64,000 bases of DNA. It comes from Gekko japonicus. Its lineage: Eukaryota. The notes under the pieces were generated by a model that saw nothing but the letters and a program-made list of their open reading frames with translations, was not told where the DNA came from and searched no databases. Each line of letters starts with the position of its first letter. Position 1 is the first letter of the stretch. Both the position numbers and the translations under genes were made by a program. Below are positions 1-64,000 of this stretch, piece after piece. The stretch covers positions 3,888,917 to 3,952,916 of the forward strand of contig NW_015165830.1 of the NCBI RefSeq assembly GCF_001447785.1. Reading direction: 5' to 3'.

Positions 1-215
1 ATTTGTGACCACAATTTACCCTCTATACCAAGCTCATTAAAACATTTGTTTTTAACCAATGTATCTGTCTACAGGTGTGTGATACATGTACAACCATGGA
101 AATGGTATTTCATAGACATTTTGGCTTATCATTTTCCATGTGAAGACATTGGGATCATTCATAGTACAAGTAGTCAGTTTACGCATAATAGCTAATGATG
201 TCTTAAATCATTTAG

Positions 216-419
216 GTGGAACAGATGCGGTACAAAGACTCCCGCATTAAGCTGATGAATGAAATTCTCAGTGGCATAAAGGTATTGAAGCTGTATGCCT
301 GGGAACCGTCCTTTGCAGAGAAGGTTCTGGACATAAGGAAGAATGAACTCAGAGTCTTGAAGAAGGCAGCCTATCTCAATGCCTTGTCAACGTTTGCATG
401 GGTTAGCGCACCATTTCTG
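216..419 (+). CDS. ABCC3: ABCC3 exon 12 (204 nt)
   Basis: tttag|GTGGAA...TTTCTG|gtaaga; [30 protein letters not shown]...SAPFL. Confidence 0.95.
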
Positions 420-1415
420 GTAAGATTTGTTGGTGTACCTTGTAATTATGTAGGAGGAGCTGCCTGTGACATGGCAGGGCAATCCCTCTATAATTTTTCA
501 TGGGGGAGAAGAAAAACCTGCAAAATGCCTGCAGTTTATATGCACTGTTTCTATTGGGATTTTTTTTAAAGCTTTCAGTTTAAAAGAAGCCTCACTTTCA
601 CATGTGCAAAAGCCTGTGGAAATTATAAACTGGCAGCCATCCTAACTTTCATGCTGTGTGTTCAGAACTGATAACCGCCCATTCTGATAGCTTAGGCTCC
701 AGGAAGCTTCAGCTCAACTCAACTCTCTTTACTGCCACCAACTAGCCTCTTTTAGCGATACAGTGCTAATATTTAAACAGATAATTCATAGTATTTGTAC
801 AAGACTAAATAACAAAATTCCTTCATCATCCAGGATCTATTTATTTACTTTATTTATAGTCCACATTTCTCACTGAGACTCAAGGTGAATTACAAAATTT
901 TGTAAAGCAATAGAAACAGTATAAGACATGGCATAAAACTGCAAATACTGGATTGCTGAAATTAGAGACTAGTGCAGTAAAAAAGAAGCAATGCATACAA
1001 TAAACAGTGCCATAAACTACAGCCCTATTCTCTGTATAAAAAGGCCCTCCTGAACAATTCCATTTTGGAATGATAGATGTGTAAGAGCCTTCCTCGCCTC
1101 CTCAGTCATGTTATTCTACAAAGTGGGAGCCACCGTGGTGAATGCTGGGGTGCTGATTTTACATAGGATTGTTTAGGTGATGGTCAGTACGGTACCTTGA
1201 ATTGCACCCGGGAACAAATTGGTGACCAAAGAAGTGACTACAGAACAGGCATGATGGGCATAGTTTTCATAGTTCCGTGTGATAATCAAGCTGAGGCATT
1301 CAGCTGGAGTTTCTGGGTTGTCTTTGAGGCCAGACTTATGAGTGCATTACAGGCCTCAAGGTTACTGTAGTATGGATCCACATGGCCAGATCAGCCTGGT
1401 CTCAGTGGCTGCTTT

Positions 1416-1450
<35 letters not shown>
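1416..1450 (+). repeat. (AAC)n microsatellite
   Basis: About 11 perfect AAC units. Confidence 0.95.
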
Positions 1451-2554
1451 ATATAGCCATGCTTGCTGTGATATGTAAAAAATTTACTCCAGCAAGGAAA
1501 AGGTTAACTAGATCCATGCAGTTATTCTTTCTCTGGTTCTTTTAATGTTTCCCCCTAAATTAATGTTACAGTTACATCCTTTCCTTCTAGTGGGCATTCG
1601 ATGTTCTTAGTTTTGACGTGTCATCACATTTTTATTAAAACATTTAAATAGCACTGATCTTCCACACCCCCAACCTGCAGAAGAAGAGAATCTGAGTTTC
1701 CCCGCACTGTTTGGGCTATATGCTAAAAATCCAGCAAGGCTATGCTCCATGGTGCTGGAATTTGGTTGAACTCTGAAGCTCTGTTTAAGAACATACCTCT
1801 GCTGGTTAGGCCAGAGGGCCATCTGGTTTGATACGGCATCTCCCACAGTACCTAGCATCTTGGAAGCTTACAAGCAAAGGCATGATGGAGGTAACCATTC
1901 CCTGTTGATTGTCCCTTAGCAGTTGAGAGCAGCAGCCTTCAGCTGACCAGGACTGTGAGTTTTGAGTGTCTTCATTAGTTCTGTTTGATGGCTGTCTTGG
2001 GGGCTAGACACCACTCGATGGGATTTTCCTTGATTCACAATTTCCCACCTGCCTCACTGCACCAGGGTCCACAGGGGGGTGATTAAAAAACAGTGTACAG
2101 GGATGAAACCCGAGCTTTAATATACACCTACCCAAGCCTGAATTCATAAGGGAGGGTTAATGAGCTAAACTGACAGGGAAAGGTGGTTTTCTTTTTAAAG
2201 CGAACTAGAACAGAGTTTATTCAATAGGAAACAAACCACTGAGGCAAATATTAACAACTTTTGTAAATATTAACAGCCTGTGCGCGCCAATTATATCTGA
2301 GGAAGATCATTGAGCTGGAAACCAAACAACTTATGGAATGCACTCACGCGGTAACACCACTGTTATGACATCAAAATAAAATAGCTAGCACTTTAATATT
2401 CTCCTGTTATAATGAACTGTTTTTAATTATTTCATGCTAATTTTGATTGTTGATATGTATTTTATCCTCTGTAAGCCGCCCTGAGCCTGCCTTGGTGGGG
2501 TAGGGCAGGGTATAAAACAGATAAACAAACAAACAAACTAGGAGTTGAGGGATT

Positions 2555-4125
2555 TTATTTATTTATCTACTTTTATCCCACCTTACCCTGCAAGGGGGCT
2601 CAGAGCAGCATACACACACATAAATTCCATAAAAACATCACCACATTAAAATTAATTCTAACACAGTTAATATTTAAGAGACCAATCTAAAATACCTGAT
2701 AATGATTAGTTTCATTCCAGTAGACCCATGCCAGGTAGGCGCAGTGAAGCACTTTGATGGTATAAATCAGCCGCTTCCAGTGCCAATTAATATAAATAGC
2801 ACCATGGCGCAACTGAAAGCAGGGTAGGCCAATGTTGTTTCACGTCCACTGCCTCGACTGAAGGCCTGGCGGAATAGCTCCATTTTACAGGCCCTGAGGA
2901 ATTGCCACAAATCTCACAGGGCCCTGATCTCAGTTGGGAGCATATTCCACCAGGCCGGAGCCAGGGCAGAAAAGGCCCTGGTCCTGGTCAAGGCAAGGCA
3001 GAAGTCTTTTGGGCCAGGGACCACTAAACAGTGCTGGTCAGAAGAGTGCAAGTCTCTTTGGGACACATATGGGGAGAGACGGTCTCACAGGTATGCTGAT
3101 CCCTGGCCGCATAGGGCCTTAAAGGTTAATACCATAACCATACCATACTAAATTGGCAACCAGTACTGCTAGCGTAGCACTAGCTGAATGTGCACCCACA
3201 CAGATGTCCCAGTTAGCAGGCATGCCACCGTATTTTGTACCAACTGAAGCTTCCAGATCAGGTTCAAGGGTAGGCCCGCGTAGAGTGAATTGCAGTAGTC
3301 AAGGCTGGAAGTGACCATTGCATGGATCAACATCACCAAGTCCTGGGAGGGAAGGTAGGGAGCCAGCTGCCTGACCCGCCCACGATGATAAAAGGCTGAC
3401 CTGGCAACAGTGTTCCCTCTAAGCTGAGTTAGTGTGAGCTAGCTCACAGTTTTTTAGCCTCTGGCTCACACATTTTTGCCTTCGCTCACGAAGGATGGCT
3501 CCAGAGCAAACTCATTCATGCAGTAACCAAATCACTTGCTCACAACTTCAATGCCGGTAGCTCACAAAGTAGAATTTTTGCTCACAGGACTCCATACCTT
3601 AGAGGGAACATTGCCTGGCAACTGTAGTGACTTGGGTCTCCATAGAAAGGGAGGCATCCAGGGTCACTCCCAGACTCTTCACCATTGGTGCTGGTCTCAG
3701 TGGCGCCCCACCATGGGCTGGGGGTCAGGTTCCTAAAACCATCCCCCCACAACCTCCGCCTTAGCTGGGTTTAGTTTCAGCTGGCTCTGTTGTAGCCAGT
3801 CAACCACAGCCTCCAAAGCCCTAACCAAAGTATCCAGGGTACAGTCCAGCCGGCCGACCATCAACAGATACAGTGGGGTGCCATCAGCATACTGGTGACA
3901 ACCCAGCCCAAACCCCCAGATTAACTGGGCAAGGGGGGGCATATAGAAGTTAAATAACATTGGGAGCGGATCACCCCTTACGGGATGCCACATACCATAA
4001 GATAACGTGGTGAAATCCTCTCCCCAAGGGCCACCCTCTGGCCCCGACCTTGGAGAAAGGAGGACAGCCACTGCAAGGCAGGTTCCCCATATCCCCCTAT
4101 TGGCAAGGGAATCGGTCAGAAGGTC
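2555..4125 (-). mobile_element. Degenerate L2-type LINE 3' fragment, interrupted by a hAT MITE
   Basis: ORF 3733-4071 has RT motifs (LFNFYM, HQYADGTPLY, QLKLNPAKAE); similar to the 8500-10075 copy; ends approximate. Confidence 0.8.
3408..3613 (+). mobile_element. 206-bp hAT-type MITE, copy 1
   Basis: TIRs CAGTGTTCCCTCTAAG / CTTAGAGGGAACATTG; perfect 8-bp TSD CCTGGCAA. Confidence 0.9.
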
Positions 4126-4469
4126 TTAGGTTTTAAACAGCACATGCCCAAGGAATGGTTTATAACATATTAAAATACAGCATCCTGCTGCAACTTGGTT
4201 TCACACCAGACTCAGTATGTTTGCGTATTGTAACACATTTGTACACTCAGTTCCCCAGGAGGGAATCTGAACTAAAGGTTGGATTTCTCCTCTGAGCCTT
4301 TGTTGACTCACTTCTCTTATATCTAAGCCTTTGTTGACTCAGGAACAATTAGTTGTGAGACTGTTGCAAAAAACTTTGCTGATAAAATATTATGAATACT
4401 AACTGATCTAGATGCTGGCTGTAACATATCAGTTAGAAGAAAAGTGTAATACATCATCTGGTCTGTTGA

Positions 4470-6660
4470 TAGACCACTTTGACCCAGTTACTGTGATGGA
4501 TGTTGACAGAATCCTGGGATCTGTGAAGACTGCTACTTGTGCTCTGGACCCTTGTCCATTGTGACTGCTAAAAACCTGTACAGATTCCATCACTAAGCCC
4601 TTGATGTCCATCATAAATCAACAATTAGGTCACTTTCCTTGGCCACTCAAAAAGGCAGTTACCCATCCACTATTTTTTTTAAAAAAAACTCATCCCTACA
4701 GAAAAATCATGTGGCTAATTATCACCTAGTCTCTAACCTACCCTTTTTGGCAAAATGAATGAGTCACCAGTAGCTGACTAACTCCAGGTTGTATTGGTCA
4801 ACTCATCTACTCTGGACCCTTTTCAGTTTGTCTTCAAGATGGGTTATGGGCAGCTGTGGTGGCTTTGGTTGATGACCTGTGTCTGGACATAGACAAAGGC
4901 CATGCTTCTTGGTTGCTCCTACAGGATTTGATACAGTGGACCATGCCATCTTGTTGGGGCATTTGGAGACAAAAGTAAGCATCAGGATGTGCTCTGAACT
5001 GTTTCAAATCATTTTTTGCAGACTGAACCCAAAGGGTTGCCAGGTGAGACCAGTTGTCATCAGTGTGGGACCTGTCCTGATGGGGTTCTAGCCTGATGGG
5101 GCTCTATTCAACCTCTATGTAAAGCTCTTAGGACAAATTCATAGTTTTGGGGTTGGCTGTTATCAACACCCTATGCAACCTATCCACTGTAGTTAAATGA
5201 CTAAGAGTTAACAAATTGAAATTAAATCCTGACAAGACAGAGGTAATACTGGTTGGAAAGGCAGAGACTTTGAAGGATATTATGCTTCCCACTTTTGAGG
5301 GGGTTCAGTTTATTGGGTTAAATGTAAAAGAATATCATTTGCCTTGGGAGCACAGAAACTTTACGCAGTATGCCCAATGCTCCACGTTTCCCGGTTAAGG
5401 AGAAATGGTGTTGAAACAAATTACTCCAATGGTAAGAAGAGAAGAAAAAAATTATTTAATAAAAAATGGAATCACATCTTAGATGACATATTCATGTAGG
5501 TACATTTAACTTATTAACAGATTAACTTCAAAAAAGTTTAACTTGCTACAGTTCCAAGTTCAGCTAGTAGAGAGAGAAAAAAAAGAGAGGTCCTACGTAA
5601 GATGAAAACAGAAGTCAATCAATGGCCAAAGAGGCTCAACATCTAACCGATGAGAGGGTGGGGCAAACTGCCAAGTGTACCCGAGTGAAAAAATTCTCTT
5701 AACCCTTTCCCTCCCAGATCCTCGTGGATCCAGAGTTACAATATCCAACACAGCTGACCCACATTGACTCAGTCAAGAGTTTTTAAGGGTTATTCTGGAT
5801 AAAACGTTACTGCCAGAGAAGCAGATAAATGCAGCTGTAAAAACACTTTATACCAACTTAGTTTAGTCCAGAAGATGACCCCCTAACTTGACCTGGCCAA
5901 TCTGGCCACCTGGATGCTTGAGACTAGACTACTGTAATGCACTCTACTTAGGTGTCCCTCAAAGTCAACTTGGAGACTCCAGTTGGTGCAGAATGCCACA
6001 GTTGAGTTACTATCGGGATGTATTAGCTCCATTCTGTAGTCACTCTGTTGGCTGCCTATCAGTTACTGGGTTCAATTCAAGGTATTGGCTAACATACAAA
6101 GCCCTTCACGGCCTTGGACCGTCATATCTGCTGGACACTATGCTCCACCATGACAGCTTTTCTTATCTGAGTAGGGCCTTCTGCAGGTCCCACACTGCAA
6201 ATGGGCAAAATCAACTATTGCCTGTATATGTGGATTCTCTGCTTACCTTATGGAGTGGCCTACCTAGTGAGTTGCATAAATGGCATCAATGAGTGGCATA
6301 CAGGGCAAACAGTGCAAAATGGAATTATTCAAGAGGGCATTTTTACAAAGGTGATAAGGCTTCATTATAACAGAGTTGATTTGGGAGAATACTTTAATAA
6401 AGAGAAAGAGACTATGGCCTATACTACTAGGTGCAGTATGTACTATTTGTTGCTGTATGTGTTGACCTGTTATGTAATCTCTGCATTGTTTAATATGTCA
6501 TTTTAATACTTATGCTGGTTCTGGGTTTTCCACTTGGTTTTAAATTCTGCCTCCTAATCCTATTCCACTGCTTAGTGGATGGCCCATCCTACTGACTGCA
6601 TTGACTTACAGTGTTTAGTCCACCTTTAGTCTCAGTGAGAAAGATAGACTATAAATAACT
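4470..6660 (+). mobile_element. Old L2-type LINE ORF2/3' fragment
   Basis: Broken RT motifs (FDTVDHAILL, KLNPDKTEVILVG, RLDYCNALYLG); many stops; ends approximate. Confidence 0.8.
5311..5750. mobile_element. Probable solo LTR (440 bp) inserted in the L2 fragment
   Basis: Ends TATTGG.../...CCAACA (decayed TG..CA inverted ends); 5-bp flanks CAGTT/CAGCT; L2 sequence resumes on the far side. Confidence 0.6.
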
Positions 6661-7343
6661 CTTCTGTTTCTCTCACAGCTTCCAACCTATAACTCTCAAC
6701 CTTCAAAATCTAACTGACCAAACTACCTCCTGTCAGATCTTAACTCCTTCCCAGTGCACAGGTCCTATTGGCTATCCAAATTACTTTTCCATCTTCATCC
6801 TCTGTTCTGGAAAAATCTGGACCTAACTGACTTTTTGTATGTGTAAGATCCATAGAAGTCAGGAGTCCATTCCAATTCTTTGTCATTCCCTTTAATAGTA
6901 AATTTGATGGTACGTGCATGTCAGCAGGACAGTGAAGTGGGTTCCACAGACAAGGTAGGGGTTTCTGCCTGCTTGGAGGAGACCGCTGGAATCCACAAGA
7001 GTGTTACTTTATGCAATAAAAAAAACCAACCCTTCCCCCTACAAAGGCCTGACAAGTACTGCTGCAAGAGGCAATGAATGCTGGCATTTAAAGGAGGAAA
7101 TGGGGAAACTGACTTGTTCAGGCCCCAAATGGAAAGAACTGAGCCAGGAATTTCCAAGTAGTTTATTCCTTCTGTGATTTCCCCATGGCCCCCAAATTTG
7201 TTATAGTAAAATACTAAGTGTTTGCTGTTGAAAAATGCAGCATTCAGCGACATTATTATTTTTATTTCTTTGTACTGCATTTGTATTTCTGTGGGATTGC
7301 ACCAAGCCTTCTTTTTCTGCAGCACATTAGCGTAACAATCTAA

Positions 7344-7586
<243 letters not shown>

Positions 7587-7756
7587 TGAAAGCAAACAGG
7601 ACTTTGTAGGTCAAGCATATAGCTAGATATCTAAGCCAGAAAAGGTGAATCAGTGGTGGGCCTGTTGGAGAGCCAAAGTGGTGTATATAGAATGTAGTAC
7701 AGGGGAAGCCTGAGTTCAGCTACTCAGTAATTCAGAGCACCTACCTCTATTGTGAC

Positions 7757-8009
7757 AAGAAGAAGAGTTGGATTTATACCCCGCCCTTCACTTGGAGTCT
7801 CAAAGTGGCTTACAATCGCCTTCCTCTCCCCACAACAGACACCCCTGTGAGGAGAGAGCTCAGAGAACTGCTCTTTCCAGAACAGCTCTGAGGGAACTGT
7901 GACTGACACAAGGTCACGCCAGCAGCTGTATGTGGAGAAGTGGGAAATCAAACATGGTTCTCCAGATTAGAGTCTGCCAGTACGCCAGTACTTAACCAGT
8001 ACACCAAAC
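7757..8009 (-). mobile_element. Squam3-like tRNA-derived SINE nested in an older related SINE (~7667-8065)
   Basis: Reverse complement of the 63529-63809 copy, with (CTT)n tail. Confidence 0.75.
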
Positions 8010-8499
8010 AGAGAGGAGGACAGAACCACTCTGTCCTCCTTGAAAGAAGAGCAGGATAAAAGCATTATGGGGGAGACTGGGTTTGAACTTATATGTGTCA
8101 TGTGTGAAGTCTTTTTTTAAAAAAGCAAGAGGTGATGGGTGATGGGAGCTGAACTTTCCCTATGCTTATCATGTTCCTTTCAGTCCCCACCACCATCTCT
8201 CCAGTGACTTTCTCCTAAATAAATTCTGATATTGTAGCTTGGCAAGGAAGAGAGGATGTAAGGATGTAAATTGGGTAGAGAAAGTTTAGCATCCCACACC
8301 TGCAAACCTGTTTTGTTCTAAAAATTGAAGACTTCCTCTCTAGCCCCTCTCCCAGCAAGCAACTTGGCTTCTGCCACTTCTCATTTGGCCCTCAATGTAG
8401 GTCTAACCATGTTACTTTCTGGGTGAACTTTTAAGTGACATGAATTAGCTGATGTCCATTATGGAGAAAACATGGTGTGATAATAGCCTTGCATTTTCA

Positions 8500-10075
8500 A
8501 TTTGTATCCCGCCTTGCCGGGTGAACTGGCTCAAGGCGGCGAACAGACATTAAAATGCAGTAAAACAATAAATACAATAAAAATACACAAAAGCAACCTA
8601 CATACCATCATAAAAGTGCTAGTAAGGACAGTACAGGTGATGACAGCATTCAGTATACGATCCCATAGTGGAAGACAGTATCCAGCGGTGTATCACAGGG
8701 CTATGAGATGTTCCGGTGGCTCATTCAACAGTGGTGGCTCCTAATTGAAAGCCTGGTGGAAGAGCTCCATTTTACAGGCCCTGCGGAACTGTAGAAGGTC
8801 CCGCAGGGCCCTGATGTCTCCGGGAGCTCATTCTACCAGTGTGGAGCCGCCACTGAAAAGGCCCTGGCTCTAGTAATGGGCAACCTGGCGTCTCTCGGAC
8901 CAGGGAGAGTCAGGCGGTTCTGTGTCCCTGACCTCAGTGCTCTCTGGGGCACATATGGAGAAAGGCGGTCCCTCAAGTAGACAGGCCCCCGACCATATAG
9001 GACTTTAAAGGTCAAAACCAGCACCTTGAAACAAATCCAGTAAGCTATTGGCAGCCAGTGCAATGCCTTCAGCACAGGTTGGATGTGGTCTCATATAGAG
9101 AGTCCCATTAATACCCTGGCTGCCACATTTTGCACTAGCTGCAGCTTCTGGATTTGAGACAAGGGCAGCCCCATGTAGAGAGCGTTGCAGTAGTCTAATC
9201 TCGAGGTGACCATAGTATGAATCACTGTTGCCAGGTCATTGCGTTTGAGGAAGGGAACCAGCTGCCTAATCAGCAGTAGATGGTAAAAGGCTGCCTTGGC
9301 AGTGGCTGCTACCTGGGCCTCCATTAATAAGGCGGCGTCCAGGAGCACTCCCAAGCTCCTAACTCTTGGTGCTGGCACCGGTGGCGGCCCATCAAAGGTC
9401 GGGAGTGGGATCCCTACCCCTGACCCGCTCTGACTCAGGCACAGGACCTCCGCCTTTGTTGGATTCAATTTCAATCAACTCAGTCTAAGCCAGCCCGCCA
9501 TGTCCTGAAGCGCCCACTCCAGGTCATCTGGGGTAGAGTCAGACAGCCCACCCAACAACAGATACAGCTGGGTGTCATCTGCATATTGATGACACCCTAG
9601 CCTTTGCCTCCAGGCAATCTGGGTGAGGGGGCGCATGTAGATGTTAGATAACATTGGGGATAACACCGCCCCTTGAGGAACCCGCAGACCAGCGGGTACC
9701 TCTGGGACATCTGTTCCCCTAACGTCACCCTCTGTCCCCAACCTTGGAGGAAGGAGACAAGCCATTGCAAGGCAAGCCCCTGAATCCCAGTATCGGCGAG
9801 GCGGTGGATCAGTAACTGATGGTTGACCATGTCGAACGTTGTTGACAGGTCCAACAACAACAGTACCACCATACCACCTCGATCCAGATGCCTCTGGAGA
9901 TTGTCTGTGAGGGCAACCAGTGCCGTCTCTGTCCCATGGCCTGGCCAGAAGCTGGATTGAAATGGGTCTAGCATGGAAGTGTCCTCCATAAAGCTCTGCA
10001 ACTGAATCGCTGCTGCTCTCTCAAGTAATTTGCCCAAATAGGACAAATTGGAGACCGGCCGGAGAGAATGCACAA
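8500..10075 (-). mobile_element. 5'-truncated L2-type LINE (RT and C-terminus, frameshifted)
   Basis: ORFs 9597-10190, 9475-9765, 9091-9474, 8833-9075 give RPVSNLSYLGK, GHGTETALV, VPQGAVLSP, QYADDTQLY, SRLDYCNALY, LHWLPI. Confidence 0.9.
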
Positions 10076-10132
10076 CCTGCTCTTTATTTCTCATGAGGCA
10101 GAATGAATAAAACAAGCATTTTGCTCCCCCAG

Positions 10133-10220
10133 GCAAGCGTTTCCTTGAAGAGGATCCAGCATTTCTTGTCACATGATGAACTTGATCCAAGTTCTGTGGA
10201 AACCAAGTTGATTACTCCAG
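10133..10220 (+). CDS. ABCC3: ABCC3 exon 14 (88 nt)
   Basis: cccag|GCAAGC...CTCCAG|gtaaaa; ASVSLKRIQHFLSHDELDP. Confidence 0.95.
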
Positions 10221-12021
10221 GTAAAAATTCCGGTGTGAGGTGTTTAGCAGAGAGATTGGGCAGGAAAGACTTCATTTTGTATGGTGGTACTGGATCACAA
10301 CATCTAAAGAATGCAGCTAGGAAGAACTTTCTTAACTACTAAAGGCTGTTTCATACATGCATGGAATGACTCTAGTATCTACTAATCGCTTGCATGTCTG
10401 CAGCAGCCATGCTGCATCCAACGCAGCAGACAGAATTTTCATATCAAGCACTATACTTTGAAATTGTCAACAATTTCAGCTTGTGATTCATCAAAATGAG
10501 AACCAGCATTTAGACTATACAAATACTTTTGGCTATTTCCCTCAGAAGATGCTTTTTTGTTTGCAGTCCTGTTCATTTGTCATGATAAGGGCATGGTGAA
10601 TGTACTAAAGAAAATATGAGGTGAAATACCACTTGTTCTCTTAGGGACATATGGTCATCTTGCCCTTTTCCAAATATTGCTTGCCTGATTTCACACATTC
10701 TATTAGTAAAGGGCTAAGTATATTACCACAAACTGTGCCAAGTGTGACCATTTGAAATTCAGCCATTTCTAATATAATTTAAGGAAATGTGTAGTAACTG
10801 ACTATCTGAGTCTTCACATGGTCAGAGGTGCCATGCAGACAGAGTATGGGTTTGGATCCAATGTAGCATTTCCATAGGTAGAAGTTCTTCTGTCCATGGG
10901 TGTAACTTTATTGTCTTTCCCCCTCTCACTGCTGCCCACAATGCTCCCTCATGCTATTCCCAAGGGGACCCCTGTGCCCTAGGAGTAGCATTTGGGGGGC
11001 ATTTTCAGCTGCAGCACAAACAGGGGACAAGAAAGTCACACTCAGCAGGCAGAAATTGTTTGGTCCACAGAAATGCTCCATTGTATCCAAGCTAATGGTA
11101 CCATTCACCATAAACTATAAATCAGGCCTGAAGCCTTAACAATTTAATCAGTGTGACTGTGATGTGATTGATGTTACCATATACCTCTTTACACTATGAA
11201 TTCCATAGACTGTATGGCCAAAGAAAGAAACCAGAACCAGAGAGAATGTTGCAATGTAGCGTGAGTGGACTTAGAAGGGTGCTAAGTCTGTTTAGAATTT
11301 TAACAGTCAACTGATTGCATCACTCAAGGTTTGAGGGAAAGGGCTGGAAGCCCTGGGGTGGTTAATGCAATTGCATGTAAAATCTTTATGTTTTTTACCC
11401 TCATAGAGCAGGACACAACTTTACCAGCACATGCCTGCTCTTGAGAGTCCAGTTCCCTAGTGGCATCCTGGTTGACTGCAGCAGCCTTTGGCATAATGTC
11501 TTCGTTTTCAGGGGGGGAAAGTGTTGAACTGTTTTTGAACAGCTGAAAATTAAATTGCTCAAAGCACTGGAGTATAATCTCTAAACAGCCATGGCTGGGT
11601 AGGGTAGATAAACAACTGTGCATCTCAGTAATTGCTATTAGACAAATATTTAAGCTAGGATTGCTGACTGTCCCTTACTTTAAAGAATTTGTTTGCATTC
11701 CATAAACATGTAAGTTGCTTGGAGGATAATGGACGTTACTGCAGAAATACACAGTTCCATAGCACTCTCCTTAAAAATACCACCAGTTCCGTAATGTCTG
11801 AAAGTTTCATCTGGCATTGACCTCAGCAGTATGATTTGTGGCCAGACATGGGACAGGAAGCTTCTTCAAAAACAAGCCAGAACAAAACTTATCACTGGGG
11901 TTCCTCATATCTCAACAATAATTTTCTCCCCTTAGCAACTCATTGACTGTGAGAATTTTGCTCTCCCCCCCCTCCTTAACCCTTTAGTGTTATTTTGTGT
12001 TTGTTTGTTTTTTGTGTGTAG

Positions 12022-12088
12022 GGTATGCTGTTACTGTAAGGGATGGAACATTCAGCTGGGCAAAGGATCTTGATCCAGCTCTGAAAGA
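12022..12088 (+). CDS. ABCC3: ABCC3 exon 15 (67 nt)
   Basis: tgtag|GGTATG...GAAAGA|gtaaga; GYAVTVRDGTFSWAKDLDPALK; phase fits both neighbours; absent from ORF track. Confidence 0.93.
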
Positions 12089-13166
12089 GTAAGAACAACA
12101 CTCAGTTGTATATGCCAGTATTTGCCTGCAGCTTGTGTTCCCAGGGCTGAGTTTCATACATTTGTTGTCTTGAAGGAAAAGAAAGTGGGAAGTCAGTAAA
12201 AATCACCGTGAATCTCCAAGCTGGTTCCAGTAGCAGTATGTTAGCAAAAGCTCACAGAGGGGGGCTCACTGGGTTTGCTCACAGCATTCCTCTACAGAGG
12301 AGTATTGTGAGCATGCCTCTGCTGTCATGGAGGAGAGGTAGTGTGGTAGAGGCAAACTGACAAACTGAGGAGGATGGCACCTGATTGCACAGCAGCTGCC
12401 TGTTGTCTGTAAATTGCATGTCATCTTTGTTCTCTGAGTCCCACCTTTTTAAGCCAGGGGCAGAACGAATAGAGGTGTCAAAAGGATCAGGCTGCATTGA
12501 AGAACATCTGGCATTAGTGAGGCTGAGCAGACTCACAAGAATATTCCTGTTGCATAACATAAACATCTATCATGCATGCCCTTTAAATCTTTCATCCGCT
12601 TTTTAACATGGCTGAGGAAGTGCTTGGGAATGGCTGGTTACTTCCAGAATGATGAAAATTCAACCCATCCATTATTGTAACGTTGACTTTCAGAGAACGG
12701 GAGTGTAACACAACAGCAGTATGAACCAGCGATGGTTTTTAAAAGCTTTTTTCCTGAGGCACTGGGGCAGAGTTCTGTAGGAGGTAAACAGCAAGGCTGA
12801 ACAGGCTCAGCAGCAACCTAAACCAAATTCTCTAGCAAGACAGCGCAAATAGATTCCCGAAATTTAGTTGAGCCCCCCCCCCACTCCCCGATCAAATGGT
12901 GTGATTAAATCAGACAAAAGCATTTGGGGTTTTACAAAATGTGGGATTTCTTTGGTACTTTTCATATGACACTGCAATAGTATGAGAGCTGCTTTTTCAA
13001 TGGCTTAACGCCATGCTTCACTGATGTGGTGCTAATTACATGAGTCTGTTCCATTCTCCTTGGTGGATACCAATAGGGTAGGAAGAACCCCGGTGATTTG
13101 CCCTGTTCATCTGGTTCAGGCTTTTCAAACAGGGCTGCAGCTCCATGGGAATGAAACCATGAAAGC

Positions 13167-14430
13167 TAAGAACATAAGAAGAGCCCTGTTGGATCCATCT
13201 AGCTCAGTATTCTGTTTCACACAGTGACCTGCCTTTTGCCCTGGGGAGTCAAACAAACAGGGCACAAAGCCCAAGGCATCCTCCTGATCCTGCCTCTTAG
13301 CACTGGGTTTCAGAGGTTTACTACCCCTGAATATGGAGGTTCCCTTTATCATCATGGCTAGTAGCCATGATGGACCTATTCTCCATGAATCGTTCTAACC
13401 CCTTTTAAATCCATATACGCTTATGGCCATCATTACCACCACTGGCAGTGAATTTCACAATTTAGTTACTCATTGAATAAATAAAGATTTCTTTTTTTCT
13501 GCCCAATACCTATTACCTATCAACTTGGGTGCCCCAAGTTCTAGTATTATGGGAGAAGGAGCGAAAGGTCCCTCTATCCACTTTTTCTACCCCATGCATC
13601 TCCCTTATAAATAAAAGCCGAATGGTGGTGGCACTTCTCTAGAACATTCCACACACTCCGGAATTGGTTGGCACCCTGGTGTGTCACTCAGAATTTGTCC
13701 GTATCCACTGGCTGCATTGCTTGAGTCTCGCCTCCAACATTCTAAACAGTTTGCTGTTCATCTCCCCCCCATAGCCAGTCAGAACACAGAGGTTATTTGC
13801 ATATGCAGCCTCATTGGCCTTTGCCTCGGAACACAGAGGTCGTTTGCATATGCAACTTGATTGGCTTTTGCCTCTAACATTCTAAACAGTTTGCTATTCT
13901 GAGATAAAATGTGTCCAATCTCCAGGTGAGGGCTGGAGATCACTCAAAATTACAACTGTTCTTTAGGTAGCAGAGATCAGTTCCTCTGGAGAAAATGTTG
14001 GACTCGGTGTCATTATACCATGCTGCGGTCACCACAGCAAATTGACACTGAGTGTCCAAGGCCGGGGCACCCGCCCAGAGCCTCTTTCTAGAGGCCATTG
14101 TGAGGCGTGGGACCTCGGACAGGTACAAAGCCATAGACTCCACCCTCCAAACCAACCATTCCCTTCTGGGGAACCATCGTTGCCAATCTCCAGGTGAGGG
14201 CTGGAGATCACTCAAAATTACAACTGTTCTTTAGGTAGCAGAGATCAGTTCCTCTGGAGAAAATGGTGGACTCAGTGTCATTATACCCTGCTGAGGTCAC
14301 CACAGCAAATTGACACTGAGCGTCCAAGGCTGGGGCACCCGCCCAGAGCCTCTTTCTAGAGATCGTTGTATTTATTTCCACAACGGGCATTTTTCCTAGT
14401 AATTTTATAAACCTCTGTTGTGTCCCTTCA
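13167..14430 (-). mobile_element. CR1-type LINE 3' fragment split by a Helitron
   Basis: Begins aagaacataagaagagccctg; similar to 39173-39466; interrupted at cccatgca|taattttataa. Confidence 0.65.
13599..14399 (+). mobile_element. Non-autonomous Helitron (801 bp) with internal duplications
   Basis: 5' TC, 3' CTAG, inserted between A and T with no TSD; subterminal hairpin CGTTGT-10nt-ACAACG. Confidence 0.8.
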
Positions 14431-16136
14431 TTGCTGTGATAATTCCTGAAAGGTTTACCAGGAGAAGGCTAGATTGGTGGTGATAAAGAAGAATCTGTGA
14501 TATTGAGAGAGAGGCTGTTTATGGAACTTACACTAGTCAGTGGAAACCCTGCCCAATAATTACTATATTCCAACTTCTCTCTGCAGCTATGAGTACTATA
14601 GATACCAAGTAAGAACCAACTCAAGATAAGCACTTTCAGTTCCATTAATTTCACTGGCAGAGTTAAACACATGGTTAACTCTCACATTGTTCCACATCCA
14701 GTGGAAAATTTCTGCTGAAGAAAAGGAAAGGAGAGTTTCACTATTTTCTTCCTCCCATTGCAGTCCTTCAACTCCCTCCACCCATGCAATTCCCAGAGGT
14801 TTCCTGTCCTCATAGGAACAATGTTTCAGGACATATTTGGAGCTGCAGTGAAAAGCGGGAGGCAAGGAAACCCAGTTCTATAGATGGAAATCCCTTCCTC
14901 CAGCAGAGATTTTTCAAGCCATTGAAATCTGTGCACCATGAAAGTGTTTAAATTTGGCTAGATTATGCCCTTGCTTGAGGGGAGGGGGTAGTTTTATAAA
15001 CTGATTTTTTTTTTTTTTTTGAGATCCTAGTGAGTTCCCCACATTCTGTGCTTGTATGCATCAGGAAACCTGACACAGAAAATATATCTAGCATTGGCAA
15101 AAAGAAAAGTTTGTTTAAAAATGACCTGAGCACTATTTGGTCATTCAGGTTTCAACCTCCCGGGCTCATGATTTCTCAGATTCACTGGGAAGCAGATTGC
15201 TGCATTGGGAGGTTTGTGGTGTCACAGTAACTCTCCAGTTTTAGCTCTGCCAACACTTCCTGCATTTTTAAGACAATACTGCATCACAGAGCAACCCTAA
15301 GCAAAGTTATACTCATCTAAGTCCATTGGCTTCAACTGGAGTTAGAGGGCTAGAACTCTGCTTAGGATGGGCACTATAGATCTCTGTTTTTAAAGGGGGA
15401 GTCAGATTATTATCTTTCAGTTGTCAGCTAAATGTGCCAAAATGGACTTAAAAAAAAAAAGCTTGGCCTTGACAAAAAATCTGTGTAATATGGGTGGATC
15501 CAGGCTACAGTTAGAACACAGGTCAGACCTTTTACATGACTACTGTAAGGCATAACAGTCAACTCTCAATCACGTAAGCATGTTAACAAAACACAAAACA
15601 AAACTGTGATGCAAGTCAGCTCTGGAAATCTTTTGGAGGATGAGGGTAGGAGGCCCCCTGTAACCCATTCAAATGGGTAGTCTCTCTGTTACTTCTCTAA
15701 TTGGTTACTGTTAGCTTCATGAGTGTTTTTCCTGTCATGAGTTTCCCTCAAGCCTTCTCCTCTTGCATACTTTCTCCAACCACATGGCCAAATCTGTGTA
15801 AAGCTGATTAAACGGACTCTCTGATGGAATGTTGTGTTAAACTCCAGCCTGATCCAGTACAGCATACCACATGCAGCAATGTACCAAGTGACATAGGGCA
15901 GGCATATTAACTGCTTTATTATGAGAACTCTCAGGGGGTAGTAGCCATGTTAGTCTACTTGAGCAACAGTAGCAGGTACTGCGACATCTTATAGGCCTGG
16001 CAGCGTAGTCTCTAGCCCACAAAACCTCATGCCATCATATATTTGTTAAATCTTTAAGATGCCTCTAAACTCTTGGTTCTGTGTTATTATGTTTACATTG
16101 GCCACTGCTGCTTGTGTGTACATATTTTTAGATTAG

Positions 16137-16337
<201 letters not shown>

Positions 16338-16381
16338 TAATGAGTGTTGCTCGGCCACTAATCCCCTTGTGATTTGTCCAG

Positions 16382-16558
16382 GGTTCTGTTGCGTATGTAC
16401 CTCAACTAGCATGGATCCAGAATGCTACCTTGAAAGATAATATCTTGTTTGGCCACCCTTATAATGAACAGAAGTACCAGACTATTTTGGAGGCATGTGC
16501 CTTGCAGCAAGACCTTGAGGTGCTTCCTGGTGGAGATCAGACTGAGATAGGTGAGAAG
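16382..16558 (+). CDS. ABCC3: ABCC3 exon 17 (177 nt), NBD1 Q-loop
   Basis: tccag|GGTTCT...GAGAAG|gtaagg; [24 protein letters not shown]...GDQTEIGEK; preceded by an 83-nt intron. Confidence 0.95.
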
Positions 16559-16839
16559 GTAAGGCTTTCAGTAGCAAAAGTAGAGAGAAATGGCTGACCA
16601 CCAGATGCTAATGACATAAGAGGAGGAAGATCACAAGTCATGAAAAGACTCAAAGGTGATCTAAATCAGCCATGCAGAACTTGGGGGGGGGGTTTAATAC
16701 TTGGCATCTTACAGTGCAATTCTAAACTTAGTAGGGATAGAAGGGGAAAGAGGAGTTTGGGTTTTAGAAAGATGTGTGGTCTGATGTGGATGACATACGG
16801 CCATGTTACAGTTAAGCTGGCCTGGGTGTGGTCATCATG

Positions 16840-17000
16840 AGGCCATGGCTCAGTGATACAGCATCTGCTTTGGATGCAGAAGGTTCCCAGGTTCAATCTC
16901 CAGTGTCTCCAAGTAAAAGGATTAAGTAGTAGATAATGTGAAAGGCCTTCTCTTGGGATCCTGGAGGACTGCTGCCAGTCAGAGTTAGCAATCTTGACTC
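16840..17000 (+). mobile_element. Old tRNA-derived SINE fragment
   Basis: A-box-like TGGCTCAGTGA and B-box-like GGTTCAATCTCC; related - strand copies at ~19340-20050 and ~34290-34575. Confidence 0.6.
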
Positions 17001-17074
17001 TCTCACACACACACAGAGCTACTTTATACTGAGTCAGTCTGAATGTTATAATATTGAATTTTTATGGTTTTAAT

Positions 17075-17488
17075 CAGGGGTCGTTTCGTAGAAAAAGAGC
17101 TAGGGGAACTCATTAACATAACTCATTAGCATATGCCACACCCCCTGACATCACCAGAAGTGTGTCATAAGGTCACACACCCCGCCCCCAACGGTCCCGG
17201 CCGCCGCTGCCGGCCTTGCAGCTCCACTGCCGAGCCCCATGAGGGGCCCGGCGGTGGACCTGCAAGGCCGGTGGGAGTGCAAGGAAGCCCCGCGAAGGCC
17301 CTCCCTGGCCCCAGGCAGGCAGGGGTGGGGAGAGGCAGGGAGGAAGCAACTTACCCTCCCTCTTCTCCTGCCTCCTCCTGGCTGAATGAGGGCCGGAAGC
17401 AGGGGGCGGGGCTTCGTCATGTGCCCCGCCCCCCGTACCTCACCCGGGGAACTGCATTCCCCCGTGTTCCCCCCCGAAATGATCTCTG
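17075..17488. mobile_element. 414-bp GC-rich hAT-type MITE
   Basis: Imperfect TIRs CAGGGGTCGTTTCG / CGAAATGATCTCTG; perfect 8-bp TSD GTTTTAAT. Confidence 0.85.
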
Positions 17489-18676
17489 GTTTTAATTGGT
17501 TTTATAATGTACTGAATTATTCTGTTGTAAACTGCCCTGAGCCCCACACAAGCAGGGAAGGGCAGTCAAGAAATCTAATAAAATGAGTAAATAAATTCAT
17601 GTGTGGGGGGGGATTTGAGGGAATCCTATATAAAAGAAGACATAGAGATAATCTTAAGTAAGAGTTGAGTTCCATGGCAGAAATATAAATTAAATGCCTA
17701 AATAAAATAGTGGGGGGAAACTTGGTGGCAGTGGGGAAAAGACAAAGATTGATAAAATGGGGAAGGAAAGAATGACAATGGGGACAATGAGCGGGGAGGA
17801 TAAAGGTAGGGGATGGACATTTTAATAAGAGAATCAAATGGGGGGGGAAGGACATGAGTAAAATGTGGGATGAAGAAAGTGAAGTGTAAGAAAAAATCAG
17901 GGAATGGCTTCTAGATAAGCTTGCCTTTGAAGCCATTGGGGAATAACTGGCTGTTTTCTCTTAAAAGAAACTGCTGTTGAAATTCTCCCTATTATTGGTT
18001 TTTAAGGATAATGGAATAGGGGCCAGGCAATGGCAATGGTGCATATGGGAAATGATACCTGCTTCTTTCCCTCTCCAGCAGCCCAGCTGTTGAGTGGCAG
18101 GTCCAACCATTTAAGACTGCTAGCCACCTGGATTTTACTCAGATCACTAAAGCAAGTGATTTCTAATGCACAGGGTTCAGAAGAACAACTGTTGGTTGTC
18201 AGCCGAGGTGATAAGGAAGACCCTGAACATGAAAGTCAAGGTTATTCATCAAACCTTCACAAAAATAATTTTCCAGCTATTTTAGCATTATTCTGCCTTG
18301 TCTGACATTCCATCTCCCTTTTTCTTACTGTAGATGTTGAGAGTTCCATTTATAATTTGATTGGATGACAAAAGTGATGTTTACTATGACAGCTTTTGCC
18401 TGCTACAGTCAAATTCTGGGAGCATTTAATTGCTTTATCTGTGTTCAGGAATCTGCTTTGTTCAGCCAGCAGTTCAAAAACTTTGAATATACAATGTGGT
18501 GCTATGTGGGGACTGTGACTGATGGATTCAAAAATCCATGCTTGACAATCTGAAGCACCAAACCTTGCATGAGCATCATAGTAGAAAAAGTGGGTTGTTA
18601 GCTAAATGGACCTTCAGGCAGTTGTTGAATATGCTGTTTGTGGACCTGGTACTACTACAGAATTTAAAAGCTGTAA

Positions 18677-18877
<201 letters not shown>

Positions 18878-19439
18878 TAGGTATCTAGGAATGTTCAGTT
18901 GTGTCAGCATAGTAGAAACTGTGATGTCATATGTGAAATTATGAGAACAACAATTCTGTGCTGCATTAAAGGTTATTCCTGACAACTAATGGTGCTACAG
19001 AACTATTGATTGGGGCCTGTCTGCCTTACAGCCACACTTCACTTCGCTTCCTTCCTTCCTTCTCCATAAGGCAATCAAAGTTTGTGAAGAAAGGAAGAGA
19101 AAGAAGTAAATAACTTAGAGACTATGCACCTAGATTTGGCATATGTAGACCACTGCCTCTCATCCACTCCAATCTGTAGTTCCAAGCATATTGCATCTCA
19201 ATTAATGTCTCCCTTTATTTCTCCCCTTACATCTCTTGCCATTAATTTTTGATGACCTTTCCCATTCCCTGTTGCCCTTCTGCTGATGCTTGGGAAGAAA
19301 TGTGCTGGGAAAGTCAAATTCTAACTTGTGCATGGTCTGAGCTTCTGAAGTCAGGGCATCGATCCATCTAGCTAGTAGTGTGGAGCTGGTTCTTTAATGT
19401 CTCAGGCAGAAAAAGGTCTGTCCCAATTTCTGCTACCTA

Positions 19440-19957
19440 GGCCCTGGTCACACGGGCCAGATAATGCAAGGGGGGGAGGCGTGGCTGTTTGCCCTGGAGC
19501 AAAATAAAGCACAGTAGCCTAATCACACGGTCCCCCGAGTCTTCGTGCTTAGGCTGTTAGCTGGCTATCACACGGCTATGCTGGAGTGTGGCAAAGAAGC
19601 AGCACGTCAAGCATTTCGCATTTGTGCATATGCACAGTTTCGCGGAGCAGCAGTGCTTTCAGTTACGTGTTTGTGCGCATGTGCTTATGAAAAACATCCA
19701 GTTTGCAACGGGATGTGGACGGGCGCCGGATGCCACGGGATTCTAGCGCTCCCGCGATCAGACGCCCACCCCTGCCCCTCATTTTCTGGATACTAGTGCA
19801 CTTTCCAAGGTTTTTTTGTATTGCACATCTTCGGCGGGACGCCACAGGTTGGCCACGGGTGTGCTATGCTTCCCAGATGTTGCCATGTGATCGCGCCCCG
19901 AAAATCCACCTGACATTCGTGCCTTTAGCGTGGCAAATCCTCCGTGTGAATGGGGCC
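19440..19957 (-). mobile_element. PIF/Harbinger-type MITE, copy A
   Basis: TIRs GGCCCTGGTCACACGG / CCGTGTGAATGGGGCC; 3-bp TSD CTA; inserted in an old SINE. Confidence 0.75.
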
Positions 19958-20244
19958 CTAAAGTCTTTTTTTACCTAGAGATGCCAGGGATTGAATCTAA
20001 GACCTTCTGCATGGAACATATGTGCACCACCACTCAGCCTGACTGCCATGGTTAAAGAAAAGGGGCATGTAGGTAGCTAAATAAGGTAGCTAAAATAAAA
20101 TAAATAATAAAGTAGCTAAAATGAGCCGACAGCATAGATGGAGAAACTTCTTTGCTCACTCAGATGAGTGAACGGCCTTAGTTGGCTTGCTTAGCAGGTT
20201 CCATGAGTTGTCAGGTCTCTAAAACCCTAGATAAAACTCCCCAG

Positions 20245-20450
20245 CAGTGTTCCCTCTAAGCTGAGTTAGTGTGAGCTAGCTCACAGTTTTTTAGCCTCTG
20301 GCTCATTCATTTTTGGCTTAGCTCAGGAAGGAGGGCTCCAGAACAAACTAATTTATGCAGAAGCCAAATCGCTTGCTCACAACTTTAATTTCAGGAGCTC
20401 ACAAAGTAGAATTTTTGCTCACAAGACTCCACAGCTTAGAGGGAGCATTG
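20245..20450 (+). mobile_element. 206-bp hAT-type MITE, copy 2
   Basis: Same TIRs and body as copy 1; TSD CTCCCCAG / CTCCCTAG (7 of 8). Confidence 0.9.
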
Positions 20451-22339
20451 CTCCCTAGATACCTTCTTTCTCTTTTCTGACATCCTCTCTGGGAGGGTAG
20501 CATTAAGCTAGCTCAGGTTCCCCCTTGGGATCTCTGAATTATCATGGGAAATGAAAAGTTTTGTCGCTTTTAAAGTATGGAATCATAAAAAAGAAAAAGA
20601 AAAATGAAAGTTCAATTGAGCTTGTAAGAGGGACTTCCCATTCACCCATGATTAATTCCTGACCTCACTATAGTTTAATAGAACATTCTTTGTGGGAAGT
20701 GGGCAAATTACCTGTAGTATTTTTAAACTGCTTTACTTCCCCCCCCCCCCCCAGTCTTCTATTGGACTGTGGGATTTTGTCTCCATTGTCTTCTCAGTTG
20801 TTCTTTTACATTCTCATTGCACTCAGTTCTGCTATTTCTTTTATCATCTCTGTGCATGCATGCTCTCTTTTGTACTTTTGATTCTCTTGTTTTTTCTACT
20901 TGTCGTTGTATTTGACCCATTACTTCCCAACTTTGGCTCGATTCTTCTCTGAGGGCAGAACCTGACATTGTAAGAAACATGGATCTGCTTCCTTCTTCCT
21001 GGTAGCACCTAGTGTTACACAACATGTGCCTGTTTATTCATTTATTCTAAAGTATTTCTAGGCTGTACTCTCAACCAAAAGGTTCTCAAAGTGCTTTACA
21101 AAGGAGCGTCTGAAAATGTTATAATATGTGATACTGTTGCACTGTTTGTCCATCCCTTGCCCCCGCCTCCGTCTCACACAATTGTCTGATAGTGGTGGGG
21201 ACAAGGAAGTTGCACAGTGGAGTATCATCACATCCCACAGTGTATTAAATATCTGGAAACTTCCGCTGGTCCAAAATGAGATGGTGAAGCTATTGCCAGG
21301 GACTAGACACAGGGATTATGTCACCCCTGTGGTGATAGATCTACCCTGACTGCCAGCCTGTTTCTGGCTACAATTCAAAGCACTGTTTCTTTACCTTGAA
21401 GGCCCTAATATGGCTGGGGGCCAGGGTACTTGAAGAACCACTTCCTCCTGCCAGGTAAGATGCTCCTTCCAAAACTTGCTCTCCATGGACCTGCTTGCTG
21501 AGGTAAGGCAGGTGGCAACAGGAAATGGAGGTTTTTCTGAAGTGATACCTTACTTTTGGAATATGCTCCCATTTGAAGTTCATTGGCGCATACTTTACTG
21601 ATCTTTAGGCATCAGGCCAAAGCATTTCTTTATACCCAGATTTTCAGCTTAAGAATTCCATGTTTTAAAGCTGTTGTTGTTACAGTTACTTCTAGCCTGA
21701 GGACTGTCTTCTTGATATAATTTTAGGCTGCTGAATGTTGTTTTATACTATTTTTATACCCCTGACTTGTTTTACTACTAATTTTTACGTTGTTATACCT
21801 GTTACCTCAGTGTATTTTTTTTACTTTGAGAACTGACTCGATCAGGCAGCATATACCTTTTCTAAACAAATTTTGGGACATTGCCCGAATGAGAAGAGAA
21901 GGAAATACCAAGTTGCAGCAGTTCCATGTTCTGCCCTTAGAACTGTTCTTTATTGTGTCCGGATTCCTGAAACAGGGCATTTTGGGTTTGTCAGTCCAGA
22001 GCCATAATGATTTTCTGCACCGACAATCACCTTTCTATTTCTTTTGTATTTGTCTGAACTTTGAGTTATCTAGCCTTCAGTGCCTTTGTTCCACTTCCAA
22101 TTCATCATTCTGTTTTTTTTCCTGTTCCCTTTTGTCTCGTTAAAATTATGCCGTTTATTTTATTGACAAAATTTTCAGCTGCATTGCCTGCTCTTTTTCC
22201 CTCCTCCTTTCTTTTTGTAAGTGCCTCCTTCTGAGATGGCGCATCTTTTTTCAATTCCACCTCATTCTGCCCCCCCCCCGATTTCGTGTGTTCTCTTCTA
22301 TTGCAACTTCTATGTTATCTTTCATTCACAGTACTAGTG

Positions 22340-22343
<4 letters not shown>

Positions 22344-22391
<48 letters not shown>

Positions 22392-22594
22392 ATGCGTGTG
22401 TGTACCAATGCCTGGAAGTCATGGTGGCCTCTGGCAACTTTTATTGGGGCATGGAGGACGTTCAGAGAAGTGGCTTGATAGCCTTGCCCTGGTATTCCTT
22501 GGAGGTCTCCCTTCCAAATACTTGCCAGGGTTGGCACCGCTTAGCTTCCGAGATCTGACATGATCAGGTTTGCCTGGGCTGTCCAGGTCAGGGC
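22344..22594 (-). mobile_element. 5S rRNA-derived SINE (SINE3 type) with (CA)n tail
   Basis: - strand reads GATCTCGGAAGCTAAGC...CCTGGCAAGTATTTGGAAGGGAGACC...GGAATACC (5S internal control region); 17-bp TSD CACAGTACTAGTGTTCT. Confidence 0.85.
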
Positions 22595-22962
22595 CACAGT
22601 ACTAGTGTTCTTATGCTTATTGTTTCCTTTCTTTCTGCTGTTTAATGAGCTGTTGTCAGTCCTCTCTCAATGCATCTTCTCTCTCTGGTTATTGTACCAT
22701 TTTCTTCCAAACCACGTGGTTCAGACTTACAAGGCTTTCTGAGCCACTGGTAGTTGCTAATCTCACCTGTGTGAACCACAAGTGTAACTTATGTGAGAGC
22801 AACATTTTACTCATAAGTTTCATTCACCATGGGACATTTATGGTAGTCTTTGATATCATGGAAAACACCCACTACTTTATTGATTGTGGGCCATATTTCT
22901 GTCAAAATTTACTTTAATTTATAACAAGATATATTCTGACTTCTATATTATTGCATTTTCAG

Positions 22963-23146
22963 ACTCGAATTTTGGTGACCCATGGCATCAACTTTCTCCC
23001 TCAGGTGGACCACATAGTTGTCATGGTGGATGGCAGAATCTCTGAAATGGGGTCCTACCAAGAGCTTTTGAAACAAAATAAATCTTTTGCAGAGTTTCTC
23101 CGTAATTATGCACCTGATGAAGATATAGAAGAAGATGAGCCAACAA
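22963..23146 (+). CDS. ABCC3: ABCC3 exon 19 (184 nt)
   Basis: ttcag|ACTCGA...CAACAA|gtgagg; TRILVTHGINFLPQVDHIVVM...GSYQELL. Confidence 0.93.
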
Positions 23147-23925
23147 GTGAGGACTTTTCATTTGTCTTAGGGTGTCTTCAGTCTGGTAGTCAGGTCGAAA
23201 GACCATACTAGGTTAAAAGGCCAAGGCTAGAGCTATTTTGAAAGAGTTTAATATATTTTTTAAAAAAGAATGTTAGTACTTATCCATATAACCACACATG
23301 TAGCACTTTTAAAAATGGGGAGAGTGGGAGGGTAGTACCTCCCAGCAGGGCCACTGTTCAAAAACATTTCTTTTCAACGTTTATGGTAGAATTGAAATTA
23401 ACTAGACCCAAAGCTGCTTGCAGTCTGTTGGTATTAGTTTCACCAGTCTTTTAGTAGAATTGGCTGCAACTGAGAATTAGGATAGGAAGCAACAATCATT
23501 TCTCCCTCTTTTGAGAGAATCCATCTCTCCTGATTTCTCTTCCCACTCCTCATTACCTTTCTGTAATTATCAACCCAATAAAGCTGGATCAGGACAATAG
23601 CCATGGTAACATTAGTTACTTCCCATTGCTCGTCAGAAATAACTGTTCAACATTCATAATGTACAAAGATCTTGGCTTCTAGCCATCACTTGGTGCACTG
23701 TAATGGGATCCATTTAGTCTGGCAGAGCTGGCATCTGACACTGCTTGTCAAATGAAATTGCAAGATTTGTCTAAAGACCATGAGGTCCCCTTGTTCTTCC
23801 AAAACAGCTTCTCTTCAGTAGCTTAGGAAGCTTTGTTTTCAGCACTGACTTTCTAAGATCATCTAAGTAAAAAAATAAAAATTAAAAAATCTAAAATAAT
23901 CTGAAGATTTACTCTCTCATTCCAG

Positions 23926-24031
23926 TAGTGGAGGATGAGGAGGTGCTGCTTGCTGAAGATACGCTCAGCAACCATACAGATCTGGCAGACAGTGAACCAG
24001 TGACTAATGAAGTCCGAAAGCAGTTCCTGAG
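23926..24031 (+). CDS. ABCC3: ABCC3 exon 20 (106 nt), linker
   Basis: tccag|TAGTGG...CCTGAG|gtaaac; VEDEEVLLAEDTLSNHTDLADSEPVTNEVRKQFL; start could be 23929 (tandem acceptor). Confidence 0.88.
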
Positions 24032-24161
24032 GTAAACGCGGAAACAATTTTAAAGATACCATCCTGCCCGCAGAAATCATGTATAGTTGCCTGATTTGGA
24101 AGTTCAGCTGCCTCATCATAATTTCTGTGTTCTATTTCTCTCTCTTTCTCTGCTAAATTAG

Positions 24162-24309
24162 ACAACTCAGTGTAATATCCTCCGATGGAGAATGTCCTAG
24201 CAAAATGTCTACAAAAAGAAGGGTGTGTGATAAAAAGCCACCTGAGCCTCTTCTACCTAGAAAAAGTCCTGAGAAACTTATCCAGGCAGAAACCACAGAA
24301 ACAGGGACG
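24162..24309 (+). CDS. ABCC3: ABCC3 exon 21 (148 nt), linker
   Basis: attag|ACAACT...GGGACG|gtaagg; QLSVISSDGECPSK...KLIQAETTETGT. Confidence 0.92.
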
Positions 24310-25511
24310 GTAAGGAACATGAGTCAAATAAGGGTGCATTTCTCCTTTAAAGTTACTTTCTGGTTAGATACCTGACAGAGAAGTAGAAAGTGACTAACCA
24401 AAATATGCGCAGAGATATCTGAGAAATTTGATAGCCTAGTCAAGTTTGCGAGTACCTTTTTCAAAAGTCTTCCTAATTGGGGATAAATTAAAAATTCCTA
24501 AACATAATGAATATAAAGTGGGATGAAAGGGAGCAAGATTTGAATGAACTAACTTTTAAATTTATTGTGGAAGAACAACTAGCAAGTGAGCCAGTTGTTC
24601 CTTGTCATCCCACGTTAGAAAACAGACGAACAGAACAGTGAGGAAAGGGGAAGTAGACTTCATGAACTTATCTAAAGTCCTGCTGTTTGAGAAGTATAAG
24701 CAACCAAAAGTAAATAAAGCTTGAGTCCAGCGGCACCTTTAAGACCATAAGTAAATAATGAATGATAAAAATACAAATATGATGTCGTTAGGAGAAGGTA
24801 TGCCATTGGCCATTAGCAACATCAGCTACGGGGTATGAGGGGGGAAATATTTTTTTGACTGAGTGCCAGTACATTAATTATGTAACTCAAGAATCCAGTT
24901 GATTGCAAGCCCTAAGGTCCATGAGAGAAAAAAACCTGCAATAAATGGTAAAAACTGGAAACCTACATCTGCAGAATCCTGACATCAGGGGCCAACAACC
25001 TGGGAAATTATATGAGAAATTATTTGAAGGTAGAAGCACATTCTCTATTATTGGAATACAAGTAAGAGCTCTCATAAATGGAAACCTAAATCGGAGTGCT
25101 ACCTGGCGCTTTTGAAATAGAATATAGATCTAAGAAATACTCTTAATACTGTTTTTTTCTCTCTCTCTCTCCATGGAATACAATAGAATCCTCTTTGTCT
25201 AGACACATCTAATATGGGTTCTCCTTCAGTCTTCCTGCTGCATCTCTTACTATAAATAATTCTGTATGTGTTAAAAAGTGCTGCTGCTGTTGTGGACATC
25301 TCTCTATTGCAGTCAAATTTTCTTTCTTCAGAACTGTCCACATTTGGGGTGTCTATAATGTGCTCTAGAATTTCATGTTGGTGTTTGCTGCTGCTGCTGT
25401 TGTTGGCGATTTCTGGTTTCCCAGCTCACAGGAAACATTCTGTCACTGTTTGGTCCAGGCATTGGGTTTTATAATCTAAATGAACCTTCTTTGTGTTATA
25501 CCAAATTATAG

Positions 25512-25719
25512 GTCAAGCTGACTGTTTTCTGGCAATACATGAAGGCTGTTGGTCCCTTTGTCTCTTTATTCATATGCTTCCTATACTCCTGTCAAAATGC
25601 TGCTGCAATTGGGTCTAATGTATGGCTCAGTATTTGGACCAGTGAACCTGTGGAAAATGGCACTCAGCACAATGTGAATATGTATGTTGGAGTCTATGCA
25701 GCTCTGGGCCTCTTGCAAG
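25512..25719 (+). CDS. ABCC3: ABCC3 exon 22 (208 nt), TMD2 start
   Basis: tatag|GTCAAG...TGCAAG|gtatga; VKLTVFWQYMKAVG...GVYAALGLLQ. Confidence 0.95.
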
Positions 25720-26192
25720 GTATGACACATGTCTTTGCGGTATCTCCTTCACAGAAGATTAGAGATGCATATGTGTCTAGTTAAAGAACAGGCAAAGGAA
25801 GAAGATGCTCTGTATGTCACAGGCCTGTGGAGTATAGAATAAGCCAGTGATTCTTTAATTGTACCCTGGGGGGACACCAATAGCCTCTGGTTTCTAGAAT
25901 CCACAGGGGAAATAACAAAGAAAAATGCTGAAGAGAGAGAATTTTCTTTGAAGTTGCATGCATCAATTCAGTGGTTGCAGTGGAAGCTTCAAAACTCTGC
26001 ATGTTTCTCCCCAATATCTGCATAAGCTTTATTGGATTATGGCCACAAAGACATATTGAGATTTCACATGTCATCTCACTATGATAGTGATGGTCTGGAA
26101 AATCAGAATCATAGTTCTCCGAACAGCAAAATGTAAGAACCAGAGCGGTACATAAATCTTTGCTATGCTCTAAGAATTCCTATACCTGGCAC

Positions 26193-26398
26193 CAATGTTC
26201 CCTCTAAGCTGTGGAGTCTTGTGAGCAAAAATTCTACTTTGTGAGCTACTGGCATTAAAGTTGTGAGCGAGCAATTTGGCTACTGCATAAATTGGTTTGC
26301 TCTGGGGCCCTCCTTCCTGAGCTAAGACAAAAATGTGTGAGCTGGAGGCTAAAAAACTGTGAGCTGGCGCACACTAACTCAGCTTAGAGGGAACACTG
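26193..26398 (-). mobile_element. 206-bp hAT-type MITE, copy 3
   Basis: Reverse orientation; perfect 8-bp TSD CCTGGCAC. Confidence 0.9.
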
Positions 26399-26765
26399 CC
26401 TGGCACTTAATTGATTTTCCCTGTGATTAATTCTTTTATTTTAGGACACTTTTACCCTTTTCTAGGCAGATGAAGGTGACATCTCTGGCCCCCATCCCCC
26501 TTTAAACCCCCTTTGCACAGTAGGCTAGGTTGAAAGAGCATGACTGGACCCCAGCTACCCCTGTAAAGCTTTTTGGCAGAAGGGATATTTGCAACTATTT
26601 TCTACCAGGCCTAACTCCCAATTAAATATTAAGGTCCTATATAACTAATAGAGGTGTCTAAATTGTTTCTTACTCATTGGATGTTTGAAGGTTAGTAGAA
26701 GAATGAAACTGGCAACTGGTAGTACATTCACAGTCTCCTCAAACACGTCTCCCTTTTGTGAACAG

Positions 26766-27076
26766 GGCTTCTTGTGCTGATCTCTTCTTTTACCCTGGCA
26801 ATGGGTGGCATCAAAGCAGCTCGCATCCTCCACGCAGGACTGCTGGAGAACAAGCTCCACACTCCACAGTCTTTCTATGACACAACTCCCACTGGTCGAA
26901 TCATCAACCGCTTCTCTAAAGACATCTATGTGATTGATGAAGTGATACCACCAACTATTTTGATGTTCCTTGGAACGTTCTTCAACTCATTGTCCACAAT
27001 GATTGTGATCATAGCAAGCACCCCCCTCTTTGCTGCAGTTATCATTCCTTTGGCCATCCTGTACTACTTTGCACAG
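26766..27076 (+). CDS. ABCC3: ABCC3 exon 23 (311 nt)
   Basis: aacag|GGCTTC...GCACAG|gtaaca; PQSFYDTTPTGRIINRFSKDIYVIDE. Confidence 0.96.
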
Positions 27077-27737
27077 GTAACAGTTGATTTCCTTTCGCTT
27101 TGGCCATCAAATTGCTTTCCTGATCTTTATTTTTACATTTAGAGAGAGAGTGCTATATAGATAACATGAGCTGTCTGTTAAAAGTTACTGCCTAGAGCCT
27201 GAAATCTGAAGACATTTAATGTATAGAATTTGTCACTGGATGGATCTTATTCAGCATGCAAAACCTGAAGTAGACAAAGGTATTACGTAGCAAAAATGAT
27301 GAGCAAAGTTTGCAAAGAACAATCTGTCGAGCTCACGATTTCTATGATAAAATAGCATTAATTTAATGCATCCAACTCTGTCTTAAATTAAAATATTTTC
27401 TTAAATTCATTCAACTGATGTAAGCATTTCCACATTTTAGACAGCATCACCTCAACTAAAAAGTGTCCTTTTGAAGGCGGGTTTTACCTCTTAATAGTTT
27501 AGCAAAGGCAAGCAAAATAACACTACTGTTGGTGCCTAGTCTCTTCAAATAACTAACCAAAACGGTATAACTGGATCCACAGGAATAACTATACCAGAAA
27601 TGGAGCCTGGTGCAGCATGCAGAAGATTCTAACTTTATTGACCCAATTAAGGCAAAAGTCTAGGTTCCTGATTTTAATACCAGGCGTGGCCAATCCAGAG
27701 GCTTCATACTGCCTCTCAGTCACTGGAATGGACAGGC

Positions 27738-28006
27738 TTCCCAAGTACTAACCGTGATTCGGCGGGGGACACAGACGTCTTCGCAGGATCATTCCCGCGG
27801 GGACAACAGACATGCCGCACCATGCTGTCGCTAGGAAGTGACGCCGGGCGATGCTCTGGCAATGGGCTGGTACCATCGAGTTTTCAGCCCCATTGCCAGA
27901 GCATCGCCCAGCGTCACTTCCTGGCAACAGCATGCTGTGTTACAGGGAGGAATGGTCCGGCCAGGGAGCATGTTTCCCCCGCCGGATTGCAGTAAGTACT
28001 TGGGAA
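27738..28006. mobile_element. Foldback (palindromic) MITE, ~270 bp
   Basis: Outer inverted ends TTCCCAAGTACTAACC / GTAAGTACTTGGGAA and a ~50-bp inner stem 27821-27869 / 27885-27934. Confidence 0.75.
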
Positions 28007-30011
28007 CCCTAGGAATGGATGTTACATGGTTCCATTATTTTCTGTAGCAGTAGACTAGGGCAAGAGTCCAGTAACACCTCAAAGACTAATTTTTAGGTGC
28101 AGGGTATGTATGGCAAGGTATGAACTTTTGTGAGTCACTGCTCACTTCTTCAGATACCATAGTCAGACCCACTGAGCTAGTGACCCTGGCTCGTAGCAAA
28201 GCAAGGGACACTCAGCTTGACTTGCTCCAGGGCTGTTTTCACTTCCATTTCCATTGCTGATTTGAAGCACTCCCCATTTGTAGGCAGTGCTCATAAAAAT
28301 TCAGTTCCTGAGGTTCCCAGTTCAGGCCCAGAAATCTCTGCCCACTCTGGCTCTGGGAGCAGATACAGAATACACACAGATTTAAGGCTGTCAACTGCAT
28401 GAATATTTTAGCCAATTAACGGAGTCTCTTTTCAGCAATCACCAAACATATTGAAATTGCAGCATGTTCTCTTTTATGTCCATGTAGTAAAGACGACAGC
28501 AACCTCTCAACTAAATTACACAAACCAATCGCTTTTGTTGCTGTTGTGGGAAAAACAATTTTAAAAGCATAGCTCAGATAAAGAGATACATGCTAGCTGT
28601 TCATAAGGGGCAGCTGAGATGTTTTTATAAGAAAAATTAAAATCCATATTCACTGAATTAATAGATTGTATCCCTTGAGGAATAATTTCAGTCCTTCTGG
28701 AGGCATTAAGGAGAGGCAACTCGAACATCAGAGTTCCACATTAGGGCCTAAAGCGATATTATTGACCAGTTACGCCAATGGCTGATAGTAGCTTTTTTCG
28801 CTAGGGAACATTCAGCTGCAGATCTGCGTCACAGTGCTTTCAGTGCTCTTCTGAGGAACAGCTGAGCAAACGTAAGATGACACTCCTGTTGGGGGCCATC
28901 TTGCATGTCTTTTTCTCCCTTGCTACAAGAAGAGGATATACCTCTTCTTGTTTCATGAATCCTTTTCTCTCCCAGTAAAAAAGGAAGTAGCTTCCAAACA
29001 ACATTCTTTATGCAGTAGAGAAGGACAAAAAGCAAGTGCTCGAAGGATTTCTTTAGGCTCTGACCCTCCTTCTCTATAGATATGTTTTGGATGAATTGGG
29101 TGCTGAGGACCCTGGTACAATTCTCCCTTTTGCTGTCATCTTAATAGGCATGATCCTATGTCATGGTGGTGCAGTCTCATCAGTCATCCCATGAGAACTA
29201 GAATTGTCTGTATAATTAACATATGTATTCATTTATTTGTTTAGTATGGGGGAGTTTTGCCCTTCCTCCAAGAAGCTCAGGGCAGTATATGTCAATCTCT
29301 TCTTCATTGCATCCTCACAAAAATCATGTGATGTAGCATAGGGTAAGAGTGTCTCATTGATTCAAGGTCACCCAGAAAGCTTCCTGGTAGAATGGGTATC
29401 TGAATCCTCATCCAGTACTCTAACCACTATACAATATTTGCTCTTTAAAGCTTGATTTATTGGGTCAACTAGTAGAAGAGGGTTTTTTTAAAAAAAATGA
29501 TGGGATGGCACGTTATCTGAGTTGTTGTGTCAAGGCCGGTTTTAAGCAATAATCAGAATTCAGTAGTAAACCTTGAATAAAGCTTAGACTGTGCACTTGG
29601 TTGCAGATGGGGATTTATACATTTGCATGGTGTCCCACAGAAGTAAGTTCCATCTGCCCAGAAAGAGAGCATATCACAGGAGAGGAGTTTCCCCTTTGTC
29701 TTCTTCTGAACAGGTTATTTTTCTGTATGCAAGCAGTTTTTCTGTAGAGGAGCATTCAAACTTCACTTGTAACAAGAAGTGATGTGGTTGAGAGAATGTT
29801 CTCCCACAATTCGGATGATGTATAAAGTGTCCCTAGGCTTCAACAGGCTGACAGAAAAAAAAACCCTTAAATTATGACCAGCCTTCCTTTTCCAGTTGTT
29901 TTGCATTCTGACATGATACTGTACTTCTGTGGCACAATGAGTTGATAGTTCCTGTCAAACATCTAAAGTGTTTAAGTCTTATGTTTGTCTTTGTGCATTT
30001 GAACTGAATGA

Positions 30012-30218
<207 letters not shown>

Positions 30219-30272
30219 TAAAAAGAACCAGTATTTGCTTGTGTATGTGTGTGTGTAATTTTTCATGTTTAA

Positions 30273-30497
<225 letters not shown>

Positions 30498-32034
30498 TAA
30501 CTCATACAAGTAGCAGAAGCTGTCTCATACAGTATTCTGGCTTTCGGTGCATATTGCTCCACTGGGTAATAGAGAAGAGACAGGATGAAAGAAATGCGGG
30601 AAGAAGATAATAAGAGCAGCTCCTATCTGAAGGCACCAGAATGTTAATTTTGTGTATCTCTTGAATCTTTCGTTATTAAAAGCCCAGCACTCAATTCCTG
30701 GGAGCAGCAAACTAGCACAAGCTGTGCGATCTAAAACGGGGATGGGCTTTTGAATACAGAATACACCATCCTCAGCTTATTAAAGCCTATTTCTCATGTA
30801 CTGTTTCCCCATGATGTTCCTATTCCGCTGGAGAGTGTGTGTGAAGCAGCCACATAAGCAGTGGCTTTCCTATTCAATAGCTACACTCCTCATGGCAAGA
30901 ATGCCAATTGGATGGGAAACACTTATAAGTAGTCCTGCCTCTTTGATTGCTTCATTCTTGCTTGATTCTCTCACACACACTCCTCAGAGGCATGAGATTG
31001 TATGGAGGAAATTGGCTCCCACAGCCAAACATATAATGGCAGTGTTTGGGAACCCTTGCACTGCAGAACACAAGCTCAGCACCTCTCACCCTGCTTGGTG
31101 TTTGTATTCAGTTTACAGTTTCTTCAGAAGGGCATTGAGTTAAGGGAAAGCATCTTATGATAGCCAGCCTAGAAAATCACTCTTGCTCCTGTTTTCTGTT
31201 GATGGCCATCTCAACAAGGAGTTAAATCATTAATTTTAAGCCAAGAGCATAGTGGAATCAGTATAGTTTTGAAATTGTGGTGCAAAACCTAGGTTTCAGT
31301 TTAAAGGGTGCACTGATTTAGCTCACTCCAAAGCCATGAACTTTGATGGATAAATTGCTTTGTAAAATTCTATGGCCTGTACAAAAGCATCTGGTCAGAT
31401 CAGAGGATTCTAAATATGCCTCCCAGATTTAAAAGCTATGAATTTTGATGTGGGAGGAAGAAGCATGCTGATTGAATCTCTATCCTTAGTAGCTGTGGGA
31501 TCATACAATAGAAGCAGCAAGGTGATGAATTCTAAATGAAATGTAAGGAAGTGTAATACCTTTGATATTTTATAATATGACCTTAGAAAATATCAGGCAA
31601 ACTTCAGGTCACTATAGTTTACAGGGTCTTTGCATCTTATTTACCTTATAGGGTTTGTGGTAAGGTTAGGAGCTGGTATACCATGTCTACGTAACAACTG
31701 CAATGTAAACGCGAATGAAGTGGTAGGAGAATGTAGAAGTCTCCCGCCCACATACACACTTCATGACTTCCTTCTTGAAAATTAGATTCCCTTATCTTTC
31801 CCAATGGAGGGATGGCAATAGTTTGAAAAAGGAGATGGAAGAGACATTTTAATAACTGAGGTAGTGAAGAAGTGAAAGAGAAGTAACACAGGTGGCTATA
31901 GAAGATTATGTCAAACCTTTCCACAACTTCACTCTTTATGGCTTCCACTGATCTCAAAAATAAAGTCAGCTATTCAATCTTACTTTTCAAGATACTCTTG
32001 AAGATATGGGTAATATGTCTTCATCATTGTTTAG

Positions 32035-32253
<219 letters not shown>

Positions 32254-32483
32254 TGATCATTCCCCCTCCCCCAGGCCCAGTTCAAGCTCCATCATAGGCC
32301 TACCTAGAGAGGGGAGGGCCAGGTTTTCCCACAACTGCTACTGCTCAGCCCCCACCATGGCCACCTGCCCCACTGTCTTCAGCTTTCCATCCTTCCACCC
32401 CCTGGCAACCTCTCCTTGGGAAAGTTCTGTGTGGTGCTGGCAGTTGGGCCAGGCCCAGTTGCACTTTTGGGAACATGCAAAGA

Positions 32484-32535
32484 NNNNNNNNNNNNNNNNN
32501 NNNNNNNNNNNNNNNNNNNNNNNNNNNNNNNNNNN
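32484..32535. other. Assembly gap (52 N) in ABCC3 intron 26
   Basis: Run of N. Confidence 0.99.
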
Positions 32536-34672
32536 CTTCTCCTGGAAACCCCCTCCTCCTTGCCTTTCCTTGCTTTTTTTCTCCCTACCCACCAAAGAAC
32601 CTACCTTTTATCTGCCTTCCCATCTGCCCCTTCCATGGCTTTCTACTGTCAGAAATCAAGGCTAGAAATCTAGCAGTAAAGTTGTGGTTGACATCCACTG
32701 GGGGCATTCATTTCTTAGATCTACAGGCACTGCTTCTATTATGGTAGGTTTTTAAAAATAGATTTCACATTTTTCTGCAAACCTGAAGCTTTTCTCAGGT
32801 TTGTAGAAAGATGTGTCTTGTCTCCTCATGGCTCCAATCTCTGGGCCTAAGTATCCATAGAAGGAGCGACATTGAAAATTAGATATACTGACAATGATGA
32901 TGTTCCTGTGTGGCAGTCTTATTTATCATTTCATTTTGCAGGCAAGTAAAAACAGCCATGGCCCATTCTCAGACATTTTATATTGTAGCCTCTGTTATGC
33001 AGTGGCCTTCCTGACTGTGTTGTGAAGGCTATCACTTTGTTGAGTTTCCATAAGCTTTGTAAGGCTAAAGGTGGAGCTGATTATGATGTCGGTAATAAGA
33101 TGTTGTGGATTTGTATTGTACTTTTTAATTGTTTCTTATGTTATGGGTCTTATGGCTATGTTTTCACTTGTTGTAATCCTCCTCAAGTACTTTATGGGAG
33201 AAAAGTAGACTAAAAGTGCTTTAATTATTTTTTTTTAATCCTTGGTAAAGGAACACGCAAGCATTGTAACCATATATAGCTTTTCGGTAAAACAGTAATA
33301 TGGCTGCCACTCAGCTAAGAGAGAAAGCAAAATAAACGCAATTGATTTTAGTCACTTCAGACAGATTATCTGTTTGCTTTTCATGACAATATTTTAAGCA
33401 TTTAAATGCTGGAAATTGGGCATGATCCAGCCACATTAAAGCACTTTGAAGGTTGATTTTAGTGGAGGACACTGAAGCACATTCTTAATTCTCCATTTGA
33501 TATAAACAGAATTTGACTAGCTGGTTCCGGCTGAGCTAAGAACAGTGCTGTGGCTGTGCACTGCTTCCCGAAGTGTTTTATCTTTTCTTATTTTTAGTTT
33601 TATTATCTTTGTTTTGTCCGGTGTTTTGCTAGCTTGACTAGATTGTACCCTTGTGATTAGACAGGTTACCTTATCTGAAGATTAATTTAAAAACATTTAC
33701 ATTTGTAAGCAGGCTTATTCTTTTGTTGTTATATATGGGGGGTATTCTGATTGATGAACTGATAGATGCAACTTGAAAGCTTGCATGTTCCCTTATCAAC
33801 AGGAAACCGATACAGTTAGCAGGCATACGCATCAGAAAAGGACACTGTCAGGGCTGTTGGTTTTTTGCATGTGCGGACTAAGGCTTTCCTGTGGCCATTT
33901 TTACTCATGAAAGCAGGGGAGGGCAGAAGCTGGATCTCCTCTTTCCCCTGCACCATGCTCTTGAGGAAAATTGGACACCAGAGTGCTTGAAAAAGTTAGT
34001 TCCCTAAAGTCAGATCTGTCTGTAAAATGGCTTGAGGAACCCCAGTCCATTTAGTAGCAGACATAACTTCTAGTTTGGCTCTAAGTCCAGTCATGACAAA
34101 AGTCACTGGGATACTGCTTAGAGTTGGGTACTAATTAGACATGAAACATGTTATATTTAGTAGCAGAGCAGCATATGTTTATATGGTCTGTGGTAATGTG
34201 ATGTATGTGTCTGAAGTTAGTTGAAGAAAAAATTATCCATCTTACTTTAAATCATTCTGCAAACATGGAGTGTAAATAAAATTCTTACATGAACACATGA
34301 ATCTGCCTTAGACTGGGTTAGGCCATTGGTCTGACATTGCCTGCTCTGACTGGCAATGGCTCTTCAGTGTCTTAGGTAAAGGGTCTTTTGCATCACCTAC
34401 TACCTATTTCTCAGCACCATCTTAAGCAGAATTATACTTTTGTAAGCCCACTGGTTTCAGTGGACTTAGAGTGGTGTAACTCTGCTTGGGATGGCAATTG
34501 TTTTGGCCACAGAGGTCAGGCACTGAATGTGGAATTTCTTGCATGTAAATCATGCAATCTGTGACTCAGCCACCCCCCTCTTGTGTTAATTTTTGAGGGA
34601 AGTTTTATTCAACTATCCTTGAACTGTATATTAAAGCTTAACACAATATTTGTAACCATTTCACTTCTCTAG

Positions 34673-34819
34673 GCTCCTTGGATAATTGAAGACAAGAGAC
34701 CACCAGAAGATTGGCCTACCCAGGGACAAGTGCAGTTTTCAAACTATTCCGTAAGGTATAGGAAAGGCTTGGATTTGGTGCTGAAAGACCTCAGCCTAAA
34801 TGTGAAAGGTGGAGAAAAG
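34673..34819 (+). CDS. ABCC3: ABCC3 exon 27 (147 nt)
   Basis: tctag|GCTCCT...GAAAAG|gtatag; APWIIEDKRPPEDWPTQGQVQFSNYSVRYRKGLDLVLK. Confidence 0.95.
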
Positions 34820-35824
34820 GTATAGTTACAGAACAACTGCTTTGGTTATGCAAATAACTATCAGAATCTGTTTCATGACACTTCTGTAGGCAAGCCAAAT
34901 CTTCAGCATCATTCAGTGCATTTATCTGCACTGGTTTCTTATGCATCTGCAGATTCTTTTAAAATATATTTATTATGTGTTTATTATGTGAATCATGAAA
35001 ACTCTATCACCATTTCTTCACATATCTTCTTGGTATTAGTGGTGTTGAAAATGCAGATTGAGTGGGCCCCTTTGATACATCAGAGTCCTGCCATGTAACC
35101 ATTGAAAAGTGATGGCTGTAATTTATCATTTGCAGGGGTTGTTCTGTGACAGCACCAGCATGTGCAAGAATTGGATTTTAGCCCATGCTTTCATCTGTCT
35201 GAATTGTTAATTGATTACTACGATGTCAGACCCAACTCAGTTTGTGCATAGGCTGATTTGGTTATGTGAGGTCCATTTAATCTTGCCATCTTTGCCGCAT
35301 ACATGATGAGGGGGATAACCAGGGGTTTTTCATGGTCATCACTTTCCCAAACATAAGTAAAGAGGAAGACTTTGGGAATCACTCATGGATGCCTGGTTAT
35401 GTGTACAGCTATAAAGCATGATTCATGTAGCTTTTCACTTTGCTAAGTAATCATGCACTTCAAGTGTGTAAGCTGGGCCCTGAAAATATCAGTTACAGGA
35501 GCAGCAGCTTGTTAATTTTGCTTTGTTTCTTTTCTGAAATTGATCCCCCCATAATGTCTGCCGCTCTATGACGCTAGCATCTGTTTTCCATAGTTCTTCT
35601 CCTCCAGGAGCAACCACTTTAATTCTTTCATGAACAACATCAGCAGTCACACTCGATACCAAGCTTTTTTTAAAAAAAGGAAACACTTATTTGTAAACTG
35701 TCGTTTTACCAAGTCTTATATTCTCATGTGTCAGAGATTTCAAAAAGTCATCTTCTTTTCTCCTGGAGCCATTACCTGAGTTTTCACTGTACAATGTTCC
35801 TGACTCTCCACATGTATTAATTAG

Positions 35825-36563
<739 letters not shown>

Positions 36564-36665
36564 TGAAGCAATAAAAGCATGCTACCAGTGAATTGGCTGA
36601 TCGTGTTAAATAGTTGTGTGAAACTGAGCCCCCATCCTCACTGTACTTGGATGTTCATTTACACC

Positions 36666-37121
36666 TTGGGTTGCCACCAAGTCACAATACTGCAGGGGCA
36701 ACAGAAGCCACAGCTGGGCGGGGGTTCCTCCGCTCCTGGGGGCTTAAATCCACCCCTGGCCAGCTGGCCTCCAGGGAAAGCCCCACCCCCTAACCCCTCT
36801 CCCTCCCTGCTAAAAGATTTAAATGGCTTCAGCTGATTGGCAGGGAGCACGTGGCCCACTGACCAACTGGAGGGCCCTTTAAATCTTTTAACAGGGAGGG
36901 AGAGGGGCTGTCACCGGCCACAGGTCCACTGTCAAAAAGACAGTGGGGGGGCACAGCACATGTGGGGCTCCTTTCCCAGCAGGGATTCGCCATTTGGGAT
37001 TCAGGCCTGCACCACTGCCTGTGGCAGTAACCTGGGGACGGGGTTTGGGGCCATCCCCACCCACCTCAAGAACACCCCCCAAATCCCCCCACCAGATTGA
37101 CCAGGGGACCTGGCAACCCTA
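36666..37121. mobile_element. GC-rich MITE with TAGGGTTGCCA-type TIRs
   Basis: TTGGGTTGCCA ... TGGCAACCCTA; no clear TSD. Confidence 0.55.
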
Positions 37122-38489
37122 GCCACAACTGGCAAAATTCCCCTGCTGTGCAGCTTCTAAACATGCAGCAGCCATGTTAAGTTGTATCCTTGCCCACGTC
37201 TCCTTTGCCTGACAACTACCAGGAACAGGCTAGCTTGCTAACTTGCCAGGAAAGTTCTCGGCTGGCTGCTGCCCAGCAGGACCACTTGTGGGCAAGAGCA
37301 AGCTGAGCCAAGTGGCTCCTGTGGTATCACCAAGGCTGCATAGCCTGAGCAGTATCTGCAGCTCTTCCAGCACTGCAAGGCCCACTTAACTCAGCTTGCT
37401 CCTGAGCTGTTCTCGCATTCCAGCCCCCCTGAGCATTTCCTTCTGGCAGTAACCCCAGCTCTACTTTCTTGTGTCCCAGGGAAGGAGAATTTTTCCACAG
37501 GGATTTGTTTCTTTGCCATAGGCTTACTATTGCAGAGTGGATTTCAGCATGGCTTTACGTGCTAAGACATGCTAAAATTTATATAATTATTTCATTAATG
37601 CATTGATTTATATGGTACATGTTTAGCAGCTCTCCCCCGTATAAAATAGAACTCTTGTTTCTTTAAAAAAATATATTTTTATAAATAAGAAAATTTAGCA
37701 ATATCATGGGAAGCACAAGTATACAAAAAGTAATAATACATATTACTAGTTTTTAAAGGACCATTATTAAATCAGTATATATAAAAACTGAAGTATTACA
37801 AAATTAAGTCAACATTTTAAAACATACATGACATACCCAAATATTGTTGTTTGATCTACATAAATAAAGCAACAAATGAACGGTAAAGGCAATAATAGCA
37901 TTAGGAAAAGATTTAGCGAAAAACAAGCAGAGTGCCTATAAAAAAAACAAAAATACTGCCATTAATATTAGAGGTCCTGACTAAATATTCTTAATGTGCA
38001 ACTCACTTGAATTGATTTGGAATGAGACCTGCCTATTAGCCAACTGCTTAGCAGCTTTATAGCTACCATTCTCTGTCTGTCTTTTGGTTAGTTGTGAGCA
38101 CCAAGACCTCCCATATGTTGAGGGTTTTAAGGCCTCCTCCTTGTCGTTTATGCCTATAAAGTAAATAATGTATCCTGACAAGTGAGCTGTCCTTTTCATA
38201 GTAACGGGTTTTTGGGTTGTTTGTTCTTTGAGCTTACCATTTTCATAAAGCAACTGTACGTGGAACTGTTGAGGCCATGTTCATAATGATCAGACTGGAA
38301 ATCCTCCTTGAACTTGACTCATTTGTAGTGTCCACTGTCCTGGTCCCTTCACTGAAAAGATTTTCCACTTCTTGACCAAGTCTCATATCACTATCTAATA
38401 ATGTATCTGACAGACAGTTGATTTGCCTTTAAAAAAAAAATCTTAATCTTTCAGACCCCAACTATATGTCTACACAGCTGCAGCCAACC

Positions 38490-39170
38490 CACAATCTTCT
38501 TCGTGGTGTCTGTGCATCACACCTCTGGGATACAGTGTGCCTGCGCCGACCATAATCAGTATTGTAGAAAGCGAAAGGGATCTTCGCACCTGCTCCCCAG
38601 TCACGTGCCGGGCTCCAGTACGCATGACTAGGGGAGGGGCACGACAATCCTGCCAGTTCTCTTCTGACCGCCGCGCTGGTAGGATCTTTTCCACCTCAGT
38701 TGGTAACTTTTTCTCTGGCCTTCGGGTCTCCTCTTCCAAACAACTGTTCCTAGTTAGGGAATTTAAGTGTGTTAATTAGGGATTTGGACTTTACTATTCA
38801 TGGTCTGCTTCGGCAGACTTTATCCACACACACCCCTCCTCAGCCTATGGCCAAATGGTGGGGCTTCTTCAAACGATGCTGGAAGTGCAGTAGCAAAATT
38901 GCCCCCCCGACAGACACTCCCTTTGCCTCCTGTGTCCATTGTGCCAAATTCTCCAAGCAAACGAGAAAGAATAGGGCCGCTAAACTCCGAATCGCCTTGT
39001 TGGAACTGGCTCTATCTCTGATGGCATCGTCGCAAGATACTTCAGGGCACACTTCGATGTCGACGCCACTTCGTAGTCGATGGCCACACTGGCCCATTCC
39101 GACGCCAATCGATCGGTGCTGAAACGCTCGATCCCAGCATCTCAGTCCGAAGCCCATACTCCCACTAAGA
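38490..39170 (+). mobile_element. DIRS-like retrotransposon 5' fragment (terminal repeat plus start of gag-like ORF)
   Basis: CpG-rich; GFFKRCWKCSSKIAPP..., CVHCAKFSKQTRKNRAAKLR is a Cys-rich N-terminus resembling vertebrate DIRS ORF1 (from recall); truncated. Confidence 0.65.
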
Positions 39171-39172
39171 AA

Positions 39173-39466
39173 CATCAGGAGAGCAAGGACCTCTGCTCCA
39201 TATGCTTATCTAATTCCCTCTTGAAGCTGTCCATGCTCATAGCCACCACCACCTCCTGTGGCAGTGAATTCCATGTGTTAATCACTCTGTGGCTGAAGAA
39301 GTACTTCTTTTATCTGTTCTAACCTGACTGCTCAGCAATTTCATGGAGTGCCCACGAGTTCTTGTATTGTGAGAAAGGGAGAAAAGTACCTCTTTCTCTA
39401 CCTGCTCCCATGCATAATCTTATAAACCTCAATCATGTCTCCCCCTCAGCCGTCGTTTCTCCAAGG
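39173..39466 (-). mobile_element. CR1-type LINE 3' fragment
   Basis: Similar to 13300-13598 plus 14400-14430; provides the uninterrupted version of the Helitron target. Confidence 0.65.
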
Positions 39467-40335
39467 TAACTCTCTATAGAACTCTGAAGTAAATCAGTAT
39501 ATGCCCAGACTTTAGTTCATATGTTTCAAGCTATTGAGAGTCTCATAAGCTGTTCCCAGTGATTTAGGATCTTCAAGATGAGAGGCTTGTTCCAGTGTTT
39601 CCCAAACACTCCAGTACACTTTCTTTGAGCATTCACTGACTCTTTTGGTTTCCAGAAGGTAGGTACACTATTTCTAGAACCCAAACCCCTCCTCTAAACA
39701 CACCAGTACTCTTCTTGAGTTTTATCTGACTCTTAAGGTTTCACAAGGTTTCACAAGGCAGTTTCTAACTACAACAGACCAGGGGGAACTCTCCACTCCT
39801 ATTTCCCTGTTTTAACTGGGTAGGGGAAATTCTTCTCTCTCTAGAAGATCTATCCCTTTTTTTGGCCTGAATGGGAATCTTCACCTCACTACTTACTCGT
39901 CCTTGCCAGCCTCCTTCAGTTCTCCATCTTTGTTAAACTGCTCTCCGTCAGGGCTGAATTCAGAATGAATTCTTCTCAGCATCCAGAAGTCTTTCTCTGC
40001 TCAACTGATGCTAACCAATCAGATCTCTTGGAGCAACCTATCATTCAAGGCTCTCTGGCTCTTTGAAGAAGTAATCCTTCACAGTTCTTTACCTGTTTGT
40101 ACAGCACTCCTAAGCTTTTAAAAGTGCAGTCTGTCACAGCTGCCCCCTGCAAGGAGTGGGGGAATGCAAAACGTGATATCTTCATGTTGCACACTTTTTC
40201 TAAATGTTATTAGAAAACAAGCAGCAGGAGGACACAGGTTGGCAGCAGCCACATGTTTTAAGTTCATGCCCCAGTCATTCATTAAAATCAGAACTTTTTA
40301 AATGCAATGTCTTTGAAATTGCCATTGATTGATAA

Positions 40336-40551
<216 letters not shown>

Positions 40552-41503
40552 TAGGGATTTTGTAATGTCAAATACATAGTGTGGACTTCATGTTTCTTTC
40601 CCCCCCCCCTTCCCCTGAAGTGTGTGTGTTGAGCTATAAGACCATATATTCCAAAGTACTTACTTCCCTCTTTAAAATAGGTGCTCTGCTGAATTTCAGA
40701 GCATGTAATTGATCCCACTGTCATGTCAGTAAAGAGGTTTTTGTCCTGTTTTGGGAACACGTCCAGTTGGCTTATCTGTGTTGGATCATTCGGCTCATAT
40801 CTGATGCAGGGTGTTACTGGCAAACAAAGCAGAAGTACGCCATCCAGTCAGGAATGTGAAACCCAGGATGTGTCTGCACTGCTGTTCTCCTGGGGCATAC
40901 CTGGTGCCAGTTTGTACTATATACTGGTTGAAATTGCTGATTAGAGCTGCTCTTTCTGGGCTTAGTTCAAGTCCTTCCCTAACAAATGACTCAGTTCCCT
41001 GTGATGTTTCAGAGTATCTGAATAGTGAAAGGAAAACTGCCCACATAACTCATGAGTAGGGCTGCTGGCTGGGAAGGGTTTTCAGTCAAGTGGCATGCTG
41101 AAATCCAGGCAGTAGATCTATTTATAGCACCTTAACTGTTGCTTTGTATGGCTGAGAGTGCTTACTTAGAAGTCATTTTCTTGTGCTCTTTGTAAGTGTA
41201 CAGTCTGCATCAGCCTTGGTAGGAAATTCACTCAAAATAACTCAGCAGAGCCAATCTGTTATTATCACTTAATTTATGCATGCCATTTATATCACAGCTT
41301 TCTTCTACCATGGAGTCAAAGGCAGCCTGTATTTTTTCCCCCTTAATATGTCTAATAGTAGTTGGAAGAGGAGGGATGTGTTTCAGGGATAGGGGCAAGG
41401 GGGAGAACTCTCCATGCCTCACTGCTGTGGGCACAGTCCTATGGCTACATTTAAACTTAAATAGTTGTATATTGGGAGACTCTGCCTCAGATTGCCATGT
41501 GTA

Positions 41504-42028
41504 GGCTGCGGTCACACGGAACATTAGCCACGCTACAGAGACGGAAGATAGGCGGATTTTCCGGGCGCAATCTCACCAGCATATCTGGGAAGCGTAGTGC
41601 TCCCGTGGGTCACCCAAGGCTTCCTGCCGAATACGTGCGGGGAAAAACTAGTACCTCTGAGGTACTAGTTTCCGGAAACTGCGGGACAAGGGCGGGCGTC
41701 TGATCATGTTTCCGGTGGCATCCGGCGCCCGCCCATGCCCCATTGCAAAAAGGTGTTTTTTTCCGGAGTCTCCAGGGATGCGCAGAAGCACCCAACGGGG
41801 CATGCGCATACTTCAGGTTCAATTAAAAAAACAAAACACAACCCCGTCGTGCCGCGCCGCTTCTTTGGCACGTCGTGTGATCGGCACCTCCCCCCTAACC
41901 ATGGGACCTCGACAGGACTGGGAGGGGATGCCTGATCGCGCAGTCGTGCATTATTTCGCTGCGGGGCAAACAGCCATTCCTCCCCCCCCCCCCCCCCCCC
42001 GCGATATCCGGCCCGTGTGACCGGGGCC
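41504..42028 (+). mobile_element. PIF/Harbinger-type MITE, copy B
   Basis: TIRs GGCTGCGGTCACACGG / CCGTGTGACCGGGGCC; flanks GTA/ATA; CpG-rich. Confidence 0.8.
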
Positions 42029-42053
42029 ATAGTTTGGCATTTTTCTGAAATGA

Positions 42054-42185
<132 letters not shown>

Positions 42186-42535
42186 CAGGACAGCTGCTAA
42201 AGATCACAGGAGGACTGTCTATTTCCCCCCCTGCAAAGCAATACCTGAATGTACTGTACTGTTCTAGCACAGTGTTTCTACCAGATTATGGAGATAAAGA
42301 AGTAAAATGTTTCATACATCTGGAAGAACCAGAAAAAATAATTTTATATTTTTTAAGTATTTTATACATACTAAGGGGTTTTTTGTTTGATGTAATTGAC
42401 AGACATCCTCTCAAGAAATTGGATGGATGGATGTAGTGTACATGTATGCATAGGCACTTAACTGTATTGTTTTATTGCTAGTAAATGACAGCTAGTGATG
42501 TAGTGCATTGGATCAATCTTCTGGGTCAATTTTCT

Positions 42536-42541
42536 ATTAAA
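42536..42541 (+). terminator. Candidate ABCC3 polyadenylation signal (ATTAAA)
   Basis: First ATTAAA/AATAAA hexamer I found after the stop codon; no transcript evidence. Confidence 0.4.
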
Positions 42542-43146
42542 TGAAAAGAATCTGAATGATGTCACTGTGATGCTGGTTCCAAGATTAATCAGGAAGAAAT
42601 TTAAATTGTATTTTAAAATAAGTACCCTAGTTTGACAAAAGTTCCCAATATGTCTCACAGCATTCATACCTTTTCCCCCCTCACACGTCGTACTAATTGT
42701 ATTATAAAACAGGAAATTTAAAAACTAAAATTGATAAAAAGAACAAATACCATACAATAGGGAGGCAATATTTAAACAATGTTAGCACTCAACAGCCTAC
42801 AGTTTAAAAGCCTGGCAGAAAGTAAGGTACCTTTCCTATATAGGCCTGTGGAGTGGATCTGGTATATTTTCAGTGGGAGGAAACTCCACCAACAAGGTGC
42901 CAGCACCAAAGCAGCCCATATCCCCAGTCCACTAGAGCATTTTACATGGAGTTCTTGACCTCAAATCACAGTAAAAAGCATCTTCAAATATCCTAGACCC
43001 AAGGTGTCTACATCTTGATAGTACAGTACTCCAGTACCTTTAGCTACCTTAAGCTCCACCTTGAAACAAAGTGTTACCCACTGTGTCTCTTGTAGTTTTG
43101 GTGTAGTAATGCCCTTGCTGTTAACAAGGGGGGAAAGGCTGTGTTA

Positions 43147-43646
43147 GGCAGCGTTCACACAAGCATGAGATAATGCGGGGGGGGGGGGGGCTATTTGCTC
43201 CACAGGAATTTGACCCGCATTTGCGTGATCATACAGTCCCTGGGAACTGCAGGGGCAGCCCGCCACTGCGTGATCAGATGCAACTGCAGGTGAGTCAGGT
43301 GGGTTTTTTTGCCGCGTATTTCCGGTGCACTTCAACAAGGGATCAATGCTTCGCATCTCTGCACCGAGTGCTCCCTATGCAGTGTGCAATGATGCACATA
43401 CCAAAATGGGGGGGGGACAACGGTATGGAGTCAAGATGGCCCGATCAGACCATCCCGACAGCATGAGAGCGCACTGGCACGATCACACGGGAAAGTCTGT
43501 TCCTGGCCCATAGCAAACCCGTTTGCTACTGGACTTTCCCCTGTGTCTTTTTACTCCGCTTGGCAGATGTTGGCGTCTGATCACGCTCTTAAAATCTGCC
43601 GGCATTCGCGCCTATGGCTCAGCTAATTCTGTGTGTGATCGTGACC
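43147..43646 (-). mobile_element. PIF/Harbinger-type MITE, copy C (diverged)
   Basis: Ends GGCAGCGTTCACAC / GTGTGATCGTGACC; flanks TTA/TTG; body similar to copy A. Confidence 0.65.
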
Positions 43647-43887
43647 TTGCTGCTGCTAGCTGAAATGGCTGTAGTGTTTTTAAGAACCGCCCTATATAAA
43701 GTGTGGTCCTTAGAATGATTTTTCTAAGGAAAGTGTTCGTTGAAAATGTAATTCTGGAGTGGCTACTCTCTGCTGCTTTAAAAAAATACCCGTTTTACAA
43801 GAAAACAAGAAGACAAGAAAAATGTATTTACTGTAAAAAAGAAACAACACACATAGGAAATAAGAATCTGAAGCTTAAGCCAATTGG

Positions 43888-43911
43888 TTTATTTTCTAAT
43901 AATGTTTTATT
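43888..43911 (-). terminator. Candidate ANKRD40 polyadenylation signals (2x AATAAA)
   Basis: tttatt at 43888-43893 and 43906-43911 on +; followed on the - strand by a GU/U-rich tract (~43835-43856). Confidence 0.6.
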
Positions 43912-46900
43912 TTTATATAGCAATGTAGTAAGTCTTGAATCCTATATATCCACTGATATTAATAACTACACAGTTGTTACCAGGTTAACAATTCAGTTAG
44001 CAATGCTAATAAAATCCTCTGTTATAAATTGCATACATAATATAAAAATAGTCCTCTGAGTGCATAGAAAGCTGCCAGTAACTGCAGTATAATCAACGGA
44101 CTTAATGTAATGTGTGAATTAATACTATGGCTAACCAATACATTATCCCAGTTTCTCTCCCACATATTGGATGCTTGTGGGTGTCTTACTCCGGAAAGAA
44201 CAACCAACAATATTTGGACATAGTCTAGCACACAAGAAAGCACACTTTTACTAGAGCCGACAGATTGTGTTCTGAATTGTGGGCTCCTTCTTTTAGAGTT
44301 TGCTCCTGAAAGATGCTGCACGTCCTATAGAACAAAAGTATATTTCCCTTCAAGCATTTCCACAGTAATGGACCGAGTACATTGATTTTAGAAACAAATG
44401 ATTTGCAAAATCAGAACTGGTGCACTCACAGGCTCAGGTCCTGAGCCTTTCAAACCTCAAAAGGCATTTGCCAGGTGAAGTGTGTTTTGTGAGCCCTGGT
44501 TCAACACTGACTTAGTCAGTGGCAATATTTCCACTTTCTGGAGTGTATATTAAATCAGATTTCCAAGGTATAGGGAGACTAAACCATTATAGCTGTACAG
44601 TATCTTGCCAGTGATGTCATCTATGACTCTTAGAATGAATCACCAACATGATGTGTTATCACAGATAACTCCACTAGCCATCAAGCAATTTATAAATTGT
44701 ACTAATGTTTAAGGCCAGGGGTGGGGGAGGTTCCAAGTTCAAATCCCTGATTCCACTGGATATAACACTGTATGAGGTTCTGGATCAAGGACAGTGAAGA
44801 CACTGAAGTTAGGCATCAAAAGAACTGACAAGCATCTCAAGAGTTTGCTGGCACGACCTAAATCCAGAGATTCTTATCTCAGTTATTATGTCAAAGTATC
44901 CCCAAACAAGAGTTTAATGTATATTTCAGCCACATGCCCTTGCTAACCTGGATTGTCACAAATCACTGCACTTGCTCTGTCCAGCTGTGAACTCCAGCTG
45001 CTGTTGGTCATTTATCCCAGGGTTAAAGAGATGAAATGAGATATCTTGCCAGAGGCTATCAGCTCAGGTGAACCCCCTCTTTAACCCTTGAAACAGGTAA
45101 AACTAGGTGTAAGATCAGGGGCTATCCCAGAATAAATCATTGTTTAAACACTCCCATTAGCTGTTAAGGAAGTTAATATTCTAGTCAAATAGCTGCTTTA
45201 CTTATATATTATAAAGCAGTTAAACTGCTACAATATCAAAACAGATATTAATAGTAGTATTTTCTTTTGACCATGCATTGTAGATGAGCCCGTGTAGGTC
45301 CTAATTTCAAATATACTGCCTAAATCAAGAGCTGTACATATAGAGTGATTGTTCAGAATAATGCCATCAACTCTGAACTCCCTTTCACAGGACAGCTCAG
45401 TATTAAAATTCAGTAGCTTAATAGATTATATTAATCACAGTGATTCTACTTGGTCTTACAGGCATGTCAACCACCTTGAAGCCAAATTACATTTGTCATG
45501 AAGCCCCTTTGTCCAAATATCTGAGAAGGGAAGCAGAGACTAAAAATAGTGTTTGGGTACAGCAAATTACACTTAATTATAATCTTTGGCAATCATACAG
45601 AAACTGACAGAAGATTAACATACTTGTGGCCTCTCCAGCCATTGTTCTCCTCTGGCCAACAATAAAGACCCTGTTAGTAAATTTGCTGTTTGCATTTTCT
45701 GTTTTAAACTAATGTAGGATGAAGGTTTCAGAAATCTATAAGTACACAGAAGGCCATTCCTTTCCAGCCCACCTTTTACATGGTATAAAAAGGAAAAGGT
45801 TCCTTTTTTATCAGTCGTGTAGAGCTCTGGTCAACAACCTCTTTGCTGATGAGCCAGTCTGAAGAAACTGCACTCAGTGGCTATGGTTACACATGATCCC
45901 CCCCCCCTCTTTTCTCTCCTTCACTTGCTAAAGCAGCAGGTAAGGAAAGGGAGAGGTGTACCTGCAGGTGAGTGAGAGGAAAGACAGAGAGGCCCCTTTA
46001 TCCTCCACCTCCAGCCAAGCTCTTCTCTTTTTCCCTCCTCTCATTGCCTACTAAGAGAAGCGGATGGCAAAGAGAGGGCAGGAGACTTGGAAACCAAGAC
46101 TGGTAGCTGATAGCCCTGAATTATTTGGACTGCATCTAGACTACCAGTGGGTTAATGCTACAGTGAAAGGATCAGTGAGATCATCCCCCAGTAATGTTTC
46201 AATTGCATAAACCGAAGCAGATAAGAAACTAGTACCCTACTCACAAATCTTTCCTCATATGGTGATCCATTTCCAGCAGAAAGCAGAAAGCATTTTTCCA
46301 CAGAATGTATTACAGTGCAGGCAAATTTCATGTGGGACTGCTCATAATTCTTTGTTTAGGCTTTTTCAAAAAGTTGAAGCCCAAAATTGGGGCCATGAGC
46401 ACATGAATAACAATGCTAACCCCAACCCACGTGAATATTGAAATCGGCAGCAAGACTATTTATCCTGTTGACTACCCAAGTGCCATCCAATTTACAGTAT
46501 GCATTTTTGTACCACAGTTTAAAACCCTCTTCGTTAGTAAGCAGAATCCTACAATTAAGTTTTTATTATTCAAAAGTATTGTTCTGTTCCGTGCCTTTTC
46601 CAGATTTTTAAAAAATTCTAGGACTTGATAACAGAATATTTATAAGGAACCTGAACTAGCAAGATTAGAAGCAGGCATGCCTATATGAAATGCAAGCAAG
46701 TCTTTGAAAAATGCATAGCAATTCCAAGATTTTATATAACTTATCCTGGTACTAAAAATAATTTTACTATTTAAATGCTACATGGTTACTATCCTTTAAA
46801 TAGGTAAACCGTGTCAAGACCAGACTAGTTTGAATAAAGGCTAGGGAAAATTGTGCTCCTTTCTTAGATGGGATCAGGCTGTGGAGTGCAGTTGTCATCT

Positions 46901-48031
46901 TAAACATCCCTCAGAAAACCTCTTAAACTTAAAATAAAATACACCCACGAGATACTACTGAGAAGCAATTCTAAATTAGAGAATTACTTGCTAACACTGC
47001 CGATCAGTGCATTATTTACAGTTGATGCTGTAAAGATGTTTCAATATTTGACATCAGCGCCACTTTAAAGAAGTCACAGCTGATCATTCATTAACACTTT
47101 TGGGACTAGCCAAATTAAGGATTGTGCTTCCATTAAAAAAAAAAAAAAAGCCCAGCTTCACTCCTAAGCAGACAGGGCAGTTTGAGCTGGTTCTTCAACA
47201 TCCTATGCCACAGTGTGCCACTGGGGGGGTGTCATCTTCTGTTGCTGTCTCTAAGGTGTAAAATGTGCAATTTTTACACCCCTTCAGAAGCTTCTGACAG
47301 TTTGTCCCAAGGTTCCCCACTCATATCCTACCACTTAATACCATCAGCTGCTCCTCTCCGTAGGTGCAGGCAGCAGGATCTATTCGTCTTGCACCTGTTT
47401 CCCCAAGGGCACCTAGTGTAATTCATCAATTCATTGATGCATTATACCAACATAACAGTTGGCTGAGAACCCTGATTTCTCCTTTCTCCTCCCCTCCTCC
47501 CTGGAAAAGTAGCTTATTCTCTTCTCAAGCAGCATGTGTTAACTCTAGCTAGATATATGAGGAGTGCCTGCTTGTTAAGTATCCAATTACAAGCATTAAA
47601 TTGAGTTTGTGTTCTGTCCTTCAGTATAAGTGCTCCTGCTATTTTTTAATAAGTAGCAGTTATTAGAACAGTTTAATTCAAGTCTTTCCCTGAGAACTTC
47701 TAACTGCAGTCTTCCAAGAAAGGGTAATTCCCTTGCAAGAAATGCTGCTGTGTGGAGTGACTGTCCTTTATCAGTGCTTAGCATCCTATCCATTATTTCA
47801 GTATTGCTCTGCACAAAAAAATTATCTGCAGATGCAGTTTGACACCCTGATCCTCAAGCACATTTGCCTTGAAGCAAGTCCTGGTGTTTTTAGCCTGAGC
47901 TTGCTTCCAAGCAAGCATGTTTCATAGGTTCACTCTGCCTTCCAAGGTAAAGTAGAATTTGAGGTTATTAGCCCTTACAAAATCCTAGGTTTAACAATTA
48001 ACTACTAGTGACAGGTATTACGTTTAAATAG

Positions 48032-48178
48032 TTAGTAAGTCAACTTTGATGCTTTCTTGTTATAACAAGGCCTTTCAGTCAATGTTGGTGCAGCATTTCT
48101 GAACAGAAAGTCGTTATCACTCATCATTAGAACCAGCTCCAGTTCCTGGAAATCCTGAAGTCTTGCAACATCTTTGTC
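48032..48178 (-). CDS. ANKRD40: ANKRD40 last coding exon (147 nt incl. stop)
   Basis: taaag|GACAAAGAT...; DKDVARLQDFQELELVLMMSDNDFLFRNAAPTLTERPCYNKKASKLTY*, matching the ANKRD40 C-terminus as recalled. Confidence 0.92.
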   Translation of the reverse strand, partial: DKDVARLQDFQELELVLMMSDNDFLFRNAAPTLTERPCYNKKASKLTY

Positions 48179-48282
48179 CTTTAAGGAATAAACACAGTAA
48201 GTTAGAAGCAATGCTCTAGGAATTATGCGGTATCTACCAACACAACAATTTTGCTCACCTTTCAGCCCCATCCCTTCCATAA

Positions 48283-48632
48283 TCTATATATCTAATAGCG
48301 AAGGCGCCCCCTGTGTGCGGATATCTAAATCCACACATCGGGGGCACCTGGGGGGCAGGGAGATTTTCCTGCGCACGTGAGACAATGCCTAGGTGTGCAG
48401 AAAAATCTGAAAACTGTAAAAAAATATAGGGGGAATATTTAAACCCCCCAAAAGTAACAGAGCGCCCCCTGCGCATGTGCAGGGAACGCTCTTAGAACGG
48501 CTTTGACGCCGCCAGAGAAGGGGAGGGGGTGGGGGGGAGAAGGCTGGGCTCACCTGCTGCCGCTTCTGCAAGCCGGGAGCTGTGGGGAATACTTCCCCCC
48601 CCCCGCGCGAGTATTGCGGGTCCCGCCTCTTG
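48283..48632 (+). mobile_element. Non-autonomous Helitron-like element (350 bp)
   Basis: A|TCTATATATCTAATA start; CCCGC...GCGGG hairpin, then CTTG|T end (variant of CTRR); no TSD. Confidence 0.65.
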
Positions 48633-50154
48633 TGTCTATTTAATTCTATGTTTTGTTCTTGGCCTTGAATCTCAAAGTGTTTTGCCAGTGCTGTGCTTTG
48701 AGGCTTTTTACAAGGAAAATGCTAACCACAACAACAAAGAGACCAGACACAGAACTTCTGACCTAACTTGCTGCAGACTGATTCTCCTGAAAGGATGGTT
48801 TATTGGCACAGCACATACTACTTTGCAGCCCTGCAAAATGGGCTTTCAGACAGTTTCCTGTAAGATGACACACCCAAACAGTACAATGGGGAGCTGAAAG
48901 TAATGGCTTCCAATAAGGCCTGACTTTCCATCCCTGAGCCAATCTGTCTCACTTGAATTTTCATGAAATATAAAACATCTGTACGATTATTAGCTTTTGA
49001 GGGAGGTAAAGTGCATGCCATTGCTTATGTCCTTGTCAAGGTGATTTTCACTGGGAATAAAAATATAGTGATTTACTGATTTATTACATGTAGTTACTCC
49101 AATCTAAGACCACTGTTTCACTGGAATTAGCCTGGGGTAATTCTGCATATGATCACAGTGGACAGTTTTTACAATGAGCTTTGAAAAGAGGTCCACATTT
49201 AAATATCTAGTTGCTGCCTGTTGGGAAAGAACGAAAAATAGTGGGTTTTGCATCCTAATCCACCTAAGGGACACAGGTGTGTGTAGAAGGAGGCTTCTGG
49301 GTGAGAAATTGTACCACCGATCCAACTTCAGGGACAGCATACACACATCCCCAAGTTAAGAACCCAGCTACTCAAGAAGAGAGCAAACACTGGTACTACT
49401 ATCAAGTGTGACCTGGGCTACATACAAACAGCCAGATCTAAATTAGAGTCAGCAAAAGGAATTAAGTAATCTGTGTTCTAGTTAAAGGCACAGTTAAGGA
49501 GAGCAATTTCGTTTATAAACAAAATTCAAAGAAGCTGACCTTACAAAACTGAGGCAAGAACAAGGCAGTGGGTTTACCTCTTGGACTGGGATCACCAGTG
49601 ATTGGGTGAAGCCTGTTTATCTAGTACTAAATCAGATTAGCTCAGCAGGTTGAAGGTAACTAGGTTCTTGAGGGATTCTAGGGTGAGCTAAGGGCACAGA
49701 GTGACTAGGGAAGGAATGTCCTGCTCTTGTCTGTCTTGCATAGCAAAACACTTATTCATTCCAACAGAATATCTAAACAGGGATTTCAGCTGTACAAAAG
49801 CTCTGTATGTGTGTATGTGTGAGAGAGAGAGAACAATGCATTTTCCTTCCTAGCAGTGATGTTAATTTAAAAAGAAATATTTAGAACGTTGCATGTGAAG
49901 TTATTTGATGCTTAGCAAGACTAGTGTGTGCAAAATGTTCACTGCAGAGTAGTCCTGCTGACTTTATGAAGATCATGCTGAGAGATCAGCAGTATCTGTA
50001 AATCTAAGTTGTAAGGAGAGGCTACTACTACATGGCATTTCTGAATGTAACTGGACAGTTTAAATAACCATGTAAAGGAAATGGGTTTCACTATTAGCTG
50101 CCAACAACAACCAGCCTAGTTTACTTCTTCGGCAGGGTGACTCATTTTGGTAAG

Positions 50155-50568
50155 ATCATAGAATAATAGATTTGGAAGGTACCTCCAGGGTCATCTAGTC
50201 CATCCCTCTGCACAATGCAGGAAATTCACAAATACCTCCCCCCACACCCCCAGTGACTCCCACTCCATGCCCAAAAAGATGACAAAAAATTTCCAGGATC
50301 CCCAGCCAAACTGGCCTGGAGGAAAAAATGCTTCCTGACCCCAAAGTGGCAATTGGCATTTTCCTGGGCATGTACGAAAGGGCCACAAGAACTAAGCATT
50401 AAGGCAACCTTTCCTGCCCTCCCTCTCATGATCTGCCTAAATTCACAGAATCAGCATTGCTGTTAGATGACCATCTAGCCTCTGCCTGAAAGCCTCCAAA
50501 GAAGGAGAGACCACCACCTCCCGAGGAAGCCTGTTCCACTGAGGGACTGCTCTAGCTGGTAAAGAAGG
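50155..50568 (-). mobile_element. CR1-type LINE 3' end
   Basis: atcatagaataatagatttggaagg...gggtcatctagtcc is the reverse of a CR1-type 3' terminus. Confidence 0.7.
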
Positions 50569-50623
50569 TTCAATGGATGAAAATGTTTTGACTCCTGCAA
50601 GACTTTTGATAATGTCCCACATG

Positions 50624-52424
50624 GGACTTCCGGTTGATGGCAGCGCGCTAGCAGACTCACCTCCCGGACCTCCCAGGGGAGAAGCTGCGCTCCAGCCGAA
50701 GGAGGGGGTGCGCAGGCTCGTCTCCCCCCCAGGGACCCGGTTGAAGGGACCCTGGCCATGGAACTTCTGAGAGGTCGCCTCTTCAATGGCGTAATGCCGG
50801 AGAATTGAGGCGCCTTTCCGTTCCGATGGTTCTCCATGCTGCGAGACCGAATGGGCTTAGTGACGCCGACCGGGGCAAGCGCAGGAGATCGAGCGTGAGA
50901 TATGGAGTGTAATCGAGGTCGGAAGACCAATTATGAACGTGAGTCAGACTATAAGCATTGATTAAAGAGAAAAGAAAGCTCCCCACCCTATCCCACGGAA
51001 CAGAAAATCAGGCGAGCGGGGGAGGGACGCCTCCCATGCGCATGAATTTATGAGCGAATGAGGGGGGGAGCAGAAGAAAACGTGGTTAAAACTGTCAAGG
51101 AGTACTTACCAAAGCGAGTCTGAGTGTTTGAGTGCATATTCAGAGACTTTTTAAAAATATGCGAAAGTAAACAATCGATAAAGATGGCGGGGAAGAGGAC
51201 GGAGAAAGAAAAACTTTTGAAATCGAAAGTAACTGAGAGCCAATGAGCTGGCAAAAACTTTGGCAGAATCCATGCGCCCCCTGATGGACCAGATGAATAA
51301 CTTCAAAGAGCAGATGACAAAAATGACCCAGTGCATCACCACTCAGCAAATGCAGATAAATGAGACTTTGCAAATGATGAACCAAACAGCTGAGAAGGTG
51401 AAAGAAGTGGACGCCACTGCACAAAAGGTGAAGAAGAAAGTACAAAAACTGGAAAAGAAGCAAGTTTCTACAGAAGATCAGCTGCTACAATTACAAATGG
51501 AAAAGGCTAACATGATTCTTCGCTTCCAGGGCATGCCAGAGACCAAGGGAGAGAATCTGAAGAAAAGGATGAGCAAAATATTGGCCCCAGTGACAGATAT
51601 GAAGGCGGAACTTTTGCTAAGCGAAATGGATGTGGCCTTCAAGTCATATTCAGGATACATAAAGAAAAATTATCTGCCTGGGGAAATTGTAGTAAGATTC
51701 TTGAAGAGGCATGTGAGGGATGCAATCCTGAAAGCAGTATCTGGAGCACCCTGAGAGACGGGGAGAATGCCATCAGAGTACTAAAAGACATTCCATGTGA
51801 AATAAGACAAAGAAATACAAGAATTAACTCTCTTTCTTCAGACAAACTCAATAGGATACAGATGGCTAATTCCAGAATGCATTACCTTCAAAATTAAGGA
51901 TAAAAAAGAAAAGATTGACTCTGTTCTGAAAGCACGGGAATTTTTGAGAGTCCAGCTGGGAGGGCCAGTGGAGGAAGAAAAAGAAGGGATGGACAGTAAT
52001 TCCAGGGGTGAGCTAGACTCGGGATCTTCCGGAGAGGACTCTCTTTCAGAGAAAGGGCCAGCGGCTCCTAAAAGTCCTTATAAACTGCGGAAGAGACTGG
52101 GAAAAGAGAAGTGAAGGCTGAAGGACACTGAATTGTGCCTTTGAGTTTTTGAAATGAGATGCTTTGGGGTATTTCTTAATGAGGTTAAGATTGGGAAAAA
52201 AGTTAACAAAAAATATATTTGACCTAGTTCATAATGGGATTAACGAGATTAAGATTTGATGTATGCTTAAACTGATTAGAAGATCTCCTCTCTTAGGATT
52301 TTAGTCATTAGTGGGTATCTTTGCTTTGTCCCTAGATGTAGTCCCTTACCTTTTTTCTGCTGTAGTTTGTAGTGATTATATATATATTAAAAAATCCCCT
52401 CCGGGGGTCATAAAAAAAAGAAAA
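50624..52424 (+). mobile_element. ORF1-only L1 derivative (HAL1-like, 1.8 kb)
   Basis: CpG-rich 5' region, frameshifted L1 ORF1-like coding 51184-52114, short 3'UTR, A-rich tail, perfect 16-bp TSD GATAATGTCCCACATG. Confidence 0.8.
51184..52114 (+). pseudogene. Disrupted L1 ORF1p-like coding region (coiled coil, RRM-like, C-terminal domain)
   Basis: Heptad-rich stretch, then LRFQGMPETKGENL...EIVVRFLKRHVRDAILK; frameshifted continuation IRVLKDIP...YRWLIPE. Confidence 0.75.
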
Positions 52425-53679
52425 GATAATGTCCCACATGATATTCCCACAAGGAATAGGAGAGGGGCGAGTATACCTCCAAGAGACGGGACTGGAAAGC
52501 TTCAGATGTTCCAAGATGCAGTCAATTTCAGCCAGTGTGGTAACAATTAGGGCATTACTATCAAGGTGGGAGGAGGAATTAAATGATATTCCACAGGAAT
52601 CCGTCCTGATTAATAGTCTGGGTGAAAGGATTAAGGATGTATTTATAGTTGAAGATGAACAGTGATGAAACCGTGGGCCAGATTTAAAACCAATAAACTT
52701 GAAACAAAGTTCAAAATGCATAGAATGTATACCTGGGGGAAGGGGTCGAAAGAGAAATGTGCAAGCCTGTAGAACTGCCAAAGGCAACAAATCTGGGTTG
52801 CTGTGTTGGGCAAAAAGATTAGTTCTGCCCTTGCAGCTGCTCACAATCCCCCTGGGCAGGAGCATGAAGGTGAGAGGCACAAACTCAGCAGTTGTATGGA
52901 TTTGTTTTCACAATGGAACATTAGCAAAGGAGACAATCTGATGTACACAGGCCCGAAGCAGTTTAGATCTGCCAGTTCCAAAGACTGCACTTTGAACTGT
53001 TCAAGGGGAGAATACAGAGAGGCAAAGCAATTCCTTGATGACAAATATCACAACTCATTTAACAAAATAAATTAAAAGATGAAGCTGGGATTTCCAAGTT
53101 TCTAATATGCATACCATGCCACATGCTTCCTGATGTGGTTTACAGACTATATTGTCTAATCCTACTCAATGGGTCATACTACATACTACATGGGTGTCAG
53201 AAAGAAAATGCTGAGGCCGGATTTAGGCTCCATAAAGGTAGGACACAGCCATGTCAGAGCATGAACAACAGTTATATTGCGTTCCTTTGAGCCCAGTTTC
53301 AGTTCTCAGGTACATTGTTTGTTCTGATCTAGAAACAGTTGCATGCAACATGTAGTAAGTAGTGTGGGGAGAAAAGTCATGCATAGTACTCCTGAATAAT
53401 ATGTGAGGGCAGGAATTCCTGGAACTTCAAACAAATGGATAGGAATGTACATCTTTCTCTGCATTGTGTGGAGCCAATAGGGAGTTCATAATGCACATTT
53501 GGGGAGTAATATATCTGTCCTGTCCCTGCCAATCTGTACCTATTCATCTGCGTGGGTAGGCCAGTTTATTTGAGATCAGCAATGACCAGGGTCAAACTGC
53601 AACTGTAGAAGGAAAACAGGAATTCTTTAGATTAGCCCTTTTTGCCCACTGCAAGTAGCATCCAATATAAGTTTACATG

Positions 53680-54186
53680 GGCTGCGGTCACACGGAGCAT
53701 TAGGCATGCTAGAGAGACAGAAGATAGGCGGATTTTCCGGCCTTGATCTCACCACCACATCTGGGAAGTGTAGAGCTCCCGTGGCGAACCCGAGGCTCCC
53801 CGCCGAAGACACACTGTTAAAAACCGTGTAATGCTGTTAAAAACCGGTAACCGTGGGGCAAGGGTGGGCATCTGATCGTGTTTCCGGTGGTAGTTCTGGC
53901 GCCCGCTCATGCCCCCTCGTATAAAGGTGTTTTTTTTTTCCAACTGTCCATGGGATGCACACAAGCACCCAACGGGGCATGTGCACACTTTGGTGTCCGG
54001 AAAACAAATCACCCGTTTGCTGCGCCGCTTCTTTGCCGTGGCGCAGGATTGTGGTGTGCTCGGCACCTCCCCCCTTCCACGGGACCTCCATGGTACATCT
54101 GCTGGTGCAACCGCGTGTTATTTTGCCCTGGGGCAAACAGCCACGCCTCCCCCCCCCCGCGATATCCGGCCCGTGTGACCGGGGCC
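53680..54186 (+). mobile_element. PIF/Harbinger-type MITE, copy D
   Basis: Same TIRs as copy B and closely similar body; flanks ATG/AAG. Confidence 0.8.
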
Positions 54187-54244
54187 AAGGTATAGCGGTG
54201 CATTCAAATCCCCCGCTGTGTGAACAATCTAACTGGACGTTACA

Positions 54245-57200
54245 AGAGCCGCTGCTTAAAGACTGCTAGTAAGGAGTTCGCTGCCGGCCTCTGCGAGGAG
54301 GAGGTGTGAGAACGTAGCTCTGAGCTCTGAAGCTATTGGATAAGTGACCTATTTTAGTCCTTAACTTCTATTCGTGTCTGTTTGCTGCCTTCATTTGCCT
54401 CCAGTTGCTTATGACTGTTTAATGACTGTTGGAGTGGAGAGTTCACTGCAAGCTGACTTATAACACCAATTATGGGAGCCTGTAAACGCTCGGAAGACGT
54501 TGATTTACAACCGGCCATGAAACAAACAAAGATAGGGGAGTTTCTCTTATCAGATAACACTGTTTCCTACAGCATTCCTGTTGCTAACCGCTTTTCTCTG
54601 TTGCTTGAGCTTGACCTTGATGAGGGAAGGTAAAGGTAAAGGTTTCCCTTGCTCGAAAGCCAGTCAAGTCCGACTCTAGGGTTGCAGTGCTCATCTCCGT
54701 TTCAAGCCGAAGAGCCAGCGCTGTCCGAAGACGTTTCCGTGGTCATGTGGCCGGCATGACTAAACACCGAGGCGCACGGAACACTGTTACCTTCCCACTG
54801 AAGTGGTACCTATTTATCTACTTGCAATTTCTTGCTTTCGAACGGCTAGGTTGGCAGGAGCTGGAACTAGAGATGGGAGCTCACTCTGTCATGCGGCACC
54901 CTGGGTCTCGAACTGCTGAACTACCGACCTTCCACAGCCTGCAGTTCAGCATCTTAACCACTTGAGCCACCGCAGCTCCTTGATGAGGGAAACAAAGAAG
55001 CAAATTCCACAGCTATGTTGAACACATCACCGTCTTCTTCCTCTCAGAGAGCCGGTAGAACTTTCAATGCACAATTACCCTGAGCTTTAACGGTAGGCAA
55101 AATATTTGATTCATTAGAAGAGGTGAAAAACTCACTTGCTGAGCTGACACAGACACTGCAAAATTTGATGAAGCCGAAGAGCCTTAAGTTTGGTGTTCCT
55201 CCTGCAACTATGTTGAGAAAGTCTCCTCCTCGTGATGTGGCTTCCTCCAATTCACTCTCTGCTTATCCATAATCAACTCAGTCACAATCCATGAACCAGG
55301 TTGTAAGGGTGTCTGGAAATTCTTCTAGCCTATCTTTGCAGTCCTGTAAAGTGTGCCTCTCAATTTACGCTTACAGAGGAATATTGCCACTTTGGAATAC
55401 AAAACAACTAGTTGCCAGTCACATCAGGTCTCTATTTAAAGCTACAGTACGTCCTATGGATCTTGTTAAAGTGGAACTATTAAATTCATCTAAACACTCT
55501 GCACGAGTTCTGCTTTCTTTTGGCAGTCCAAATTTTCCCTCCCTGTTCCTTGCCCAGAAATTTTAATTGTATCCAAAAGGGATTGTACCAACAAGAGTTT
55601 TTATTGATGCTGAAGTCGCTCCCCTTTTTCCTAACCCGCCCCAGGTTTTTCTGGCAAATCAGGCCTCTGATTCTGGGGTGAAACTGACTTGTGAGGAGCC
55701 TCAATTCCCATTGGCGGATGCCTCGGAACTGATAACCTGGGATTAGCCAATCCTCGACCAATGATTCGGTTTGTTTGGACAGCTCAAAAGAGGATGCCCT
55801 ACTGAGATCTTTTGATAACCTTCCAGAGACAACTCTGCAGAAGATTTTTGATAGATTAGAAAGGCTTAGAAATAGCCTGCTAAAAACATCGTCTAACAAG
55901 AGGACAGATGACCCAGGAAATTCCTTTCTTGCTCCCATAACAGCAAAAACCTTCAACACATCTATTCCAAGATCTACTCAAGAACAACGCCCTATGGAAG
56001 TAGAAAATTACTCATATAAAAGACAATGTAATAATGGGCAAGTCAGGAAACTCCCTCTAAGGAGGACTAACGGATGTATTTGTTTGAACCCTGAGGATGC
56101 CTTAGACCTCATTTCTCCTATTCCATGACTAGATGGCTCTTCAGCTCACATGAACCCACATATCAAAATTCTATCTTGGAATATTACAGGATGGAGTAGT
56201 AGGTTAAAAGATCCACTGACCAGATCATTTTTATCAAATGTTCATATTATTTTGATCCAGGAAACCTGCGTCATGGGAGCTATTAAATTATCTGGTTTTG
56301 ATGTATATGAGGTAAATGCTCATACTAGCTCCTCTATGGGTCAGCCAAAATCTGGTTTAGCGTGCTTAGTTTCTTCAGCACTAAAATCTATTAAAGTTTC
56401 CCTTATTGCATCTTGCCGGTATGCATTAGCTCTGCTTTTATACTTTTCAACACTCCCACTTATAATTGTTTCATTCTACTTACCCCCACTGACAATACAG
56501 AGGGATATTATAGCACTCTGAAATGATCTGGGAACCTTTCTGGATACAATTATAGATCAGTTTCCCAGAGCTTCATTAATACTTGCAGGTGATTCTAATG
56601 CCCGTATTGGTCGAAATGATGATGTGCTCTCTATGCAGGGAAATATCAGCCATCTTCAAGAGCTTTCATACCCATACTTATTTGAAAGAATGTCTAGGGA
56701 CCATAGCATCAACTTTTCTGGAAAACAGTTAAATGTGTACTGGATCACAGACTAGTGATCCCATACAGGTACAGCAAAGTGGATACGGCTGGTGATTATA
56801 CGTGTCTGAAATACAAGGGAGCCAGTGTAGTCGATTACATGATAGCCTCACCAAATCTGCTTCCGTGGATCTGCGAGTTTAAGGTAGGGGATTATTGTGG
56901 AGGTGATCATCTTCCACTGCAACTCACTATGGCTTTCCCCCAGGGTAGTTTCTCATCATCCGGCCCCCATCCGAGTGTTTTCAGCGGGGAAATAGATGGA
57001 GTCCAATTAGATGGACACCAGAATTAATTCCCTGCCGTGTTGAACATCATGTCCTCATATGACTGTAATTTAATTCTTATTGAATCCATGAATCAGACAG
57101 ACCCCCCAGAACATGATAGAATACCTATCTACTAATTTAAATCTTTTAAAACCAGTTTGCTTAAAACCTTTAAGACCTTGCAGAACTGAACAGAAAAATA

Positions 57201-57356
57201 TTTGGTTTGATGGGTAGTGTAGAAGATTTTTTAGATTTGATTATTTTGACTGTAAATTTTGATTGTAAAGTTCGTATTTTGAGGCTAATGCTGTAGATCC
57301 ATGTTTGATAATTGAGCTTAAGACCTTTGGTCTTAGAAGCTAATAAACATAAGAAT
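54245..57356 (+). mobile_element. Internally deleted two-ORF LINE (RTE-X-like, clade uncertain): ORF1 and APE endonuclease, no RT
   Basis: APE motifs ILSWNITG, ILIQET, GDSNARIG, SVVDY, GDHLP; ORF1 remnant 54472-56128; AATAAA near 3' end; 58-bp flanking direct repeat. Confidence 0.75.
54629..54979 (-). mobile_element. Sauria-type SINE nested in the LINE ORF1
   Basis: tRNA-like head and (ACCTTT)n tail on -; TSD TTGATGAGGGAA; close match to 61116-61465. Confidence 0.85.
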
Positions 57357-58188
57357 AAGGTATAGCGGTGCATTCAAATCCCCTGCTGTGTGAACAATCT
57401 AACTGGACATTACAGGAGCTGAAGTATGAAAACACAGTGGTACAATTTTTTAGCAATGAAGAGCAACATCCATAGAACCGTAATGTAATATACTTAAAAG
57501 GAAACTCTGCTGAATTTGTGAAACCAATTTCTGGCTTTCAGCCATATGTATCAGAGAATCTGATTTTTATTACCACCTGAATTGACTATACAAATTGATG
57601 TTTAACACATAACAAAGTTTTACTGGCAGTGAAATCTGCAATTTGACTTAGCATTAGCACCAAAATGTCAGTGTCAAATATGAACTTCAAAATCTGCATT
57701 GATCACTGAGTGGGAAATAACATCCTTAACTTCAAGTTTAACTGTTCCATTTCTGGGCAAGAAACACTTGGGTGTTTGTCACTAACAGAATCTTGGATGT
57801 ATGCTTTTGCTTTCTAAACCAATGATTATTATTAAAATGCAACTCTTGCCAGTGCTGTAAGTGGACGTTAGCAAACAATATACATGTTAATGCATAAGAT
57901 GGGACCTGATATCACTTGTGATCTGCTATGCTGAATGTAGCCCATCAGCTATGTATTTTGCCTGTTAGGTCAAAGTCCTCCCTTTTTTGCTACTTTCCAA
58001 GGGACCTCCCCTCCTGCTCAAAAAGTAGGTAGAATTATTAAACTCTTAGCAGGCCTCAGTGCATAGCTGGACTACCTTCAGTTGGTGGATCACAATTTGC
58101 AGAGGCCTTGCATTAAGAAATAAGTAACTAATTTAGGATATGAAAACCTGAAGCACAGCTAGATCTTTTAGAAACTGAAGGTTCTTAC

Positions 58189-58370
58189 CTTCCTTAATAC
58201 TGTATTGGGAAGCTTCCTAATTTTCTCCACATGTTCTGGATTCACCCCCAGTTCACAGCAGCTCACTCGGAGCAGTTCGTTGTAAGTCAGTTCTTGTCGG
58301 TCCAGTTCAATTTCAATGAAGTCATTCTCTTTAAGAGTGCGGTTCTGAATTCTGACCTTTAGCACCAGTT
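58189..58370 (-). CDS. ANKRD40: ANKRD40 penultimate coding exon (182 nt)
   Basis: cctag|AACTGG...AGGAAG|gtaaga; ELVLKVRIQN...ENDFIEIELDRQELTYNELLRVSCCELGVNPEHVEKIRKLPNTVLRK. Confidence 0.93.
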
Positions 58371-59695
58371 CTAGGTTAAAAACAAACAAACACAAAACAC
58401 CCCACAATATGAACAATTTTTTAAAAAGACATTCATGCCTCTCAGGCATTACTATCACCAATAAAGGGTCTGAGCCAAGTGGCCATAGAGGCACTGACAG
58501 AGCAGCTGGGACTTGGCTTGGCTTGCTTCTAGCCACCAATCACCTCCCCTGTAAGTTAAATGGCCAGCTGGCCCCAGAAGTGTGACTTCCAAGGACAAAA
58601 TGAGCAGGACTGCACGTAGTCATTTTATTGTCATTACATCGCAAATGGTTGCCTCCATTCCTCTTGCTATGCTCTCTTTCTCATTTCAATGTGATGCTTG
58701 CACAGGAGCCAAATGTGGCACCAGCCAAAGGAGTAAGGGATGCACCAGTTCCACCTAAGCCAGAACACCAGCAAGGGGGGGAAGGTCATCAGTTATTCCC
58801 TTCCCTTCCCTTGTGAGTCTTGTCTTTTTAGTATGTCACCCTGACAGAATGACACCTCTCTTTTTATTGGTGTGAAGGCACTTTGGTAGATAATGGCTTG
58901 AAAAGCAGGGCGTAAACAAAAAGCAATAGTTAGATTTCCAGACCAAAAGCCCTTCCCACCAGCGTGCAGAGTCTTTGCTATGGGAGACCCATGTTCAGAC
59001 CAGAAGCTGCCCTGGAAGGCACAGCCATAAGGCATCCTCCTGCTGCCAGGGAACTTGGCCTTTAGTGTATCAGCAAACGTGTCTCCTCGTCAATGAACCC
59101 TTTTCCACAGCTCAGCTTTTGGAGTCTTATCACTGGCCACCTGCAAGAGCATGATGTCTTTCAGACGAAAGTGTAGACTGCTGCTGCTTGATTACAAGAC
59201 TGCCCAGGAGCAACAGGTGAGAAAACTGGAATATGAATCTTGATTACAGGGTTGATCCTGTCCTAACCTACAGGTGTCCATCTTACCATGCTTATAACAA
59301 GAACTGCAGTGAATAGCTACTATATTTGAGTCCAATGCAGGCAGCTTCTGTGAAGACTCCCATGCATCACTTGGGGGGGGGGAGTTATCCACAAGCAATA
59401 TTAATTTACCATCTGAATTTCTACCAAAACATTTCCAGCAAAAGGAATCAATGCAATTCAGCAAAGGGATAGTAATAAATGCCACACTGCATGACAAGTT
59501 ATTTCTATAGATACAACTGTTCACAGCCCATTGATATTAACCCCTATATATCCAGGGCAGCTATCATCAACTGTGGAAACAAAAGAGAACTGCTGCACAA
59601 GCATTTCCACAATCAACAAGAAACCTTTTAAATTTCCCTTATGAACCACTGTATTTGGTTGGCCTATTTGGAACATCAGAAAGGAAACTAAAAAA

Positions 59696-59901
59696 TTATG
59701 TTCCCTCTAAGCTATGGAGTCTTGTGAGCAAAAGTTCTCCTTTGTGAGCTACTGGCAATAAAGTTGTGAGCAAGCGATTTGACTACTGCATAAATTAGTT
59801 TGCTCTGGAGCCATCCTTCCTGAGTTAAGACAAAAATCTCTGAGCTGGAGGCTAAAAAACTGTGAGCTAGCTCACACTAACTCAGCTTAGAGGGAACACT
59901 G
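59696..59901 (-). mobile_element. 206-bp hAT-type MITE, copy 4
   Basis: Same body; left TIR end damaged and no TSD visible. Confidence 0.85.
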
Positions 59902-60015
59902 GAAAGGACCAACACTGATGAAGGGTATACCAAAGGACAATTTGTTCTCACCGCTGTAACCCGAGGAAACGCTAGGATAACTTGAAGGTTTGTATCTTAT
60001 ATCTGTTGAGGTTAC

Positions 60016-60486
60016 CTTGCATACTACTGACGGGAAATGCTCCAGTGAAGAAAAAGGGCTGAAATCCTGGGACAGGTGCAGCACAACAGCCATTTTTTTG
60101 CTGAGCTTCAGGCTGTTTAGGTTTAGCTGGAGTGGAGAGAGTCCTGCTTGGAGGAACAGGCATTTGGGGAAGGTGACCGTTCTGTATTGCAGGCTCTGGG
60201 CATTCTGCCTGGGATGATCCAGGTGTGTCCCCAACAGGAGGAGACTTTTCACGTTGCGACATGGCAGTGCCAGGCACCTGGACTTGAGGTAAAGACACGA
60301 GGCAATCCTCATTGTGCTGTTCAGAAGAAGGGGAAAGTCTTCCATTCGGAGAGGAAGAGGAGATGCTGGTAGTGCTGCTGCTCATGGAGTTATACACATA
60401 AGGGAAAGGCGGGTTAGCTAAGTAGCTGGGGATAATGGGCAACGCAGAGTCTTTCTTCACGTCCGGCAGTTCATCATCATCTTCTG
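60016..60486 (-). CDS. ANKRD40: ANKRD40 central Pro/Ser-rich exon (471 nt); ankyrin-repeat exons lie beyond the window
   Basis: ttcag|CAGAAG...TGCAAG|gtaacc; EDDDELPDVKKDSALPIIPSYLANPPFPY...FQPFFFTGAFP; phase 1-1 fits the next exon. Confidence 0.9.
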
Positions 60487-61115
60487 CTGAAAAAGACAAA
60501 GACAAACAAATTCTCGCAAAAGCCACTTCTGATTGGATAAAGAATACTGAAGTTTGGCAAGAACATGGGGGGGGGGGGAAGATGTCCAACACAGAAGGCA
60601 GATTGTTGCCAAGCAGCAAAGAGTAAATAACAATTATAAGTAACAATGAATGAGCCACAGATATGCTGCTTGTACATTTCTTGTGTTAATGTAAGTAGTG
60701 CCTGTGAATTACAGTTGATTCTCTGTTTTGTATCAGGACTACGCCTTTTCAAGAGCAGATGTGACCATATGCAAAGAAATTCACCTGCCCAGATACTGCA
60801 GAAAAATTACTACTTAGCATGTAGCAAATCACTAAGTCAGGGTTCCTTTGAGAGGAGAACTCACGGGGCAAGGGTCTATAGACAAACATTATTGGTTTTA
60901 ACAAAGAACTATTCGGGCCCTTTACAACTCAAAATCCTATTTATGGAGTTTATGTTCCTAGGAGTCCTCTTTTAACTTAGAGAAACTATGAAGGATGTTA
61001 TCCCTCAGGTTACAACTTTTACAGAGCAATCCGTGGGGGGTGGGGGATGGGAATAGGCAGCCTACTGACTCCTACGCTGGTGTAACTCAGATTTATGCAC
61101 ATGTAAGGGGCATTT

Positions 61116-61465
61116 GGAGCTGCGGTGGCTCAAGTGGTTAAGACGCTGAACTGCAGGCTGTGGAAGGTCGGTAGTTCAGCAGTTCGAGACCCGAGTGTGC
61201 CGCATGACGGAGTGAGCTCCTGTCTCTAGTTCCAGCTCCTGCCAACCTAGCAGTTCGAAACCAAGAAATTGCAAGTAGATAAATAGGTACCACTTCGGTG
61301 GGAAGGTAACAACGTTCCGTGCACCTTGGTGTTTAGCCACGCCGGCCACATGACCACGGAAACATCTTCGGACAGCACTGGCTCTTCGGCTTTGAAACGA
61401 AGATGAGCACCGCAACCCTAGAGTCGGATTCGACTAGCTTTCGAGCAAGGGAACCTTTGCCTTTT
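61116..61465 (+). mobile_element. Sauria-type SINE
   Basis: A box TGGCTCAAGTGG, B box GTTCGAGACC, ACCTTT-type tail, 12-bp TSD TAAGGGGCATTT. Confidence 0.85.
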
Positions 61466-62176
61466 TAAGGGGCATTTATGCTGGCACAGGGCATGAGCAG
61501 CACAGCACAGCACAGTGCACTTCAGCCACATGCTGGTGGAGTGATGGCACAAACCCATGCCAGCAGAAATGTGGGCGTGCCAGGGTGTGTGTCACCAACT
61601 ATTTGGCTCCCAAAGCAGTTTCACCATGGGAACGCCCCCCAGGACAGGCATAGCCAATCGGCAGCCATAGTAACTTGGGAACCCAAGCAGCTCAGAATGC
61701 CAAGTGTGCACCCAACCAGCCCATGCCAGCACTGCCTTTCCCCAGTCCCCAATGATGGCCCACCCCACCCTACAAATGGTTCCAGGAGGTTGCCCCACAA
61801 CTCCAGAGGGAGGGTGCATGGCATGGAATGCTGTCCGATAGCTCCCTGCTATGCAGACTTAGAGCTAACACACACGCAACTCAAGGGTGGGCAAAACATA
61901 GGCAGGCACCTAGCACTGCCGGGCAAGCACTTGGGGGGAATGCACCACCAGGAGAGCAAAGTCCACACTCTGTGGCTGAGCTCTCCCAGATCTCAGGCCC
62001 CACAAGTACAGCAGCTTGTCCGCTGGGATCCTAAGGGTCAGCCACGCAGGAACACGTAAACAAGGCACCCCTTTCCCAACCCCCATTCCTCCTCTTGGCC
62101 AACAACACTGGAACGAAGCTGCACTGAACACAGCATCTCCTGCTCCTGAACCCAGCACCTGGGGGGGGGGCAGGAG

Positions 62177-62382
62177 CAGTGTTCCCTCTCAACTGAGTTA
62201 GTGCAAGCCAGCTCACAGGTTTTTAGCTTCCGGCTCACACATTTTTGTCTTCACTCAGGAACGATGGCTCCAGAGCAAACTAAATTATGCAGTAGCCAAA
62301 TCACTCGCTCACAGCTTTAATGCCAGTAGCTCACAGAGTAGAACTTTTGCTCACAAGACTCCACAGCTTAGAGGGCGCATTG
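62177..62382 (+). mobile_element. 206-bp hAT-type MITE, copy 5
   Basis: Same body; perfect 8-bp TSD GGCAGGAG. Confidence 0.9.
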
Positions 62383-63528
62383 GGCAGGAGTGTGCCCCCC
62401 CCCCAAGACACACACGGACCAGGCCATTCAGTGCATCGGGGGCTGCCTGACGCAGCTGCCAGAGGAAGGGACCAAAGGTGGTGCCGGGTGCCCAAGGCTG
62501 CGTGTTGCACCAGCCGGCAGTGCCCCCCTTGCAACAAACGCTTCAAGCACCTGGGAATCCCCTCCCACCTGAGTGCCAAGTGATCCCACGTGATGGCCTA
62601 ATCCTGCCCTTGCAGGTGCAGAATGCCCTGACACTGCTGACAAGGCGCATCTCCAGGTACACAGTGATTCTGACAGAACGCTGAATGAAGTGTGGTCTGG
62701 ATTCTGCCACCCGGGGGGGGTCCCCCCCTTGTGGCATCGGAGTGCCAGACGGGGTGTCCTCATTGACCGAATGCCTGACAAGGTGCCAACAAGGAATGCT
62801 GCCAGCTGCTCCACCGTGTATTTTCCCCGTGCACAGGTGCCAATCCAACCGGGACAGACATCACTACCTCTATCAAAGCAAGACCCACCATGTGTCCTCT
62901 CTGCAACAACAGAAGCAGGCCCTTCTCTTCCTACACCCATCGGGAAGGTGCCCCTAGCACCAAAGGACCGAGGGGGGTTCCGCATGTCAACACCGTAATC
63001 CCTGTCTTGGTCCCCTCCAATAAAGCTCATCCATTGTGTGCGTCCCAGGTGTTGGTGCTTGTTATGGACTATGGGAGGTGGGAGCACATGGGGGGTGCTG
63101 CGCAAGACACACAATCCTCGCAGACACAACACAATCCTGACAATACTGTGGCCGCAGCAATGGACACAGATGGGTGGAAGGGAAAGACTATGCGACAAGC
63201 GGCCATTCCCCTAGCTAAAAGCACAGACCGCACACCCAGAAACTGCAGGGCCACGTTAACGTAGGATCAGCTGGGGTGCACCCTGGAGGAAGACGTCCTG
63301 CCACAGCAGTGAACACATACGCAAATGCCATGGGCACTCCTTCATGGATTGGCCCTGGCTATGGTCCCTGGGGCCAGCATGAGCTGATCCAGGAACCGTT
63401 ATGCAAATTACACTGTTGGCATAAGGGTCTGTCACATCACTGAGGCTGGGTGGGCAGCATTCCATGCTGCTGGGCAGAGATGGTCAGTTTCAGAGGGCAG
63501 TCCCCTCTGGAGGCCCGCTTGGCCTCCA

Positions 63529-63809
63529 GAGAGCCAGTTTGGTGTAGTGGTTAAGTGTGCGGACTCTAATCTGGGAGAACCGGGTTTGATTCCCCACTCC
63601 TCCACTTGCACCTGCTGATGTGACCTTGGGTCAGTCACAAGCTCTGGCACAGCTGTTCCTGAAAAAGCAGTTTGTGTCAGAGTTCTCTCAGCCCCACCCA
63701 CCTCGCAGGGTGTCTGTTGTGGGGAGGGGAAGGGAAAGGAGTTTGTAAGACGCTCTGAGACTCCAAGTGAAGGGCGGGGTATAAATCCAATCTCTTCTTC
63801 GTCTTCTTC
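63529..63809 (+). mobile_element. Squam3-like tRNA-derived SINE
   Basis: GAGAGCCAGTTTGGTGTAGTGGTTAAG head, GGTTTGATTCCCC B box, (CTT)n tail. Confidence 0.8.
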
Positions 63810-64000
63810 TTGGCCTGTCTGGATCCCAGCTTCCCCAGGGATATTTGTGTATGTAAATGAAGGGCTTGAACAGCACATAGCACCGGCTGCCAGGCACCCT
63901 CAGCTACCAGGCACTGACAGCAAAACCACAGGACACTCTCTACCCCCTCTGTGAGCGCCTGATTGCCCCTGCCCACAGCCACCTCCTGGCAAGTGATGGC

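Follow-up and report, generated by a model that had tools for sequence, protein, structure and literature searches.

How the second open reading frame (ORF2) of a bicistronic LINE RNA is translated has been settled for very few elements (L1 and SART1). A LINE remnant in the 64,000-nt stretch of DNA analysed here (the window) raises this question again: its ORF1 stops at TGA-CTAG, and the frame beyond the stop leads into an endonuclease. The original prediction was that the parent family joins the two ORFs by programmed stop-codon readthrough; it named AQP4 as a gene that is reportedly read through at UGA-CUAG. Here we examine the junction, its counterparts in related proteins and the other ways in which ORF2 could have been expressed.

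Structure and decay of the element

The element, 3.1 kb long and devoid of LTRs, is a defunct vertebrate LINE of RTEX-like type (Table 1). It sits in antisense orientation in an intron of a host gene on the minus strand, with exons at approximately 58168–58350 and from approximately 48178 downward; the name ANKRD40 presumably belongs in this connection. ORF1 is interrupted by a SINE, which we take to be a Sauria SINE; together with its 14-bp target duplication (54615–54628 and 54978–54991), the whole insertion measures 363 bp. Besides the stop at 56126, this copy has in-frame stops at 55081, 55270 and 55564 in ORF1 and a TGA at 56519 in the endonuclease, as well as four frameshifts (near 55744, 56734, 56976 and 57026), none of which figured in the original prediction. 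Relatives have Trp where this copy has the TGA at 56519. A TGA here can therefore be mere decay, and the copy alone proves nothing, in agreement with the caution already voiced in the original prediction. No further copies of the element were found elsewhere in the window, and a blastn search of the plasmid collection gave zero matches.

Table 1. Coordinates of the element, its parts and the junction features in the window
Feature	Position	Strand	Basis and remarks
5' copy of 63-bp target-site duplication	54187–54249	+	95% identical to 57357–57419
Decayed, internally deleted RTEX-like non-LTR retrotransposon	54250–57356	+	Duplication borders; homology to relatives
ORF1, ~431 codons without the SINE	54472–56128	+	ATG 54472; stops 55081, 55270, 55564; frameshift near 55744; homologous to P0121, P0003, P0013
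SINE inside ORF1	54629–54977	+	92.9% identical to inverted copy at 61116–61464
RRM/ferredoxin-like domain of ORF1 (putative)	55336–55617	+	Low-confidence model, E-H-E-E-H-E order
ATG overlapping the stop (A-TGA), −1 frame	56125–56127	+	Reads M-T-R; closes after 24 codons in the window copy
TGA stop of ORF1 with the CTAG behind it (candidate readthrough signal)	56126–56132	+	TGA 56126–56128, CTAG 56129–56132; W-L-E at the same register in P0003
Stop-free spacer, seven codons, from TGA to next in-frame ATG	56129–56149	+	15 codons long in P0003, with the frame kept
In-frame ATG (MNP), candidate reinitiation codon	56150–56152	+	Conserved in P0003
APE endonuclease of ORF2, decayed	56165–56945	+	Aligns to P0004 and P0006; TGA 56519; frameshift near 56734
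Truncated ORF2 remainder and 3' end	56946–57356	+	Homology stops near 57108; RT absent
3' copy of 63-bp target-site duplication	57357–57419	+	Pairs with 54187–54249

ORF1

The segment 55736–56125 represents the genuine end of ORF1: homologous sequence precedes the endonuclease in P0003, P0013 and P0121. In P0121, the homologue of this segment is continuous with that of the RRM-like segment 55273–55743. The structural model of the latter has a beta-alpha-beta-beta-alpha-beta order (mean pLDDT 49, core blocks 49–66), and its top structural matches are RRM domains, the best being the RRM of SHARP (Z 7.0, rmsd 2.7, 79 aligned residues). Given a match with Z of at most 7.0 to a model with a pLDDT of 49, we describe this ORF1 domain as RRM-like with low confidence. 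A Foldseek search with the model returned no match at E ≤ 0.001, no L1 ORF1p chain was present among its best 50 structural matches, and an ESM Atlas search with an ORF1 stretch gave no usable match. The RRM is described as the usual ORF1 domain (PMC3905857).

Endonuclease and phylogenetic position

A search of 1.84 billion representative proteins yielded 131 relatives of the element, the named ones being from Naja naja and Rhineura floridana, so that the window is probably of squamate origin. Full-length relatives possess both APE and RT domains in ORF2; in the window element the RT has been deleted, and no YADD-type RT motif was detected anywhere in it. P0004 and P0006 carry the Pfam domain Exo_endo_phos (PF03372), and a family profile that includes the window domain matches the structures of the L1 endonuclease and APE1. 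Taken alone, the decayed window endonuclease had no relevant Pfam or PDB sequence match, and a Pfam scan of eight window fragments found nothing relevant.

The RTs of the relatives group into a single clade with a support of 0.946, distinct from L1-type, RTE, I-type and CR1/L2-type enzymes, in a tree of 45 of 57 sequences (12 that lacked an anchor motif were dropped) with no named RTEX reference among them. They are also separate from the zf-RVT-bearing L1-type proteins P0169, P0186 and P0187, a placement that applies to the relatives, the window element being without an RT. The RT-region consensus of the relatives matches, as judged by eye, RTEX-2_NV (supplement of PMC3708506), and a tree of 106 endonuclease sequences ties the window element to these relatives. 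On the RT tree and the consensus match, the RTEX clade takes the place of L1, which had served as the comparison point in the original prediction: judged by sequence relationships, the element is RTEX-like and not L1. The human relics L4 and L5 also belong to the RTEX (RTE-X) clade (PMC5753468). The available parts of the supplements of PMC7140322 and PMC11203168 contained no RTEX label, and those of PMC7140322 contained no TGACTAG either.

The ORF1/ORF2 junction

Direct reading of positions 56123–56155 gives CCA TGA CTA GAT GGC TCT TCA GCT CAC ATG AAC, preceded by CCT ATT and followed by CCA CAT ATC AAA ATT CTA TCT TGG AAT in the wider region (approximately 56117–56182). Upstream of the TGA, 130 codons of this frame (55736–56125) are free of stops; downstream, the in-frame continuation is the APE endonuclease (ILSWNITG...ILIQET), with a distance of 17 codons from the TGA to the Trp of SWN. 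This reading, the open frame and the ORF1 homology confirm that ORF1 ends at TGA-CTAG in frame with the endonuclease, as had been claimed.

The heptamer TGACTAG is by itself ordinary, as its count in the window (8) matches the expectation (7.6). The chance of a given stop being TGA followed by CTAG is approximately 0.42 × 0.0036 = 0.0015, and the TGA at 56126 is the sole one in a CTAG context among the six listed stops of the window copy. RNA structure calculations on this decayed copy detected nothing significant 3' of the stop (z of −1.06 and −1.11), and the z value 5' of the stop was 0.32. A 3' stimulatory RNA structure is not required at all UGA-CUAG readthrough sites. The A-TGA overlap at 56125 is a further feature of this junction and was absent from the original prediction.

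The junction in the closest relative

Conservation of the junction was judged from predicted proteins as proxies for DNA, their gene caller, genetic code and splicing being unspecified. The closest relative, P0003 (47% identical), passes from ORF1-homologous sequence to the endonuclease in a single frame and retains the MNP methionine (position 56150 in the window). P0013, an NCBI gene model, also crosses the junction without a stop.

We compared 15 gap-free registers of P0003 with the 18 codons at 56096–56149 and scored them by minimum nucleotide distance. The best register places W-L-E on TGA-CTA-GAT, with a distance of 17 as opposed to 25–34 for the rest, and was equalled by 0.36% of 20,000 shuffles (p = 0.0036). 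Global alignment without frameshifts selects the same register (2 of 60 shuffles score as high), and allowing frameshifts brings a gain of 0 at penalties of −4 and −5 and of 1.6 at −3. The two length differences that flank this register in P0003, 6 and 8 codons, both keep the frame. When residues are scored instead, another register surpasses W-L-E (BLOSUM score 5 vs 1; shuffle p = 0.26 for W-L-E), and other aligners (MAFFT, BLOSUM alignments) placed P0003 in other registers. A TGA codon can turn into W by one transition, or through a gene caller that uses table 4, and L-E fits CTA-GA. The W of P0003 also fits a sense TGG, given that the window TGA at 56519 is plainly a decayed Trp.

Two further ways of aligning P0003 were tried and rejected. 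An attractive register with R-I-N on the stop was non-significant (p about 0.09–0.13), and a two-frameshift reading that restores the ATGA start had a best 8-mer p of 0.30 and brought no alignment gain.

N-termini of other relatives

Nineteen proteins that extend at least 25 residues upstream of the first endonuclease Trp were treated as run-through relatives. W-L is found 16–26 residues before the SWN Trp in three of them (P0003, P0016 and P0065; null mean 0.43, p = 0.0036), P0003 being counted both here and in the register test. Ahead of the endonuclease, P0016 and P0065 have no detectable homology to the window ORF1; in P0016 the residue that follows W-L is Arg, which breaks the +7 G, and an upstream Trp is followed by Leu in only 3 of 15 cases. 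Looser patterns were not enriched (L plus a G-first residue, 6/19, p = 0.78; any single-step residue plus L, 4/17, p = 0.92). An earlier filter, which omitted P0003, P0016 and P0065, gave W-L in 0 of 17 proteins; the later one missed P0125, which has no W-L.

Among the 13 vertebrate-clade relatives with short N-termini, three start with M-T-S (P0008, P0025 and P0026) and one with M-T-I (P0028). These starts lie 14–19 codons before the endonuclease Trp (p = 1e-4 for T[S/R]) and are seen in 0 of 18 members of the non-vertebrate set. Read in the −1 frame, TGACTAG gives M-T-S, with the same spacing as the window ATG 56125; a TGG-CTA parent would not produce it, as it gives M-A-S in that frame. If the family is in frame, each MTS start would require a frameshift, and a rough count from the frameshift rate of the window copy puts the expected number at 1.3–2.7. 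The W-L and MTS motif tests were both post hoc. Taken together, W-L-E in P0003 and the MTS starts suggest a conserved TGA-CTA-G at the junction and provide modest, indirect evidence that a readthrough-type junction belongs to the family of the window element.

The remaining N-termini point in two directions. Of the 79 vertebrate-clade proteins, 49 have their N-terminus inside or beyond the first endonuclease motif, including the near-full-length P0132 and P0012, which is the pattern expected when a dedicated ATG is absent. Against readthrough, the 12–13 short N-termini cluster at 11–20 residues, with none at 6–10, so that they look like genuine start codons, and the full-length P0004 and P0078 as well as invertebrate RTEX ORF2s have a Met at this same position.

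Other LINE loci with ORF1 and ORF2 in one frame

A scan of genome contigs detected 26 LINE-like loci, none of which is a member of the RTEX-like window family; 21 of these loci were examined. By our reading, the end of ORF1 and the beginning of ORF2 are both visible in seven (L003, L005, L009, L012, L013, L014 and L025, with the ambiguous L004 left out), and in three of the seven a single stop separates in-frame ORF1 and ORF2. Two of the three, the mutually related L003 and L005, which encode an esterase ORF1, have TAG-GAC-A at this point and are then open for more than 120 codons to the endonuclease. The third, L009, has TGA-CAA-CTA, a match to CARYYA, and its first Met is residue 216, past the start of the endonuclease at residue 89. 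All three are CR1/L2-group-like and not RTEX. The existence of this one-stop, in-frame architecture in LINEs raises the prior for readthrough in the window family. At L025, the junction is TAA-A-ATG.

Proposed mechanism and its alternatives

Programmed UGA-CUAG readthrough that joins ORF1 and ORF2 in the parent family is plausible from the sequences compared, and we give it an even chance; this and all other probabilities of mechanisms expressed here are judgements and were not computed. Among the points in its favour, the context is the strongest known vertebrate readthrough motif, as described in PMC13517186, and sits where ORF1 meets the endonuclease. The parent element would have carried its two ORFs in the same frame, with one UGA between them in the leaky UGA-CUA-G context. 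The majority of ribosomes would terminate there and release an RRM-type ORF1 protein of about 430 aa; a few percent would decode the UGA as an amino acid and go on to make an ORF1-endonuclease-RT fusion of about 1550 aa. The outcome would be a high ratio of ORF1p to ORF2p, as in gammaretroviral gag-pol. We infer that the parent had TGA and not TGG, that CTAG was kept in the DNA, that readthrough took place and that the fusion was functional. The original prediction thus stands in part: the frame and W-L-E of P0003 and the apparent recurrence of the junction motif in other families speak for it, while a possible true Trp codon behind the W and the conserved Met at 56150 speak against it.

That Met keeps termination-reinitiation in consideration: the stop would be real and in frame, ORF2 would start in an L1-like manner at ATG 56150, 21 nt downstream, and any readthrough would be incidental. 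We regard this as unlikely, though likelier than the other alternatives. Many relatives have a Met 10–20 residues before the endonuclease Trp, L1 itself reinitiates over a spacer (PMC5972666), and the junction of L025 would suit such a mode. Reinitiation leaves unexplained the CTAG, the L-E that follows the stop position in P0003 and the enrichment of MTS; moreover, the context of ATG 56150 lacks a +4 G, and a clade of relatives that includes P0132 is devoid of a Met upstream. A further alternative is an A-UGA overlap, in which the parent ORF2 began at ATG 56125 (M-T-R/S, −1 frame) and an indel specific to this copy, between 56128 and 56150, brought the endonuclease into the ORF1 frame. The overlap of ATG and stop is exact, P0008, P0025, P0026 and P0028 start at the matching distance, second codons beginning with A are mildly enriched (10/18 in non-vertebrate relatives, p = 0.017; 6/13 in vertebrate ones, p = 0.09), the window copy has its four frameshifts, and SART1 employs an overlapping stop-start coupling (PMC5972666, PMC3708506). 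This scheme needs a frameshift in the window copy (about 0.045) and, in P0003, both a frameshift and a stop-to-Trp change. Frameshifts gave no alignment gain for P0003 at −4 and −5. The scheme also predicts an MT start in most first-motif relatives, of which only 4 of 37 have one. We consider it improbable.

Slightly less probable still is a parent with a single continuous ORF, in which 56126 was occupied by a sense TGG (Trp) and the TGA arose through ordinary decay of the window copy. P0003 has W at this place, P0013 crosses it without a stop, the same Trp-to-TGA change is found at 56519, 19 of 37 relatives extend at least 25 residues upstream, and no ORF1 protein that ends at the position of TGA 56126 was found among 131 + 5 + 84 matches. 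With a single ORF, CTAG at the boundary would be a coincidence (0.0036), and the −1 frame of TGG-CTA would not account for M-T-S. In addition, no close relative longer than about 1240 aa was found, the near-full-length ORF2s P0004, P0012, P0078 and P0132 have no ORF1 extension, and a search with the read-through query, a weak one, found no longer proteins at E ≤ 0.001. Finally, TGACTAG could be a 3' splice acceptor (a pyrimidine tract at 56112–56124, then TAG) for a subgenomic ORF2 mRNA translated from ATG 56150, which we consider very improbable. Spliced L1 ORF2 mRNAs are known, and the pyrimidine-rich run followed by CTAG is there in the sequence; however, this acceptor is a candidate from sequence alone, an out-of-frame ATG (56133) comes directly after it, and it makes the continuity of the frame unnecessary.

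Readthrough is already known in retroviruses and some LTR retrotransposons. If it operates at this junction as well, it adds a mechanism for LINEs and predicts an ORF1-EN-RT fusion protein, and first-ATG annotations of ORF2 would be wrong for such families. Somewhat more doubtful is the wider proposal that vertebrate RTEX elements form a fusion via UGA-CUAG and that other clades have independently come to use UAG-GAC or UGA-CAA-CUA (L003, L005 and L009). If true across clades, readthrough in the style of gag-pol would be a recurring, overlooked strategy of non-LTR elements, producing an uncleaved fusion without a protease.

Comparison with known translation systems

As the original prediction stated, L1 reinitiates at ORF2: termination-reinitiation is described in PMC5972666, and L1 spacers are treated in PMC5381506. 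The window element resembles mammalian LINE-1 in being bicistronic, with a short spacer, an in-frame downstream ATG and an ORF1 that is putatively of the RRM type. It differs in clade, in having a single stop in a readthrough context and in its spacer of 21 nt, as opposed to 63 nt in LINE-1. In SART1, ORF2 is expressed by translational coupling at UAAUG (PMC5972666, PMC3708506). The window junction likewise has an overlapping start and stop (A-TGA), but in this copy ATG 56125 and the endonuclease are in different frames, and the sequence after the stop showed no significant structure. The 2A ribosome-skipping of some non-LTR elements is also translational recoding (PMC3708506); it is a different mechanism, and no NPGP-type motif is visible at the window junction.

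With the RTEX clade, the relatives of the window element share an ORF2 composed of APE and RT. The ORF1 of the window element is RRM-like, whereas some RTEX elements have an esterase ORF1 (PMC3905857), and in invertebrate members ORF2 starts with a Met of its own. The portions of the RTEX literature examined do not mention an in-frame UGA-CUAG junction. Likewise, no report of ORF1-ORF2 readthrough in non-LTR elements was found, including in the accessible parts of PMC5972666, PMC5009743, PMC13343379 and PMC3708506; subscription papers and Repbase notes could hold one.

Closer parallels come from gag-pol readthrough in MoMLV and the LTR retrotransposons Tca2 and VdLTRE5 (PMC13517186, PMC3441728), where structural and enzyme ORFs are also in frame over one stop. 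Those are viruses or LTR elements with a protease that cuts the fusion, whereas the window element is a non-LTR element with no protease seen. UGACUAG is found in 23 human genes, including OPRL1 and MDH1, and UGACUA in the alphaviruses CHIKV and SINV (PMC13517186), which bears out the claim that UGA-CUAG is a readthrough context. Readthrough is known for OPRL1, MDH1 and the alphaviruses, whereas the heptamer of the window element is known from the sequence of one copy. The heptamers themselves are identical; the window element reads UGACUAGAU and MDH1 reads UGACUAGAC, for which 7.8% readthrough is reported (PMC13517186).

Candidate readthrough junctions and other LINE layouts

Among the junctions seen in the 21 of 26 LINE-like loci that were examined, the clearest candidate for stop-codon readthrough is L009, in which ORF1 and ORF2 share a frame across the UGA, the endonuclease starts at residue 89 of ORF2, and the first Met, residue 216, lies downstream of that start. 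UAG readthrough is likewise a candidate at the junctions of L003 and L005, whose ORF1 is of the esterase plus CCHC-like kind; past the stop, ORF2 continues in frame, with more than 120 open codons ahead of the endonuclease. The sequence downstream of the stop showed good folding in L005 (z -2.88) but nothing comparable in L003 under the same test. These two LINEs are related to each other and CR1/L2-group-like.

The L025 junction is of the reinitiation type, a single base separating the ORF1 stop from the ORF2 start. In L008, about 220 residues precede the endonuclease within the long frame, upstream of which no separate ORF1 was seen. The contigs carrying L001-L026 are recorded as bacterial and archaeal genomes, where this eukaryotic LINE-like sequence is probably contamination.

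Positions of junctions and repeats (L-numbers, within locus; others, within window)
Feature	Position	Strand	Details
L009 ORF1 end	1360-1368		TGA-CAA-CTA, CARYYA motif
L003 ORF1/ORF2 junction	2568-2574		single TAG-GAC-A
L005 ORF1/ORF2 junction	2573-2579		single TAG-GAC-A
L025 LINE junction	1214-1223		TAA-A-ATG-ACC-ATG
L008	1707-5618		RTEX-clade element, 1303-aa frame
Host-gene exons	48100-60685	minus	
Terminal-inverted-repeat element	53674-54192		~510 bp, adjoins LINE directly on left
Further decayed LINE RT fragment	~8746-9801	minus	YADD at 9585
~205-bp repeat, five copies	3405-3614, 20244-20450, 26193-26399, 59698-59901, 62175-62383		
Decayed ORF	51180-52114		coiled-coil-rich

Surroundings of the RTEX-like LINE

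The RTEX-like LINE of Gekko japonicus sits in the last intron of the minus-strand host gene, which we take to resemble ANKRD40. Its target-site duplication (54187-54249 and 57357-57419) is unusually long at 63 bp. The adjoining inverted-repeat element, with related copies at 41504-42029 and 19434-19949, is probably a non-autonomous DNA transposon. The ~205-bp repeat copies are 87-93% identical, and pieces related to the RT fragment occur at 2859-4108. No ORF2 was seen behind the coiled-coil-rich ORF, which presumably resembles an L1-type ORF1.
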